A stretch of 64,000 nt of DNA, taken from assembly GCF_006345805.1 (NCBI RefSeq), contig NC_043001.1, positions 89,032,001 through 89,096,000 of the forward strand. The letters are read 5' to 3'. This DNA is from Octopus sinensis (taxonomy: Eukaryota). Numbering within the stretch: position 1 is the first letter of the stretch; each line of letters begins with the position of its first letter. The translations under genes and the position numbers were made by a program. Positions 1-64,000 of the stretch are shown here, one piece after another. The notes under the pieces are model-generated. The model was not told where the DNA came from and made no database searches. It was given only the letters and a program-made list of their open reading frames with translations.

Positions 1-353
1 GAAAGTATGCATAGCTTTCATCCTCTCTCTTTATTTTACTCACTCACTGTTCCTCTCCAACAACAGATGCTACAATATTTTTTACCTGCCCCCTCCTCTC
101 TCTCTCTTCCATCTACCTTTCATACTCGTTTCTTTCATTGCCAAACACTCTATTTTTTCATTGCCAAAATCTCTATTTTTTCTCTTCTCCCTCACCTAGA
201 ATGTCTTTTATGTCTGCTGTCTTCTCTCTTCTTTGTTTGTATGACACCTCTCCCTAACAGAAGCCCACACTGTCTACTAACTCACTCTTCAAACTCACCA
301 TTTTGACACTTCCTCTCTCTATCTTTCTATTTGAAAACATATACAGCATTTGC

Positions 354-397
<44 letters not shown>

Positions 398-2596
398 TTG
401 TTTGTGTATATGTGTCCCTCTATTGCTTCTCACAGGCATGACAGAATATGTGAAGATGAAACTAGTTTACAACACTCACCTCTTCCTTTTACTCGCTTTC
501 CATTTCTCTCCCCACTCTCTATTTTACTCACTATGTCACCTCCAACTTCAACTGTCATTCCTAAACTGTGACAGAAACCAATAAAAAAAAAACCACAAAG
601 CACATAATTTGGTCTTTTATATGGAGCGTATAGGATGGTAGATGGCAAGAATGCTGAACTAAATGCCTAGCAATTTTTAGTTACATCCTTTTATGTTTTG
701 TATTCAATTATTGCTATTATTTAACTTTAACTTACATCTATTTGAAATTGAGAAAATAAATTTCGGTAAAATACTGGTTTGATATAATTATCTTACTCAA
801 AATTTCAAGCTTTAAACATAATTATCATCATCATCTTTCAATACCCATCTTCTATGCTAGCATGAGTTGGATGGTTTGACAGCATCCAATAGGTCTGAGA
901 TCCTAGGTTGACTTTGCCTTTAATTCTTTCAGGGTCAATAAAATAAGTACCAGTTGAAACTATTATTATAGAAACTATTATTATTGTAATGATATAGCTT
1001 TGCCTCTCTTTCTTCTGGGGTTGGTAAAATATGTACCAGTTGTATATTAAGTTCCTTTAAATTGACTATACACCTTCAGAGCCATTTGGTTTGGCTGTAA
1101 TAAGACTGAATGGCAATTTAATAGCCTCACAGTATATTCATACTTTTACTTTTATTTATCAAATATATTTTTTACAGTTCCGAGCGTCATAAAACATGTT
1201 TAGCTAAATACTTTTTGTCTCATCGTTTCAGTATAACTATCACATGAGTAAGGTGAAAGAGGAAATTGAAGCATGATATTTGTGCATTCCCACAAGCATT
1301 TATGATATTTAAAAAAAAGTCCAGTGAATGGTCTGTACTTGAAAGTTATAGATGGCCAAGATAAGCTGGTACTGAACAGTGATACAAGGATTCTGTGATT
1401 GTTCCACTGTCACTGATTTTGCTATGGCCATGGCTGGTTTTAAGTCAATTAGGCAGATTTGTTTAAATTGGGCCCTATGTCAAGAGAGGGCTCCACACAC
1501 ATGCTCAAGCGGAAGACCCTTTGGTGAATTTTTAATATACCATTGTGGCTAGTGGTGAAGCCTCAAGTCCTCAACACTTTTTGCAGGAACTGGTGTACTA
1601 CACGAAGCATAAAACATCTATCTTCAGCTTTTGTAGAGTAGAGAGCCCTACTGACAATTCTCTAATTGAGCCCTGCACTCCCTAGCACCAGCCCTGTCCA
1701 TGACCAAGATACTTAATTCCCCATAGCCCAGTCCACCTAGCTGTAAAGAGTTTCCACAATGTTCTGTACTTCACTGTACTCTATTCATGGCCAAGATACT
1801 TTCAATACTCTAGTCTACCTCAGCACTTCAGATAATCAGTAATACAGTGTGTATTACATTTCATGCTTCCTGAAATTCAGCAACACTACTCCTCTTTATA
1901 GCTCCTCAATGTTCACTTTTCTGTCTTCTTGTGTTTTATCCTTGTACTGTGTATGCACTTTTATATTCAATTGCTATCTTCCTTTACTTGACTTATTGCC
2001 ACTTTCTATCCCTTCTTATATCGTTTATCTTTTACCAATGAATTGTAGTGCACCGTATACAATAAGCTTACTATCATCATCACCACCACCACCACCTTCA
2101 TCATCATAATTATTAAGGCAGCAAGCTGGCAGAATAGTTAGCACACTAGGCAAAATTGCTGAGCAGCATTTTATCTGTCTGCACGTTCTGAATCCTAATT
2201 CCACCTTTGCCTTTCATGGTCGATAAAATAAGTACCAGCTGATCACTGGGGTTGACACAATCGATTACCCCCTCCCCTAAAACCACTGGTCTTGTTCTTA
2301 AATTTGAAATCCTTTGCACTCATGATTACAAGATTGTGGTCTTAATTCCTAGACCAAGAGGTGCATCATGTTCTTGAGAAAAACACTTCATCTCATGTTG
2401 CTCTGCAATTACTTCGACATCTGATGTGTGGCACCCTGTACATCTGTTCAGGCAATGTTGATTTGATGGAGGGAGTGACCTGATGTACAGCACATACATT
2501 TGATCACCATAAATAATTCATTTGTGCAGATCATTTAGCAAAAAGTTCGTATGTCTTTGATGGGAAAGTCCATCACATTATAATTATTATTGTTAT

Positions 2597-2962
2597 TACC
2601 TCCACCTTAGCAAAGGCAGAGGTATTGTTTTCAGTCATGCTTGTTTGTTTATTTGTTTGTCCATGGACAAGATATCTCAAGAACTGCTGGGTGGATTAGG
2701 ATGAAACTTTCAGGGATGTTTGGCCTCATGAATGGCATGGACTGATTAGATTTTGGGATTGATATGGCACTGGACAACGATTTTGGATTATTTTTCCTAT
2801 TTTTTTACTTAATTTTTGAGAGTGGTTGGGTTCATTTTTAGTATTCTCATTTGTGAGAGCAATTCAGTTTATTTCAGATATTCCCATTTTAAAAACTGTT
2901 GGCTAATCGTTGAAAGGATGTTGGTGTTGCCTTGGCGGAGGTTAACCTTCTCTGAGTGCTCT
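2597..2962 (+). mobile_element. Helentron/DINE-like non-autonomous element (second copy at 35657-36025)
   Basis: Subterminal inverted repeat acctccacc / ggcggaggt, internal (GTTT)n tract and gatgaaactt core; clearly homologous to 35657-36025. Confidence 0.65.
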
Positions 2963-3069
2963 TGTTGTTGTTGTTGTTGTCGTCGTCGTCGTCGTCATCG
3001 TCGTCGTTGTCATCGTCGTCGTCGTCGTCGTTGTCATCATCATCATATTCATCATCATCATCATCATCA

Positions 3070-3101
<32 letters not shown>
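2962..3101. repeat. Compound trinucleotide microsatellite (TTG)n(TCG)n(TCA)n(TTA)n
   Basis: Directly visible. Confidence 0.95.
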
Positions 3102-3103
<2 letters not shown>

Positions 3104-3125
3104 GTAAGGCAGTGAGCTGGCAGAA

Positions 3126-4197
3126 GTCCTCTTCCCATCTTTTCCTTGGTACATACAGTCTGTCTGTGTCACTTTTTGGGTGGAGTATCCCATATCTAGA
3201 TATCAACTTCCTTGCCTTTCTGTCTAAGATGTTTAGGTAATCTACTGTCTATGCGATTACCCCTACTCCATATCTAAGGAGTGAAACCACCCAGGTGTTG
3301 ATAGCTTCAATCTTATTCCATTCATTTAATTTTGACTTAGGGATCAGTCTCAGTCTGTGCAAGAACTTCACCTTAAATTTTTCTGTCATTTCTTTCTCCA
3401 TCAATTTATCCATTTCCAAAATCCCCAAGTACTTATAACCCATCTCTTTTATCTGGTTCATAACCTCCCCCGATGGTGTCATCAGCCCGTCCATACATTT
3501 GATTTTGCCTCTCTTCAAGACTAACACATCACACTTTCTCAGTCCGAACTCCATTCTGATATCAGCACTGAAAGTATACACCATATCAACGAGGGAACTG
3601 ACTTGGACTTCATCTTTATCATAAAGTTTGAGGTCATCCATGAATAACAAATGGTTGATTTTTTCTTTACAGCTTTTGAATACATACCCAGTTTTTGCTT
3701 TTCTCAGAATCAGTGTTAGTGGTATCAAACACAGTACAAAGATCAGTGGGGACAGGCAATCTCCTTGGAAGATGCCCCTCCTAATTTCTACTGTCCCTAA
3801 ACTTCTTCCATATGCTGTGAGGTCCGTCCTCCAATTCACCATATTTTTCCCAAGCAATCGCTCAACATTCGATGCAATACCAAATAGGTTCATGCATTCC
3901 ATAATCCAAGAATGTGGGATCATATCGTACGCTTTACGATAGTCGATCCATGACATGGCTAAGTTACTTTTCCTCCGCTTGCAGTTTTGTCTATCAGGAG
4001 TTGATCCTTGGTACCTCTGCACTTACACTTGCAACCCTTTTGCTCATGTGGCAGGACTCCCAATTTTTTTCCAGATGTTCATACACTGATTCTGTGAGTA
4101 TTCCACTTAATAATTTCCACATAAGTGGCAGACAGGATATTGGCTTGTAATTGTCTACCGTATTGCTTTTTTCAATGTTTTTCAAGCACAGTACTGC
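3126..4197 (-). mobile_element. R4/Dong-type non-LTR retrotransposon RT fragment
   Basis: [65 protein letters not shown]; flanked by (TTA)n. Confidence 0.88.
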
Positions 4198-4221
4198 ACT
4201 ATTATTATCATTATTATTATT

Positions 4222-4252
<31 letters not shown>

Positions 4253-4305
4253 TATTATTAATAATAATAATAATAATAATAATAAGAAGAAGAAGAAGAA
4301 GAAGT

Positions 4306-4520
4306 AAGGCAGTGAGCTGGCAGAATCATTAGCATGCTGGGCAAAATGCTCAGCAGTATTTTGTCTACTGCTATATTCTGAGTTCAAATTCTGCCAAGGT
4401 CGACTTTGCCTTTCATCCTTTCGGCGTTGATAAAATAAGTACCAGTTGAGCACTAGGGTTGATGTAAACAACTTAACCCCTCTCTCTAAAATTGCTGGCC
4501 TTGTTCCAAGATTTGAAACT
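4306..4520 (+). mobile_element. tRNA-derived SINE family A (representative copy; others at ~2115, 5590(-), 18848(-), 23680(-), 27350(-), 35475, 44302, 46553, 63870)
   Basis: Head aaggcagtgagctggcagaatcattagc (A-box-like), gagttcaaattc (B-box-like) and conserved body tttgcctttcatcctttcgg..gataaaataagtaccag; usually next to (TTA)n. Confidence 0.85.
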
Positions 4521-4910
4521 ATTCTTCTTCTTATTATTATTATTACATAGTAGTACAGTTCACTGAACTGTATTAGCAGACCTGTTCACTTAACTACAAG
4601 TATATATCACTATACAGTATCATTCACTACAATGTGTCCACAGCCAAGATACCTAACTGTTAACAGTTCAGTCAATTTAACTGTTAGTAGATATTACTAA
4701 ATGGTATAATTCACTGTACTGTGTCCATAATCAAGCAAACTGTTACCAGCCAAGTTCACCTTGTAAGCAGGTACCACTGTATGATGTAGTTCCCTGTACA
4801 GTGTTCATAGCAGAGATATCTAACAGTCTGCAGCCTGGTTTACTTAGTTATAAGTAGCTACCAAAGTGTAGCTAGTCCACAAGCACAAACTAAAGGTAGG
4901 CTTTCTAGAC

Positions 4911-5149
4911 ATGAAATATTTAGGGAGAGAAACTGTAAGGGTGTTAGTGATCTAAGAGAAGACCCAGAGCCATAGTAAATAAGGTGGAATGGTTAAGGGC
5001 CAGTTAAATAATAATTAAAATGACACAATAATTAAAATGAAATATTTAGGGAGAGAACATGTAAGGGTGTTAGTGATCTAAGAGAAGACCCAGAACCATA
5101 GTAAATAAGGTGGAATGGTTAAGGGCCAGTTAAAATAATAATTAAAATG
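4911..5149. repeat. Recent ~127-bp tandem duplication
   Basis: atgaaatatttagggagagaa...aataataattaaaatg occurs twice, nearly identical. Confidence 0.9.
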
Positions 5150-6564
5150 TTCTGCTGGAATTTAATCACTAGTTTAACTTAGAAGCAAAGAAACATTTTT
5201 TAAAGAATTTTTTTTCTTTTTGCTTTTACAGTTTTAATTATTTCTAAAACAAACATTAAAATTTTTTTTTCTTGGTGAAAATAAAATAAAATCATGAAAT
5301 TCTTTGTATTTATGTGCATGCATTTGTGTGTTTGTAGAATATCATACAGGTATTGAGGGGAAATAATGTGAAAATCTTTTATAGCTTTTGCAACTGCTAT
5401 TATTGTTGTAGCTATGCTTATTGTTTTATAGCTACTGGTCCTCATTGAAGAACAGAACTGTTATTAAAGATGTTCCAACCGTGACCATCTCATCTTTTCT
5501 ATCAGTGTATCTCAGACTACATTATCAGACAATATGAATTTCCTTCATTTTTTTTTTTAAGGTTGTAAGGTGAGATCTGATTACTATTTCTTATTTCTGT
5601 ACAGCCCATAAGGGGCTACACACAGAGGGGACAAACAAGGACAGACAAACGGATTAAGTCGATTATATGGACCCCAGTGCATAACTGGGACTTATTTAAT
5701 CGACCCCAAAAGGATGAAAGGATGAAAGGCAAAGTTGACCTCAGCGGAATTTGAACTCAGAACATAGCTGCGGACGAAATACCAGCAAGCATTTTGCTGA
5801 TTACTATTTCTAACAGGGTAAGTGACTGTATAGAGGCTCTGACAATGGCCTATTGCTGGTTTGGGGATTATTTGCTCTAATGTATGTGAATTTGTATCAT
5901 GGTTTCAATTCACTATATGTGTACAGATAATTCATTCTGAGAGAACAATGCAAGAGAACTTCTCATATTTCCCTTCTTGAAAAGATGAAGGCTTTTGTTC
6001 CAAGTGTAAAAAAAATTCCACTCTGCTGTTTATATAACTTAAACATAGTTCTTGATAAATTTTTTCCAAGCAATTATACATACATATGTATATTATATAA
6101 GAGTTGCCTGAGTGTGTCTTCACGTTTATTTAGAAACTACAAAATGAACATCCACAAAACTATATCTTTTATTTTGTACCTGTTTGAGTCGAACAGCAGC
6201 CAAGCAGGGGCACTGCCCTGAAGGGTTTAATCAAACAAATCAACACCAGTACCTATTTTCAAACCTTTACTTATTCTTTCGATGTCTTTTTGCTGAACCA
6301 CTAAGTTATGGGAACAAACCAACACCATTGCCATGTGGTGGTTGGGTCAAACACAGATACACGCACACACATACACGTGAGTTTTCTTTAAGTTTTCTTC
6401 TACCAAATCCACTCTTACGGTTTTGGTCAGCCTAGGAATATAGTAGAAGACTTTTGCTCAAAGTGCCATGGAGTAGGCCTGACCCCAAAACCATGCAGTT
6501 GGTAAGCACGCTTCTTACCACTACCACACAGCCATTTTTTCCTTAAAAGAATGTAAATCCCCCC

Positions 6565-6605
<41 letters not shown>

Positions 6606-6645
6606 AATCTGTAAATATAATATGTGACAGTTATTCGGTAGCCAT

Positions 6646-6706
6646 GATAAAACTCTGAGTTTTGGATGTCGGGGCGGAAACCCACGCCGGCATCTCTTCA
6701 GCTATT
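6646..6706 (-). ncRNA. Decayed hammerhead (left-arm copy; GAAA mutated to AAAA)
   Basis: Minus strand aatag CTGAAGA gatgccggcgtgg-gttt-ccgccccgacatc c AAAA ctcagag t t ttatc. Confidence 0.65.
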
Positions 6707-6818
6707 GGGTCATCGGAAAAAATGCTATGAAAATAACCATTAAAGCAAAGGGAAATTACTGTGTGATTGACCGTTATTAGAATGACCGCTAAGTAAGGGG
6801 AGAGAGTATAGATGGCCC

Positions 6819-6879
6819 GATAACTGAAGAGATGCGGGCGTGGGTTTCCACCCCAACATCCGAAATTCGGAGTTTTATC
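6819..6879 (+). ncRNA. Type I hammerhead ribozyme; predicted GUU site at 6874
   Basis: GATAA | CTGAAGA | GATG..GTGG-gttt-CCAC..CATC c | GAAA | TTC-G-GAG | T T | TTATC: perfect 5-bp stem I and long stem II. Confidence 0.8.
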
Positions 6880-6996
6880 ATGGCTACCAAATAATTGTTA
6901 CATATATTTACAGATAAATTCTTCTATTTACATAATATTGAGGTCTCTTTCATTCTTTTGTTGTCTTGCCATTTCTATCAATATATATATATAAAG

Positions 6997-7040
<44 letters not shown>

Positions 7041-7076
7041 ATGTGTGTATATATATATAAATATCTATATATGTGT

Positions 7077-7125
<49 letters not shown>

Positions 7126-7156
7126 TATATATGTATATATATATGTGTGTGTGTGT

Positions 7157-7466
7157 CTGGCACCTGTGTCAGTGGCACATAAAAACACCATCCGAGCGTG
7201 GCCGTCTGCCAGCCTCGTCTGGCACCTGTGTCGGTGGCACATAAAAAACACCATCCGAGCATGGCCGTTCGCCAGCCTCGTCTGGCACCTGTGTCGGTGG
7301 CACATAAAATCACCCACTACACTCTCAGAGTGGTTGGCGTTAGGAAGGGCATCCAGCTGTAGAAACACTGCCAGATCTGACTGGCCTGGTGCAGCCTTCG
7401 GGCTCCCCAGACCCCAGTTGAACCGTCCAACCCATGCTAGCATGGAAAGCGGACGTTAAATGATGA
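7157..7466 (+). mobile_element. RTE 3'-end fragment containing a ~60-bp tandem repeat
   Basis: Repeated tctggcacctgtgtcggtggcacataaaaacaccatccgagc units, then the same tail as the RTE at 15461 (ttaggaagggcatccagctgtagaaac...ggacgttaaatgatga). Confidence 0.8.
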
Positions 7467-7769
7467 TATATACATATATCCCTTTTGTCAGTCATTAGGC
7501 TGTGGCCATGTTGGGGTACTGCCTTGAAGAATTTCAGTCAAACGAATCGACTCCAGTACTTTTTCTTTTAAAGCCTGTTACCTATTCTATCAATTTCTTT
7601 TGCCAAACTGCTAAGTTACAGGGACGTAAACACACCAACACCAGCTGTCAACAAACTCAAGCACACACACATATACATATACACACATATATGGAGAGAG
7701 AGAATGTGTGTGTAGGATAGACAGAGAGGGGGAGAGAGAGGAGGTTGAATATGATGTGATGACAGTTAT

Positions 7770-8050
7770 TGAGGTAACACCGTTTGTTTGTTGTTAAGGA
7801 CAATTGACATGTAAGCTAAGCAGACGTCTCTTACAAAAAAAATACACCAACAAAACACCGCTGACGGTCTGGACGATTGAATCGCTGACTGGAACCACGC
7901 CCAAGTACCTATTTCGTGCACAAAGTAAGTACTTTATACCTGTAACAATGCCGTGACCAGCCGCTCTAAAAAAAAAGATTAATATTTATAACTTTTCACG
8001 TTGTTTGTTGAAGACGGAGCCAGCCACATCTGGTATCTGAAATAACTTAC
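7770..8050. promoter_or_regulatory. Possible promoter or non-coding first exon
   Basis: Non-repetitive-looking, CpG-retaining segment in CpG-poor DNA, with caaa|GTAAGT donor-like site at 7925 (+). Confidence 0.3.
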
Positions 8051-8399
8051 TCTGATTTTGGTGTATATACATGTGTGTGCGTGTATACTGTCAAAATATC
8101 GTCTTTTTTATGTCTGTATGTAACATATTTCTTTTGTCTCTCACTCAAGATATACACAAACTGTGTGTGTGTGTGTATGTTATTTATTTATTATTTTTTT
8201 TCACTTGTTTTACGTTGAACTAGGGCACAGCCTTCATAGGGTCTATCATATCGATCTCAGTATTAATTTCAGGCGGGTACTTATTTGATTGATCTTCTCA
8301 TGGCAGAACCGCTAAGTCACGGTTATAAAATAACATAACGTAAACAACACCAGATTTTTTAGACCAGTGTAAGCATAAAGGTACGTGCACATGCAGTAT

Positions 8400-8438
8400 A
8401 TAGACATACGTTTATATATACATGCATATACATATGCC

Positions 8439-8487
<49 letters not shown>

Positions 8488-8721
8488 CATGCATACATAC
8501 ATACACACATATATTTATAAACTGTTAAAAAGTATGACTATCTCCTCACGTTCACCAATGGCACATACTTTACGTGCTGTGATATTTATATATAACCACC
8601 ACTTCTTGTTTATGTTCATCACTATCTCCCTGTGTGCATTTTACTCCTTTATAAATACTATCCAGCTTTTAGTAAGTATATACTTGTCTGGGTATACGTC
8701 TGTCGACACACATACACAAAA

Positions 8722-8785
<64 letters not shown>

Positions 8786-8888
8786 ATACACATACATACA
8801 TGTGTACGAATATTGAGCCTAATTCCTATAGTAACCTGTCGCGCATCCAATTCATCAATAAGTGTCTGTATGTAGATATGCCCCACCC

Positions 8889-8945
<57 letters not shown>

Positions 8946-9077
8946 ATGAATGTATGTATATTCTTTTACGTGTTTCTGTCATTTGACTTTGGTGATGCTG
9001 GAGCACCTATATATATATATGTGAGGGTGTGTATTGATAGAGAGATAAACATACATACATATACATGTTATATATAT

Positions 9078-9143
<66 letters not shown>

Positions 9144-9155
9144 TATATATATATA
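8400..9155. repeat. Cluster of (TA)n/(TG)n/(CA)n microsatellites (one of many in the window)
   Basis: Directly visible; the source of spurious YIYI/CVCV ORFs. Confidence 0.95.
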
Positions 9156-9285
9156 AAGTCTGTATATGTTTGTCTTTATGGCAAGCGAGTGCTATTAAAA
9201 ACAAGTTTGACATTAAACTGAAGATTTTTCCTTTTTTTTTTTTTTGTAGAGTGCGTATTTATCATGCTTTCAGAATAAAAATAGT

Positions 9286-9370
9286 GAAAGTAACTTCGAA
9301 GTTTCGGCCTGCTAACCTTCGTGAGACTGTCCGTCGAAGGCTAGCTGGCCGAAACTTCGAAGTGACTGTC
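9286..9370. ncRNA. 85-bp palindrome centred on 9328, composed of two overlapping back-to-back hammerhead-like motifs
   Basis: Plus strand: GACTGT | CCGTCGA a | GGCT-agct-GGCC | GAAA | CTTCGAAG T G | ACTGTC. Minus strand: GACAGT | CTCACGA a | GGTT-agca-GGCC | GAAA | CTTCGAAG T T | ACTTTC. Both first core segments deviate from CTGACGA. Confidence 0.65.
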
Positions 9371-11349
9371 AGCACTCTGTAAGTTCAGTTAGGCTTATTT
9401 ATGTATTCCTTGATTTTTCCATTTAAATATTTAGGGAAAATATCTATTGATATTCTAATCAAGAAAGTTCCATAACATTTTACACGTACCACCATTTGGT
9501 TTTTTTTGTGGCCGCGCCCTCATAAAACCGTCCTACAATTTAATAAGTCAAAACGAGTCAGCTCAACGTGCTAGAAATAGCAATCAAATCTCATTCGAAA
9601 CCCACTCTGCTACTTAAATAAGGAAATGATTTATTAGGTTTATCTTGGTAGCCCTAGATAAACAGTTTCTGAAATAAACGAATAAAAAAAGTGAGATGGT
9701 CACGGCTTGGATACTTTTGACCATACTTCTGCTCCATTACGATTGACTGGGAATTAAACAACGAGAACGAGTTATAATAAACTAAAATATCCTGTGAATA
9801 TTTCTTGTTAAAGAAACGGATTTTTGTAGAGCTTTCCATCTTAAAATAACAACAACCTCTAACACTTTTTTCTTAAATGCCATACCTACAAGGTTCCCTC
9901 TTATTTTTTCTCTGCGGGTATACGGAGAAATTTTTCGAGTATACAAATTTTGTCTTCCTTTGCAAATTTTGTTTGTGAACGATCATTCATACAAATAGAA
10001 AATTAAAATATTTGCTTTTTTTAAAAAAAATCAATTAAAATATTTTGATATTTGAGAAAAATATTTGATTTAGAATATTTGATTTAATCTTGAAAAAAAA
10101 AAAAAAAGAAAGAAAATGCGCACATATTTCTTTCTGAAACGTGTGTGCGCGCACAAACGCAAGTTTTCCGTTTGTTCGCAAGTTGTAAAGTGTGTGTATG
10201 CCCATACACAGTTTAGTGGTAACAATGCATACCAGTATGAATTACACAATAGAAAGTTTTTAAATCAACATAACTCGAATATATCTTTAGTATTTTGACA
10301 CACTAACTCTGAGCAAAGAACTGGAACGTGTCTCGCATGGCATTTTGTCAAACGCTCTAACGACTTTACCAATTCACCGCCTACTGGGTTTATTATATTT
10401 ATAGTAATCTAAGTAGTTGACTTTCTTTTGTTTTCTACCTATTATTAAATGTGAAAACTTATCTGGTCAACATCTACTCAGTGTATCTGTCTACACGGTT
10501 TGTAATATTGTTATATTGATGTTGCATGCATTTTGGTATGCATGCACGTGGTCTATACTATTTATGGTGACATGTTCGATATGGAGAAACAGTTCTTTTG
10601 TGTGTGTGTGTGTTTTCACACTCATATACATATCATCATCATTTAACGTCCATGTTCCATACTGACATGGGTTGGTCTGTTTGACACCATCTGATGGACT
10701 CAAGGACTGCATCATGCTCTTGTGTTTGCCCTGGCAGGGTTTCTATGACTGGGTACACTTCCTGATGCCAACTGCTTTACAGCATATGCCGAGTGCTTTT
10801 ATTTTTATACTACCTGCACTATTTTTAAAATGAAAAAAGACCTTGTACAGGGCTGATCCCAATGCTCTAAACAATGTATGAAGTTGCTCAAAAAGAAAGA
10901 ACTAGTCTGCATCACCTGGTGCAAACATAGTCTCAAGTGTTGCATCAGTGTTTTCCTTCTCCAAGACAGATGTCTAAGTAAAAACTAGAGGTCTGCCACT
11001 CACATCAAGCTATCATTGAAGTTTACTCCTTGATCATGTGTAAATACATGCAGACATTTGCTGTTGGATGGATGTTAACTCATCTAAGTTCATCTGCCTT
11101 TTGATTGGTTCTGTTTTATGTTCTGCAGGGTATCCAACAAAAACCATTCTCCTTATCAAACAGGTTGTACCAGTAGCTGTAAGAGTGATCTGACATATTC
11201 ATATATACAAAAGAAGTTTCAATTAAAAGTTCATTACAAATTTTCCTTGCTTGTTACTTATGCTTCATTCTGAAGTCATGTTCAACCCACCAAAATTTTG
11301 CCACACCCTATCAGTTGGGTGTGCACCTCACTTTGAGACATACTGGTCT

Positions 11350-13760
11350 ATATTGAAGAAAATTATTGACATGTTTATTAGGATTTTATATCCATTGCTG
11401 AAGCAACCCAAAATAAATTGAAGAATCAAGTAATTCTAAGTTATTCTGAGACTTAAAGGAGTCAATGCAATTATATGGATTAACCCATTAAAAGGATTAA
11501 TGCATTTATTTGAACTAACCCAAATAAATGCATTAATCATACATCCCCCCATATATTTCCTAGTAATGATTAATTCTTAGGTTGGATGAACAGTCATATA
11601 TTCTAACAGACAAGATCCAATGGATTCATATTGCTAAATCAAAAGAAGAGATTGAGAGATGTTTGAGGTTGATAAACTATTATCTCCAGTTTATACCAAA
11701 ACTTGCAGGCATCGTACAGTTCTTTTAGTGGAAAGGAATGTCTTGATCCATCAAGAAAGAATAGGCTTAACCCTTTAGCATTCAGATTATTCTGTCCAAT
11801 ATAATGCTTAGTTTTTCAGTTGTTTTGTATTAATCATGCATTATCTCAAAGCTGTGACATTTTGATGACATGGCTGTTTATTTTTAGATTGACATTGTAG
11901 GGTAGGTGTAAGAGACCAGATCTGTCTGGTTTGAATATAAAACAGGTATAATATTTTGGCCTGTTTAAATGCTAAAGGATTAAGAAAATTAAAGAACTTT
12001 TTACCTCAATACTCTGTTTTGGCAACATTCCTTACTGTGTGTGTGAAACAAATCTTACTGTTGATGCTTCTGAAATTGTAGCAGCAGGAATAAATCCTCA
12101 AAATGAAAGGACTGTTGCAGATGTTAGTCATACACATGACAGAAAAATTGGAGAAATATTCAAAGTGGATCTTATGTGATTGTCATGGTGAGTTGAGAGA
12201 TTGGGACAGAATCTATTAGCAAAATCTTCCATGCTGAGAATTGATATCTGGCTGTTCCAATCAATTTTTTCAAAACAATTTGATGTTTTTAGATGAGCTT
12301 ACAACCTCCTATTTGCTCCATATTCTCTGTGTCTAACTCACTCCCTATCTCTAATCATCTGTCACACTATTTTCACTTTGGTACACTTCCACATCAAACT
12401 TTTCTGTTCCTTTATCCTATTTTGTCTTTCATAGTCACCTTGTACCTTGACCTCACATCTCTCTCTCTCCCTCTAGATTGGCAAACCATGTATTCATCTC
12501 TTTAGTAAGATACCTGCTCTTCTTCCTCTGTCTTTTTGTATCTCAATGCTACATGCTACTCAGTAGAGGGGTCTTGTCTTGTGGGTACTTGGTGGTCGGT
12601 GCTATGGAAAAAGCACCCAGTACACTCTGTAAAGTGGTTGGTGTTAGGAAGGATATCCAACCATAGAAAATCTGCTTTGACCAATCCTATCCGGCCCATG
12701 CAAGCATAGAAAAATACAAGTTAACCCATATATGCCCATAAAAAAAAAAAGAAGTCTTAAATTTTTCACTGTATTTAGATTAAACATTATGGTAAGCTTT
12801 CACAATCTGGAAGAGGACAGTATACAACTGTTAGCTATGGGTGTCAACTACCTACTGAACATTTCATATGTTCAGTCAGATGCTTCCTGGCGAGTTCATA
12901 TCCAAACAAGTAGGAGCAGGTTTTGCATTGTGAAAACGCAACCAGGGGTATATATGGGTTAAAGCAATGGCAACAACGATGATGCTAATGATAATGTGCC
13001 CTTTATGTTCACTTAAAGAATCCTAGAACTGGTGTAGACTAACTATTTTAGAACAATTTGTCAGACTTTGTTGTAAGCAACAGAAAGTGATCTCTTCTTA
13101 CCTAAGAATCAACAATTGATTCCTGAATGTTATTGTGCAAAAGATATTACTTCAGTTCATGACACACATTGGTGTACAACAATGAATGAAGAAAGCAAAG
13201 TTTCTTTGGTTGCCCAATCATGGTAGAGATACTGAAGTGTTTGTCAGATCTTGTGTCAATGTGCCAAAACCTAATTTAAAGTCACCCTTTGTACAGATAA
13301 TGGCCCAAAATATAGCATTTATCTATGAATTAACGTTATATATATATTTTTAAATTCTGAGAATGTGTTAATCACAATTGATTCAGCCTCTACTTCCTAT
13401 GGTTCCAGTAGAAGCCCAGAAAATGTAAAGAAATGTTTATTTTCTATCTTCTCCAAATTTAGCATTCCAATGGTTGTGGTATCTAATGACAGTGGATACC
13501 ACTTCATTCAATTAAAGGACTATTTAAACTGACTTGGCTGCAAGAAAAAGAAAGTCCTTCCTATGGTCCAAAATCTGATGGAGCAACAAAAAATGTTGTG
13601 CAAGCAAATTTTCATTAAAAGACTTAAAGTCTAACAATTGGAAAGTTTGATGAGTAATTGCTAAATTGCTAAATAATTCTTTACAGCCATCATTGTGCGT
13701 CTCATATATGTTAATAATTTTCAACTGAGAAATTTACTGTAAGTCATCAGAAATTAGCTG
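11350..13760 (+). mobile_element. Heavily degraded Gypsy-like pol remnant, interrupted by a MITE and an RTE tail
   Basis: Residual motifs VDASE (~12060), THIG (~13165) and IFSKFSIPMVVVSND (~13450-13490, integrase core-like); many stops. Confidence 0.5.
11771..11979. mobile_element. piggyBac-like MITE with TTAA target duplication
   Basis: TTAA-ccctttagcatt ... aatgctaaagga-TTAA. Confidence 0.8.
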
Positions 13761-14024
13761 TAGATCATACTTTTAGGTTGGTCTTTCATTACAATGAACT
13801 TTCCTACAGATACACTTTATCTGATTCATGCTGACAAAAATATTGACAGAAATAAACTCAAATTGACAAAGTTCATTTAGTGTGGCTGTGTGGTTAAGAA
13901 ACTTGCTTCCCCACCATATGGCCTCAGGTTCAGTTCCACTGCATGGCACTCAACCAAAGCTTTGAGAATGGATGTGGTAGATGGAAACTGAGAAGCCTAT
14001 CATATATATATATATATATATATA

Positions 14025-14580
14025 TTGGGTTGCCCAGAAAGTTTGTGCCGATTTATAGTAGCTTACCTTTCGACTTATTTTAGAACATGGTTGAGTCCAT
14101 AAAATAGGATTTGACTACACCTCCATTTAGAGCACAGTTTAAGCTATCTTTTTGTGAAAAAAGTTTTATGTTCTTATAACCTGTTAATTCTGTAACCCTT
14201 TAAAATGGAAGATAAGAAAGTTCATTTTCAGCACTTGATGCTTTGGGAACCAGACAAAAATTGCTGCAGCTCAGCTGGGATGTGTTACCCTATTCACCAG
14301 ATATTGCTCCTTCGGATTTCCACTTATTCAGGTCTCTGCAGAATAGTCTTCATGGTAAAAATTTCAATTTCTTGGATGATGTAAAACGATACCTTGATGA
14401 ATTCTTTGCCATGAAACCACCTCAGTTCTGGGAAGAGGGTATTTTCAAGTTAAAGGAAAGATGGAGAACGCATTGTACAACAAAATGGTTCATATTTGGT
14501 TGATTAAAAATGTAATGGCAAGTATTTATTGACCTTTTTCTTTCCTTTAAAAATCGACACGAACTTTCTGGACAACCTAA
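14025..14580 (+). mobile_element. Internally deleted mariner (Tc1/mariner) transposon with TA target site, nested in the (TA)n tract of a SINE
   Basis: TIRs ttgggttgcccagaaagtttgtgccgattt / aaatcgacacgaactttctggacaacctaa. N-terminal MEDKKVHFQHLMLW is joined directly to C-terminal WDVLPYSPDIAPSDFHLFRSLQN. Confidence 0.92.
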
Positions 14581-14609
14581 TACATACACACACACACACA
14601 CACACACAT

Positions 14610-14644
<35 letters not shown>

Positions 14645-15460
14645 ATCCCACACATACATATCTGTGTGTGTCCTTGACTCGACAATGTGATGATTGCAAA
14701 TGAGCATCACAATTGTGCAAGTGGTTTTGTTCATTTCCAGTCTTCCTTGAAAAGCATGTCTGACCTTGGGGAAATATCAACTTGCTTGAAAACAGGTGTG
14801 GGTTGGTAACAAGAAGGGCATCCAGTTGTAGAAAAACTGCCTCAGCAAATTCTAACCCATGCAAGCATAGAAAATTGGACATTAAGCAATTACCATAATG
14901 ATAATGATGATCAAATAGCCACTAAATATCCTTCCTAAACAAATATGCTACTCATGATAATGTCATCAATAGGCCGGCACCAGCTTCTCCATCTCCAGTA
15001 GAACAACTGCCTGAACCTGGATAATGTTTCTAACATTATTACATCATTCAGATCTCTATCCACTACCTCTGCTAATATTCAAGCTGCAACACCATCCTTG
15101 CTACCAACACTACTAAATTTTGCTAATTAGGCAGAAAATTAATGGGAAGTATAATTTCATCTTGTAAGAACTCCAGAATTGCAAAGGGAATTAAAAAAAC
15201 ACAAAGATATATCTAACACAATTTATCTTTTATGTTATGTTTGTAGTATTTTTGATGGTTGCTGGTTTTGTTATTAATATATAAAGGATAGTAACAATAG
15301 TAAATTGGCAAAATACATACGTGTAAGACAAAATGCTTTGAGTTTATGTTCTGATTTCAAATCTCATTGTGGTCAACTTCTAGGGTTGAAAAGAATCAGT
15401 ACTAGTACTGGGGGCAATTTGATCAATTAAGCTCCATTCCAAATTTGTGACCTTGTGCCC

Positions 15461-18340
15461 ATCGTCGTCGTCTAACGTCCGTTTTCCATGCTAGCATGGG
15501 TTTGACGGTTTGACCGGGGTCTGGGAAGCCAGGAGGCTGCACCAAGCCCCAGTCTGATCTGGTAGTGTTTCTACAGCTGAATTCCCTTCCTAACGCCAAC
15601 CACTCCATGAGTGTAGTGGGTGCTTTTTATATGCCACTGGCACAGGGGCCAGAGGAGGCTGGCAATGACCACGATCAGTTGGTGCTTTTTTACGTGCCAC
15701 CAGCACAGAAGCCAGTCAAGATGGTGCTGGAATCGGCCATGTTCAGATGGTGCTTTTTACATGCCACCGGCACAGGTATCACTATTGCAAATTCCATTTG
15801 ATTTTCATTTTGATGTTGATGTACTTGACTCAATAGGTCTCCTCAAGCACAGCAGGTTGCGCTATAATCCAAAGTACTTTTGAATGGGCTGGGACTGGTT
15901 ATGCAAAACTGGTATAGGATACAGCCGTGAACTCACTTTATTTGCCAGGCCTTCACAGTCACAGCATATCTCCAGAGGTCTTGGTCTTTCGTCATGGCCT
16001 TTGTGAGGAGTCTACCCCTACTCCAGATTCTTTCAACTGTTTGGGAGTGGCACTTCTTCACACAGCTCTCTCAACTATCTGAGTACATGACCATACTAGT
16101 GCAAACATCTCTCTTGCATGCCACATCTGATGCGTTTTATGTCCAACATATCTCTCAGGACACTTACACTCTGTCGTGTGTGCACACTGACATTACACAT
16201 CCAGCAGATTATGCTAGCTTCATTTCTTTCGAGCGTATGCATGTACTCCACAGTCATGGCCCATGTTTCACTGCCATGAAGCATGGTAGTTCACACACAT
16301 GCATCGTACAATCTATCGTTCACTCTGAGTGAGAGGCCCTTTGTCACCAGTAGGCGTAGAAGCTTTCTGAACTTTGCCCAGGCTATTCTTATTCTAGTGG
16401 TAACTCTCTCTGAGCATCAACCCCAACAACTAACTTTGTCACCTAGGTAGCGGAAGCTATCAACTAATTCTAGTTTCTCCCCCTGGAGTGTGATGGAATC
16501 TGTTTTCTAAGCATCTGTGGTGTTTATTGCCCCTGTGCATCTACTGCACATGAAAGCTATCTTCCTGGTTAATCTTCCTTTGATGTTGCTGCACCCCTTA
16601 TGTGTCCATAGCCTACACTGGGTACATCTTATGGAGTTTCTACCTACACCTTTTCTACAGATCGAGCAGGGCCACCTACCTGAAGGGGTGTGTGATGTGT
16701 TTGCCTTCCTACTTAATAGAACTTTGGTCTTTGCAACATTAACTCTAAGGCCTTTTGATTCTAAACCTTGCTTTCACATCTGAAATTTCTTCTCTAGTTC
16801 TGGTAGTGATTCTGCTATGAGAGCAAGGTCATCAACATAGAGCAGTTCCAGGGGCAACCCGTCTTGAATTCCTCTGTTATTGCCTGGAGGACTATGATAA
16901 ATAAAAGGGGACTGAGGGTTGAACCTTGGTGGACCCCTACTTCTACCCAGAATTCTTCACTATACTCATTACCAATCCTAACCTTACTAACAGCCTCTCT
17001 GTATAGGGCCTATACAGTGCATATTAACCATTCTTCAGTCCCCAGTTTCTGCATCGCCCACCAGATAAGGGATCAGGGGACCTTGTCAAAGGTTTTCTCC
17101 AAGTCCACAAAAGCTAAGTATAGGGGTTTATCTTTAGCTAGGTATTTCTCCTGTAGTTGTCAAACCAGGAATATATCATCAGTGGTGCTTCTACCCAGCA
17201 CAAAACTGAACTGCATCTCATCTAAGCAGACTCTCTCCCTAATGACATAGGCTATGACCCTCTCCGTGACCTTCATCACCTGATCCAGCAGTCTGATACC
17301 CCTGTATTTATTTCTATCTAGAGCATCACCTTTACCCTTGTAGCAGTTGACTATGGTGCTGCTACGTCAGTCATTGAGTGTGACTCCATCATGAACTACC
17401 TGGTTTACAATGCGGGTGACTAGGCCATAGCCCACACTATCAGATATTTTAAGCATCTCAGCAGTGATTCCTGATCGATCACGGACTTTTCCTGGTTTCA
17501 TACCCTTAATTGCTTTATCTACCAGGGAGCTGTGTATTCGGATAGCTGGTCCTTCTACTGGGTCAACATTTGGCAGGCTCTCCTCCTCCCATTCATTATC
17601 AACGTTTAGCAGTCTTTCATAATGGCTTCTCCAAACCTCTTTCTTTTCCGAATCATTAAAAGCAAGTGCACCATCATCCATGCAGACACATTTCTCTTCT
17701 GTGACATCACAATTTTCTCCCACACACTGTCTTGCAATCCGAAATACCTCAGTTCTTTGGTCCTCATGTCACTGGACATTGGCAAACTTTTTCTTTTCTG
17801 CTTCGCCCATGGCTATGTATACCTGTCGCCCAGCCTCCCTTTTGGATACCAGGTACAATTCCCCCTACCCCCACCCTTCCAGGCTTTCCAGGCCTGTTTC
17901 TTTGTATCATAAAAATGGTCCGTCTGATCATTTGGTAGGCCCGCTTGTGGGGTGTAGGCAGAGCTAATTGTAGTTGTGCTGTTCTACAGGACTAGCCTGA
18001 GCTTAAGCACTCTATCGCATACCCTGACAACCTTTATGACTTTATCTACCCATTTCTCCACAAGGAGTATGCCTAGCCCCCCTCTCCACTCCATCCATGT
18101 TACCTTGCCAGAAGATTTTGTACCTATGTGCCTTACCTGTGAGAACCCTAGCTGAAGCTCCTCTCCATCTTACCTCTTGTATGCAGCATACATCGACACG
18201 TCTCCTTTCAAGCATCTCTACAATCTCACTAGACCTACCTTTCAGTGTGCCTACATTGACTGTGCCAACTCTGAAAACTGGGAAAGGAATGTGGGGTGAG
18301 GCTTGATGAGAGGAGAGATGTTATTCAATGCCTGAAAAGA
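15461..18340 (-). mobile_element. RTE-clade LINE, degraded and internally deleted, with its 3' UTR and tail
   Basis: APE start RVGTVNVGTLKGRSSEIVEMLERRRVDVCCIQEVRWRG (~18290-18160), RT ELLYVDDL (~16840), MLHGSETWA (~16280), and a 3' UTR with ggtggcacgtaaaaagcacc-type repeats ending in ggacgtt..(GAT/GAC)n. Confidence 0.9.
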
Positions 18341-19512
18341 AGAGGGAGGTTGTCGTGTTCATTTTTTAGGCATGCTATGATTATTAATATGTAAATATAA
18401 ATATACCCAGTCAATGTCTGCACAATGTATCTGTCTACTCGGTTGGTTATGTCATTATTATGCTAATGTTGAGTTACATACATTTTTGCATGCATACAAT
18501 TGGAGAATGCTAACAATTGACTACAAATTCAGTATAACAATTAGTTTTGTGATGTGCTGCTTAGATAACAGTGAGTCGCATCTGAAGATTACAATTTACT
18601 TACTATTGTTGACTTATATATAATTATCATAAACATGACATATATTAACAATGCAATTTCTTAAGGTTCTCTATTACCAAATAAGGATTCCTAACATATT
18701 TACAAGGGTATAAAATTTGGGGCAAGAATAAAATCCCCCTGGTACTTAATTGACTTCAATGGGTTTAAACCCATAACATAAACAAAAAGCATTTTGTTCA
18801 ATACTTGACCGTTTAGTTAATTAACTCCTCTTTATATAGTAACCCTTATTTCTTTATTGCCCACAAGTGGCTAAACATAGAGGGGATAAACAAGGACAGA
18901 CAAAGAGATTAAGTCGATTACATCGACCCCAGTGCATAACTGGTACTTAACTTATTGACCCTGAAAGGATGAAAAGCAAAGTCAACCTCTGTGGAATTTG
19001 AACTCAGAACATAACGGCAGACGAAATACTGCTGAGCATTTCACCCCGCGTGCTAACGTTTCTGCCAGCTTGCCACCTCTTATATATTAACCCTTTCATA
19101 CCAAACCACCTATGACTGACCCTGGGTCTATGATACAAACTTTATGTTTTAAAATGATCTAAATTAAAACCTTCCAACAAATTTTCATGTTAAGTTTTGT
19201 TCTTGATAAAAAAAAAGTTTTTTACTAAATTCATCATTATTTTCAAAATTAATTGAAACAAAGTCCATGTATGAAGTTTATTTCAATAGAAATATGTTAA
19301 CAAAAGGACTAGTCCCAGCTTAGAAAAAAGTAAAATAGAATTTTTTTAAAGTTGTCAATAACCTTTAAAGTACTTTGTGATTTACATTGTTATCATTATT
19401 AATGAAATTTTACTGTTTAAAAACTAGGTGAAATCTCCTTATATCTTCACTTTATAATGGAAATTATAGAAAGCAATAAAGGTGGAGAAAAACTGTTATC
19501 AAGGTTATTTAA

Positions 19513-20593
19513 CCCTTTCGTTACTATATTTCTGACCAAAATACACCCCTCATGAGTTTCAATTAAATTCTAAAATAATCATGAATCTAGGCTTGTTTCA
19601 TTAAATAACTGTAACTTTTTTACTTATCAACATATTAATGTGATATTTGGAACATAATTAAAGAAAGGGTTCTTAATCAATTCTATTGCATAACTTTTGT
19701 CTAAAAGTGACTTTAATTACAGGTAAATCCAGGTAAATTGAGCAAAAGGTAAAAATATTAAAATTTTGTTTAAACATCACCATAGAAAATGAATCATCAG
19801 CTAATATTCAAATGGGTATGCAACAAAATTTTGATAAAGAAGAATTGTGCACATCACTATATCATCAGTTGAATTTAATGCACAATAGGTGTACCATAAA
19901 AGTAGAATAAAGTGAAATACTGGAATCCACCGTAAGTTTGACCAAACTAAAGAAATCGGTCAAAAAATAATATACGGCCCTGGTTATGGTATGGAAGTGA
20001 TAAATTCCAGACCACATCGTTCCCTAGGCCATGCTGACTAACATTATTTTCCCTGTATAAAAACTAAATCCACGCAGTACCCAGTATTTGCTTCACAAAT
20101 TTTCCGAAATTTGAACCCCCATTTTGTGTTTGTTTACATTCTGCGTAAGTTTGTTTCCGCATTGATCGCTTCAAACAATAACTTCCAGACCACATCATAC
20201 CCTAAGCTATGCTGACTAACATTAGTTTCCCTGTATAAAAACTAAATCCACAACAGTACCCAGTATTTGTTTCACAAATTTTCCAATTCGGAATCAATGC
20301 TTGATAACATGAAACTCCTATCCATTTTCAAAGTTGCAGGAAAATCGATGCCGAAAAAAATGTGGAAAAAAATCTCCCAAAATTCAGGGAATTAAAATTA
20401 CACGTCGATCCTTGTACAAAACTGTCGATGAACTGTTTACGAAGCATAATCACGTGTTTTCACGAATGTACTAAAGAGATTTGCTCTGATATTCTCATTT
20501 AAATATGAATAGGTAAATTCGGGCGGGTTTGGGCGGTTTGGTCACATTAACTAAAAATTTTTACGGGCGGTTTTGGGTGGTTTGGTAACGAAG
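19513..20593. mobile_element. piggyBac-like non-autonomous element with an internal ~105-bp duplication
   Basis: TTAA-ccctttcgttac start, gtaacgaag partial right end, subterminal gggcggtttgg repeats, and duplicated segments ~20005-20110 / ~20183-20285. Confidence 0.6.
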
Positions 20594-22540
20594 TCTTCTT
20601 CAACAAGACAACAGATTTGCTATTAAAGTAAATTTGTGGAAAGTTTTTAAATAAATTCTCTTTTTTCTTTTCTTTTTTTTTATTATTTAGAATTCTTGTC
20701 ATGAACTCAGCCTACACCCATCTCACTTTTTTTTTCATATCAGAAGCTTCCTGTTAGACCACATCACTGCAGCATGTACAACAAAGTACTCTCCAACTCA
20801 TACTATTTCGGTTCTTCTGTATCCCAAAATTTAGTTGTCTTCCTTCAGTACATTGACACTCTACTTGCTAACATTTCTAACAAACACATTCTCCTATGCA
20901 AAAGCTGCAACACAAGGAATGCATCCTAAGGCTTTGGCTTTCTCATTAGAGTCAGAATAAACATCAACCTTGATTAGTTTCTGATCTTCCACAAAGCTCA
21001 AAAAAGAGTCACATTTGAGTACTGCTTTTGTATATGAGAGACTGCTGCTACCAAATACATGTATACATATATCCTAGAATGCCATCCAAGTGGTTTACAA
21101 TAATTTAAGCACCATCACACTGCAACTCTAGCTTACAAACACAGCTTCTTCTCTCTGTCTTTTCTATCACTACTTCAACAATCTCTGCTCCTCTGAACTA
21201 GCTTACTACATTTCCATGCCTCACATGGACATCTGACCCCTTTCCTATATCCTCATCACAACTGTATTGTAAATCCCAAACCTTGCGATAAACATTTCGA
21301 TAAGGCCTTCTTCTTCAGAACTTCTCTCTATCTATGTTTTGCCTGCAGATATTAATCTATAGATATCCAAACTATGCATCAACTGTCTCAAATTCCTCAG
21401 TCTGTGAAAGCCTGCAAAAGACACTACTATTCTTCCTATGACTAACTTTAAAATTCCCTATTTTTTCTATAATTAACATGAAAAGAGTTTTTGAGATGCA
21501 TTTTTGCCAAGATTATATATGTGAAATAGTCATTGAGTTAATCAGGAAATAATGAGGCTTGCCTAGAATTTGAATGATTAGAGAGTATTTTAGTTGTGTG
21601 TTATTCATGACTAGAAAGGTTTGAAGAACACATCTAGTTTCCTTGTTAAGTGTAATGGTTGTGTCTTTATGATGTTAAAAGAAATTATGCTGTCATGAAG
21701 AAAGTTTTCACAGTCTCTGTTCTGTAGACATTTGATATTAGTCAATTAGGTTGCTTGCTTGTGTGTGTGTGTGTGTGTGTGGAGTTCAATAAGAGTACTG
21801 ACTTGTACCATGCAATGGGAGTGCTTATAAATAAGCAAGTAGGTCATTGATGTAGAGAAGAAAGAATGTGCAGACATAATCGAATTTCAGTGGGTCACTA
21901 TGACAGAAACCTGCTTTTTCAAGAGATAAGAAGTAGATAGAGATCATAGACTTTGAGAGTTTGTCTTGTGATAGGCAGTTAAATAACCGAAGGCAAAGCA
22001 ACAGCATGCAAAAGAAAGTGAGAATTGGTTGCAAAGAATAAAGATTCATACGAAAGTGCAGAATCTCAAAGTAGAAGAGAATGATGTAAATATTTGTTTA
22101 GGTTATCATGGGAAGTAGACCACAGTTTTATGTCATCAAGGAAGAAATGTAGACATTTTTAAAGTTTTTTTCCCCTTTTATCTTTTAGTCAGGAGGGAAG
22201 GTGGTACTAATGGCTCTCTATGGGGCCTCTGAGTCTGATGAGAGGGAGGAAGATATCCTCAAATTGAAAACCTGGCCTGAATAATTACAAGAGTGTGAAC
22301 TCCTCTTAAAACACCCAAGGTGCCAGCTGTTGGTGTCAAATAAAGTAACAAGTTAAATCTACCAACCAAGAAAGCCACAGTGGGATTAGAGTTCAGAATT
22401 CAAGAGTCAGAACAAAAGTAGGAAGTCATCAGGTCCTACCTTTATACAGTTCCACCAATCTACCACCTTGAATTAGTACTTTTTATCACTCCTGAATGGA
22501 TGATGGATATACTGGCATTGGTGAGATTTGAAATCAGAAT

Positions 22541-23290
22541 GCTGACCTGGGCATTACTATCAGCAGCGACTTGCACTGGATAAAGCACATCTCTAAAATT
22601 GTCAAGAAGGCCGAGGGTGTCTTGGCATCACTTAACGAGACCTTTGTTAGCTGCTCTCCAGCTATCTATTTAAAGCTGTATATGGCTATGGTGTGGCCAC
22701 ATTTGAAATTTGCATCACCAGTCTGGAACCCCTATCTTGCTCAGGACATTGACCTCCTGGAAACTGTTCAGAGATGTTCAGCCAAGCAAATACCCCCCAC
22801 CAAGCATCAACCATACTCTGAACACCTTACTTCCCTGGGCATAGATATATTGAAGCTCTGACATCTGGCAACTGACTTGGTAAACACCCACAAAATTATT
22901 AACCATCGTGCCAACATCCATGTTGAGCATCTTTTTGAACTCCATGTGTCAAACACATGTGGGCATGCCTACAAAGTCAGAAAACAGCACGGCTCCTATG
23001 ACTTTCAGAAACATCTTTTCACACTTAGAGTTGCTGAAGCATGGAACTACATGCATCAGTTGTTAGTTGCTGAGGCATTGCATCCTTTAAAATCTCTATA
23101 CTTCCTGAAATTCACCATCACTACACTTGATATCCCCCCACCACCACTCCATATGCATGCACACATGTATATTATGACTCATACACTATTCATTTTCCTA
23201 ACTTTTGTATTTAATTCTATGTACTGTACATACCTTTGATGAGTTGTAGTGCACCTGAGCACTATACACAATAATTTCATTATTACTATT
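22541..23290 (+). mobile_element. CR1/L2-group LINE 3' fragment
   Basis: DLGITISSDLHWIKHI..IVKKA...KLYMAMVWPHLKFASPVWNPY..DIDLLETVQR, followed by a 3' UTR ending aataatttcattattact. Confidence 0.85.
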
Positions 23291-23381
23291 TTTTTAAATG
23301 CCACAAAGCATTATGCTTGATTCTCTAACAAGCACTGCACTTCACTTCCTGTGTGTTTATCTTTGAAATATTACTATAGTT

Positions 23382-23643
23382 CAGTGTTTCCCAAAGATGT
23401 AGTGGGAGGAACCGTCTTGGTAGGCAAGTTGCAGTGAGATGAACCAATGGTCATATTTAAGAGGATTAAGATGTTTTTAAATATTTTAAATTTGTCCAAA
23501 ACCATAGTGAAGAAAGGAGAATTTAATTTGATGCAAATTCTACTTTGTCTTCTTGTTGATAAAGAGGGAGGTAGAGAGGTGAATAATTTCATTAATATTT
23601 GGGGTGGGAAGAGGGTGTGGTATTATCTGTTTGAAAACCATTT
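23382..23643. mobile_element. hAT (Charlie-like) MITE
   Basis: cagtgtttcccaaa ... tttgaaaaccattt with 8-bp TSD ctatagtt/ctctagtt. Confidence 0.7.
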
Positions 23644-23962
23644 CTCTAGTTAGTCCTTTTTGTTTATAATAATAATTTCTTCTCCTCTAGGCACAAGACC
23701 CAAAATTTTGGGGGAGGGGGCCAGTTGATTAGATTGACCCAGTATGCAACTGGTACTTAATTTATTGACCCCCGAAAGGATGAAAGGCAAAGTCAACCTC
23801 AGCAGAATTTAAACTATAGTAGTAGTAGTAGTAATAATAATAATAATAATAATATTGTTGTATTTCAGGATGGTCATTTTTTTTTTTGCCAAATAAACAC
23901 ACACACTATAATATATGTTCTTCACTCGTTTATTACTGTTCTTATTCTAGCTCATGTCCATT

Positions 23963-24005
23963 GTCTGGAAATCTTTTGCCACACATCTGTGACCTCCTCA
24001 GCGAC
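23963..24005 (-). ncRNA. Possible decayed hammerhead
   Basis: Minus strand gtcg CTGAGGA g GTCAC-agatgt-GTGGC aaaa gattt c cagac; GAAA is missing and stems I/III are poor. Confidence 0.3.
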
Positions 24006-24087
24006 ACTTTTCGTCTTCATGTGTGCTCTTGCTCTGCTTATTCCATTCTGTTCTTCTATGATGTGTATCCTTATATGTGCATGCGTC

Positions 24088-24131
<44 letters not shown>

Positions 24132-25156
24132 ATTGTTCTTAGTAGCATTATGACCCTCCCCTCAACCCTGTTCCCTACTCTATTGCTGCTGCTGCTGCCC
24201 TTGAATCCAACTTTATGTACTGTGTTTGTGTGTTCGCCCATGCTGCTGCCATCATGGCAGATGTTCTTGTTGTTGCCATTGTTGTTAGTTATGTTGTTGA
24301 TATTGTTGCTGTTGTCTTCTTCTTCCAATCAGGACTCACGCCATGAGCCACAAAGAATAACCTCTAATTCGAGCCTACTCTAAGCTACTAAGAATGCATG
24401 TCGCAACTTGAAGATCCATCCACCACATGCGATAGACTAGCAGTTGCACGGGCACGAAAGCTACGTTATTATCCTCATTCTGTAAACGGTGGCTTTTAAC
24501 GGGTGGAGAGCTGAACCATCCTTGGATACAGAGGATTTGCAATCTAGACTAGGGTCTGAAAGTTTACCACACCATAGTGGGTTACACCATGGTTCCTCTG
24601 CTTTGTGGCAGAAGTATGAAGAAAGAGTGAGAGAAAGTTGTGGTGAAAGAGTACAGCGGGGTTCACCCCCAACTCCCTGCCAGAGCCTCATGGAGCTTAG
24701 GGTGTTTTTGCTCAATAAACACTCACAATGCCTGGTCTGGGAATTGAAACCGCGTTCTTACGACTGCCAACTTGCTGTCTTATTACATAAGACAGCAATC
24801 TGACAGAATGATGGCTTTGAGAATGAGGTGAAGCTGTTCCATTTAGGAATCAAAATGAGGCTGACATTCTAAATGTATTGTCATTGCTGTACTGACATTA
24901 TTGCATGTATTATTTTCTGTATGATTGAAACAATTCTAGATGGATACTAGTTTGATAAAACAGCTTGGTTATTCAGTTTGAAAAGCATCTTTGAGAGAAA
25001 CGATCACGAGTGACTATGAATATATTTGGATAAACACTACATGACATGGCAAGAATATTGCTGGTTAATAACAATGAACTTTCTGTCTATGCCCCAGATA
25101 TCACAGACTTGGTAGCAATTTTTTGCAACTACAGTAAAAACTAAAGATTCTGAAGT

Positions 25157-25328
25157 AGGCACAGGAGTGGCTGTGTGGTAAGTAGCTTGCTTACCAACCA
25201 CATGGTTCCGGGTTCAGTCCCATTGTGTGGCACTTTGGGCAAGTGTCTTCTACTATAGCCTTGGACCAACCAAAGCCTTGTGAATGGATTTGGTAGACGG
25301 AAACTGAAAGAAGCCCGTTGTATATATG

Positions 25329-25379
<51 letters not shown>

Positions 25380-25560
25380 TGTGTATCTGTATTTATCCCC
25401 CAACATCGCTTGACAACTGATGTTTGGCAAAAGATACTGATAGAATAAGTATTAAGCTTACAAAGAATAAGTCCTGGGGTCGATTTAATTCGACTAAAGG
25501 TGGTGCTCCAGCATGGCCACATTCAAATGACTGAAGCAAGTAAAAGAATAAAAGAAAGAA
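25157..25560 (+). mobile_element. tRNA-derived SINE family B with internal (TA)n(TG)n (others at ~13880, 44590(-), 45167, 60003-60435(-), 62570(-))
   Basis: ggagtggctgtgtggtaagtagcttgc...gggttcagtccc...gatttggtagacggaaactgaaagaagccc-(TA)n...gactgaagcaagtaaaaga. Confidence 0.85.
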
Positions 25561-28089
25561 AAAGAAAAGTATGATGGCTATATTTACACCTACTTTACAG
25601 TATTCAAAGCACATGACTCAGTGGCTAGAGTGTTGAGCTCACAATCATGAAGTAGTGAGTTCAATTCCTGGACTGAGCTGTGTGTTGTGTTTTTGAGCAA
25701 AACACTTTATTTCACATTGCTCCAGTTTCACTCAACTGTAGAAATGAGTTGCGACATCACTGATGCCAAGCTGTATTGGCCTTTGCTTTTCCCTTGGATA
25801 ACATCAGTGGCATGGAGAAAGGAGACTGGCTAATACAGCTTGGCACAAGTGATGTCGCAACTCACAAGTGATGTCGCAATGTATGTGTGTGTGTGTAATA
25901 CATTTTGTAAAAGAGACTGTCAAAGATGTTTGTGGATTGACAACATCAAAGAATGCATTGGAAACAAGAGCCTGGCAGATTGTATGCATGCAATACAACA
26001 CAGAGAGAAGGGGAGAGTCTTGGTAAGCTAACCCCTTGGACACATGGAGGGCATCTGGCTGGTACAGAGTTCAGTTCTATGTAGTGGCTTGCTAACCACT
26101 TTCTTCTGTCTTGTAGGGGTATTTACTCTATCTTCTAAGCTGTTTTCACAGCTGTTCTGCATTCAAGATTTACTTTATTTCCTGTAAAATACCAGCTTAC
26201 TTGGTGCTTTTAAGTTTGTTTATAAAAAGTGTTCTCACATATCGAAAGTTATCATTTAACATTATAAAAGATGGTATTCATTATCAGGGATCACTTACCT
26301 TAATGGTACAGAGTGCTCAGCTGGAATTTGAGAGGTACAGAGTTCAATTCTGTGTAGTGGCTTTCTGGCCACTTTCTTCCACCTTCTTAGGGTATTTACC
26401 TGATCTTCTAAGCTGTTTTCACAGCTATTCTGCATTTGAGATTTACTTTATTTTCTGTAATATATGTATGACCATCTCCTCCATTTTTCTTTTCAGCAAC
26501 TGCTGATGCAGCATAAAAATCACCTGTGCTGGCACCACATAAAAGGCATCTGTGCTGGTGCCACATAAAAAGCACCCAGTACTCTCTGTAAAGTAGTTGT
26601 TGTTAGGAAGGGCATCCGGCTGTAGAAAATGCATCAAAACAGACAACTAGAGCCTGGTGCAGCTCTCTGGCTTGTCAGCTCCTGTCAAACCATCTAACCC
26701 ATGCCAGCATGGAAAATGGACGTTAAATGATCATGACAATGATGGTGATGATAATGATGAGATGATTACTGTGCACTGTCAAGTTTGAAATGATGATTTG
26801 CATATTTATTTTTAATTTGTTCCAGCAGATTCAATGAAAATATGCTAGACCTATGTTTTACAGAAATAATAGATACATCTGTCTAATGATATCCATGAAA
26901 GTCGTAATAATGATTTGTGTATATGGTTTGATAAGATTGAATATAAATCTTTAAAACACTTCTGTACCCTCCAAAATCAATGGAATTGCTGAAAGAATTG
27001 TTACAAGTGTGAAAGGGGTTCAAAACCATACCCATAAAGTAACAATTCTATTAATGTATATTTAAGCCATAAAATTGTATTGAACTCAGGAAAATTTCTA
27101 AGTTCATCTGCTTTGATTGTTTGATTTACAGAATGTAATCACCAATAACTATATCATATGAAATTGCAGCTCTTGCTGGCATAATTGCAGAAGAAATGAT
27201 GAACAACAATGGCAATACCAAATGAAACTGCTGCTCTCTTTGGTATCACAAGAGAAATGATCATCTCAAGCAGGAAATAATACAGCTGTAATCCTTAAAG
27301 GTGAACAGAGCATATAAATGCATGTAAATCAACTATACAATAACATATATTGGTTTCAAATTTTGGGACAAAGGCAGCGATTTCGAGAGAGAGGACTAGT
27401 TGATTGAATTAACCCCAGTTCTTAACTGATACTTTATCAACCCTGAAAGAATTTGAACTTAGAACATAAAAATGAATGAAATCCTGCTAAGCATTTCACC
27501 CACTGTGCTAACAATTCTGCCACCTCACCGCCCTATGCAGTGATTTGTATATTGATAGTAAACAAAATGCTGAATCAGTCCCTCAAACTTTGAATGATAT
27601 TGCAAACTTAATTCATAAGGATGGGAATTAAAAGAAGAAGGTGATGATGGTGGTGGTGATGATGATTTTTGACAGCTGATACAAGAACAAAGGTTGTAAA
27701 TGATGTGAGACACAATCTATGAATAATGAAAGAAATAAAACTAATGCATTTTTCAGGATGCTATTAGATACTATGCTAAATCTTTTTGCATGATTGCACA
27801 TGATCGAAACTATTTAGAATGGCTTCTAGTTTGATGAAACAAATTGGCTATTCAGTTGAGGGAAAGGATTCCATGTGACCACAGCCATATTTCAATGAAC
27901 ACTCCACAATAACACATGCATAGACACACATGCATGCACACGTGTGTGCATGCACAAAAAAGCACACACACACACACACTTGCACAATAAGGTTTCTTAT
28001 TCACTTGGCACAAAAGTGTTTTATTTTGTTAGGGATGGCAATGATGAGCTGATAGAATTGATAAAATGTTATTAAAAAATATTATAATA

Positions 28090-28850
28090 TAAGGAACTTA
28101 CTGTATACAGTGCTTAGGTACACTGCAACTCATCAGAAAAAGTAACCAAAACTGCATGAACAGTATATAGGATATGCACAAGAACTGAACCATGAATAAG
28201 TCTTTAAAAAAACACAGAGTGGTGGGGGGTTCAAGTGTACTATTGGCAAATTTCAGGAAGCATGGAAGTTTCGAAGGCTGTAGAGTCTCAACAGCTAACA
28301 ACTGATGCATGTAGTTTATGCCATGCTTCAACAATTCTGAATGTGGAAAAATGTTTCCGAAAGTCATGGATGCTGTGTTGTTCTTTTGATTTTGTAAGCA
28401 TGTCCATGAGTGTTATCATCATTATCATCATCATCCTTATCATCATTTAACGTCTGTTTTCTATGCTGGCATGGGTTGGAATTCAAAAAGATGCTCAAGG
28501 TTGTTGTTGGAAAAATAGTGGATAATCTTGTGGGTGTCTACCAAGTCAGTTGCCAGAGACTGGAGCTTTACTGTGTCCATGACCAAGGAAGCAAGATGTT
28601 CAGAGTATGGTACTTGCCTGACAGTGGGTATTGGTCTGGTTGTACCTTTGTGAACTATTTCCTGGAGATTTATATGCAGAGCAAGATAGGGGTTCCAGAG
28701 TGGTGATGCACACTCTAAGTGTGGATGCACCATGGCCATATACAACTTTAATTAGATAACAGGAGAGCAGCAGACAAAGGTCGCACTGAATGATGTTAAG
28801 ACACCCTCAGTCTTCTTGACAATTTTAGAGATGTGGTTTGTCCAATGATT
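28090..28850 (-). mobile_element. CR1/L2-group LINE 3' fragment of the same family as 22541
   Basis: YMAMVHPHLECASPLWNPYL; interrupted by a short RTE tail at ~28410-28480. Confidence 0.8.
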
Positions 28851-28945
28851 TGCAGTTTTTGTCCTAGCTCTACATTGTGAATTCAAACCCCACTAGGATC
28901 AATTTTGCTCTTCATCTTTTTGGGGTTGATAAAATACAGTACCAG

Positions 28946-30987
28946 CCTACTATTTGTGGTACGAGGGAACTGTAATGCAGAGAATAAAATACAGTTCACC
29001 CACCTCTCGTTGGCTGTCCAGCTGTGTTAAGCCCAAACATGTGTCCTATCCATCTTACCTAATGTTAGCAGCTGCTACTACCAATCCCTGCTAGCTTGCT
29101 CCACTCACATCCATTTACCACGACTGACCTAGACTGAAAAAGGATGACCCTAGTCTTGCTTCCCTCACTTCTTGTCTCCCACTTCCTGTTCCAGTGGAGC
29201 CCCTTGAGTGTTGACATCACAGCCCTTTCCCTTCCGGTTCATCTCATCCCCATACATCCCCCACCTGATCTCAAAGATCACCTCCTCACTTCACTCTATG
29301 TAATCTTCCATCTTCCGCTCTTGCCCTCTCTAGGCTCTCCTGCATCATTGCCACCATCCCCTCTCCCACTTTGTCTCCCCAGTTTGTCCTGTCTGCTCAT
29401 CTCTTGATGTAGCTGCATGTTGTTCATAGCCTCCCTGCAGAAGAGAGAGAGGGCCTGCCTTTGTGCAGGTTGGGGGGGGGGTGAAGTTTGGGTCAAGCCC
29501 CTGAAGGCATGCTGCACATCTCAGTGGAACAGAGGAACAGTGACAGTGGTTAATTCCAAAAATATTGTTTCTGTGGATGGAATACCATGTCATGTCTTGG
29601 ATGTTCACAGAATTGTCACTTCATCGGACAATGAAGGTGGAGGAGATGAAGAGAATAAGGCCCCCTCCCCGCAGAGATTAGAGTGTGTGAGGCATCCACT
29701 TGGGTGATGGCAGATTTTGACATGGAGTGAACTGAGGAGGTGATCTTTGAGATCAGGGGTGGGGGAATGAGATGAAACAGAAGGAAAGGACTGTGATGTC
29801 AACAGTCAAGGGGCCCTTTCCTTCCAGTTCATCTCATCCCCACACACTCACTGATCTCAAAGATCACCTTACTTCACTCCATGTCGAAATCTGCCATCCA
29901 CTCAGGTGGATGCCTCACGTGCTGTGATCTTCACAGGGAAGGAGCCTTGTTCTCTTCAGCATTGGGGTTCCCCTTTTCAATGCTACTCTACCATCCACTG
30001 CTGACCATCACACACCAGCAGAAAATCTTTGTCCTCAATGGTGTAAGCAGTACAATCCCTCGTGGAGCTTGTTCCACTTGTGTCTCTTCACTACAACTGC
30101 TGCAGGCCAAAGGTGGATGACCCTGGTCTTGCTTCTCTCACTTCCTCTCTCCCCCTTCCTGATCCTGTGGGGCCCCTTGACTGCTGATGTCACAGCCCTT
30201 TCCTTCTGGTTCATCTCATCTGGAGATGGTGAAAACACAGATATACCAATTGAACGAAGAGGACACCAAATTATTGTTACAACCAACCACATATTTGTTA
30301 TTGGTCGATTTAACCCAACCTACTCAGGGTTGTTTAATGAGGTATGGTCCTTTAACATATCAACAAACTTATGGACAAAGTTTAAAACAACAGGTCCGGC
30401 ACTAACGCAGGTTGCTTCTCATTCAATGTGTCTTCTTGGAAACAACATATTTGTGTTTGGTAGATCAGGCCTGTCATTTGGCATGAACAGTGGCAATGCT
30501 ATTTATCAACTCGATCTTCTCAAGCCAACCATCATTAAATGGTGATGCTGCAAATTTCCCTTCAAAGAAATATGGGCATACTATGCATCGAACTGACAAT
30601 TACAAATACATCTGTGGTGGTACATGAATCTTACCATCTTGAACTTAGCACAAAATCTTGGGAATATATTGAATGTAAAAACCCACCAGAACCAAGACAT
30701 TGGCATGGAATTGTAATGCGGGGAATAAAATATGGTTTACCTACCTCTCATTGTTGGCTGTCCAGCTGTGTTAAGTCCAAACACATGCCCTACCTGTCTC
30801 ACCTAGTATTAGCCGTTGCTACTACCAATCCCTGCTAGCTTGCTCTACTCACATCCATTCACCATGACTGCCCCAGGCTGAAAGAGGGCGACCCTAGTCT
30901 TGCTTCCCTCACTTCCTATCTCCCCCTTCCTGTTCCGGTGGAGCTCCTTGACTGTTGACATCACAGCCCTTTCCTTCCAGTTCATCA
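28946..30987. mobile_element. Composite ~2-kb insertion with ~275-bp direct repeats (28971-29245 and 30712-30987, both starting TGTAATGC), extra partial and inverted copies, and the kelch fragment; interrupts a SINE
   Basis: The SINE is split between ...aaaatacagtaccag (28945) and gtgctggggtcgat... (30988). A partial direct copy lies at ~30110-30218 and an inverted pair at ~29655-29790 / 29813-29958. Confidence 0.7.
30219..30711 (+). pseudogene. KLHDC10: Kelch-repeat gene fragment resembling KLHDC10/slim, frameshifted
   Basis: PIERRGHQI...IFVIGRFNP..LFNEVWSFNISTNLW...VASHSMCLLGNNIFVFGRSGLSFGMNSGNAIYQLDL, then shifted frames PSKKYGHTM..YICGG and YHLELSTKSW...PEPRHWHGI. This follows the kelch 1-4 order of KLHDC10 as I recall it (GGYNP, ASMSLVLHGNNLLVFGGTGIPFG, YGQ, PEERYRHE). 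Confidence 0.75.
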
Positions 30988-31437
30988 GTGCTGGGGTCGA
31001 TGGTATTGACTAATATCCACCCTTCAAATTTGTTGGCCTTGTGCCTAAATTAGAAATCATTTTGTTAGGAGTGGGAATGGGAAAACAGGAAGTTGGTTTA
31101 TTCATCATATCTTTACCATAGGCATTAACAAGGTAAGTGATGCAGTCTAAATCTGCAAATGAAACTGTGCTGTCATGAACCTACCACCTATTCTACTGTA
31201 TCACCCCCACTTTCCATTTACACAGAAGATACAAGCTGTCGAATTACTGAACAGTCAACAAAAGGTTTTTTTGTTTAAGGAGTGGTTTATCAGGTATTTA
31301 TAGAGTGTGACCTACATAGTTTTAACTTTGGAATAATTTAATCAAAATGTATGAGAGAAAAAATACTGAAGAATCTTTGTAAAAAGTCATGAGTTACCAA
31401 CATTTGTGCTTACCTCATTCATACACATTCTTCTACT

Positions 31438-31470
<33 letters not shown>

Positions 31471-31506
31471 TACATGCATTATAAATGTCTATATAGATAT
31501 TATAAA

Positions 31507-31542
<36 letters not shown>

Positions 31543-31545
<3 letters not shown>

Positions 31546-31826
31546 TTCACTGAGTTTACATATATACAGATACGAAGTCCAGGCAAATATCACCAGCCGA
31601 CCGGTGTCTGCTACTCTAGGCCGATGAAGGACAATGATCCTGAAACACGGTGTCCCTAGATGCGGTTCCAGCGGTTGGGGGTGTTTGTCTCCCCTTCGTA
31701 TATGTATATAAGGACACAGGGAAAAAATGTGTCGAAGCTGTCAGGAAGCGTTCGATGCCTCCTAGGGCTATACAACGGTGGTGTACCCCCTACTGTCACG
31801 TTCTTGTTAGATTGACAGTATACAAC

Positions 31827-31831
<5 letters not shown>
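31543..31831 (+). mobile_element. ~290-bp structured, CpG-retaining non-coding element with a hammerhead ribozyme, inserted in (TA)n (retrozyme-like)
   Basis: Bounded by pure (TA)n on both sides, has no meaningful ORF, and contains an HHR plus several hairpins. Confidence 0.75.
31615..31660 (+). ncRNA. Type I hammerhead ribozyme (U4C core variant); predicted cleavage after C31654 (GUC)
   Basis: TCTAGG | CCGATGA | AGGA-caatga-TCCT | GAAA | CAC-G-GTG | T C | CCTAGA: perfect 6-bp stem I, 4-bp stem II, near-palindromic stem III. Confidence 0.85.
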
Positions 31832-31880
<49 letters not shown>

Positions 31881-32247
31881 ATAGATAGATAGATAGACAG
31901 AGAGAGAGAGAGTTGCCTCTGTGTGTCTGCTCTTTTATTTAGAAACTACAAAATGACCATCCACAAAACCATATCTTCTATCTTTTACTTGTTTCAGGCT
32001 TTGGAATATGGCCATGCTGGGGCACCACGTTGAAGGGGTTTAGTTAAACAAATTGATCCAACACTTAATTTTAAGTCTGTTGCTTATTCTATCAGTCTAT
32101 TTTTGCTGACATATAAACAAACCAATACCAATTGTCAAGTAGTGGTGGGGGACAAATACACACACACACATATATGTATGTATGTGTGTGTGTGAATGTA
32201 TGTATATATATGTATGTATGTATGTATGTGTGTATATATATATATAT

Positions 32248-32299
<52 letters not shown>

Positions 32300-32753
32300 G
32301 TATATCAAAAGGATGTGTTATAATACTATTCCACAGCTATACCAACAATTCAACATATCTCCATCATCAGCTGCCCCACGGATATCATTATGGTTTTGAC
32401 ACCTGGGCAGTACCATTTAATCTGGCAGTGTCAACAGCACTAAAATAAGTGTTGTTTGGGAACTAAGAAACCAAAGAAACCACAACTTCAAACACATTTA
32501 CCCAATGTACAACTGTATCAATAAATAAATTCCATAAGTAAATTACAACCCCTCTAAATATGTAACTAAACAGTGACAATTCTATGAAGTCATAAAAAAT
32601 TACATTTATGAATGTATGTATATATATATATGTGTGTGTGTGTGTAAGTATGTGTATGCATATGTAGGTGTATGCATATGTAGGTGAAATAAAACGAGAC
32701 AACAAAGCCAAGGCAGTCTGAAAGTTCTAGGATATTTTATAAAGAAAAGGGTA

Positions 32754-32801
32754 GTCTTACAGCTGTTTCAGGGATATAAAAGATATCCCATCATCAGAAA
32801 T
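32754..32801 (-). ncRNA. Minimal type I hammerhead ribozyme (left-arm copy)
   Basis: Minus strand attt | CTGATGA | tGGGATATcttttATATCCCt | GAAA | CAGCTGT A | agac; core and stems II/III are identical to the right arm. Confidence 0.83.
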
Positions 32802-32977
32802 GATATGAGAGAGTTAAATAGAAGGAAATAGTAGAGTTCAATATAAGAAGTTATTTTGGAGAGGGAGAGATATTGGAGATATAAAGGGAAATATTTATAT
32901 TTCCTACATCTCTCCCTCTCCAAAATAACTTTTTATATTGAACTCTACTATTTCTTTCTATTCAACTCTCTCATATC

Positions 32978-33025
32978 GTCTCTGATGATGGGATATCTTT
33001 TATATCCCTGAAACAGCTGTAAAAC
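32978..33025 (+). ncRNA. Minimal type I hammerhead ribozyme; predicted GUA site at 33021
   Basis: gtct | CTGATGA | t GGGATAT-ctttt-ATATCCC t | GAAA | CAGCTG T A | aaac: canonical core and palindromic stem III ACAGCTGT. Confidence 0.85.
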
Positions 33026-33769
33026 TACCCCTCTCTTTATAAAATGTCCTAAAACTTTTGCATTGCTTTGGCTTTGTTGTCTCATTTTAGTTAACCTATA
33101 CATGCTCACACATGGCCTGCATTTGACTCATCACCAGTGGCAGCTCATAGATAAAATTAGTTGAGATGCTGCTTCAGAAAATGTTTAGCTGTTGTTTTAG
33201 TAGGAAACAAACATATAGGAAGAAAGTTTATACATAAATTTGATCGATTCGCATTTTAGCCGCTGCCGAGTAGTGTGTTTAATTTATTCACTGAACACCA
33301 CCACAAATTCGCCCTCCTTTTTCAAAAATCCCCCTTTGCCCCCCACAAATGACAAAATAAAGGAGGGGGGAATGTGCCTTAGTTTTCAAATCCTGGCAGC
33401 AGGATAATAATCTAATTCTACACTTTATTACATTCAAGAATATAAACACATTTTTAAGCACAACACACGTGTAGTCAAAAAGAAACACTAACTTTCACCA
33501 GAACACAAAGGTCGGCACTGTCATTCATGCACTGCTCTCTCTTCCTAGTGTGAAGCTTCCTATCTTGGACATGTGAGCATGCACACAACAGCCAACACTG
33601 TCGCTGGAACTGAAGTGCATGGTTCTATACAAGGATATTTGTATTTTTTTCATAAACTAGGGGATGGCTACTGACATTAAGCTTAAGGATTATATAATGT
33701 ACAAGTATAAAGAAAGAATTAAAGAAAAAAGGACTCATAATATTGAATGTTATCGATAATATCAAGTGG

Positions 33770-34320
33770 AAATAGGGTGTGCTGCAGTTCCGCAGTGCCT
33801 ATACACAAGCTGCCACTGCTCCTCACTCACACTATTATCGAACCAGGAGTTTAACAGTGTTCTTTCCAAAGCACTTACATAGCCTTTTGAATCTTATGGA
33901 TACCAACCTCTCCATCTGGCTCATTCCCCTGCTCTCACCCATGCTGCCACACTTGCTCCTACCTCTCCAACACCACCATCCTCACAGGAACCCATCATCA
34001 TCCCTATCATATCACTGACTCCTTTACCTGCACTTCTAGCAACATCATTTACTGCATCTCCTGCTCTGTCTGCCCTACTCTGTACATCAGTCAAACAGGA
34101 GGCTGCTTGGCTGACCAGTTCATGGAGCACCTCTGAGACATTAGACTCAGCAATGACACCCCAGTCTTGTAACATTTCTACTCTACCAGTCATTCATTAT
34201 AACACTTGTCTGTGTTCAGATTGTCTTTGCATAGGGGCCATCCGGACTCCTACCTTCTCTAAGAACAGAAATTAATCTTCTCTCTTCACTCCTTTGTGCC
34301 ACATGGGGGAAACCCCCCTC
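33770..34320 (+). mobile_element. Degraded Penelope-like GIY-YIG endonuclease remnant
   Basis: Plus-strand translation near 34000-34150: HPYHITDSFTCTSSNIIYCISCSVCPTLYISQTGGCLADQFMEHL*DIR, matching the FTC.S.N..Y...C..C...YIGQT...L..R..EH pattern. Confidence 0.75.
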
Positions 34321-35656
34321 CCCTCTTCATCTGACACCTACTTCTCTTTACTCCTACCCACCTCTCCTCTCTTGTCTTGACACCTACTTCCTCTCTTCAC
34401 TCCTACCCACCTTCTCTCTTCATTCATACCCCCTCCATCTACCCCCACATACCCCATCCTCCACCCCCACAAGACAAAGACAAAGAATCCACAACTGAGG
34501 GAGGAGTAGTATTGAGAGAAGTGGCTTTGTGCCAGTAACCAAAAGGGAAACTTCTATGGGGTAGCTCAACTTGCTAAAAATAGCTGCCAACTCACATACA
34601 AATCACACCTTACTGTTTTATGTTTGTATTAGCCAATGTGGGGACCACTACATAACCGTTAGACTTGCTAGTAGTAGTAGTAGCCAAATCTCTCAAATTA
34701 CACCCTACTTCTCTTTTGCATAAAAGTTGTGCAACTCTGTTCTTAGTAACACTATTTCTGATGAGGCCTATACACCTTTTCCTCTTCACGATTCTTTTAT
34801 TTTTCACTTTTCTGTCTTTGTATTTTGGTATTTCTTGACACAGTGCAAAGGTCATGTCAAAACATGAACCATAGAATAACATAAGATTCTGTCACCTGTC
34901 ACTCCCGACTAAATGTTTGAACAAATAATAAAAAAAAAAACCGGCCAGGGTACTGCAGGAGTTATTTCCCTTGCAACGTTTTTACCGTGCAAGACTGCTG
35001 TATGTATTTACCTATATATTATCTAACAACAACTTTGGTTATGATTATTAATTCAATACCTCTATCACTTTTCAACATGCTTATAAAATATATAAAAAGA
35101 ACAGAGCTGCGCACCTGATTCTCAGAAATATTTTTTCAAGCTCAGAATTATTAAACCGTGGAATAAACTACCCACACCAGTAAGCTGTCTGGACAATGCA
35201 TCCTTCAAAAATTCCATGGTTCTTGAAAGTTACCAACACTATTTCTGATGTGCCTATGCACCTTTTCTTCTTCTTCACGATTCTTTTACAGTTCACTTTT
35301 CTGTCTTTGTAGTTTGGTATGTCTACTGGGCATGTACTTTTAACTACCATTGCTGTCTTTCTTTGACTTATTGCTGCTTTCTAAACCCCTTTTTTACCTT
35401 TTTCCAACCAGTTGTGATGCATCTGAGCACTGTATACAATAAGCTCAATCATTATCATTATTATAATTATTATTAAGGCGGCAAACTGGCAGAATCGTTA
35501 GTACACCGGGCAAAATGCTTAACATCATTTTGTCTCACCTTATGCTTTGAGTTCAAATTCCACCAAGGTAGACTTTGCCTTTCATCCTTTTGGGGTCAAT
35601 GTCATCAACTAACCTCCCCCAAAGTTTCAAGCTTTGTGCCTATTGCAGAAAGGATT

Positions 35657-36023
35657 ATTACCTCTTCTTTAACAAAGGCAGAGATATTGTTTTCAGTTGT
35701 GTTTGTTCGTTTATTTGTTTGTCCAGGCACAAGATATCTCCAGAACTGCTGGATGAATTCAGATGAAACTTTCAGGGATGTTTGGCCTCATGACTGACAC
35801 AAACTGATTAGATTTGGGGATAGATCCGGTACTGGACAAAGATTCTGGATTATTTTTCCTGTTTTTTTACTTAATTTTTGAGAGTGGTCAGGTTCATTTT
35901 TAGTATTCTCGTTTGTGAGAGAAGTCGAGTTTATTTCAGATATTCTCATTTTAAAAATCATCTCTGGCTAATCGTTGAGAGGACACTGGTGTTGCCTTGG
36001 TGGAGGTTTGCACTCTCTGAGCG

Positions 36024-36025
<2 letters not shown>
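35657..36025 (+). mobile_element. Helentron/DINE-like element, copy 2
   Basis: Colinear with 2597-2962. Confidence 0.65.
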
Positions 36026-36063
<38 letters not shown>

Positions 36064-36064
<1 letters not shown>

Positions 36065-36712
36065 GGTGGTGAGCTGGAAGAATGCTTAGTGACTTTTGTT
36101 TTGGCTCTTTACATTCAAATTCTGCTGAGGTCAACTTTGCCTTTCATCTTTTCAGAGTTGACGAGCCAAGTACCAGTTGGGCACTGGAGATGATGTAATC
36201 AACTGATTACCTCTCCTTAAAGTTGCTGGCCTTGTGCCAAAATTTGAAACCATTAAGGCAGAAAGCTGGCAGAATCTTTAGCACCTGAGACAAAATGCTT
36301 AGTGGCATTTCTTCAGGCTCTTTATACTCCGAGTTCAAATTCTGCTGGGGTTGACGTCACCTTTCATGCCTTCAGGGTTGATAAAATAAGCACCAGTTGA
36401 GCACTGGTATCAATGAAATCAACTAACCTTCCCTTGCCCAAAATTTCAGGCCTTGTGCTTATAGTAAAATGGATTATTACTGTTATTGTCAATATTTTTA
36501 AGGTGGCGAACTGGCAGAATCATTAGCATGCTAGACAAAATGCTTTGCGGAATTTCATCTGTCTTTACGTTCTGAGTTCAAATTCTGCCTTGATTTACTT
36601 TACCTTTCATCCTTATGGGGTGGATAAATTAAGTACCAGTGGAACACTGGGGTTGATGTAATCAACTAGTCCCCTCCCCCAAAATTTCAGACACTGTGCC
36701 TATAGTAGAAAT
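36064..36712 (+). mobile_element. Three head-to-tail family A SINEs (a similar pair at 53093-53552)
   Basis: aagg..g.gagctgg.agaa heads at ~36064, ~36256 and ~36500. Confidence 0.8.
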
Positions 36713-37109
36713 TTTATCCATGATAAATTTTGTTATTGGTCTGTTTTAGATGAGGTCTGACATGAGGCGAAACAGCTGCTGCTAATGGACAATACGTTAT
36801 GAGCATTATCACATTTACAAAATTATTTTTGTAAGAAAAACTTATGTTCACTAAATAGCTATGTTGATATTACAAAGGCCAGTAATTTTTTGTAAATGAC
36901 ATTCACTGTGGACTGGAATGTTACAGTGTTTAATGTTCTTCATTAGAAACACAGTGCAGAGGTCATGTCAGAACACGAACCATCGACTAACAAGATTCTG
37001 TCACCTGTGACAGGTGACTAAATGTTTGGGCAAATAAAGAAACGGATCAAGGCACTGCAGGAGTTATTTCCCTTGCAACCTTTTTTACCGTGGACGAGTG
37101 TTGTATGTC

Positions 37110-37675
37110 GTCGTCATCATCATCATCGTTTAACATCCACTTTCCATGCTAGCATGGGTTGGACGATTTGACTGAGGTCTGGCAAACCAGATGGCTGCAC
37201 TAGGCTCCAATCTTGATCTGGCAGAGTTTCTACAGCTGGATGCCCTTCCTAACGCCAACCACTCCGAGAGTGTAGTGGGTACTTTTATGTGCCACCAGCA
37301 CGAGGGCCAGTCAGGCAGTACTGGTAATGGCCACACTCAAATGGTGCTTTTTATGTGCCCCCTGCACAGGAGCCAGTCCAGCGGCACTGCCAACGACCTC
37401 GCTCAAATGCTTTTTTTTCAAGTGCCACCAGCACAGGTGCCAGTAAGGTGTCGCAGGTAACAATCACGCTTGAATGGGGCTTTTTACGTGACACAGGTAC
37501 GGAAGCCAGTTTGTTGCTCTGGCTCAGATGGTATTCTTAGCACTCCACTAGCACAGATACCAGTCATCGAATTTGGTTTCGATTTCCTCAACAGGTCTTT
37601 GCAAGCAGAGTTTAGTGTCCAATGAAGGAAAGGTACACATAAGTGGGCTGGTTACACCCCTGGCATAAGCCATGA
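37110..37675 (-). mobile_element. RTE 3'-end fragment
   Basis: Same 3' UTR and tail motifs as 15461-15950. Confidence 0.75.
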
Positions 37676-39457
37676 GATCTACCTATATACATACATACAT
37701 ACACAATCTGAAAGTTAAGGAGAGGAACGTAAGCACTTATAATTAGTTCGATGAAACAACAAATTTCAATCGATCAAATTCTCCTTTATTTTTAAAAATA
37801 GGATCATATTTGAAGCTCCAAAATGTTAGGAAGCATTTACAGTCAAAATGAGATGTTTACAACTAGAATTGACCAAATGAAGCTCAGGCAAAAAATGACC
37901 AAATGAATATCTCAGACCTGTCACATGGGCCTGTTCAAACAGAGCTAACAGATCATTTTTCAACATTCTCCTGGCAATGTCTCATAAAGACAAAAACTAT
38001 TAAATGTGTTTACATGCCTGCTTTGTTAAGTCTCGTTAATATCTTGATATTCTAAAAGACTTTAGTCGTAGATCCTTCCACTCTTTGTGAAACATCAGAA
38101 AACAAATGGTCCCTATCCAGTACAATTATAAGCTTTATTATGAACCTTCTCCTAGGTCAGGCCCAAATCTGCCAGGTCTGCTTCACCTCCTCTCTGTTTT
38201 TCAATCAAGAGAGGCTCTCTCTGGTCTCTGGAATGTATAACATATAGCTGAGCATCTTCCTGTCTCACAACAATGGTATCCTGTAGGTTACTCAGCCTGG
38301 CCTTTTCCTGACTTCTACTATCATGATGTGGGTTCATGCTGAGGAATTCAGTTTGGTCCTAAGGCAATGTCTGTGCAAGCCATCTGCAGTTCTAAATTCT
38401 GCAGATCTTTTTTTATTTCTCCCAGACATAGTTCAGCATGAAGGTAAATATATTCAGATGGAGATTGGTGCCTTGATTAGTGAAGGAGTTGGACAATACA
38501 GGCTTCAGGCACTGGAAGAAAGCCCACAGCTTTGTTGAGTCTCTTCTCCTCATCACTTTATGAGTTTCATCATTTGTAATGATACTTCCCTAGCTTTAAG
38601 TATTATCACTAGATGTTACCAAGAAATATAATTGCTGTGGAGTGCAGGTCTTCTTGAGTACAGCAAGGCACCGGGCATCTTGGTCCTTTGTCATCTCGCC
38701 TGAAAGGTACAGTATCCTCAGGTTGTTCTTCAGTACTTTATTCCATGTCTTCTTGGGTCTCCCACTTCCACAGGTTCTATTTACTTTGAAATCTGCACTT
38801 CTTTGTGGAGCTGTCAGCATCCATCTGCAATATTAAATATGTAAAGATTAAAACCAGGTAGCAAGGTCCAAAATATTTATGTAAACAAAACTGAATGTTA
38901 CAGTGATGTTACAGAGTTGATGGAACCAAACTTTAAATTTCTATTTATTTTTTCATCAAACTTACCATTTTGTAGGATTACTACTGGTATTTTGGTTTTC
39001 CTTCAAATCTGTTAGTTTCTGTCAGGCATCTTCATCAAATTAGCTTGGCAGATTATTTCTCCTTTTCTGCATAATATATACCACCATGACTGACCAGGCT
39101 ATCAGATATTGTTACACATCGCTGGTCACAATGCGCTTCACATTGTTTTAGCCTTCAAATGACGCCACCCCGCTGGCTAAGCGAGCAGGCAAACAGAAGA
39201 AAGAGTGAGAGAAAGTTGTGATGAAAGAGTACAGCAGGGATTGCCACTACCCCCTGGAGCTTTAGCTGTTTTCACTCAATAAACACTCACAATGCCTGGT
39301 CTGTCAATCGAAACCATGATCCTATGACTGCGAGTCCGCTGCCCTAACCACTGGGCCATTCAAGTCCATATATATATATATATATATAAAAAAGGAAATG
39401 AAGAAAATGCTGACAAATAATTGAAGTAATTTAAGTAATTTAATTAGGTGAAAGTTC

Positions 39458-39495
39458 TTTTTACCGGTTGCGCATTTGTTATGCTTATCAAAATA
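39458..39495 (-). ncRNA. Mirror copy of the variant hammerhead motif in the Penelope left arm
   Basis: ttaccggttgcgcatttgttatgcttatcaaaat is the exact reverse complement of the right-arm motif. Confidence 0.5.
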
Positions 39496-40211
39496 TAAAA
39501 GAGAGATTAGAGTCTGTCTCTTATATGTGAAAAAAAGGCTCCAGAGTTGTTTTGGATTTGCTTGGTTTCGCGCCTAAAATTTTGATCGGTCATTATGAAG
39601 GGGTCACGTGAATGTTTGAATGGAAGTTGGTGTTGGGGTAAGAAAAAGGCTCCAGAGAAGTTAAAATTTGGCTAGTGTCCCGCCTAAAATTTCTTATTGG
39701 CCATAATAAAGAGGTCACGTGAATGTTTAGAATTTTCGAAAATAGTGTTGTTGAAAATTCTTATTGTTCAGGCTGGTCAGTAGACGTCATGTGGATATTT
39801 TAAATAGCTTTTTAGCGCGTAGTTAGGGAGTGTATTTTCCGCTTGACTGGATAAGTAAGTTCGTTTAGAACAGGGAGAGCTGTATGTATGTATGTGTGTG
39901 CGCGCGCGCGCGCGTGTGTGTGTTTATATGTATGTTGGGGCGCGCGCGCGTGTATATATGTGTATGTGTGTGGGTACAATTTTCAATATTTATAGTTCTG
40001 CTGGCCTTGTGCCTGTATCGGGAAGCAACGTATTTGTGTGAAGTCAATATTTACAGCCATTTCCAAAAAATAGTGTTGGATGTTTTGCACCCGTATTCAA
40101 TTATGTGTATGTGTGGAACCATATATTTGTGTGTGTGTCATGGTGTTAATATCTGGGTAAAGGTGTGTGTAGGGTGTGTGCAGGTGTAAGTGTGTTTGTT
40201 GTGGGTTCGTG

Positions 40212-41754
40212 TTAGGGGCATGTGTTTAGAAGTGGTCTGTATTTATTAATAAGGTGGGATTCCATGGTTATTCGCTGGGTATGAGTGGCATTGTCTTTAA
40301 ATTTGTAGAGGGGAAAGATTCTAAAATTGGGATGGAGTTGTGCGGCACAGGTATCAATATGTGCACTAAATGCTATTTTTCTATATTCTTCCTGTATTTT
40401 TATTTGGGATCTGTGGACAGTCATGCGTTGGCGGAGGCTATTTTTTGTTTGGCCTATGTAGTGTTCATTACAGCCCGAGCAAGTTAAGACATATACTAGG
40501 TTTTCTGATGCGCATGTGAAGTTGTGTTTTACTGTGAAACGTTGTCCTTGTTTAAAAAGGAATTCCGGACCTTCTATTAGGTTGATGCATATACCACAGT
40601 TGGGTCTATTGCATTTGTTTACTGTGGGTTTAGTTGTGGTTGGCAGTACTTTGGCATTTGTTAGGATGGTTTTCAATGATTTGGGTTGCCTTTTGCTCTT
40701 TATGATTTCGTGTGTTAGGAGGATTTGGTTCATTCTATGGTCCTTTTGTAATACAGGAATGTTCTGGAGGATGGTGTCAAAAGCTTCATTGTTGAGGGGG
40801 TTGTGTGTAGAGATGTATGGTAGAGTATGGGGTTTCGATGTAACAGGTTTAGGGCGTCTAAGTTCCTGCGTGCTGAGTTTTAGGGCGCGTTGGATCCCAT
40901 TGTCAATTAGTGACGTGGGGTAATCCCTGCTTGTTAATGTGCCCTTGAGTTCTTGTAGACGTAAGAGACGGGTGTTTTTATTGGAGACTATAGTGCAAAT
41001 TCTCTTGGCTAAGTTGTAGGGAATGTTATTTTAACGTGTCTAGGGTGGCATGAATTGAAAGGGAGGTATTGCTTGGAGTCTGTGGGCTTGTAGTATATGT
41101 CTGTTTCTATTTTTTTGTTGTGAATTTTAATGAGGATGTCGAGGAAGGGAATTTGTTGAGGGCTGTATTCCATTGTGAAAATAATGTTTGTGTTGAGCCC
41201 ATTTATAAGAGTGTGAAATTCGTTAAGCTTCTCGACGGTTTCGGGCCAAAGGATGAAGCAGTCATCAAGATATCTCTTCCAGTTCTTCTCTATGTGTGTG
41301 TGGAGAGTGGTGCCAAATTGGTTAAGAACGTTATTATAGAGGGTGATTTCCAGGTATCCCATGACTAAGTTGGCGTAAGTGGGAGCTGTTTTCGTTCCCA
41401 TTGCCGTCCCTGATTTCTGTCTGTAGAATTTGTTGTTGAAGGTGAAGAAATTATTCTCTAAGATGAATTTGAGTCCTTCTAAAATAAATTCCTTTTTGAT
41501 GCGGTGTGGGAGTTCGTTGGAGTAATTATCCAGCCAGAATTGGATAGCTTCTATTCCTAGGTTGTGGGGGATGTTGGAGTAAAGATTGACTACATCGAAT
41601 GTTACTAGCAGGGTTTGTTCAGCAAGAAGTGTATTGGGGAGGTGGTTGAGCATATCTAGATCGTCCCTTATGTAGCTTTTAATGTGTTTGAGGAACGGCT
41701 TGAGAAGGGTATCAATGAAGTTGCTAAGGCGGTGGGTTTCGCAAGCGGGACCTG
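40212..41754 (-). pseudogene. Penelope-like RT plus GIY-YIG ORF, 5'-truncated at the inversion junction, with one apparent frameshift near 41030
   Basis: The RT frame (ORF 41009-42097, genuine part from ~41754) shifts at RHVK to NNIPYNLAKRICTIVS... and runs into the GIY-YIG ORF 40212-40733, stopping at 40212. Confidence 0.88.
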
Positions 41755-42397
41755 GCCCTAAACCTGTTACATCGAAACCCCATACTCTACCATACATCTC
41801 TACACACAACCCCCTCAACAATGAAGCTTTTGACACCATCCTCCAGAACATTCCTGTATTACAAAAGGACCATAGAATGAACCAAATCCTCCTAACACAC
41901 GAAATCATAAAGAGCAAAAGGCAACCCAAATCATTGAAAACCATCCTAACAAATGCCAAAGTACTGCCAACCACAACAACTAAACCCACAGTAAACAAAT
42001 GCAATAGACCCAACTGTGGTATATGCATCAACCTAATAGAAGGTCCGGAATTCCTTTTTAAACAAGGACAACGTTTCACAGTAAAACACAACTTCACATG
42101 CGCATCAGAAAACCTAGTATATGTCTTAACTTGCTCGGGCTGTAATGAACACTACATAGGCCAAACAAAAAATAGCCTCCGCCAACGCATGACTGTCCAC
42201 AGATCCCAAATAAAAATACAGGAATATAGAAAAATAGCATTTAGTGCACATATTGATACCTGTGCCGCACAACTCCATCCCAATTTTAGAATCTTCCCCT
42301 CTACAAATTTAAAGACAATGCCACTCATACCCAGCGAATAACCATGGAATCCCACCTTATTAATAAATACAGACCACTTCTAAACACATGCCCCTAA
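41755..42397 (+). pseudogene. Second, inverted copy of the Penelope linker plus GIY-YIG domain
   Basis: ORF 41682-42341 repeats PKPVTSKPHTLPYISTHNP...CNRPNCGIC...HYIGQT; a 1-bp frameshift lies near 42297. Confidence 0.85.
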
Positions 42398-43112
42398 CAC
42401 GAACCCACAACAACACACTTACACCTGCACACACCCTACACACACCTTTACCCAGATATTACACCATGACACACACACAAATATATGGTTCCACACATAC
42501 ACATAATTGAATACGGGTGCAAAACATCCAACACTATTTTTTGGAAATGGCTGTAAATATTGACTTCACACAAATACGTTGCTTCCCGATACAGGCACAA
42601 GGCCAGCAGAACTATAAATATTGAAAATTGTACCCACACATACACATATACACACGCGCACGCGCCGCCCCAACATACATATAAACACACACACGCGCGC
42701 GCGCGCGCACACACATACATACTACAGCTCTCCCTGTTCTAAACGAACTTACTTATCCAGTCAAGCGGAAAATACACTCCCTAACTACGCGCTAAAAAGC
42801 TATTTAAAATATCCACATGACGTCTACTGACCAGCCTGAACAATAAGAATTTTCAACAACACTATTTTCGAAAATTCTAAACATTCACGTGACCTCTTTA
42901 TTATGGCCAATAAGAAATTTTAGGCGGGACACTAGCCAATTTTAACTTCTCTGGAGCCTTTTTTCTTACCCCAACACCAACTTCCATTCAAACATTCACG
43001 TGACCCCTTCATAATGACCAATCAAATTTTAGGCGCGAAACCAAGCAAATCCAAAACAACTCTGGAGCCTCTTTTTTTCACATATAAGAGACAGACTCTA
43101 ATCTCTCTTTTA

Positions 43113-43150
43113 TATTTTGATAAGCATAACAAATGCGCAACCGGTAAAAA
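43113..43150 (+). ncRNA. Variant minimal hammerhead motif at the 3' end of the Penelope right arm
   Basis: TTGATAA (U3/A8 replacing C3/G8), GCAT-aacaa-ATGC stem II, GCAA instead of GAAA, palindromic ACCGGT stem III, GUA site; stem I is weak. It lies about 75 bp from the arm end. Confidence 0.5.
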
Positions 43151-43255
43151 GAACTTTCACCTAATTAAATTACTTAAATTACTTCAATTATTTGTCAGCA
43201 TTTTCTTCATTTCCTTTTTTATATATCACCACTCGTGTTCGACATCTCCTTTTTT

Positions 43256-43300
<45 letters not shown>

Positions 43301-43614
43301 TTATGTATATAGTTATAATTCAAGTTTAGATTTAAATTTAAAATTTAAACTGTGCTTTGGGTATGTCCCTAGTAGTATGCCAGCAGAGCACATTCACTGC
43401 ATATGGCTACCTGGTGTTGTCCACAGTAATTGCACAATCATTGCTGGATCTACATTAGGAATTTCTCTGTGTACATTGGGTTTAGTAGAAACAATTGATA
43501 CGGAAGATAGAGTATAGTGGAAACTTTATTTATCACAATGATCATGCTGGATGTGTCAAAATGATTGTTGTGATAAAGTTTCCAATATACTCTATCCTCC
43601 GTATCAACTGTTTC

Positions 43615-43654
<40 letters not shown>

Positions 43655-46600
43655 AGGACCTATTGTCAGAAAATATATGACTTCAAATACAGCTTCATTG
43701 ACAGACAAAATCCTTGTCTCAGTCTATAGCATTTGCTAGTTTCCTACAATATCTACTAATTGCTATTCACTACTCAAATAGTGATCCATGCTGTACTAAA
43801 TTATCCATCAATATTACATATTGTTCAGTGTATATTCATCTGCTTAGCACTCCATAATGTCCTTATTTCTATTGATATCACCCACTGCAGTGTCTCATTA
43901 TCACCTACTAACATTCCAAATTGATCAATAACCAACTATATTCCTCGTTTTTATCCAGGACACTGTCATTGAAGTTCTCTTACTATCACTCGCTGTTGTA
44001 TATAATACTAAATATAGTTCAATAACTTGCAATTATAATGTACTGATCTATTTATCAGAAACCAATAACAACTGGAATCGAAGTAAAGGAAACAAAAAAC
44101 ACCTGTTCATCTGCTCCACTCTCTTGTTAACAGTAAACAACCCTGGGATCAATAATGCTGTGTATATATTATACACACATATATATATGTATAATTGTTT
44201 AATATGTCTGAGTGGTTGGTACATTAAACGTGCACTGAACGATGGACTTGAATACTGTTCAATGGGTCAAACTAACAATTAATATTCTTTGTGACTATTT
44301 TAAGACAGCGAGCTGGCAGAATTGTTAGCATGCCTGGCAAGATGCTAAGTGGCATTTCGTCTGTCTTTACATTCTGAGTTCAAATTCTGCTGTGATTAAC
44401 TTTACCTTTCATCCTTTCAGGGTCAATAAAATAAGTACCAGTTGAGCACTGGGGATCAATATAATCAACTTGCCTCCTTCCCCAAAGTTGCTGGCCTTGT
44501 GCCAAAAAACTTGAAATTATTACCGGTGACTATTTTTGTTTGTTTCACTATTGAAAAAAGGCATCCTAAAAAGGTAGCACATATAATTTTTCTTTTACTT
44601 GTTTCAGTCATTTGACTGTGACCATACTGAAGCACTGCCTTTAGTCAAACAAATCAACTCCAGGGATTATTCTTTGTAAGCCTAATATTTATTCTATCAT
44701 TCTTTTTTGCCAAACCGCTAAGTTATGGGGACGTAAACATCAGTTGTCAAGTGATGAAGGGGTGGGGGACAAACACAGACACACAAATACATACATTATA
44801 TATATATATATATATACATGTATGTATACACACACACAAGGCTTTGGTTAGCCTGAGGCTATAGTAGAAGACACTTGTCCAACGTGCCATGCAGTGGAAC
44901 TGAACCCAGAACCATGTGGCTGGGAAGCAAGCTTCTTACCACACAGCCACTCCTGCACACATATATATATATCTTTTACTTGTTTCATTCATGGGACCGC
45001 AGCTATGTTGGGGCACTGCTTTGAAAGAATTAGTCAAATAAATTATCCTCTAATACTTATCCCATCAGTCTCTTTTGCCAAACCACTAAGTTACATGAAC
45101 GTAGACAAACTGACACTAATTGTCAAACAGTGGTGGGGGGACAAACACAAACACACACAACACATAAGGCATGGCTGTGTGGTAAGAAGCTTGTTTCCCA
45201 ACCACATGGCTCTGGATTCAGTCCCACTGTGTGACAGCTTAAGCTAGTGTCTTCTACAATAACCTTGGGCCAGCCAAAGCCTTGTGAGTGGATTTGGTAG
45301 TTGGTAACTGAAAGAAGCTGTCATATGTATGTGTGTGTCTTTGTTTGTCCCCCATCACCATTTGACAACCGGTGTTGGTGTGTTTATGTCCTTGTAACTT
45401 AGCAGTTAGAATAAGTACTAGGCTTTAAAAAAAAATAAGCCCTGGGGTCGATTTGTTGACTAAAACCTTTCGAGGTGGTGCTCCAGCATGGCTGCAGTCA
45501 AATGACTGAAACAAGTAAAAGAATGTATACAATGGACTTCCTCAAAGTTTCCATCAACCAAATTCACTCACAAGACATTAGTTAGCCAAAAGTTATAGAA
45601 TATACATGCCCAGAGTGCTGACTGGTGGAACTGAACCCAGAACCATGTGGTTGCAAAGTGAGCTTCTTAACTATACTGCCATACATGTGTTCCTTTTAAA
45701 ATCAGGGTACAATTAATGCTTTTCCAGATATAATTTCCTGAAATAATCTCTTTAATGGCTTGGGGCAACAGACAGCAGAAAGGGAAGCTAGAATCAATCC
45801 TATTACAGACTTTTATTAACCCCATCATGGTGGTTCGATCTGACACTACAAAGAGAGAGATGAAGCTAAATACTGTTAAGGCTTAAAGCTAGCATTTAAC
45901 CATTTCTGTCATCATCTTTTATTTATTTAAATGACTTTTTAACAGCTGCAAGGCCGCAGCATTTGTGATAAGGTTTTAGATGGTGTTAGGAAGGGCATCC
46001 AGCCATAAAACCCCTGCCAAAACAAACACAGAAGTCTGGTGCAGGCTCTTGCCTGGCCTGCATCTGTCATATTGTCTAATTCATGCCAGCATTGAAGGCA
46101 GACAATAAATGGTGATGATGGTGATGATATCAACCTCTCTATTTGACACATACTTATTATATGAAATAGTTATGAGACTCATGCATGGCCTACTGTGTTA
46201 CAGCATTAGCAAATGAGGAAATTTATAAATGGCTGCTCAAACTGTTAAAAATAGCAACCAAATCTTTCTCAAATCACAACTTACCATAAAGAAAAAAGAT
46301 GCGTTAGATAAGGTATTCTTAGATAAACAATGTCTGGAAAAAATAGGAAAAGTTTAGTTGGAATGTTATTGATCATGGCTCTACTTACTTAGGACTCGTT
46401 AGTGCTAAGCAGCAAAAAGCATTTACTACATCAATCCCAGAAAAATTAAGTACAATGTCTACCTTAGCTAGATTTGAACTTTGAGCACAACAGAATGTAA
46501 CGAAACATCAGAAACAATTTAATGTGTCACTAATATTTCTATTAGTTAGTTCAAAGATGGTGAGCTGGCAGAATTGTTAGCACACTGGACAAAATGCTTA

Positions 46601-48711
46601 CATTCTGAGTTCAAATTCTGCCAAGGTTGACTTTGCCTTTTGTCTTTTCAGGGTTGATAAACTGAGTACCAGTTGAGTAATAGGGTCAAAGTAATCGACT
46701 TAACCTCTCACCTGAAATTACTGGCCTTGTACTAAAATTTGAAACCAATATTTCTGTTAGCTTCACCAGCTTGTCACAGGATCTCTGGAATAACATTACT
46801 CGGCAAGATTGGATAGTTTCTCCAAGGTGAGCTGCTACTTTTCCTTATTGAAAGGCCATAGCACTGGTACTATGGGGACATGTGGTCAGAATGCCACAGG
46901 AAAAGATTGCAAAATAGGTCTCCTACTGGCTGGCTTAACTGAAAGAATCTAAGAGTAGACCATGAGTAAGCTGACCAGATAATATCCAGTCTCCATTGGT
47001 CATGCTTGAGAATCTAGCAGGAAAGTGTAATGCTGGTTGCTTCTGACAGGATCCTATGAAGGCCTTAGAGTCCTCAAGCCTTCCAAGAATAGTAGGTGGA
47101 GAAGATGGATGGAAGGAAGGACCTTGATTCAAAGTGAGAGTGAATCAGGTCTTCCGACAATTCATCTTCTCTGAGTCCACTGGACATATAGCCAACACTA
47201 TGAGCTAACAAAAGCTCTCATTAATTGCACAGCATTCCTCCTGTTTTTAGTGGTGAGAAGTTTCTACTTGACGTACTAATATACAGTTAGGCAAATTGAT
47301 TCAGACAGAGTTTTATGTAATGTACACTATGCAGGTCAGGAATTGGCAACTTCATCTTGTAATAGTCCACTTCTAAAGTTTTCTTGTTTTTTTTTCATTT
47401 GCCCAAGGCTCACATCACCATAATTTTAATGACCACTTTTCCATGCTCAAATGGGCCAGACAGAATTTGTCATGGCAGATCTTCTACAGCTGAATGCCCT
47501 TCCTGTTGTAAACTCTCACCCATTCCTAAGTAAGGTAGTATTTTCCCATGGCCAGACATGTTTTCATGGAAAATTGGAAATGATGGACACAGCTTATTTG
47601 ATAGTGACACTCTTTACCTCTGATTTATGACTGTGATTGTTCATACTGTAGTTGATAATATTGTTGTTAGTGCTGTTCTCTACATTTGAGCCTGCAGTGT
47701 TTGGAATTAACTCTTTTTCTTCCTTCCTCTCTGTTGTGTGTATGTATATGTATGTGAATGATTGTGAATGCTTATGAGCATCTGTATCTGCCTGCATGAG
47801 TATGAAAGGGCATAGCCTCCTCTGCATCTCTCACATCAATTTTTATGTATTTACTACCTGTGCCCTGTATTTCACCATTCAGGTGATGGTGTGCATATTG
47901 AAGAATATATCGAACAAACTTAACACAATACTTTATATCTTCTTGCCAAAACACTGATAAGGTGAATCAATAAGATAATATCAACTCACCAAATTACTGT
48001 GTCATCTTGTCATTTGATTTACTGAAATATGTGTATGTTTTATAAAGCTTAAATACCAAACATATACTTTGTATTTTATTAATACTGTTACTTGGTTCAT
48101 ATTCCACACATTAGTCTATCCCATAATTTGGTACTCCATGTCTAACCATATAGGATACAGGAATGTGTGTGTGTGTCTGCTATTGTGTCATGTGTAATAG
48201 TTGTATGTCCTCATGCTTATTACTTACTTTTCCTTTCAATTAATTGATGTTCTTACATTTCAAGTTGCTTGCTGCAGTTAAATAAATAACTGAAAGGCAT
48301 TATTTTCAAGAATATGGCTCAAAAGTATCCAAAGATGCAATTTTCTGTAACATGAGAGTGACAATGATATACAGTAAATAACACCTCCTTACATATGACA
48401 CTACTTCCCCAGACCAAGAAAATGATTACCCAGTAACATTAAAGACATGCTGCTAAAAAAATTCTTTCACTATCCACTGGGACAGGTTGCTGAAAGCCTT
48501 TCCCTTATTGATTACAAAATACCAAACCTTCAAGTTATATAAAAACCTTCATATACAAAAAAAAAAAGAAAGAAAACGAAAACAACAACCTGAGAGATTA
48601 AAATTTGTTTTAGTTTTTTTTTGTCTGTAATTCATAATTATGTAATAAAGTCCTGTGTAGAAAATTGATGTAGAAAAATAAAATTCTTAGAATGTACTGA
48701 AGTGTTAATGT

Positions 48712-50484
48712 CTATACAGCTGATTCTCTGCCGTATGCATAGCTTACCACTGAGTAAAGAGAGGTCTGGGAGCCCAAGTTGGAATTGAAGTCTTTCTGAG
48801 AGTAAGGAGGAGTTTCTTGGGTTAAACTGGACGGGTTCTGAACCATTGAGTTAAAATAGTTCCTAACATTGAAACTTCGGTCTGACTCATTCAAGGACCC
48901 AATATCGAGATCCTGAAATGCTCTTCGTTTCTCAGATTTTTCCAAATGACTGCTATCTTCTGCAGATCGGTTGCACAGCCAATTTGGGCCATTTTTTTTA
49001 CAAACACACTTCCAGAGAACTATTAAAGCCATGAAAACAACAACTGCAAAAATACTGCAACTTATTGCAATGATTAATACCGTATTAGAATCTGGTTTGT
49101 TCTTCAACTCGACATCACACTTGGAAATCTCTTCATCTGTAAGCTGTTTAATGCGGCGCTCATGTAGACCTAATGGAATCTCACACTGAAGAAAATCACA
49201 CCCATCAGATTGATACTGATTTGAGCACTGTAACGTTCGAGAATATGTTGGATTCTGTAACCAGTTACGGAATCCTCTTATATGACAGTCACACACCCAA
49301 GAGTTCCTATCAACTTTTATCCATTTTAAATTGGAAAATATACGCAAAGTTGATTCTGGGATATTTTTGAGATTATTAGCAGAAAGATCTAATTTCTGAA
49401 GGCTTCTGGGTCCTTCAAATTGGTTCAAACTGTTTATTGAACAGTCAGAGAGATTCAGTTCTCGCAACCGATATAACTCTGTAAAAGCATTAACTGGAAG
49501 TTTTTGGAGAGGATTTCCAGATAAGCTTAAATATTCAAGCTGGGGTGCCATTGGATGCAAAGAGCCACTGTCTAAATGGTCAATTGAGTTCAGTGATAAA
49601 TCTAAATGTTTAGTGTTGAAGTATTTAAAAGTCTCATCAAAGATCTGTCGAAGATTATTCCGAGACAAGTTCAAAGTATCAAGGTTGATACCAGAAAACT
49701 GGTTCTCTTCTAGTTTATAAATGGTATTATTGTACAAAGAAAGAGTCCTCAAATTTGGAAGACTGCGAAGGATATTCAGCATGAGAGGTTTGGTCAGTCC
49801 GTTACTTGACAAGTCCAAGCTTATTAAATTACGAGTAATTGTGAACAGATCCGTTGCTATTGAAAACAACTGACAGTTACTAAGTGATAAATGCAGCAAA
49901 CTGCGCAACCACTGAAAACTGTAGCTGTAAATATTCTGCATGTTATTCCCATCAAGGATCAAAGTGTTCAGCTTACCTTGAGACTTAAAAATACCACTCG
50001 GGAGAGAATAAACCTGGTTCCACGACAAGTCAAGAAACTCTAATTTATGTAAGGTGTAAAAAATATCATCAATATTTGCAATCAAGTTGTGAGACAGATC
50101 TAAATGAATTAGGTTCGAGAGTCCTTCAAAGGCTTTGTTGTCTACATTGGTGATATCATTGTGTGTCAATGAAAGATACTGTAAGTTCACCATGCCTTGG
50201 AATGTTGTCTCAGAAAGTTGAGAAATGTAATACTTTGTTACAGTTAAGTTATTGAGTTGACTGAAGGATTCAGTACGAGAAAAGCTTTGCTTCAGATCAC
50301 CACGCATCTTACTGCCCTGTAGTGTCAGCTGCTGTGTAGATTTCGGCACTTTTGCAACTGTGTTTTGTAATGACCCACTCTGGCACACCACCACAGTGCC
50401 AGAGCAGCTGCAGGAAGTGGGACAGCCATTTGTATATGTCAGAAACACAATGAAGAATAAATAGTATGATAGAGATTTGATCAT
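48712..50484 (-). CDS. Leucine-rich-repeat single-pass transmembrane protein (signal peptide, LRRNT, roughly 14 LRRs, LRRCT, TM, cytoplasmic tail with C-terminal ESAV); CDS in one exon, 590 aa
   Basis: Uninterrupted ORF. A pyrimidine tract and AG acceptor (minus strand ...ttttgttttattttctAG|aaac, exon starts 50495) precede the ATG at 50484. MIKSLSYYLFFIVFLTYTNG is signal-peptide-like; CPTSCSC is LRRNT; repeated LxxLxLSxNxI/L units follow; NSWVCDCHI..F..WL is LRRCT; VLIIAISCSIFAVVVFMALIVLW is the TM segment. No Ig, FN3 or TIR domain is visible. Confidence 0.93.
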   Translation of the reverse strand: MIKSLSYYLFFIVFLTYTNGCPTSCSCSGTVVVCQSGSLQNTVAKVPKSTQQLTLQGSKMRGDLKQSFSRTESFSQLNNLTVTKYYISQLSETTFQGMVNLQYLSLTHNDITNVDNKAFEGLSNLIHLDLSHNLIANIDDIFYTLHKLEFLDLSWNQVYSLPSGIFKSQGKLNTLILDGNNMQNIYSYSFQWLRSLLHLSLSNCQLFSIATDLFTITRNLISLDLSSNGLTKPLMLNILRSLPNLRTLSLYNNTIYKLEENQFSGINLDTLNLSRNNLRQIFDETFKYFNTKHLDLSLNSIDHLDSGSLHPMAPQLEYLSLSGNPLQKLPVNAFTELYRLRELNLSDCSINSLNQFEGPRSLQKLDLSANNLKNIPESTLRIFSNLKWIKVDRNSWVCDCHIRGFRNWLQNPTYSRTLQCSNQYQSDGCDFLQCEIPLGLHERRIKQLTDEEISKCDVELKNKPDSNTVLIIAISCSIFAVVVFMALIVLWKCVCKKNGPNWLCNRSAEDSSHLEKSEKRRAFQDLDIGSLNESDRSFNVRNYFNSMVQNPSSLTQETPPYSQKDFNSNLGSQTSLYSVVSYAYGRESAV

Positions 50485-52314
50485 CACCCAAGTTTCTAGA
50501 AAATAAAACAAAAAACAGTATTAAGACCTGAATTTATTATTTTTTATTATAAATCTATTATATTAATTAATAAATTAGTTCTTAACAGTGGCTATTAATA
50601 AATGATTACAGATTACCATTTATGTGTAAATACTATAAGAGTTTCACATATGTAATACAATGACTTGAAAACCAGATTATCAAAGTAATTAGTAGATAAA
50701 ATCTCCTCGAAGATGTGCTTAAAATCTAAAAATCAAAAGCTCAGCAAACAAGGGAAATAACTGCAGGAAGATCAGTTGATTGCTATGTTTCAACAGAGTT
50801 GGCAAGAGAGACTTAACTGGATTTTGGCTTTTGAAACAAATTAACAGAAGTAACAGACATGTTTTTGATCTTATTAGATCTTGCTCTGCTGAAGACGTCT
50901 TTGACCAGTTAGCTTTAATGGTCAGTTCCACTCCAGACAATATTATCTATCATTGTCAAGAAGACATAGAAAGGAGATGATTATTAGGCAGAGGAAGATA
51001 ATGAGAAATGGAAGTGGTTTTGGGCAGGGAAGAAAGGTTACTGAGAAAGCCAGTGGGTGGAGGGATGTAGTATGTACTTATTCTGTTCTCAGATGATAAA
51101 AAAGTGATGAGTGTTAAGAGATGAAACATGGGGTGAAAAGGCTGATGGGGCAGAGAGGATGGAGTTGGGGTAGAGCCCATCTCAGATAAGCATTATCAAG
51201 GTAGTTTTAGGATATCAATTCTGCTGTGGTAAGTGAATCTTCTTGAGTACAAAAAAGTGCCAAATATCTCAGTCCTTTGTCATCTCTTTCGTAAGACTCA
51301 GCAACTTGAGATTGGCCTTCAATACTTCACGTGCACACACACATATATAAACAGAGAGGAAGAGAGGGGGAAGTCAGAGAGAGGATATGTTAGAAGAGTC
51401 TTAATTTATGGAAAAGAAATTGGGGAAGGAGAATGTTAAAAAATATGTGCCTACCATAATTCACTGGGTCCCATACGTCCTACATAACAATTGAGTCTCA
51501 ATATTGTTTATCTACTTAGTGATTCTTGCATCGTTATTCTAACTTGCACAGTGAAGTCTATGCTTTGCTGAGAAGGTCTAATAAAATTAAAACAAATCAA
51601 GAGTTGTGCCCCATACTTGCTTAGTAATTAAAACATTTGTCACTGAGTTAATGTTGATTTTTTTTCTCACCACATAAGTATTCTAATTGGATTGTTGATG
51701 CTACATTTACTTATGAATTAGCAATTGTTTTTCAAACAGAAATACAAGCATGGCTGTGTGTTCAAGCAGTTTGCTTTCCAATCGTGTGGGAAAATACTAG
51801 CGTCTAACATTATTATCATCATTCTTGCATGAGTTAGACAGAATTTTTTGACATAGGTTTTGTATGGCTGGATGCTCTTCCTATTGTCAACCCTCACCAG
51901 TTTCTAAGCAAAGTAATATTTACCCATGATCAGACATGTTTTCATGGAAGATAGAAAACAAATGATGTACATTTACAACCACCATGATATGCTGCAAGGA
52001 GAAACACTGGTACAAACACATTATATGTGTTTGTTTGTGTATATGGTTGTGTGTGTGTGTGTGTGTGGAAGAGTATGGCCTTAGTGGTTAGGATGTTGCA
52101 CTCATGATCATAAGATTATGGTTTTGATTCCTGAACCAAGCAATGCATTCTGTTTGTGAGCAATCCTGTGACAGTCTGGCATCCCATCCAGGAGGAATAT
52201 ATATGCCACAGAATCCGGAAAATCACCCTTATGAGCTTATGGCTTGGGAAAGATCTTGGATTCTTTTTTGTTTTGTTTCTTTGTCATTTTGATACATACA
52301 CTCAAATGTGTACG

Positions 52315-52346
<32 letters not shown>

Positions 52347-53552
52347 GGGCTTCTTTCAGTTTCTTGCAAGGCTTTGGTCCAACTAAAGCTGTAGTAGAAG
52401 ACACTTGCCAAGGTTCCGTTCAATAGGACTGACTGAACCTGAAACTACATGCTTAGAAAGGAAGGTCTTAACCACTGTCATAGAGTTATAAGTTATTTCT
52501 TGTACACAAATACATACAACTGTGCTGACCTCATACAAACGTATAACTATGTAGAGACAAAAGTTGTAAACAAACAATGGATAGCAGAGCCAATTAATAT
52601 GTTTGTGTGTGTGTGTGCATGCATGCGTGAGATATTTATTAATAAATGACATCAGTGACACACCCAGATTGAACTTGGAGGCTTTGGACTAGGAAGGACT
52701 AGCTCCACAAGACAACAACCAAACTATTTACCACCTGTAGTTTTATTTATGTCAACAACAACAACATAGTTTTAATATTTTATCTTTCAATATCTGGATA
52801 TCAGATATGGATACAGGTGGTAGTAATCGGGTTAGCTTACATAACCTATTGAGGTGTGTATGTGCATGGAGGTAGGGCAATGGACTGACCTTATATACAT
52901 ACACACATAACCACTAATAAATGTTAATATTTTGAGCATCATCATAAAAATCATCATTGAATTAAAAATGGCAAACGCAAATATTTTGTAATTTCCCCTT
53001 CATGTATAAGCTCTGTAGCAATAAAAGAAATATTTAAAAAAGAATTATTACTATTGTTATTATTATCATTATCATTCTTCTTATTATTATTAAGGCAGTG
53101 AGTTGGTAGAATCATTAGTACACCAGGCAAAATACTTAGGGGTATTTTGCCCATTGCTATGTTCTGAGTTCAAATTCTGCTGAGGTCGAGTTTGCCTTTC
53201 CTCCTTTCAGGGTCCATAAATTAAGTACCAGTTGTGTACTGGGGTCGATCTAAACAACTGCCCCCCACCCACTCCCAAAAAATTTCAGGCCTTGTGTCTA
53301 GAGTAGAAAAGGTTATTATTATTATTATTATTATTATTAAGGTGGTGAGCTGGTAGAATCATTAGTATACCAAGCAAAATGTTTAGCAGCATTTCACCCA
53401 TCACTATGTTCTGAGTTCAAATTCTGCCATGGTCAGCTTTGCCTTTCATTCTTTTGAGGTTGATTAAATAACTACCAGTGGAACACTGGGGTCAATGTAA
53501 TTGTCTAACCCTCTCCCTCAAATTTCAGGCCTTGTGCCTATAGTAGAAAGGA

Positions 53553-54350
53553 TTTGCTTTGAATTTGTACAAGTTGACTCCAAGTCTCAGCCAGAGATCT
53601 CAAGAGACAACAAGTTAGAAGTTCAAGTTGGAATTATGCCTAGGTGTCATATATTTGATTTTGCACATAGTATTGTTCTAGAGAATGTTTAAGAAAACAA
53701 GAAAATTATAAGTTTGTTTTAAAATTTGAGATTACATAGACAGTATTTTATGTAGGATATAAGCAGTCCCCATGAGCACTATCTTTTGAATTTCTGCATT
53801 TTTGGGGTTTCCTGGTGTCTGAGCTAGGTAGGAATCAGCCCCTTTCCAAATTCTATTTTAAGATCTTTATACTTGCTCAGTTTTTGATAGGTCTTGGCAG
53901 ATACATTTGTGTCAATTGGGACAGTCATATCAATGAGGAGGCATGATTTTTGTCTGAAGTCTTTCAATATAACGTCTGGCCTATTTGCATCTATCTTTCT
54001 GTCAGTTTGAATGTGATCATTTTTAAGCACTGGAGGTGGTTTGTCTTCTCACCAGCTTTTATCATGGAGCTGGTCCAGATTTTTGCAAATTACCTGGTGA
54101 ATATACTGTGCTGCTCTATCATGCCTGTTGAGATACTCTGTAGGCACAAGAAAATTGCACATGGAGACAACATGATCAGTGGTTCCATTCTGTTGTTTAC
54201 ATATACGACATGTTGGGCTACTGCCATTCTTTAAAATATTGGCCTGGTAGTTCCTTATAGGTAGGCATTGATCTAGGGCTGCTATGATAAACCCTTCTGT
54301 TTCTGATTTTAAACCATAAGACACTAACCATTAATGGGTAACAGCTTTGT
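53553..54350 (-). mobile_element. R4/Dong-type 3' fragment (CCHC knuckle plus restriction-like endonuclease)
   Basis: LKSETEGFIIAALDQCL, CRIC...TDHVVSMC, YLNRHD, NRPDV..KD....LLIDMTVP..N...K...KYKDL; abuts (TTA)n. Confidence 0.85.
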
Positions 54351-54357
54351 CATTATT

Positions 54358-54388
<31 letters not shown>

Positions 54389-55131
54389 TTTTGGACCATA
54401 CTTTCAATTCTATAGATAAAACAACATGACTCAGTCTCACTGGACCATATACAACTGACATGATTCAGTGAGTAAAAAACCAACAAACACGTTAACTGGA
54501 GATAAAACGGGTTTATGTGGGTGTATATAACGTCATTACTTCAAATATAATATGATTGTGCCAGTGAGAAAATCACCTAATAAAGTTCACCTGAGTATGA
54601 ACATAAAGAAATGTGTGCAGTCAAATCTACTGCGTGAAACTATTAACAATGCAGACTTTTGTGTTAAGAAATTTACTTCCCAACCATATGGTTTCAGGTT
54701 TAGTCTCATTGTGTGACGCCTGGGCTAAGTATCTTCTGTTATAGTTCTAAGATAACCAAAGCTTTGAAAGTGGATTTGTTACACAGAAACCGAATGCCCT
54801 TCATGTATACGTATGAGTGTGTGTGTGTATGTACTCAGCTCGGCATTGTCTAATAGTTGCAAGCAAGTGTCATAATAATACAAGTAAGTAGTGTCATTTG
54901 TTCCTGGTCTTTCATGAAAAATATGTCTGGTGATGAGGGAATATAACTTTACTTGGAAACACATAAATGTTGGCTACAAGAAGAGCATCCAACCACAGAA
55001 AAATCAGCCTTAACAAATTCTACCTGACCCATGCGAGCATAGGAAAGTGGATATTAAAGTAATGATGACAATGATGATGATGATGATGGTGATGATGATT
55101 CTTTTAATTATTTAAGTATTTGATGATGTGT

Positions 55132-55412
55132 GGAGGCGCAATGGCCCATTGGTTAGGGCAGCAGACTCATGGTGAAAGGATCTCGGTTTCGATTCTCAGA
55201 CTGGGCATTGTGTGTGTTTATTGAGCAAAAACACCTAAAGCTCCAGCAGGGGTTGGTGGCAATCCCAGTTGTATTCTTTCACCCTTTCTTCCTGTTTCCT
55301 GGGTAACGCTGCGATGGACTGGTGTCCCGTCCAGCTGGGGGGGGGGGTCGCATACGCCACAGAAACTGGAAAACCGGGCCCATGAGCCTGGCTAGGCTTG
55401 AAAAGGGCACAT
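55132..55412 (+). mobile_element. tRNA-derived SINE family C (related heads at 39085-39360(-) and 24600-24770(-))
   Basis: ggaggcgcaatggcccattggttagggcagc...ggtttcgattc, with gcgatggactggtgtcccgtccag (V-SINE-like central motif). Confidence 0.75.
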
Positions 55413-56289
55413 AAATAATAAAAAATTTGATAATGCCACCAAGTTAAGTCCAAGTGAGCTGTGACTCAGTAGACCTATGATCTGAGGGTTAGCATAATTT
55501 TTTTTTTGTCTTTTTAAGTACAGAATGTATATCTAGAACTACATTATCTAGTGTCACCATATCATTCTAAAACAGTAGTTGATGCCAGCATGCAGACCAC
55601 TAGGTTACAATTGTGAAAATATAATCACGTTTGGCTATGTGTGTGTCTACTTAAATATAATAGAAGACACTACTAGCTTGTTAGTGGTGAAGATATATCA
55701 ACATTTGGGCGTGTCTGACTGTGTGCATTAATAATAGTTAGAATAAAGGAAACAAAAGAAAGTTTTTATAATGTAATTTTACAGGTTATTATTATCAGGT
55801 AACTTGGTATTGGAAAGGTAGACAACAAAAAATTATGTAACATACAAGAACATTTGAATTAATTAATTATACATTATAATTATTATAAATTTAAAATTAC
55901 TTTAGAACAAAGCTAGAAATATTTGTTTATAGTTAATTAACAATCTTAAGTATTATACAACATTTAAATGTATAAAGGATAGCATCACAAGATAGTTGGT
56001 ATATTAACACATGACACATCAGACATAGGTAAAAATGTCAGTTTCTCATATAAAGGACATAAATGACCTCATGTTAAATGAAGAGTGGGTGTGTTCCAGT
56101 AACAATAAAAAAGTAGTGGCATTGTAATGTCAATGTTACCAAATATACCAAGGAGATAAGTAGTTCCAGGGCTTGGCCCCAATATTAGTGTTAATTAGAT
56201 AAGAAATATCAAATTATCACTCTGCATAGGATGTCAGTGTATCTTTAGTGGACGATCCAAGAAGGCTTACATGGGCTATAAGCACAAAT

Positions 56290-56895
56290 TCTTACTATAA
56301 TGGGCGTTATGTCCGTCTGTCTGTCTGTTCCCACTTCATGGTCAAACGGCTGGACCGTTTGACCGATATTTTTCAGGATTATGCAGGAGATAATCAGAAA
56401 GGTTTTTAGTGGAAAAACTGTGAAAAAATATGATTATTTAGTGGATACTGAGTTTTGTATTAATAAATCACCTTTAATTTTTCTTTTTTTTTGTTAAAAT
56501 TCCTGAGACAGGGATTAACTCTGGATTCCCCACCCCCATATAGATTTGCAATACTATCCCTTTATTTCCCATCGTAGTGGGAAGATTTGCTATCTTACTA
56601 TAATGGGTGTCATGTCCATCTGTCTGTCTCTTTGTCTTTTCCCTCTTCATGCACAGCTAGACAGCTGGACCAATGGTTACAATATTTTTTGGGATAACAA
56701 AGGCAGTTGCCAGAAAGGTTTTTAGCATGAAAAAATCAGGAAGTACGATTATTGCGTGAATATCAATTTTTGAATTGATAAACCACCTTTGCATTTTTAT
56801 TAAAAATCCACCGACCACAAGTAACTCTGGATTTTCATTGTATAGTTCGTGGCTCCATCATTGATACGAAGGGATTCGCAAGGACAGTTAATAGT
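56290..56895 (+). mobile_element. Two tandem Helitron/DINE-like units
   Basis: tcttactataatggg..atgtcc(gtct)n...gctggacc starts at ~56290 and again at ~56593. Confidence 0.55.
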
Positions 56896-58033
56896 GAAAA
56901 TAAAATGGAAAAAGTGTGTGTCAGTATATAGTGCATGTGATTATTTAGTGGTTATTGAAGTGTGTCAGTCTTGAGCAGGATTTGAAATGGCTAATCGAAG
57001 CAGCTGTTGTTTACATCTCAGTTTTGTCAGTCAAAATAACCCAAGGCACCAGAACATCCAAACATTATTCACATAGAACAGGGAGAGGTAAGTCTTAGTT
57101 TGATTTTTGCAACCCTAAAGATTCCACTCGTGCATTCGCAGCAAACAAGGCACAGGGCCAGACTTTAGATCATGTAGGTGTATTTTTACTAACTCTGATG
57201 TTTACACACAGCCAGTTATACATTGCTATGAGTAGAGCAACAGACTCCAGTAATTTGAAAATTAGTGTTGACCTAACAGAAAATATCATCTACAAAAAAG
57301 TTTTGTAATCATATTGATATTATTGAAAGGAATTTGATTCATAATTTAAATAAAGAAATTTGTGAACTTTGAATGTATAAGAATATAAACAAGAGTAAAA
57401 TAGTGTAAACATATAAAATAAAAGTATATCTAAATAAAATTTTTTCTTAAAACTTTCTATGTAGTGGTCGAAGGAAGCTCTGGCTTTTGTTAGGAGTGGT
57501 CCACATAACCATTCATGATACAGAGGCTGGGAGCCTAATTCAGTTCGGAAGTGAATCGTCATCACGTCACTTAGTCACAAACACATGTCATATAGCTGCA
57601 ATAGAATGCAGTACCACCAACAAAAATGTGATTTCTCTAAGACATCATCCAGTAATCCATTTACACATTTCTCAACACATACTGCTCCGTCTGTCATTTT
57701 ATGCCTCTATCATAGATGGGTAGATTCTAGTAACAATAACAGATTTTAAATTTTAGAGCTGGAATGGCTGTGGACTTCATAATGACACACCAAAACCTTG
57801 CAATTCAACCCAGTAGTTTAGAGATGCTTCTGGAGTCATATAGACACATAGGATCAGTTTCCCAGTTTCCATGTCCACCACAGGATTACTCATTTTTGCC
57901 AGCTGAGTGAACTGGAGCAATGTGAAATGAAATGTTTTGCTCAAGAATACATGTTGCCTGGCCCAGGAATCAAAACCACAGTCCTATGATCATGAGTCCA
58001 ACACCTCAGCTACTAAACCATGTGCCTCCACTA

Positions 58034-58106
<73 letters not shown>

Positions 58107-58584
58107 CAAACAGACAGATACACAAGCATGGCCCTGTGGAGAAGAAGCTCACATCATAACCATATGGTTTAAGGATCAGTCCCACTGCATGGCACTTTGA
58201 GAAAGTACTGACCAATGCCTCATAAGTGAATCTGGTAGATGGCAACTGTTAGAAGCTTGTTGTGTGGGTACATGCATATATATGATTACATGTGTTTGAG
58301 AGTGTGTTTGTGTCCCTTTGTCTTCTCATTTGTGTGTCTATTTCTGAAAGGAAAGTAGACTGATGTAGAATGAAATGTTTTGACTAGAGATATGATAACA
58401 GAACACCAGGAGTGGATTTGAACTCAATTAGTTGGTTGTCTAATACCTTATCTATTCAGCTAATTAGTCTCCATTTTTATTTTTATGGCTTTGAGAGAGG
58501 TGTAGGTGGAATCCAAACCTTGAGAGAGGTGTAGGTGGAATCCAAACCTTGCTAATATTGCCTTTGTCTTTCAACCCCCTAGAG

Positions 58585-58840
58585 CAGTGGTTCTCAAAAC
58601 CATTTTTTACCTATGGACCCCTTTGATTGCAATTTTATTCTGGTGGACTCCATAGCTATTTGATGTTTAAAAACTAGTTTTATAGATACTGCTTTCCAAA
58701 TTCCTATTTTATTTTCCACACATTAACTTGATCTAGCTGTTTTTTCCATGAAACCTTAGAATACTACTGTGGATCTCTATTTTACTATCTTGCTTGCATG
58801 GACCCCCTCGGGTCATATGGATGCCAGTTGAGAACTACTG
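58585..58840. mobile_element. hAT (Charlie-like) MITE
   Basis: cagtggttctcaa ... ttgagaactactg with 8-bp TSD ccctagag/ccctaaag. Confidence 0.82.
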
Positions 58841-59044
58841 CCCTAAAGTATAGAAAGTAACTACCAGTAATATATTGGGGTCAGTTTTGTTAATGTCTTT
58901 GCAAACATTATTAATGGCATGTTAGATGTCAGAATTAATAGCAATGAACAAAAAGCCTTGTGATACATTCTGAGTTCATATCCTGAACCCAAAACCATGT
59001 GGTTAGGAGGCAAACTTAACTATAGAGTCTCAAAAAAATCTAAA

Positions 59045-59291
59045 AAGAGTTGCTGAAGTATGGAACAAACTGCCAACATCAGTTGTTAGTTGTCGGAGCA
59101 CTGCATCCTTCAAAACTTCCATGCTTCCTGAGATTCGCCAACACTACACCTGATTTTTTCCCCTCCATACACACACAAGCATGTATCTGATTCATTCACT
59201 GTTCACTTTCCAGGCATTTGTACATTACTGCATATGCTTTATACACATTTTTGACAAGTTGTGGTGCACCTGAACACTGTATACAATAATT

Positions 59292-59320
<29 letters not shown>
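59045..59320 (+). mobile_element. CR1/L2-group LINE extreme 3' end with (TTA)n tail
   Basis: agagttgctgaagtatggaac...gtggtgcacctgaacactgtatacaataatttcattattatt matches 23028-23290. Confidence 0.8.
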
Positions 59321-59322
<2 letters not shown>

Positions 59323-60984
59323 ACAGACACACAAAAAATTGTGATCTTCCAACATTCTGGAGTTGATCAAAGTACTGGGACTGATTCCAATCGACTGCAT
59401 TCCTTCCCTAGAATATGTGAGGCTTTATGTTTATATAAGAAATTATAATTACTCTGTCCCTATTATGGTACACTCTCTAATACAGGGAGATAGTATTATA
59501 AAAAATCTTTCGTAGAAACATGATATCCTAAATTACATAAATAAGGAAGGCTTACTAAGAGGTTTGTAGATTTTTTTTTAAGTTACACATTTTACAGCCC
59601 TTGAAGGTTTGATTTCCAGATCTTTGATATTCTAAGCAATTACATCATGCAAGAGACATTTTAACCATCTAAAATCAGAAAAATTATTACATTAATCCCT
59701 TTCCATTTATTTCATGAAATGTCAAAATTTTTGTTGCACAATTTGATCTACTGACACATTCCACTGCAATTTTAGTCACTTGTCAAACATGTACAACAAC
59801 TGCAATTCCAATATTCTTTGAGAGTCTATGAGAATATAAGAAATCCTTTGATTTAATTTCATTGAATTTAACAATAAAAAAAATGCTGCTTTAGTTTGCA
59901 CTGTTGACCACTGCATAGACTTGTTTATATGTAAACAAAATCATCACATGACAACTGTTATCCTGATAATAAAAGTTGATTGTGTGTGTATGTGCGAAAG
60001 TACTCTTTTACTTGTTTCAGTTATTTGACTGTGGCCATGCTGGAGCAACGCCTTTAGTCGAGCAAATCAACCCCAGGACTTATTCTTTGTAAGCCTAGTA
60101 CTTATTCTATCAGTCTCTTTTGCCGAACTGCTAAGTTATAGGGGACGTAAACACACCAGCATCGGTTGTCAAGTGATGTTGGGGGGGGACAAACACAGAC
60201 ACACAAACATATACACACTCATACATACATATATATATAGATATATATATATATATACACATATATATATATGATGGGCTTCTTTCAGTTTCCGCCTACC
60301 AAATCCACTCACAAGGCTTTGGTTGGTCTGAGACTATAGTACAAGACACTTGCCTAAGGTGCCATGCAGTGGGACTGAACCCAGAACCATGTGGTTCGTA
60401 AGCAAGCTACTTACCACACAGCCACTCCTACGCCTATGTAATAGACAATCTTATTTTCAAAATTAATTGACACTAAAGTAATGCATGTCAACAGAAAAAG
60501 AGTACCAAAAGAGTTAAAAGAAATAGGCTGGATAAGTTGAGTGACCATAGTGGCTATATGACTTTTTTAAAGAAGTGAAAAGCATAAAAATATGAACAAG
60601 AAATAAAACAAAGCAAATGAAGGAAGTAAAATGCAAAGTGAAACTTAAATTTGATGCAAAAGAGTACTAGTGCCCTATGTGTATGTGTGTGTGTGTAAAA
60701 ATTATAAACAAAGGGAAAAGCCACTAAGTATGGAAATGACTAATCATTTTTGAATTCTCTCAAATTTGTCCTGCCCGCCTACATTCAATGTACTAAAATA
60801 ATAGTTTTTTCATGGTTTGGGATTTAACTCCCTTTTCTAGTGTGTTGGAAAACCACTTGGTGGTTTTTCCCTTCATGTATAATTTTTATACACACATATA
60901 ATATAATAATATTTGCAGTCTATGGACATTTTTACTCATGCTGACCACTGGTAAAAATTAATATTTAATTTTTTACCCTATATT

Positions 60985-61016
<32 letters not shown>

Positions 61017-61885
61017 TGTATGTATATGTGTGTGAAGGTTGCACTCATGATTGTAAGAATGTGGTTTCAATTCCAAGACTGGCAGTGCATTGTGTTCTTG
61101 AGTAAAACATTTCATTTCACCAGTCCACTTATCAGTAAATAGAACCCTGGGGGTATGTAGGCCTATCTGCATGCATGCCCAGTCTGTAGAATGGCATCAT
61201 TCAAAAGCTAAAACTATGCAAAGAATCACATTGTGACCAGTGGTGTGTAAGAACTTCTGATAGTCTAGTTGATATAGTATAAATCATCATCATCCTTTAA
61301 AGTCCATTTTCCATGCTGGCATGGGTTGGACAGGTTGACCAAAGATGGCAAGCTGAAGACTGCATAAGATTCTGGTCGGATTTGGCTTGGTTTCTACAAC
61401 TAGATGCCCTTCCTAACACCAACCACTTTACCATGTGTGCTGGGTGCTTTTAATGTGACACTGGCATGAGCACTTTTATGTGGCACTGGTGCAGGACATT
61501 GGCAGGTCAATCCTTGAAAATGTTTAACATTTTCTATCCAAAGAGTTTTTTAGCCTAATATTTACACTATTATTTAAAGCTTTATCTTTCAAGTTCAACT
61601 ATTAAAAATGAATTATCTCATATTGTCCCCATGTTTATAAATTCTTATGATGTAAACTATATATTATATATATTGGAAAATTTGTGAAATCCTTGGTACA
61701 GTTAGGTATATTTGAAAAAGGAAAAGAATGATTTAATAGTGGTTCTAATCTTCATGGTTCTTATTTTCATGATAGATTTCACTGGTAGTTCTATCAGTGA
61801 AATCATTCTTTTCCTTTTCCAAATATATATATATTGATTGATCCATAAATTTCTTTATTTTCTCTCTGTTTATTTCCTTATATTC

Positions 61886-61921
61886 CTTTCTGTTGAAGAG
61901 CATAGGCTCGAAACATAAAAG
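61886..61921 (+). ncRNA. Minimal hammerhead-like motif (A6U variant, stem III decayed), close to a (TA)n tract
   Basis: CTTT | CTGTTGA a | GAGC-atag-GCTC | GAAA | CA T A | AAAG: perfect stems I and II; stem III ACAT is one change from the palindrome ACGT. Confidence 0.6.
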
Positions 61922-61998
61922 ACTTTCACTTTCCCGAGCATCAAACAAATACACCTGTTTGTTGTTCATATATATATATATATAATATATATATATAT

Positions 61999-62033
<35 letters not shown>

Positions 62034-63614
62034 AGATTATGTTTCAATTGGGTTAATATCTCATTTTCATCAGGTGTTTTATTCTTGAAAATGCAGTCCA
62101 CAACTAGATTTAAACCAAACATTTGCATTTCTGAAAAAGGAGTATTAATGTTGTTATCCAATAAACCACTGAAACATGTATGTGTGGGTAAGGACATTAT
62201 GAACATTGTAAATAAATGTCCTAAGTTCAAATTCAGCCTGAGACTATGTACATATCCAGGAATAAATCACTTCATGACATTTAGATATCAAACCCTTTGA
62301 AATGTAATGCCATTATCATCATCATCATCATCACCCACTTTTCCACACTTGCATGAGTCAGATGGAACTCAATGTGGCAAATTTTCTACAGCTAGATGAC
62401 GATGCTGTTACCAACCTTCATTTGCTTCAAGGTAAGGTAATATTTTCTCATGGCCAGGTGTATTTATCACAGAAGTTTGGAAACAAGAAACACTGCCTGT
62501 GTAACATTGTTGATCATTGATAACCACCATGTGATATCAAAACAAAGAGATAAAACATAAACAAGCATACCTTTTACTTGTTTCAGATTGTGTCCATGCT
62601 GGGGCACTATCTTGAAGGGTTAAGGGTTTAGTCAAGCAAATCAACCCCAGTACTTCTTTTTAAGCCTGGTACTTGCCCTACCAGTCTCTTATGCCAAACT
62701 GCAAAGTTATGGGGACGTAAACAAACCAACACTGGTTGTTAAGTGGTAGTGGAAAACAAACACAAAGACACGCACATACATACATACTCACATACACGAC
62801 CAGCTTCTTTCAGTTTCCATCATTTCCATCTACCAAATCCTCTCACAAAGCTTGGTTTGCCTAGGCCTATCGTAGAAAGCAACTGCCCAAGGTACCATGC
62901 TGCAGGACTGAACCTAAAACCATATGGATGGGAAGGAAGCTCCTTTCCACATAGCCATATATATATATTTGTATGTGTATGTGTGTGTGTATTTAACAGG
63001 CTCCTTTCAGTTGTTGTATATCAAATCCACTTACAAGTAGCCAAGGGCTATAGTGAGGACATTTACTCAAGGTGCAACACGGTGGGGCTGAAGCTGAAAC
63101 CACATGGTTGGGAAGCAAACTTCTTAAGTACAAAGCCAAACACAAAATAAGGTTAATAGTCTGGTTAAACTATAATCTTAGAAACAGCTCATCACTGACA
63201 GAGATTTATCTGTTCAAAAGGATTCACAATGTAAAGTAGAGCTAAAAGAGCAATATAAAGAAAAATGAAAGAGTTTAGTAAACAAAGAATCAATAATAAG
63301 GTATACAAGCAAATAATTATTGACAGTTTTAAGAACAAATTACGTTTGTCTTCTAATAATTGACCTTTGCAGAAAGACTGAAACTTGGGATGTTTTTTGA
63401 TAATAGAGTTCACCTTGAGTTTTAAATATACTAATTGCCCACCTGTGTCTTCATATCAGACAGTCTGTGACCTTTTATAACCAGTTAGAGAACCCTGTAA
63501 ATTATATGGTGACACTACACAAAGCATTCATTAGCACTTTTCTGCTATGTAACAAGGTTGGTAGGGTGGGGAGAGATGATGATATGTGTGTTTCTGTGCA
63601 TGTGAGAGAGAAAA

Positions 63615-63652
<38 letters not shown>

Positions 63653-64000
63653 GGAGAGAGAAAGAGAGAGATATGACTGCATGGTTAAGAAGTTTGCTTG
63701 CCAATCACAAGTTCAGTCCCAGTGCATAGCACCTTGGGCATCTTCTATTACAGCCTTAGGCCACCTTTTAAGTGGATTCAGTAGGCAGAAACTGAAGAAA
63801 GTGTCCTATATATATATATGTATGTATGTATGTATGTGTGTGTGTGTATTATTATTATTATTCATCTTTACATTCTGAGTTGAAACTCCAATGAGGTCGA
63901 CTTTGCCCTAGTCAAGTGCTGGGGCTGATGTGATCGACTTAACCCTCCCCCAAAATTTCAGGCCTTGTGCCTATAGTCGAAAGAATCATTATTATTATTA

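Follow-up and report, generated by a model that had tools for sequence, protein, structure and literature searches.

Organization of the locus

The window analysed, a stretch of 64,000 nucleotides, has the composition of an AT-rich, microsatellite-rich animal genome. At positions 9285-9371 it carries an imperfect palindrome of about 86 nt, recognized by its mirror symmetry, its fold and its stem anatomy, in which two hammerhead-like arms lie head to head (tail-out). One arm is read on the - strand (9286-9331) and the other on the + strand (9325-9370), and comparison of the mirrored halves shows that they share a seven-base, self-complementary junction (9325-9331) constituting the 5' strand of stem I plus C3. 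The symmetry about T9328 noticed in the original prediction is exact and gap-free over the whole of 9285-9371. Of the 42 mirrored pairs, 7 are mismatched (9288/9368, 9292/9364, 9310/9346, 9315/9341, 9322/9334, 9323/9333 and 9324/9332), with no indels, and the divergence between arms is 17%.

A transcript of the palindrome is predicted to form an 85-nt hairpin of about 33 bp, whose distal 17 bp contain no mismatch, the arms agreeing best away from the loop. The predicted minimum free energy is -49.6 kcal/mol for the + strand and -53.7 kcal/mol for the - strand (z of -9.9 and -11.6, respectively), a value equalled by none of 200 shuffles. An additional inverted match had been proposed outside the palindrome, near 9246 and 9372. 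Seven perfectly matched nucleotides are indeed found there (9248-9254 and 9372-9378); the match is weaker than claimed and the meaning given to it is unsupported, as 18% of 2,000 shuffles reach 7 perfect nucleotides, which is chance level, and two orthologous contigs are altered at 9372 and 9374, indicating no conservation. A scan of the locus for bacterial promoters and terminators, a type of scan that is not applicable to this DNA, gave no candidates.

Hammerhead anatomy of the two arms

Read outward from the centre, each arm starts with stem I, in which 5 of 6 pairs form, and a first box of seven letters. An additional A follows A9; then come stem II (4 pairs, with G10.1-C11.1), GAAA and finally stem III, a 10-nt palindrome with 3 pairs and a palindromic loop. 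The three stems surrounding the core of a type I hammerhead are therefore present in both arms. Folding of the arms confirmed both that the central GAC-T-GTC serves as stem I strand on each strand with five of six pairs, and that GAAA, stem II and the palindromic stem III have been kept on both sides. The sixth stem I pair is missing for different reasons in the two arms. In the + arm it involves the central base itself, which can pair in one arm only and leaves this arm one pair short; in the - arm it was lost by a later change at 9288. The full stem sizes are 6 bp for stem I and 4 bp for stem II.

An intact core (CUGANGA, GAAA and UH) is found in neither arm. The - arm has U17 and carries C in place of G5, whereas the + arm has C4, U in place of A6, and G17, which we take to be a non-cleavable triplet under the NUH rule. 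The predicted difference between arms at position 17 (G versus U, at 9292/9364) is thus real. With a hammerhead descriptor, the - arm was matched with one core mismatch and the + arm with two mismatches plus G17. Among 100,000 arm shuffles, none passed the one-mismatch form and two passed the form allowing two mismatches and G17; as the arms are copies of each other, their fit counts as one test. Over the whole window, the descriptor with one core mismatch gave 2 sites, the - arm and a hammerhead at 31615 (expected 0.025 per shuffled window), and the relaxed descriptor gave 4 (expected 0.6), the two additional ones being the + arm and a G-U-rich site. Searches of Rfam yielded no hammerhead family among 91 matches in the window at E<=5, nor among 19 matches in 9270-9390, a result that is uninformative because the hammerhead at 31615 is also missed.

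The original prediction had also proposed that the long hairpin competes with the hammerhead fold. In silico this is clearly the case: the hairpin is predicted to be more stable than the constrained hammerhead by 41.5 kcal/mol on the + strand and by 47.5 kcal/mol on the - strand.

Other elements in the window

A second tail-out palindrome lies at 32668-33111. Its two 218-nt arms are 8 nt apart and 89% alike, and each has an intact CTGANGA..GAAA core with a palindromic stem III, the 25 differences in 218 positions falling elsewhere. It belongs to a different hammerhead family and ends in a similar pyrimidine-rich tail. A third tail-out structure, at 39382-43226 on the - strand, is a 5'-truncated and frameshifted Penelope-like element (PLE) with RT and C-terminal GIY-YIG domains (RVT_1, E 1e-6, just under the cut-off; GIY-YIG, E 1e-5), ending in (TA)n; its inverted copy covers 1.48 kb at 98%, and its arms are unequal. 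No matching hammerhead core was found for this element in the window scans, and it is not the parent of the palindrome family. An nhmmer search of the window with the palindrome arms as queries gave no further copy at E below 1.

The hammerhead at 31615-31660 is a near-perfect type I motif with the U4C variant and C17. It sits in a segment of 290 bp that is richer in GC, is bounded by two (TA)n tracts and is probably a solo PLE terminal repeat. Closely spaced inverted repeats that are 70-80% alike were also found by self-BLAST at 29647-29958, 43483-43619 and 44590-45523. The window further contains a single-exon open reading frame for a leucine-rich-repeat membrane protein of 602 aa (48712-50520, - strand) and a fragment with Kelch repeats, resembling a gene that was processed or broken (29928-30545, + strand).

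A high-copy hammerhead family behind the arms

Among 24 indexed sequencing runs listed, 20 contain part of 9200-9430 (six organisms, 11 studies); according to their records none of these is an RNA run, which is uninformative. The contigs of four of the 24 runs, from four related organisms (X8, X13, X12 and X19), were aligned to 9160-9760 with a likeness cut-off of 80%. On this 601-nt stretch, 278 contigs aligned for X8, 448 for X13, 55 for X12 and 12 for X19, totals that include a second repeat at 9561-9607. The latter is a fragment of a distinct, very high-copy repeat with an A-rich end, presumably a SINE tail.

Single units cover either 9284-9330 or 9325-9371 and then continue into unrelated sequence; the loose ends of the family contigs agree only at 0.54-0.59, indicating diverse flanks. 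Although read depth in these alignments is not copy number, most of it restores the core letters lost from the window copy. At 9323 the G5 letter accounts for 748 of 1,051 in X13, 83 of 119 in X8 and 3,034 of 3,050 in X12, and at 9334 the A6 letter accounts for 325 of 466 in X13 and 33 of 43 in X8. The sole paralogous X19 contig listed at 9323 has a different non-canonical letter. The consensus core expected of other copies was thus recovered, the majority letters at 9323 and 9334 both being canonical. Position 4 is mixed in the family, with U in 94 of 419 at 9332 and C in 229 of 1,027 at 9324; U4C is a natural hammerhead variant according to the available portion of PMC3088659. Among the records listed, five start at 9293 and three end at 9363, adjoining position 17. 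Paralogues diverge from the window by 16%, a figure bounded by the 80% cut-off.

As judged from these alignments, both arms are decayed members of a high-copy hammerhead family. Its membership of the PLEs is likely; this rests on motif and architecture, with no link to an RT/GIY-YIG open reading frame. Two pattern searches were run elsewhere. A single metagenome match to a 20-letter motif (L001) was rejected as chance, lying in GC-rich DNA with no core upstream, and a 25-letter pattern had 0 matches in viral contigs.

Head-to-head copies at other loci

For 32 of the 800 aligned pieces the alignment was listed, the longest first, and palindromic copies are therefore over-represented in this subset. 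All eight listed X13 records span the centre, five of them with at least 31 nt on each side, and X8 provides one more. In total, head-to-head paralogues were found in at least six contigs among those listed. Each shows 11-13 differences from the window and five have long non-aligning flanks, which places them at other loci in the same head-to-head form. In X13, the depth is 324 at the centre versus 466-1,604 over the arms, so that palindromes are a minority form and single units are common. The base at 9328 is A in 125 of the 324, matching the expectation for random orientation.

The recurrence of one geometry in at least six paralogous contigs could mean that an 86-130 bp palindrome is itself mobile (MITE-like, or non-autonomous and PLE-dependent, with one master) rather than remade at each insertion. 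Three of the eight listed X13 contigs align without a gap over the centre, including the junction at 9325-9331, as copies of a master would. However, the other five cross it with gaps, and indels occur at 9315-9341 around the centre in the contig alignments. Moreover, C4/C4-like and U4/U4-like letters both occur far from contig ends (9324 and 9332), single units are common as judged by the excess of arm over centre depth, and longer tail-out forms exist in the same window. We therefore consider a mobile palindrome unlikely.

Age of the insertion and decay of the cores

The orthologous locus with its flanks was recognized in X8 (3 differences in 220 nt), X12 (7 in 156) and X19 (12 in 230). The changes listed amount to 5 in 174 nt (2.9%) within the element versus 24 in 532 nt (4.5%) in the flanks (P=0.5); some differences are unlisted, the range of tests gives P=0.13-1.0, and with so few changes the power is low. 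Those at 9321 and 9369 disrupt pairing in the hairpin, and an orthologue is additionally altered at 9323. Over 9288-9326 and 9328-9368, the X19 orthologue has no listed change. From these comparisons, the palindrome looks like an insertion that predates the split of these organisms and is decaying neutrally.

The original prediction had stressed that mismatches between the arms concentrate in the ribozyme core. Four of the seven do fall in core positions, but this share is not significant (hypergeometric P=0.09), and the three adjacent mismatches taken as a run give P=0.11. The preferential inactivation of the cores that had been suggested on this basis is not borne out, the divergence of the orthologues being neutral-looking as well. 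It is almost certainly wrong to regard the palindrome as a working two-way ribozyme, or as one whose cores were selectively inactivated to spare a host transcript, even if the share of core mismatches and the further orthologue change at 9323 point that way. G5 is missing from the - arm and A6 from the + arm, which also has G17. Furthermore, the hairpin would keep cores silent even if they were intact, so that selection would have no target, and the pair at 32668-33111 keeps both of its cores while its arms differ elsewhere. The palindrome is best regarded as a fossil of a known kind, with decayed cores, rather than as a two-way ribozyme.

Flanks of the palindrome

Downstream of the - arm, a pyrimidine-rich segment (9263-9284, - strand) is a possible decayed family tail; paralogous cover thins over 9257-9284, and the segment shows weak likeness to the tail of the element at 32.7-33.1 kb. 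Its boundary is uncertain. A possible counterpart lies downstream of the + arm (9372-9392, + strand), its boundary being equally uncertain, with X13 paralogous cover falling to zero from 9391, where an uninformative gap in this run extends to 9537. Beyond the tails, 9253-9262 and 9393-9402 on the + strand are identical at 9 of 10 positions and lie 66 and 65 nt from the centre. They are a weak candidate for a target-site duplication (TSD): a near-symmetric match this good occurs in 8% of 2,000 shuffles and any match in 51%. If this TSD is real, the insert would measure 130 bp with its decayed tails.

The palindrome also lies within an exon-like frame at 9250-9378, which is preceded by poly-T and AG, followed by GTAAGT, and consists of 129 nt in one open frame. 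A cassette exon (acceptor 9249/9250, donor 9379) is not supported. Its peptide has no Pfam match, the X12 and X19 orthologues continue uninterrupted through the donor, and no joint is listed at either site, 9160-9256 having been skipped as repeat.

Likeness to microRNA precursors

Through co-option, a PLE-derived hairpin of this size might have become the precursor of a lineage-specific miRNA or siRNA. The 85-nt hairpin with its perfect distal 17 bp, the presence of the locus in several organisms, the better agreement of the arms far from the loop and the two unchanged stretches in the X19 orthologue would all suit a precursor. In addition, two runs that are possibly RNA (the label is guessed) have orthologous contigs at a depth of 3-4. 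However, changes between orthologues are not fewer in the element than in its flanks, and those at 9321 and 9369 break pairs.

The best Rfam match of the palindrome (9281-9375) is mir-942 (RF00997), with 36.6 bits, 9 above the next family; like the other miRNA matches, it is far below gathering (a score of 100 for mir-942). The two hairpins are of similar size, and the distal arms match the printed consensus at 20/24 and 19/24 letters; in contrast, the loop-side part differs, and the printed consensus has no visible first core box. A raw binomial estimate puts the chance of such a match at about 1e-8, without correction for composition, offsets, post hoc choice or the roughly 4,200 families, and the match partly uses letters possibly derived in this copy. 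An entry-level search of the open-access literature found no transposon or PLE origin of mir-942. The likeness could hint, at the level of sequence, at another hammerhead-derived palindrome, or be chance. Taken together, co-option of the hairpin at this locus seems quite improbable.

A broader speculation, which we regard as a long shot, is that the self-complementary stem I strand acts as a junction hot-spot that mass-produces self-silencing hairpins of 86 bp and of pre-miRNA size, and that hammerhead palindromes of this kind repeatedly give birth to animal microRNAs, mir-942 being an old example and this locus a young one. The importance of the palindrome would grow only if hairpins like it turned out to give rise to microRNAs.

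A probable miniature Penelope-like insertion

The structure at 9285-9371 is best explained as two decayed hammerhead-repeat copies placed head to head, probably (about four chances in five) a dead and extremely 5'-truncated insertion of PLE terminal repeat, whose hairpin is predicted to block both ribozymes. The canonical core of the family, the recurring head-to-head form and the two longer tail-out elements in the window support the proposal of a minimal tail-out PLE-type insertion. Both arms have PLE-type traits: the extra nucleotide after A9, G10.1-C11.1 and the palindromic stem III.

In the proposed mechanism, the PLE RT-endonuclease would nick both strands of the target and copy uncleaved RNA, starting downstream of the hammerhead. 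According to the available part of PMC11167929, an anole PLE protein nicks the target on both strands and extends both nicks, its template being uncleaved RNA and its copying beginning downstream of the hammerhead; copying of uncleaved RNA would account for the extension of the arms past the cleavage site. Both cDNAs would then halt on reaching the 5' base of stem I, whose strand together with C3 is self-complementary, and be joined there, the junction at 9325-9331 being the likely microhomology between the two halves. Joining may occur by annealing of the two ends over 6 bp around a central T-T mismatch, to which we give a slight preference, or, almost as plausibly, by one cDNA folding back on itself. 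Annealing is favoured because a loop of one base primes poorly and because the unequal arms of the large element in the window are unlike a fold-back product. A weaker reason is that the arms differ at a family-polymorphic site, which is a CpG. Self-priming is the option favoured in the portion of PMC3846280 available.

Since the insertion, the arms would have drifted neutrally. As they point outward, a transcript arriving from either side would yield the antisense arm first and hence form the hairpin before any ribozyme. The element would then be silenced from birth, so that no selective inactivation is needed to account for its decayed cores.

The stem sizes are a point against a PLE reading: stem I of 6 bp and stem II of 4 bp also suit the canonical, retrozyme-type animal hammerheads of type I (PMC4209133, in the part available). 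Together with the lack of a link to an open reading frame, they would fit a family of retrozymes or other non-PLE hammerhead repeats, with the palindrome produced by host fold-back repair at a double-strand break. We judge this origin very unlikely, given that the extra nucleotide after A9 combined with a palindromic stem III is the PLE pattern, that the diverse contig flanks are not those of tandem repeats, and that recurring head-to-head junctions are a PLE trait. Moreover, the head-to-tail tandem units of 150-400 nt that characterize retrozymes were not found at this locus, the only one tested, and the window holds no second copy. A miniature PLE insertion thus remains our preferred reading.

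If this is correct, the outward orientation of the arms would be enough to keep the ribozyme silent in host transcripts, with no need for selection. Minimal insertions collected genome-wide could also distinguish annealing of two ends from fold-back priming and so clarify this step of PLE integration.

Comparison with known systems

The palindrome adds a detail to what has been described, in that the junction sits on the self-complementary part of the hammerhead. In an entry-level search of the open-access literature, no description of an overlapping hammerhead palindrome this small was found. Its design is nevertheless the known head-to-head junction of PLEs in miniature. The accessible part of PMC8557442 (Craig et al. 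2021) reports that many PLE insertions are truncated at their 5' end, where they carry an inverted copy. In that of PMC3846280 (Arkhipova et al. 2013), most junctions are of the head-to-head type and contain palindromes, TSDs measure 8-10 bp, and in one case an overlap of 15 bp is described between an inverted repeat and its partner. Compared with the inverted pLTR junctions in these portions of the two papers, the palindrome shares head-to-head element ends that overlap at a palindrome, 3' ends facing outward, a possible 10-bp TSD and an optional tail. However, its arms are 43 nt long (about 65 with tails) versus about 180-220 nt, its junction lies inside stem I of the hammerhead, and no open reading frame is attached.

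The minimal type I hammerheads of metazoan PLEs, as presented in the available text of PMC4209133 (Cervera and de la Pena 2014), share with our family the CUGANGA/GAAA core, the extra nucleotide after A9, G10.1-C11.1 and a palindromic stem III suited to dimer cleavage. Pairs of hammerheads on opposite strands, about 100-700 bp apart, are noted in the same text. At the locus studied here, in contrast, there is a 7-nt overlap between the two motifs, which use a common stem I strand, the stems have the canonical sizes of 6 and 4 bp, both copies have lost some core letters, and the C4 variant is common in the family.

Finally, animal non-LTR retrozymes, according to the part of PMC7229834 (Cervera and de la Pena 2020) available, are likewise short, non-coding, high-copy repeats with type I hammerheads of canonical size. 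They are organized in head-to-tail tandem arrays, whereas the palindrome is an isolated head-to-head pair.

Follow-up and report, generated by a model that had tools for sequence, protein, structure and literature searches.

Positions 31543–31831 of the window (the whole stretch of 64 000 nucleotides that was analysed) hold a copy of a hammerhead repeat, which belongs to a family named F1 here. The copy is 289 nt long and lacks the first 76 nt of the F1 monomer. Its features and those of its immediate flanks are as follows.

31490–31542, unstranded: (TA)n target, 5′ side
31543–31831, + strand: 5′-truncated, empty-site copy of hammerhead repeat family F1 (monomer positions 77–364 of 364)
31559–31569, + strand: TATA-like box, about 25–30 nt upstream of the leader, a putative promoter
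31561–31710, + strand: rod extending stem I, with compensatory changes across families and enriched in A>G
31587–31602, + strand: leader, or insertion site, ATATCACCAGCCGACC, empty in this copy
31608–31665, + strand: type I hammerhead with a distal stem I, a UAC bulge, the loop 2 CAAUGA and a near-palindromic stem III (dimer type)
31621–31627, + strand: catalytic core CCGAUGA (CCGATGA in DNA; U4C), the norm of family F1
31652–31654, + strand: GUC triplet, cleavage predicted after C31654 from the hammerhead consensus
31713–31733, + strand: hairpin GACACA/TGTGTC
31743–31763, + strand: hairpin AGGA(A/G)GCG/TGCCTCCT
31791–31820, + strand: hairpin TACTGTCA/TGACAGTA, directly preceding 31831, the first of the two fixed 3′ ends
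31832–31878, unstranded: (TA)n target, 3′ side

Stem I of the hammerhead (TCTAGG at 31615–31620 and CCTAGA at 31655–31660) pairs at six of six positions on the + strand, as claimed by the first-pass annotation, which had placed a hammerhead here; stem II (AGGA/TCCT) carries the loop CAATGA, and GAAA stands at 31642–31645. The 1-nt loop that had been read in stem III is present, as are the (TA)n runs on both sides, and the copy contains no ORF of 150 aa. The pairing counts given for the rod were reproduced exactly: 31581–31599 and 31672–31690 pair at 18 of 19 positions, four of them G-U, and 31561–31577 and 31694–31710 at 16 of 17. The mismatches within these two counted stretches are A·G and G·A; A·C is found at 31670 and 31747, where it represents rare G>A departures from the F1 majority.

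When the two strands were folded, the + strand was favoured (−103.2 kcal/mol and z −4.2, with none of 200 shuffles as stable, compared with z −2.0 for the − strand). The active hammerhead core is absent from the minimum free-energy fold, and Rfam gives no hammerhead call for the copy at the gathering threshold or at E ≤ 5. The copy holds a single ribozyme and could not form a circle alone. Since it is empty, lacks 76 nt and has only this one ribozyme, it is probably a dead end. Elsewhere in the window, a Kelch-repeat coding frame (29928–30700), a gene or a retrocopy, lies about 1 kb upstream of the copy; a leucine-rich-repeat frame of 602 aa, probably with a transmembrane segment, occupies 48712–50520 (−) and a LINE RT fragment 3249–4022 (−).

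Copies, ends and relatives of the repeat

The 2.72 Gb genome was searched with the 289-nt copy as the query, giving 1772 first-look candidates, of which 40 were scored; full-length matches have 95–100% identity. Exact matches to a 32-nt pattern of the core number 189, so that F1 has at least 189 copies. In many loci, what precedes position 1 is identical to what follows position 289, and the unit is therefore a head-to-tail monomer of 364 nt (364–365 nt) rather than the unit of about 290 nt first proposed. Dimers and one trimer, the longest array, were found among the dispersed copies.

The core CCGA (U4C) is present in 62 of 65 F1 copies. Among the first 100 core matches listed, 97 carry CCGA and three CTGA, the latter fitting CpG decay from CCGA. 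This rules out U4C as decay of the window copy, and C4, not the restored U4 that had been proposed as the reference, is the norm of F1. Except for position 4, the core hardly varies. According to PMC3088659, U4C reduces activity in vitro but is compatible with viroid infectivity. Our literature search found nothing on a hammerhead CCGA core with the uridine turn. CCGA-core hammerhead-like motifs were also seen in unrelated repeats (L062, 4200–4260; L116, 2310–2370; L110, 3170–3210), which suggests that U4C is common across the genome searched.

We surveyed the arms of the copies at 52 non-redundant loci (8 of 60 were dropped as overlaps), with 84 arms in total. Their 3′ ends are fixed: 39 arms stop at position 364 and 36 at positions 53–59 of the next monomer, 56 nt further on, leaving nine that end elsewhere; 58 of the 75 arms that end at one of the two sites run into a TA run. 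The arms exceed one monomer in 27 cases and cross the cleavage site in 67, and inverted arms occur in 30 of the 52 loci. Inverted arms truncated at the 5′ end, a facultative tail and insertion into (TA)n are described as marks of PLEs (PMC8557442); in an anole PLE, RT starts internally at two sites, and the tail is what lies between them (PMC11167929). All of these features of PLE-mobilised sequences (5′ truncation, inversion, two 3′ ends defining a tail, a (TA)n target) are present in F1. Directly after the second fixed 3′ end, at monomer positions 50–76 in all families (for example L061, 2115–2140), there is a U-rich tract ending in AG|TG, conserved in position, that resembles a 3′ splice site.

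We infer a partner PLE for F1. No ORF joining RT and GIY-YIG domains is attached to the repeats in 70 F1 loci, 26 body regions, 60 sister loci and seven PLE loci, and these seven PLE loci, drawn from 147 GIY-YIG matches, share no sequence with the repeats. The window itself contains a broken PLE at 39600–43100 (RVT_1, GIY-YIG and a CxxC linker, with an inverted duplication); it shows no similarity to the F1 repeat, and was rejected as a partner because the two have no sequence in common. A large palindrome at 32690–33090 carries two outward-facing minimal hammerheads of another family, with the canonical core CTGATGA, a long stem II and a palindromic CAGCTG stem III, and looks like the inverted pLTR pair of a different PLE. 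In L200, an intact RT-EN ORF of a PLE overlaps at its start with an out-of-phase frame at 2–910; the latter has no Pfam match and is possibly a frameshifted ORF1.

At least five sister families (F2, F3, F4, F4b and F5) keep the layout of F1; F2 and F3 gave about 2200 first-look candidates each. Stem III is palindromic or near-palindromic in each of them. The core of F3 is the canonical CUGAUGA, and further changes occur in other sister cores (UUGACGA and UUGAUAA). In F5, covariation of U3-A8 keeps the core pair, a variant that has been described for PLE hammerheads (PMC4209133). Across 13 sequences, 29 of 78 pairs show changes on both sides, a level reached by none of 500 shuffles, a result that is not a probability since the structure is that of the window copy and the sequences are related. 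Such changes affect 4 of 6 pairs in stem I, 3 of 4 in stem II and 13 of 40 in the rod, and the true register pairs at 83% compared with 33–46% for slid registers; neither these covariation counts nor the substitution counts below are independent events. Compensatory changes in the rod, suggested earlier as something to look for, are thus found across families, together with covariation of stems I and II and of the loop-2/bulge motif. The circular fold favours the + strand in five of five monomers tested, with z −6.5 for one F1 monomer and −7.8 for another.

A>G changes within F1 are six-fold enriched in the rod (48/1624 compared with 25/5336 elsewhere, polymorphic columns being skipped), whereas T>C changes amount to 0.8% both inside and outside the rod. 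We read this excess, which editing of the plus-strand RNA by ADAR would be expected to give, as edits of the rod that were fixed by reverse transcription. The G-U pairs of the window copy at 31583 and 31664 are A>G changes with respect to the family majority. The first reading of this locus had taken the G-U pairs, set against one A-C mismatch, as a sign of selection on the RNA fold; selection gains from the covariation and the plus-strand bias, but for some of the G-U pairs fixed A-to-I editing is a better explanation than wobble pairing kept by selection.

Contigs from four runs presumed to be RNA cover both the repeat and the body described below. They have no readable start or end sites; the empty junction is spanned in two, and in one the end is joined to the start, as tandem DNA would also give, so that they do not enter the evidence.

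The type I hammerhead, the multi-copy monomer within 150–450 nt, the lack of an RT, with ORFs present solely as inserts at the leader, and the stable circular fold would make F1 a retrozyme-type element. Rather than a single-copy sequence devoid of covariation, or copies confined to the 3′ ends of long PLEs, F1 is multi-copy, covaries and has no RT ORF joined to the copies examined, in line with the retrozyme candidate of the first-pass annotation on the points that can be tested computationally. The monomer size and the PLE-type insertion marks add to this part of its reading; the LINE and ORF1 passengers of the family were not visible from the window, and the alternative of a viroid-like, RNA-to-RNA replication finds no support.

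We consider it probable that the window holds an empty, truncated copy of a retrozyme-type repeat moved by a PLE, in a family whose leader site holds LINE or ORF1-only elements in a minority of copies. In the proposed cycle, a predicted TATA-like promoter within the repeat would drive its transcription, transcripts of several monomers would cleave after GUC as dimers, and the monomers would ligate into circles. The PLE RT would then start internally at two sites 56 nt apart, priming in (TA)n, and by running past the cleavage site would produce the inserts longer than one unit.

The main rival, which we regard as unlikely, holds that the ribozyme is weak and the template linear: the repeat would be a non-autonomous PLE derivative, a solo or tandem pLTR, copied from uncleaved read-through RNA, with a hammerhead that is weak or dependent on a protein, and no circle. 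Non-canonical cores in four of six groups speak for it, as do the PAc hammerhead mutants, which insert normally and cleave only with protein (PMC11167929), and the fact that tandem read-through also gives inserts longer than one unit. PLE insertion in vitro needed no cleavage (PMC11167929), and most Xenopus retrozyme dimers are inactive, with eight of nine failing to cleave (bioRxiv 10.64898/2026.07.22.740005). Against this rival stand core positions that are near-invariant except for 4, stems I and II and a loop-2/bulge motif that covary across families, and the covariation that preserves the U3-A8 core pair in F5. For the preferred, PLE-moved retrozyme, the weakness of U4C, the altered sister cores, the inactive Xenopus dimers and the cleavage-free PLE insertion imply that the circle step may be dispensable. 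Further points weighing against the preferred reading are the lack of a partner among the seven PLE loci compared, the shortness of the arrays, the minimum free-energy fold that leaves out the active core and, for the leader site treated below, leader sequences that vary from family to family, bodies between ribozyme-free termini and the limited likeness of the LINE and body tails.

The leader site and its occupants

An AT-rich box lies 25–30 nt before the leader in seven of seven groups printed, and this like spacing indicates that the leader site is probably a transcription start. Some 30 nt 5′ of the core, certain F1 copies are interrupted by an insert of 1.7 kb, the body, which has a single ORF of about 450 aa and ends in AATAAA; 9–16 nt of the leader are repeated on both sides of these inserts. 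The protein is predicted to combine a CCHC knuckle with tandem RRM-like domains (model pLDDT 66). It is homologous to the ORF1 of a LINE described below (26% identity, E 3e-24), and the bodies have no ORF2. No match was returned by a word-indexed homologue search or a PDB sequence search, whereas a profile search gave 1008 relatives. The ORF1 of the bodies is under selection, with a dN/dS of 0.04–0.16 between families across codons 1–245, apart from one close pair at 0.34 and two pairs that are saturated.

The bodies form arrays of one to four or more, of mixed subfamilies, the newer copies lying 5′. Older bodies stand at the equivalent position in F1b, F3-like, F4 and F5 repeats, whose leader sequences differ; the common site is therefore not accounted for by simple sequence-specific cutting. 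A pair of adjacent bodies has some 100 A>G changes in common (101 of 605 A) compared with one G>A, with a 5′ G avoided (7/178). The amino-acid changes in a second ORF1 body, at L187 6516–7874, also fit dense A>G hyperediting. Among the first 100 of 193 promoter-side junctions of F1 listed, at least six are filled and 94 empty, the filled count being a lower bound as one body type cannot match the junction pattern; 12 exact body 3′ junctions were found in F1. None of the 60 F2 and F3 query loci has a body of its own. In L122, an F2 repeat carries a SINE-like insert (1850–2070) at the position equivalent to the leader site, with a 3′ end like that of N-type bodies.

Some bodies lie between unrelated, ribozyme-free termini, as in L111/L112, L105/L106 and L107/L108 (arrays R101–R113). 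On the 5′ side the terminus is 340 bp long and has CCAAT and TATA boxes; on the 3′ side it measures 860 bp and closes with a hairpin followed by TA. Together these termini are a second host element for ORF1 bodies; Rfam detects no hammerhead in this ribozyme-free ‘N’ tail.

A full-length LINE was found at C10:88927935–88933240 of the genome searched, inside an F4 repeat at the leader site and upstream of a body. It encodes an ORF1 with a CCHC motif, followed by an APE-type endonuclease, RVT_1 and zf-RVT. We take this LINE to be ‘Tx1-like’ from its domain layout and behaviour; no named Tx1 appears among the matches listed for its RT, the closest named match being from an octopod (65%). In 18 LINE copies, which are among the closest of 150 ORF1 matches listed, every 5′ junction is at the leader site, 15 with an F4-type repeat directly upstream and three with the tail of another LINE copy. 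Of five LINE 3′ ends, four run into the hammerhead and one into another LINE, and in F4b the 17-nt leader is repeated at both ends as a target-site duplication. Among the first 100 of 113 F4b sites listed, 16 are filled and 84 empty; in three inverted F4b pairs one arm contains an insert and its partner does not, which is what insertion subsequent to the landing of the repeat would give. All full-length copies of the LINE that were seen are in F4/F4b and none is in F1; the 3′ tail of the LINE has only motifs of 11–13 nt in common with that of the bodies.

Judged from these junctions, the leader site of F1 and its sisters is a fixed landing site for a LINE and for ORF1-only elements, a parasite in a parasite. 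The ORF1-only bodies are likely to be derived from the LINE. Copy structure, fixed 3′ ends, inversions, covariation, the A>G excess of the rod, occupancy, duplications and selection on ORF1 are all observed; the route that follows is proposed. The LINE and ORF1-only RNAs would be inserted at the leader by the machinery of the LINE itself. The benefit to the LINE would be a promoter together with a safe site present in many copies, like that of Tx1 in Tx1D. Filled loci truncated inside the body, with no promoter upstream, or inverted together with their bodies (R119, L185, L195 and L074) suggest that filled copies also seem to move whole, and such copies would sometimes be re-copied by the PLE route.

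These same four loci, where the composite seems to move as a unit, together with the strong selection on ORF1, could also be accounted for if repeat and body were one co-evolved, RT-less, HeT-A-like passenger of a PLE carrying an RNA chaperone, the monomer being a deletion product of template switching between leader copies. The body and repeat trees agree in part, F1 bodies and F1 repeats each forming one clade, and the distance matrices correlate (rho 0.34, 0/2000). However, the bodies of F4, F5 and F1b intermix whereas their repeats are far apart, bodies also occur in unrelated termini, most sites are empty (94 of 100 listed, compared with at least 6 filled), the 60 F2/F3 query loci are free of bodies of their own and a full LINE uses the equivalent site with a target duplication. 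We judge this single-element origin quite improbable; in particular, the 364-nt monomer as the deletion product of an ORF-bearing element is made less credible by the partly discordant trees and the LINE insertions at the site.

Since 18 of 18 LINE copies are flanked by the repeat or another LINE, and no partner PLE was found, one may wonder whether the LINE rather than a PLE reverse-transcribes the repeat, which would then be a detachable promoter-plus-ribozyme module of the LINE. The two types of 3′ end argue against this: those of the LINE and bodies consist of an AATAAA tail and a leader duplication, whereas those of the repeat fall at two internal sites into (TA)n, with outward inverted arms, the PLE pattern. 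We therefore hold this explanation to be highly improbable, and retain a PLE-moved repeat into which the LINE and its relatives insert.

A bolder extension, which is speculative and rather unlikely to hold in full, is an RNA ecosystem in three tiers. Retrozyme circles would borrow the PLE RT; the LINE and its ORF1-only offspring would find start sites by position or structure and not by sequence; and filled copies between two hammerheads (as in L062) would give protein-coding circles, with the RRM-RRM-CCHC product as a chaperone of the weakened U4C ribozyme. If this were true, the passenger would have become a partner of the ribozyme.

Comparison with known systems

The retrozyme part is an already known kind of element. 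LINEs that target other transposons (PMC4494074) and ORF1-only LINE derivatives (PMC5753468) are also known already. Our literature search found no LINE that targets a retrozyme; the families described here could already stand in Repbase, in paywalled papers or in the supplements of PMC7229834 (lists of invertebrate retrozymes) or of bioRxiv 10.64898/2026.07.22.740005. The main text of PMC7229834 makes no mention of an octopus or cephalopod retrozyme.

As a retrozyme family, F1 is young and rich in copies; its inserts show where the RT of a PLE would start and carry fixed ADAR-type marks, which makes the question of how animal retrozymes move a testable one. Natural families are also seen to run on U4C and other altered cores. 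A ribozyme retroposon joins the list of LINE targets, and the targeting of one position across families with differing sequences bears on site choice by target-specific LINEs. The finding ties together three subjects that are usually separate.

Non-LTR retrozymes, with units of 350–390 nt in mussel, have been proposed to depend on PLEs (PMC7229834, Cervera and de la Pena 2020; Li, Clavereau and Pollet, bioRxiv 10.64898/2026.07.22.740005). F1 resembles them in its canonical-type type I hammerhead, its non-coding head-to-tail monomer in the range 150–450 nt and its dimer-type stem III. It differs in having a U4C core as the norm, in occurring mostly as dispersed sub-dimer inserts with PLE-type inversions, and in having, together with its sisters, a defined site for LINE and ORF1 passengers. 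With PLE pseudo-LTRs that carry hammerheads it shares 5′ truncation, inverted arms, an optional 3′ tail from two RT starts and (TA)n targets (PMC4209133; PMC11167929; PMC8557442). Unlike them, it has no joined RT-endonuclease ORF, its hammerhead is of the canonical type rather than minimal, and it closes on itself in 364 nt.

Target-specific LINEs of the Tx1 clade include Tx1 in Tx1D, Tx1-Mar and SINEU in Mariner-N4 and Keno in U2 (PMC4494074). The insertions described here are like theirs in entering another repeat, in forming tandem insertions that share a duplication of about 16–17 nt, in having non-autonomous followers and in their possible transcription from the target. Here, however, the target is a ribozyme retroposon, entered at its predicted start site, its sequences differ between families, and filled targets seem able to move again.

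HAL1 (half-L1) is an ORF1-only, non-autonomous LINE derivative (PMC5753468), as the bodies are, whereas the bodies are site-specific, form polarised tandem arrays with the newer copies 5′ and have an invertebrate host. In Terminons, co-oriented accessory ORFs lie beside hammerhead repeats (PMC6431247). A co-oriented ORF next to a hammerhead repeat is also the arrangement here, but the locus is not telomeric and the ORF is a LINE ORF1 with signs of insertion by duplication. HeT-A elements are gag-only and use the promoter of their upstream neighbour. The bodies are comparable as gag-only-type elements that would use the promoter of an upstream neighbour, and are distinguished by lying outside telomeres and by an ORF that is a LINE ORF1, with signs of insertion by duplication.

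Follow-up and report, generated by a model that had tools for sequence, protein, structure and literature searches.

A 444-bp octopus palindrome with two decayed hammerhead motifs, very probably the joined, truncated ends of a single Penelope-like insertion

How does a short palindrome come to carry two hammerhead ribozyme motifs, one in each arm, on opposite strands and facing outward? Such a palindrome lies near the middle of the window, a 64-kb stretch of Octopus sinensis DNA. A sequence-only reading had placed it at 32680..33097 with a length of ~420 bp; it is real and, by measurement, slightly wider (444 bp). Very probably it consists of two 5'-truncated repeat ends joined head to head, with decayed and likely inactive hammerheads, left by a single insertion of a Penelope-like element (PLE), probably of Neptune type. 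The coordinates of the palindrome, its flanks and related elements are collected in Table 1.

Table 1. Features of the palindrome, its flanks and related elements in the window.
Feature	Position	Strand	Description
Inverted repeat	arms 32668-32885 / 32894-33111		218 nt each, 89% complementary, 8-nt spacer, 444 bp in total
Left arm	32668..32893	-	5'-truncated, PLE-like repeat end, reading outward; 8-nt spacer 32886-32893 counted in
Right arm	32894..33111	+	second 5'-truncated copy, head to head with the left arm
Type I minimal hammerhead motif	32978..33025	+	C3 at 32982; predicted cut after A33021 (GUA)
Parts of the + motif	32990-33008; 33010-33013; 33013-33020	+	7-bp stem II; GAAA; palindromic stem III
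Mirror hammerhead motif	32754..32801	-	C3 at 32797; predicted cut after 32758
One-sided extension	33112..33134	+	family sequence, resembling a PLE 'tail'; missing from the left arm
hAT-like MITE insert	33135..33818	.	684 bp, 11-bp terminal inverted repeats
Linking stretch	33827..33917	+	possibly a decayed PLE ORF start
Neptune-type Zn-finger-like linker and GIY-YIG endonuclease remnant	33918..34313	+	decayed, several stops
Second hammerhead foldback	6607-6915		arms 11.4% different, 96-nt spacer, (TA)n flanks
Very short foldback	9285-9371		deviant hammerhead-like core cut by the centre; second arm found by eye
Young Neptune-type PLE	39382-43226		RT, Zn-finger-like linker and GIY-YIG, frameshifted; head-to-head inverted copy
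Foldbacks without hammerhead motif in the scans	29647-29958, 43483-43619, 25745-25864		16%, 8.5% and 15% different

An ungapped alignment of the two arms shows 25 differences in 218 sites (20 transitions and 5 transversions), corresponding to a Kimura distance of 0.127. With the spacer included, the left arm is ~8 nt longer at its 5' end; its AC-rich outer end abuts a (TG)n/(TA)n tract at 32610-32667. Both arms are regarded as 5'-truncated because many contigs of the repeat family align through 32893/32894, with more family sequence behind. With 25 differences between the arms, and with the family-majority letter preserved now in one arm and now in the other, the palindrome should be no assembly artefact. 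Selection preserving the hairpin was considered and rejected, the 20:5 excess of transitions being no different from the 116:52 seen at variable sites of the family (P=0.35). Self-BLAST gave no copy of the arm in the window besides its inverted partner. The locus holds no tandem array and hence no head-to-tail arrangement, and a reading as tandem retrozyme was discarded.

The hammerhead core (CUGANGA, GAAA, UH) is exact in both arms, as had been read from the sequence. The ~40 nt said to be identical between the arms came to 42 nt without any difference (32981-33022 / 32757-32798), comprising CTGATGA, the 7-bp stem II, GAAA, the palindrome ACAGCTGT and an A at H17 in each motif (A33021 on the + strand, 32758 on the - strand). 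Scattered substitutions do occur in the outer parts of the arms, where they had been placed, but are found elsewhere as well, six in the inner 84 nt and three in stem I. The stem I letters were confirmed, the right arm having 5' GTCT and 3' AAAC and the left arm 5' ATTT and 3' AGAC; each motif thus keeps three of four pairs, one of those on the - strand being G-U. The U opposite U at the base of stem II was also found in both arms. Helix II is closed by a G-C pair after one extra 5' nucleotide, an arrangement known from the literature, but with a further U before G12. Minimal PLE hammerheads have been described with a helix II of 7-8 bp, a helix I of 4-5 bp and a palindromic helix III (Cervera and De la Pena 2014; PMC4209133). 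Helix II falls within this range in both arms (7 bp), and helix I does so with the family-majority letters, single arms keeping only their three pairs. Stem III is an 8-nt palindrome allowing dimer formation, with a predicted self-duplex energy of -11.1 kcal/mol.

A strict motif (exact core, stem II of at least 7 bp, palindrome of at least 8 nt) was absent from all of 10 block shuffles of the window, and a relaxed motif had 6 occurrences in the window, compared with 0-4 in each shuffle. Rfam returned no match at gathering score over the whole window and 111 matches up to E=10 for 31400-33400, with no hammerhead family among them. Matches to miRNA precursors, lying far below gathering score, were set aside as generic similarity between long hairpins. 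Two pattern scans of JGI metagenome contigs gave no match.

The repeat family was sampled by aligning contigs of four public runs, out of 24 listed, to 32400-33400 at 80% likeness. Three of the runs are DNA-like and labelled as three different organisms; the fourth (X16) is guessed to be RNA. In the DNA-like runs 2811, 2510 and 3519 contigs aligned, and 401 in X16, totals that include two flanking repeat families. The summed depth per hammerhead bin, which is no copy number, was 1.7e4-4.9e4 in the DNA-like runs versus 25-55 for the listed long contigs of run X1. The arm is a member of a very common, high-copy repeat family, which by a rough estimate may number of the order of a thousand copies. 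Since the RNA label of X16 is only a guess, its family contigs are of no use as evidence of expression.

Family letters were read from 40 of 220 variant rows and from loose-end consensus rows. From the complementary damage in the two arms an ancestral GTCT/AGAC stem I had been proposed, and the family bears this out. At 32799 the majority letter is G in all four runs (0.93, 0.94, 0.79 and 0.96 of the summed depth), at 32801 it is C (0.62, 0.66, 0.62 and 0.88), and AGAC stands 3' of the cut site in two loose-end consensus rows; GTCT/AGAC is therefore the family state. The lower share of C at 32801 may be due to its position in a CpG. At 32790, the letter by which stem II would be closed with A-U makes up ~51-52% of the depth in the three DNA-like runs, so the U-U at this place is a common variant of the family, carried by both arms. 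In X16 the stem II base is A in 84% of the depth.

Whether the hammerhead is more conserved than the rest of the arm had been put forward as a test, and here the result is borderline. The core shows no difference at 40 sites versus 25 at 178 sites elsewhere (P=0.0045), and P=0.01-0.02 after trimming of the low-complexity end and merging of a cluster. Against the inner arm, however, P rises to 0.09; with stem I included the core has 3 differences in 48 sites (P=0.15), and a permutation of the longest run gave P=0.08. Such an excess would be expected if both cores were under selection, cutting RNAs made outward from a central promoter, and pooling with the sister foldback at 6607-6915 still leaves P=0.043. 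That both stems I are broken speaks against selection, and so does the sister foldback itself, in which the right arm has a canonical core but the left arm has lost G12, the core having decayed like its surroundings (6 of 51 sites versus 8 of 57 outside, no core excess). Moreover, single minimal PLE hammerheads are reported not to cleave in vitro, and dimers to do so weakly (PMC4209133). Selection on the cores is accordingly very improbable, and the extra conservation could be due to chance or to conversion between the arms.

As the motifs lie on opposite strands, no single RNA holds both as ribozymes. The predicted cost of the hammerhead fold is ~72 kcal/mol within the whole foldback on either strand, versus 10.3 and 9.2 kcal/mol in the isolated arms and 5.0 with the majority stem I, values in which tertiary contacts are ignored so that only their ranking counts. 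Read-through transcription always yields the complementary arm before the ribozyme, which is predicted to be buried in a long hairpin. The ribozymes at this locus are likely silent now.

A palindrome of this size might itself be a mobile, non-autonomous unit, comparable to a MITE or foldback element and spreading as a whole. One paralogous contig with nearly the same centre was indeed found in two runs (X1 record 5, X2 record 20; 53 differences, 5 gaps). Depth drops ~tenfold at the centre, however, partly as alignments break there, and family sequence runs on past both the centre (behind 32893) and the right end. Fold points of other copies were taken from 15 of 82 joints and 12 of 17 between-letter rows. 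Three occurred in two runs each (32860>32933, 32835/32948 and 32933/32967) and, among the joints listed, others in one run each (32798>32978, 32737>33068 and 32732>33068), the last two lying 3' of the hammerhead. The family copies thus share no fixed palindromic unit, and a unit spreading whole has very little probability. Because other copies fold at other points, the palindrome is a by-product of insertion and no fixed element. No contig bridging the locus itself was present among those listed.

The flanks bear on how the by-product arose. Between the predicted cut site and the end of the left arm lie 90 nt. On the right side only, family sequence continues for at least ~30 nt, being interrupted by the hAT-like insert and resuming at ~33827-33833; the loose-end consensus behind 33112 (X1, X16) resembles 33112-33134 joined to 33827-33833 in a comparison by eye. 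We take the insert to be hAT-like from its 8-bp target duplication (33127-33134 / 33819-33826, one mismatch); at its first position, 33135, family contigs begin whose flanks are unrelated. Over the part examined, this MITE is itself high-copy in the aligned runs. Inverted 5'-truncated copies and one-sided tails of 30-40 bp are given as hallmarks of PLEs by Craig et al. (2021; PMC8557442). The palindrome has an inverted 5'-truncated copy at its 5' end, with family sequence beyond 32893 and the motifs outward, an extension of this kind at one end only, and a microsatellite target at its left end, all as in PLEs with an endonuclease (EN+).

Alternatively, a single copy of a PLE end could have been inverted by snap-back of the cDNA or by later hairpin-type DNA repair, one arm being copied from the other. 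This would agree with the spacer of only 8 nt and with the rare letters that both arms have in common, namely four substitutions (32724/33055, 32749/33030, 32861/32918 and 32683/33096, the last pair read at 33096 only) where 76-99% of the family in the three DNA-like runs has another letter, and an apparent 1-nt insertion at 32735/33044. Rare letters in both arms imply the same source copy, or mutual conversion. Snap-back predicts that one arm lies inside the other, but here the left arm reaches further at 5' and the right arm at 3', so that neither contains the other. The same split is present in the young Neptune-type PLE, with 3 differences in the 1463 columns of its arm alignment: one arm, extending 899 nt further at 5', stops 80 nt after the putative cut, and the other (right) arm has ~30 more nt before its (TA)n. 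In both polarisable cases, therefore, the 5'-longer arm has no tail, and snap-back fails unless later deletions mimicked this asymmetry. Host flank is not duplicated either. Inversion of a single copy is thus improbable, if less so than selection or a mobile unit.

For the two-copy insertion, the steps may be pictured as follows. The endonuclease of the element would nick both strands of an AT- or microsatellite-rich target, and from each nick element RNA would be reverse-transcribed, beginning downstream of the hammerhead. For one copy this start would lie ~90 nt past the cut site, for the other further 3', which would account for the extension on one side. Both cDNAs would break off early, and their truncated ends would then be fused. 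The parent's hammerhead could act as a dimer held by the palindromic stem III, or be aided by protein. Later the arms would have drifted, mostly by transitions and with arm-to-arm conversion perhaps playing some part, and the extension would have received a hAT-like element. Double nicking and priming as the source of the inverted copies is suggested by analogy with the Anolis Poseidon PLE protein PAc, which nicks both target strands and extends each of them (Frangieh et al. 2024; PMC11167929). [quoted passage not shown] That paper makes no claim that extension of both strands yields inverted copies.

The parent element had been expected to be a PLE. An origin from such elements is well supported, but no intact parent ORF is tied to the hammerhead family. 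Downstream of the extension lies the endonuclease remnant, with a linker motif CxxxxCxxC and with no RT found in 33918..34313. It matches the endonuclease of the window's own PLE (tblastn E=7e-9). Phmmer gave 3352 relatives (best E=5.8e-30); six of 150 hits were scanned with Pfam, of which three long ones carry RVT_1 together with a GIY-YIG match slightly below the cut-off, and tblastn of relatives back to the remnant gave E ~1e-37. Pfam assigned no family to the remnant itself. A stretch of an Octopus bimaculoides Ig-domain gene model (P0002 residues 108-181), 71% identical to the remnant over 75 residues, is probably a PLE copy mistaken for an exon. Were the 84 nt between the extension and the linker a decayed ORF start, palindrome and remnant would form one internally deleted element. 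Of 150 tblastn queries, the N-terminus of P0024 matched here at E=0.016. No significant match to a PLE ORF start behind the extension came from a profile built on 10 N-termini, and a frameshift-tolerant scan ranked the place 72nd of 127,846 (a shorter block 181st of 127,870), the box having been picked after the data were seen. By adjacency and common orientation, remnant and palindrome may belong together. As the G+C content of the remnant is higher (46% versus 33%) and no second arm copy was found downstream of it, the remnant may instead be a separate insertion and no part of the palindrome's element.

LTR pairs serve as insertion clocks, being two copies from one insertion that then diverge. 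The sequence-only reading had taken the palindrome arms in the same way, as identical at insertion and dating the event by their divergence. Near-identity at birth is plausible, backed by the young PLE and by the shared rare letters. The arms differ by 11.5% (95% interval 7.6-16.5%), which gives a rough age, but an imprecise one, uneven along the arm (6 of 84 sites in the inner part versus 16 of 86 in the outer part, P=0.04). The two arms also depart from an LTR pair in that they likely derive from two priming events, are inverted, lie 8 nt apart and are mutually convertible. As conversion between arms is open to a palindrome, 11.5% is probably a minimum age; it is well established that large palindromes of mammals undergo such conversion (PMC8981503, PMC3723533). 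Listed variant rows and loose ends allowed 16 differences out of 25 to be polarised, 6 to the left and 10 to the right arm (P=0.45). Shared changes went 4 to 0 towards G/C rather than A/T, and private changes 3 to 6 (P=0.07) or 4 to 10 (P=0.02), a hint of GC-biased conversion between the arms drawn from a biased subset of rows.

Seven foldbacks of the window were measured from the self-BLAST, leaving out microsatellite and SINE-pair rows. Four of the seven have paired, outward-facing hammerhead-like motifs, and arm differences in the six short ones range from 8.5 to 16.4%. The motifs of the young PLE (+43117, -39491) are hammerhead-like, with a U3-A8 core variant and one further deviation in the core; the very short foldback at 9285-9371 has a 10-nt palindromic stem III. 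In the second hammerhead foldback the right arm runs ~60 nt further before its (TA)n. A solo hammerhead-like motif with a CCGATGA core and a perfect 6-bp stem I was noted at 31613-31662 (+), between two (TA)n tracts and enclosed by a weak inverted match (31561-31599 / 31672-31710). An 88-nt direct repeat (34748-34835 / 35235-35324, 87% alike) has CTGATGA in its first copy, GAAA being missing at the expected distance. Broken kelch-like frames, recognised by eye, at 29928-30838 (+) overlap the foldback at 29647-29958 and are possibly a retrocopy. A 602-codon frame at 48712-50520 (-) has multiple leucine-rich repeats (Pfam LRR_8, E=1.8e-49) and likely a transmembrane segment; it lies ~15.6 kb from the palindrome, with no link seen.

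Short head-to-head foldbacks might more generally be fossils of double priming, each made by one PLE complex acting on both strands with two RT start sites, a proposal we regard as tentative and rather doubtful. If it were true, four of seven foldbacks per 64 kb would translate into the order of 100,000 units per octopus genome, which would offer a genome-wide test of how inverted copies are made, built-in clocks for PLE bursts, limited by conversion between inverted arms, and abundant long double-stranded RNA on which editing or silencing could act. Should the split asymmetry hold genome-wide, it would link the extension of both strands by a PLE in vitro to the still unexplained inverted copies in genomes. 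The locus itself matters little. Motif type, opposite-strand pairs and inverted truncated copies are known already, and the palindrome is an ordinary decayed transposon end. What it adds is a hammerhead family missed by Rfam, with an intact stem I that is readable from two arms and confirmed by family copies. A literature search, with subscription papers, supplements and repeat databases mostly beyond its reach, returned no octopus hammerhead family and no mechanism of PLE inversion; the family may already be catalogued elsewhere. In the giant squid genome, 235 hammerhead-1 loci have been reported (PMC6962438).

Compared with known systems, the motifs resemble the hammerheads in the pseudo-LTRs of PLEs (PMC4209133) in their full core, 7-bp helix II, 4-bp helix I and palindromic helix III. 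As with the elements described there, truncated copies are dispersed and dual motifs lie on opposite strands; pairs of this kind are known in Schistosoma at 100-700 bp, and here the C3 positions are 185 bp apart. Unlike the hammerheads of that description, which have one extra 5' nucleotide before G10.1-C11.1, the octopus motif has a U on both sides of the helix II G-C, and no Rfam hammerhead model matches it. With the EN+ PLEs of the Neptune clade (PMC8557442) the locus shares the inverted 5'-truncated copy at the 5' end, the one-sided extension and the microsatellite target, and the adjacent remnant shares the CX2-5CxxC linker before GIY-YIG. It differs from them in having no RT or full ORF and in the shortness of both arms. 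PAc (PMC11167929) is similar in that the copy ends in AC-rich sequence, here 90 nt past the cut, and in the optional tail; it belongs to another clade, and its ORF begins at stem II, where no such frame was identified in the octopus sequence. Like the non-LTR retrozymes (bioRxiv 10.64898/2026.07.22.740005), finally, the arms are non-coding, PLE-related and equipped with a type I hammerhead; retrozymes are arranged head to tail with two hammerheads per RNA, whereas the palindrome is head to head with its hammerheads on opposite strands.

What the first reader, a model, noticed from the sequence alone, without database searches (positions are those of the whole stretch)
39381..43226. Very young Neptune-type Penelope insertion with 1.47-kb inverted arms duplicating the whole GIY-YIG domain
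Seen: the arms differ mainly by 1-3-bp indels, CpGs are intact, and the 900-bp spacer is RT truncated at GPACETHRL and fused head-to-head to a second copy starting at PKPVTS (junction 41754/41755). The inverted part is far longer than a typical pseudo-LTR and includes coding sequence. Inference: the family is recently or currently active and could supply RT/EN to the small HHR elements. Read-through transcription would give ~1.5 kb of dsRNA, a likely ADAR/siRNA substrate, which is notable if this is a coleoid with extensive A-to-I editing. Caveat: the indel-only differences may be unpolished read errors, and fold-back assembly artefacts exist, although the different outer flanks and unique spacer argue against one.
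Basis: partly seen in the sequence, partly recalled or inferred. Interest (0 to 1): 0.7.

Follow-up and report, generated by a model that had tools for sequence, protein, structure and literature searches.

The report
Young head-to-head Neptune retrotransposon in octopus
Two shortened copies of a Penelope-type (Neptune) retrotransposon sit head to head inside a TA repeat of an octopus genome; this is a known, ordinary insertion shape, likely recent, and the small differences between its arms are likely sequencing errors.

Summary
Observation confirmed. Arms 39382-40855 and 41755-43226 differ by 2 substitutions and 13 indels around an 899-bp spacer. The host is an Octopus close to O. vulgaris. 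The element is Neptune-type: C-terminal GIY-YIG, CCHH, linker spacing 24 aa against 25-27 in Neptune and 7-8 in Nematis. The tail and the non-mirrored flanks argue against a fold-back artefact. Also missed: a variant hammerhead (U3-A8, A13C) 74 nt before each end, and a duplicated promoter-like module facing outward. The indels are likely assembly errors (13:2 against 20:280 in older repeats, p=1e-12). Age is likely under about 0.7 My. This copy lacks a third of the ORF, and its 3' end shares no similarity with the small hammerhead elements, so trans-supply is unsupported. dsRNA or ADAR editing needs outside transcription and is untested. Likely mechanism: priming on both strands at two RNA start sites, then blunt joining. 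New member of a known kind; interest 0.25.

The parts
39368..39387 (.). Left (AT)10 target microsatellite, just after a 140-nt dispersed repeat (39222-39360)
   Evidence: repeat copy at 55140-55281, 82%
39382..41754 (-). Copy 1: 5'-truncated Neptune PLE (RT from GPACE on, thumb, Cys linker, GIY-YIG, 3' UTR); 3' end at the U-tract 39388-39393, no tail
40856..41754 (-). Unique 899-bp spacer: RT core (FDV, GTAMG...APTYAN, YLDD) and thumb; 1-nt frameshift in an A-run near 41030
   Evidence: Pfam RVT_1 E=3.8e-7; tblastn frame change -1/-3; alignment
40212..41030 (-). Open 272-aa C-terminal frame of copy 1: thumb, CX4CXXC linker, GIY-YIG with CCHH; one extra in-frame codon (QEEY) absent from 39 of 39 homologs that could be scored
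41754..41755 (.). Head-to-head junction, blunt as assembled: 0 bp pairing in snap-back register; a 5-bp match lies 12 nt off register
   Evidence: residue before GP is Ala in 113 of 116 homologs with the motif
41755..43226 (+). Copy 2: more deeply 5'-truncated copy (PKPVTS to stop at 42397, then 823-nt 3' UTR); 1-nt frameshift near 42294
42874..43078 (+). Tandem ~110-nt promoter-like module in the 3' UTR, twice CACGTG / RRCCAAT / TTTTAGGCG (E-box, NF-Y, E2F-like; labels recalled), facing out of the insertion; mirrored at 39531-39733
   Evidence: 78% tandem match; motif positions 42886/42905/42918 and 42997/43016/43027; promoter activity is inferred
43117..43146 (+). Variant type-I minimal hammerhead: U3-A8 core, G10.1-C11.1, 4-bp stem II, A13C, palindromic ACCGGU stem III, predicted cut after 43146
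   Evidence: 0 of 5000 UTR shuffles under a relaxed descriptor; dimer fold -19.1 against 2 x -6.3 kcal/mol
39462..39491 (-). Identical hammerhead motif in copy 1
43221..43256 (+). 36-nt one-sided PLE 'tail'; both ends of the tail follow a CCTTTTTT tract; its first 6 nt (ATATAT) match the TA target
   Evidence: best match elsewhere in the window 12 of 30; tail definition in PMC8557442 and PMC11167929
43259..43288 (.). Right (AT)15 target microsatellite; flank beyond it does not mirror the left flank

Best explanation
This is a single, likely recent, insertion of an octopus Neptune-type Penelope-like retrotransposon: two 5'-truncated copies joined head to head in a TA microsatellite, likely made by reverse transcription primed on both cut strands, with arm differences that are likely sequencing errors. 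Shown by the sequence: two copies with 3' ends outward, both ends in (TA)n, a tail on one end only, a blunt junction, a hammerhead-like motif and a promoter-like duplication in each 3' UTR. Inferred, by analogy with the anole Poseidon protein in vitro: the GIY-YIG domain cut both strands of one (TA)n tract. One RT began at the inner start site of an RNA (left end, no tail) and a second at the outer site 36 nt further on (right end, tail). They stopped after about 2.37 and 1.50 kb. The two cDNA 3' ends were then joined without homology, either by an RT jump from the broken RNA onto the other cDNA end (which would also make the second strand) or by host end-joining. The locus is predicted to be dead on arrival: no N-terminal third of the ORF, and promoters that would fire outward. 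The source would be a tandem master copy elsewhere in the genome.
For: Architecture matches the described PLE type: inverted 5'-truncated copy, 30-40-bp tail at one end, (TA)n target (PMC8557442 passages; PMC3846280). The anole PLE protein cleaves and extends both strands, prefers AT-rich DNA, starts at two internal RNA sites that bound the tail, and is predicted to be a dimer (PMC11167929). The tail is on the short arm and absent from the left flank, so the short arm is not a plain copy-back of the long one. Junction has 0 bp pairing in fold-back register. Hammerhead cut lies 74 and 110 nt before the two ends; in the anole element the cut is at +26 and RT starts at +111-118; in related locus L001 a canonical palindromic hammerhead lies 53 nt before a U-tract and (AT)n. 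Youth: 2 substitutions in 1463 sites, 0.19 My, upper bound 0.69 My at the rate quoted in PMC13282606; no stop codons in either coding piece of copy 1. Errors: 13 indels to 2 substitutions against 20 to 280 in 7 older repeat pairs, p=1.4e-12; the 9 indels outside the CA/CG microsatellite all lie in homopolymers or tandem units; both copies carry damaged states; the host LRR gene has none where 6.5 would be expected. An older miniature of the same shape (32668-33111, 25 substitutions, 0 indels) shows that such fold-backs exist in this genome as real DNA. O. vulgaris has 31 recently active PLE families with 336 insertions.
Against: One locus only; no reads, no empty allele, no full-length copy of this family (best relatives 66-67% full length, 74-75% over 154 columns for O. 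bimaculoides remnants). No target-site duplication can be read inside (TA)n, so continuity of the two flanks is not shown. The two-strand priming model comes from a Poseidon element, not a Neptune. A self-primed hairpin intermediate trimmed by the endonuclease gives the same final product (PMC3846280; PMC8557442). A 5-bp match 12 nt off register (chance 0.026) hints at some annealing at the junction. With about 1 indel per 275 nt, the junction itself may be misread by a base. Arm identity can be raised by gene conversion or polishing, which would make the age too young.
Confidence: 0.62

Rival explanations
1. Same real Neptune insertion, but made from one template by self-priming (fold-back) into a hairpin cDNA, whose ends the endonuclease then cut in a staggered way so that one end kept the tail.
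For: Proposed for PLEs from palindromes at inverted junctions (PMC3846280); the tail is ascribed to EN-mediated resolution in PMC8557442. Arms are nearly identical. The 3' end at 41754 can pair 5 bp with 40844-40848. Both tail ends are AT-rich, as an EN site would be.
Against: No pairing in register, and priming at the 5-bp match would have dropped 12 nt that are present. The in vitro start sites explain the tail without trimming (PMC11167929).
Confidence: 0.25
2. Assembly artefact: a fold-back chimeric read, or two separate Neptune copies from different loci joined by the assembler.
For: The indel pattern shows that this stretch is poorly polished; tandem and inverted PLE structures are known to trouble assemblies. 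Flank continuity was not testable.
Against: A fold-back read would mirror host flank and could not add a 36-nt tail; the mirror stops at the element's end and the flanks share nothing. Both ends lie in (TA)n and the whole matches a described biological shape. A diverged miniature of the same shape lies 6 kb away.
Confidence: 0.08
3. The indels are real: slippage by a telomerase-like RT during two independent cDNA syntheses.
For: All indels lie in homopolymers or short tandem units, two are 3-nt repeats; unique DNA in the window is error-free.
Against: At 14 indels in 3845 nt a 2.25-kb ORF would take about 8 per transposition and the family could not persist. The older miniature has 0 indels in 218 nt. 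Errors confined to a young repeat are what short-read polishing leaves (general knowledge).
Confidence: 0.05

Closest known systems
Neptune clade of Penelope-like elements (Neptune-1_Ac, Neptune1_Nv, DrerioNep1)
   Same: RT then C-terminal GIY-YIG; CX2-5CxxC linker about 25 aa before the next Cys; CCHH; AMG...AP.YAN at RT motif 4; (TA)n target; inverted truncated copy; one-sided tail; minimal hammerhead.
   Different: A separate octopus lineage: groups with four O. bimaculoides remnants (99/95), at most 67% identical to full-length relatives. No tree with named Neptune references was built.
Inverted-pLTR Penelope insertions of Drosophila virilis and Adineta vaga
   Same: Head-to-head inverted 5'-truncated copy of variable size; 31-34-nt tail.
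   Different: Those are Penelope/Poseidon clade. The active forms include a partial tandem with a full ORF; here both copies are truncated, so there is no upstream pLTR and no full ORF. No junction palindrome here. The D. virilis promoter is internal and TATA-less with a DPE; here a duplicated CACGTG/CCAAT/E2F-like module lies in the 3' UTR.
PAc, Poseidon element of Anolis carolinensis (in vitro, PMC11167929)
   Same: Two RT start sites bounding the tail, a hammerhead some 50-110 nt upstream, AT-rich target.
   Different: PAc starts in an AC-rich stem-loop inside the ORF, at a site not homologous to the target. Here the ends follow CCTTTTTT tracts in non-coding sequence and the inner site is followed by ATATAT, which matches the target.
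Minimal PLE hammerheads, including the U3-A8 variant of Schistosoma Cercyon (PMC4209133)
   Same: Type I, G10.1-C11.1, palindromic stem III that favours a dimer, U3-A8 covariation, 2-bp helix I as in D. virilis.
   Different: C instead of A at position 13, in both arms; stem II is 4 bp with no extra base after position 9. Activity untested.

Membership tests
EN+ Penelope-like element | Single ORF with RT and GIY-YIG endonuclease | tested here: met
   Pfam RVT_1 and GIY-YIG; colinear with 750-aa homologs across one frameshift
EN+ Penelope-like element | CCHH motif in the GIY-YIG domain | tested here: met
   VYVLTCSGCNEHYIG, TVHR, SAH in both arms, compared by eye with Fig. S2 of PMC8557442
EN+ Penelope-like element | 5' truncation with tandem or inverted pLTR-type duplication | tested here: met
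EN+ Penelope-like element | 30-40-bp tail at one end | tested here: met
   36 nt, 43221-43256
EN+ Penelope-like element | Hammerhead motif in the terminal repeat | tested here: met
   variant motif at 43117-43146 and 39491-39462; 0 of 5000 shuffles. Rfam found none; departs from the core at position 13
EN+ Penelope-like element | N-terminal motifs (GxKF, DKG) | not testable with these tools
   Truncated away here; present in the homologs
EN+ Penelope-like element | Target-site duplication | tested here: inconclusive
   Both ends lie in (TA)n
Neptune clade | CX2-5CxxC linker upstream of GIY-YIG with Neptune-length spacer | tested here: met
   CX4CXXC, then 24 aa to the next Cys; three Neptune rows 25-27 aa, three Nematis rows 7-8 aa, counted by eye
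Neptune clade | (TA)n insertion preference | tested here: met
   (AT)10 and (AT)15 at the two ends; one locus, plus L001 ending in (AT)n
Neptune clade | RT phylogeny with named Neptune references | not tested
   No named reference was among stored sequences; the motif-4 region resembles DreriNep1 and XtropNep4 by eye. Neptune is itself paraphyletic
Naiad clade | Endonuclease N-terminal to RT | tested here: not met
   EN is C-terminal
Penelope/Poseidon clade | No Cys-rich linker between RT and EN | tested here: not met
   Linker present
Autonomous, currently active copy | Full-length ORF behind an upstream pLTR promoter | tested here: not met
   About 245 N-terminal residues missing; no other RT of this family in the window

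The most novel reading that the evidence does not exclude
Neptune finds TA microsatellites the way telomerase finds telomeres: the RNA carries a short UAUAUAU alignment patch right behind a CCUUUUUU start signal, the nicked (TA)n 3' end pairs with it, and a dimer primes both strands at two such signals 36 nt apart, then closes the gap by a homology-free jump onto the partner cDNA. The family would be live in octopus germ cells, timed to S phase by an E2F/NF-Y/E-box promoter in its pLTR, and would carry a hammerhead with a doubly altered core (U3-A8 plus A13C). Each such insertion would seed an outward-facing cell-cycle promoter pair and a 1.5-kb editable hairpin.
Probability: 0.15. Interest if true: 0.65.

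Novelty: new member of a known kind. Interest (0 to 1): 0.25.

Why it matters
As it stands it is a clean example of a known class. It adds a likely recently active Neptune family to Octopus, where recent PLE activity is already reported (31 families). Its modest value is mechanistic: both cDNA start points, the tail, a blunt junction, a variant ribozyme and a candidate promoter can be read from one locus, and how PLEs make inverted copies and choose microsatellites is named as an open question in PMC8557442. If template-target pairing or the cell-cycle promoter held across the family, it would make that question testable for the Neptune clade. It is also a caution: indel-only divergence in young repeats of this assembly should not be read as evolution.

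Tried and rejected
Rfam: no match at gathering score, and no hammerhead among 67 weak matches. A first hammerhead scan with the canonical core missed the Neptune motif; I then saw it by eye about 100 nt before the tail. The descriptor was fitted to it and missed the small elements, so I rely on the relaxed one, which gave 5 hits in the window: both arms, 31621, 32797 and 6824 (the last probably chance; shuffled windows give 0.18); it missed the mirror copy at 32982. Single-strand folds of the 3' end and tail were not significant (z -1.4, -1.1, 0.0), so no stem-loop start signal is claimed. No solved structure matched. Three protein searches found no member of this family above 74%. The genome-contig scan gave 2 loci from 7 candidates: L001 was useful; L002 is degraded, with no hammerhead hit, no inverted copy and no promoter module. 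The promoter-like module is absent from L001 too, which counts against it being general. Shared 3' ends with the small hammerhead elements: rejected. Snap-back priming in register: rejected. A-to-I traces: the one substitution outside the microsatellite (39587/43020) can be read as A-to-G or as CpG decay; one site says nothing. Both reading frames stay open across the junction (first ATGs 41682 and 42028); taken as chance. Luense et al. on hammerhead variants (PMC5785218) is not held, so whether A13C is in print there is open. Not checked: viral and metagenome contigs, any eukaryotic assembly, reads or RNA data, and the supplements of PMC11167929 and PMC4209133, which may bear on the hammerhead variant.
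Full report
Observation. The inverted repeat is there. Arms 39382-40855 and 41755-43226 align with 1461 matches, 2 substitutions and 13 indels (blastn gives 98.4%), around an 899-bp spacer. The spacer holds RT (RVT_1) and both arms hold GIY-YIG. Copy 1 reads on the minus strand from 41754 to 39382, copy 2 on the plus strand from 41755, so the 5'-truncated ends meet and the 3' ends face out. Against full-length homologs of about 750 aa, copy 1 starts at residue 246-262 and copy 2 near residue 547; copy 1 has one frameshift near 41030, copy 2 one near 42294.

Host. The LRR membrane-protein ORF at 48712-50520 is 588 of 590 identical to O. vulgaris CAI9723213.1, so the host is an Octopus close to that species. 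In an RT tree of 29 rows (the window piece and 28 hits that I chose from 258 stored proteins) the element groups with four O. bimaculoides remnants at 99/95. No hit in three searches exceeded 74% identity.

Clade. The endonuclease is C-terminal, has the CCHH motif and a CX4CXXC linker followed by 24 residues to the next Cys. In Fig. S2 of PMC8557442 (supplement part 54) three Neptune rows have 25-27 and three Nematis rows 7-8, counted by eye; Penelope/Poseidon rows lack the linker; Naiads have it but with the EN in front. Neptune is the fit; a tree with named references was not built.

The shape is known. PMC8557442 (passages) describes an inverted 5'-truncated copy adjacent at the 5' end, a 30-40-bp tail at one end, and (TA)n targets. 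PMC3846280 (parts 1-4 of 5) and PMC2377424 (passages) describe the same in rotifer and fly, with inverted repeats of variable size. A long arm only means that the second copy was truncated later.

Ends. The left end stops at a CCTTTTTT tract and runs into (AT)10. The right end passes the same tract, continues for 36 nt (43221-43256) to a second CCTTTTTT tract, and runs into (AT)15. The tail has no good match elsewhere in the window, and the flanks beyond the TA runs do not mirror each other. A fold-back read would mirror flank and could not add a tail, so that artefact is unlikely; a join of two loci cannot be excluded without reads. The first 6 nt of the tail (ATATAT) match the target.

Ribozyme. 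Each 3' UTR holds a minimal type-I hammerhead with U3-A8 in place of C3-G8, G10.1-C11.1, a palindromic stem III and C at position 13. Under a relaxed descriptor 0 of 5000 UTR shuffles give a hit, and shuffled windows average 0.18 against 5 observed. Two copies fold together through the palindrome at -19.1 kcal/mol against -6.3 each. U3-A8 and dimer-type cores are known in PLEs (PMC4209133, parts 1-2 of 4). One search for 'A13C' with hammerhead terms listed 2 papers, neither holding the term; the most relevant paper was not held; A13 is part of the consensus core (PMC3088659 passages), so the motif may be weak or dead. The related locus L001 has a canonical palindromic hammerhead 53 nt before a U-tract and (AT)n.

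Promoter-like module. The UTR has a 110-nt tandem duplication (78%); each unit keeps CACGTG, RRCCAAT 19 nt later and TTTTAGGCG 30-32 nt later, though the units differ by 16 substitutions and 4 indels. The labels E-box, NF-Y and E2F are recalled. A pLTR promoter drives the downstream copy in tandems (PMC6765202 passages), so here both would fire outward. One search (15 of 74 papers listed) showed no E2F mention in the four PLE papers listed. The module is absent from L001 and L002.

Indels and age. Seven older repeat pairs in the window give 280 substitutions and 20 indels; the arms give 2 and 13 (p=1.4e-12). Nine indels lie outside the CA/CG microsatellite, all in homopolymers or tandem units. 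Both copies carry damaged states: the extra codon in copy 1 is absent from 39 of 39 scorable homologs, and each copy has a frameshift. The LRR gene has no indel where 6.5 would be expected. The errors are thus local to the young repeat, as polishing failure would give (general knowledge). Two substitutions give 0.19 My, upper bound 0.69 My, at the rate quoted in PMC13282606 (passages); conversion, polishing or source-copy differences could shift this. That paper counts 31 recently active PLE families in O. vulgaris; PMC8967140 (passages) lists Penelope among abundant coleoid repeats.

Mechanism. The anole Poseidon protein cuts and extends both strands of AT-rich DNA and starts at two internal RNA sites that bound the tail (PMC11167929, parts 1-3 of 4). 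Applied here (inference): two RTs primed on opposite strands of one TA tract, one at each start site, stopped early, and their cDNA ends were joined. The junction is blunt if the residue before GP was Ala (113 of 116 homologs with the motif), with 0 bp in snap-back register and a 5-bp match 12 nt off (chance 0.026). Homology-free template jumping by non-LTR RTs is recalled (PMC8857657 seen only in a search listing). The rival is a self-primed hairpin trimmed by the endonuclease. I put identity at about 0.9 and this mechanism at about 0.6.

Recent activity: likely. Trans-supply to small hammerhead elements: unsupported; the 3' 360 nt score no better than shuffles against 31542-31832 and both arms of 32668-33111, and this copy cannot encode a whole RT. 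That such elements derive from PLE pLTRs in general is argued in bioRxiv 10.64898/2026.07.22.740005 (parts 1-2 of 5). dsRNA: any transcript across the locus would form a hairpin with perfect runs up to 246 bp as assembled, and young repeats are the main A-to-I targets in metazoans (PMC9989829 passages), so editing would be expected and ordinary. But nothing shows transcription; the LRR gene points toward the locus from 5.5 kb away with 5 AATAAA signals between. Bidirectional pLTR promoters have been suggested and are not excluded.

Verdict. A real, probably young, non-autonomous Neptune insertion of canonical inverted-plus-tail form: new member of a known kind, interest 0.25. Reads, other assemblies, RNA data and the viral and metagenome collections stayed unchecked.

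Noticed in passing
window 32668-33111: Older miniature fold-back: 218-nt arms, 8-nt spacer, 25 substitutions and 0 indels (about 17 My), a canonical-core hammerhead with palindromic stem III in each arm (32797 minus, 32982 plus), left end in a TA/CA microsatellite. Same head-to-head shape, different family.
   Followed up: partly
window 31542-31832: About 290-nt element between two (TA)n runs with a well-formed type-I hammerhead (31621-31654, 6-bp stem I, C at position 4); looks like a solo pLTR or retrozyme monomer.
   Followed up: partly
window 43483-43619: Small inverted repeat of about 60-nt arms ending at a (TA)n run, 200 nt right of the Neptune insertion; no hammerhead hit.
   Followed up: partly
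window 48712-50520 (minus): Uninterrupted 590-aa LRR membrane-protein ORF, 588 of 590 identical to O. vulgaris 'carboxypeptidase N subunit 2-like'.
   Followed up: partly
window 28966-30986: Decayed Kelch-repeat coding stretch without visible introns (about 30230-30730) lying between two 280-nt direct repeats (86%) with further internal rearranged copies; possibly a captured or retrocopied gene fragment.
   Followed up: no
window 33930-34154: Weak tblastn match (E 1e-5 to 1e-9) to the PLE linker/endonuclease: an old decayed PLE remnant.
   Followed up: partly
window 41676-42341 (plus) and 41009-42151 (minus): Both frames stay open across the junction with in-frame ATGs (41682; 42028 and later), so chimeric EN-only or RT-EN proteins could be read on paper.
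   Followed up: partly
window 2593-4022, 35655-36044, 22574-23300, 28219-28847, 16810-17970: Older LINE fragments (RVT_1 at 3252-4022); the pair 22574-22944 / 28477-28847 is inverted at 78%. A ~250-nt SINE-like repeat occurs at least 9 times.
   Followed up: no
L001 1-2021 and L002 4001-5273: Related PLE sequences with TA microsatellites in assemblies titled as bacterial; probably animal DNA carried along (inference).
   Followed up: partly
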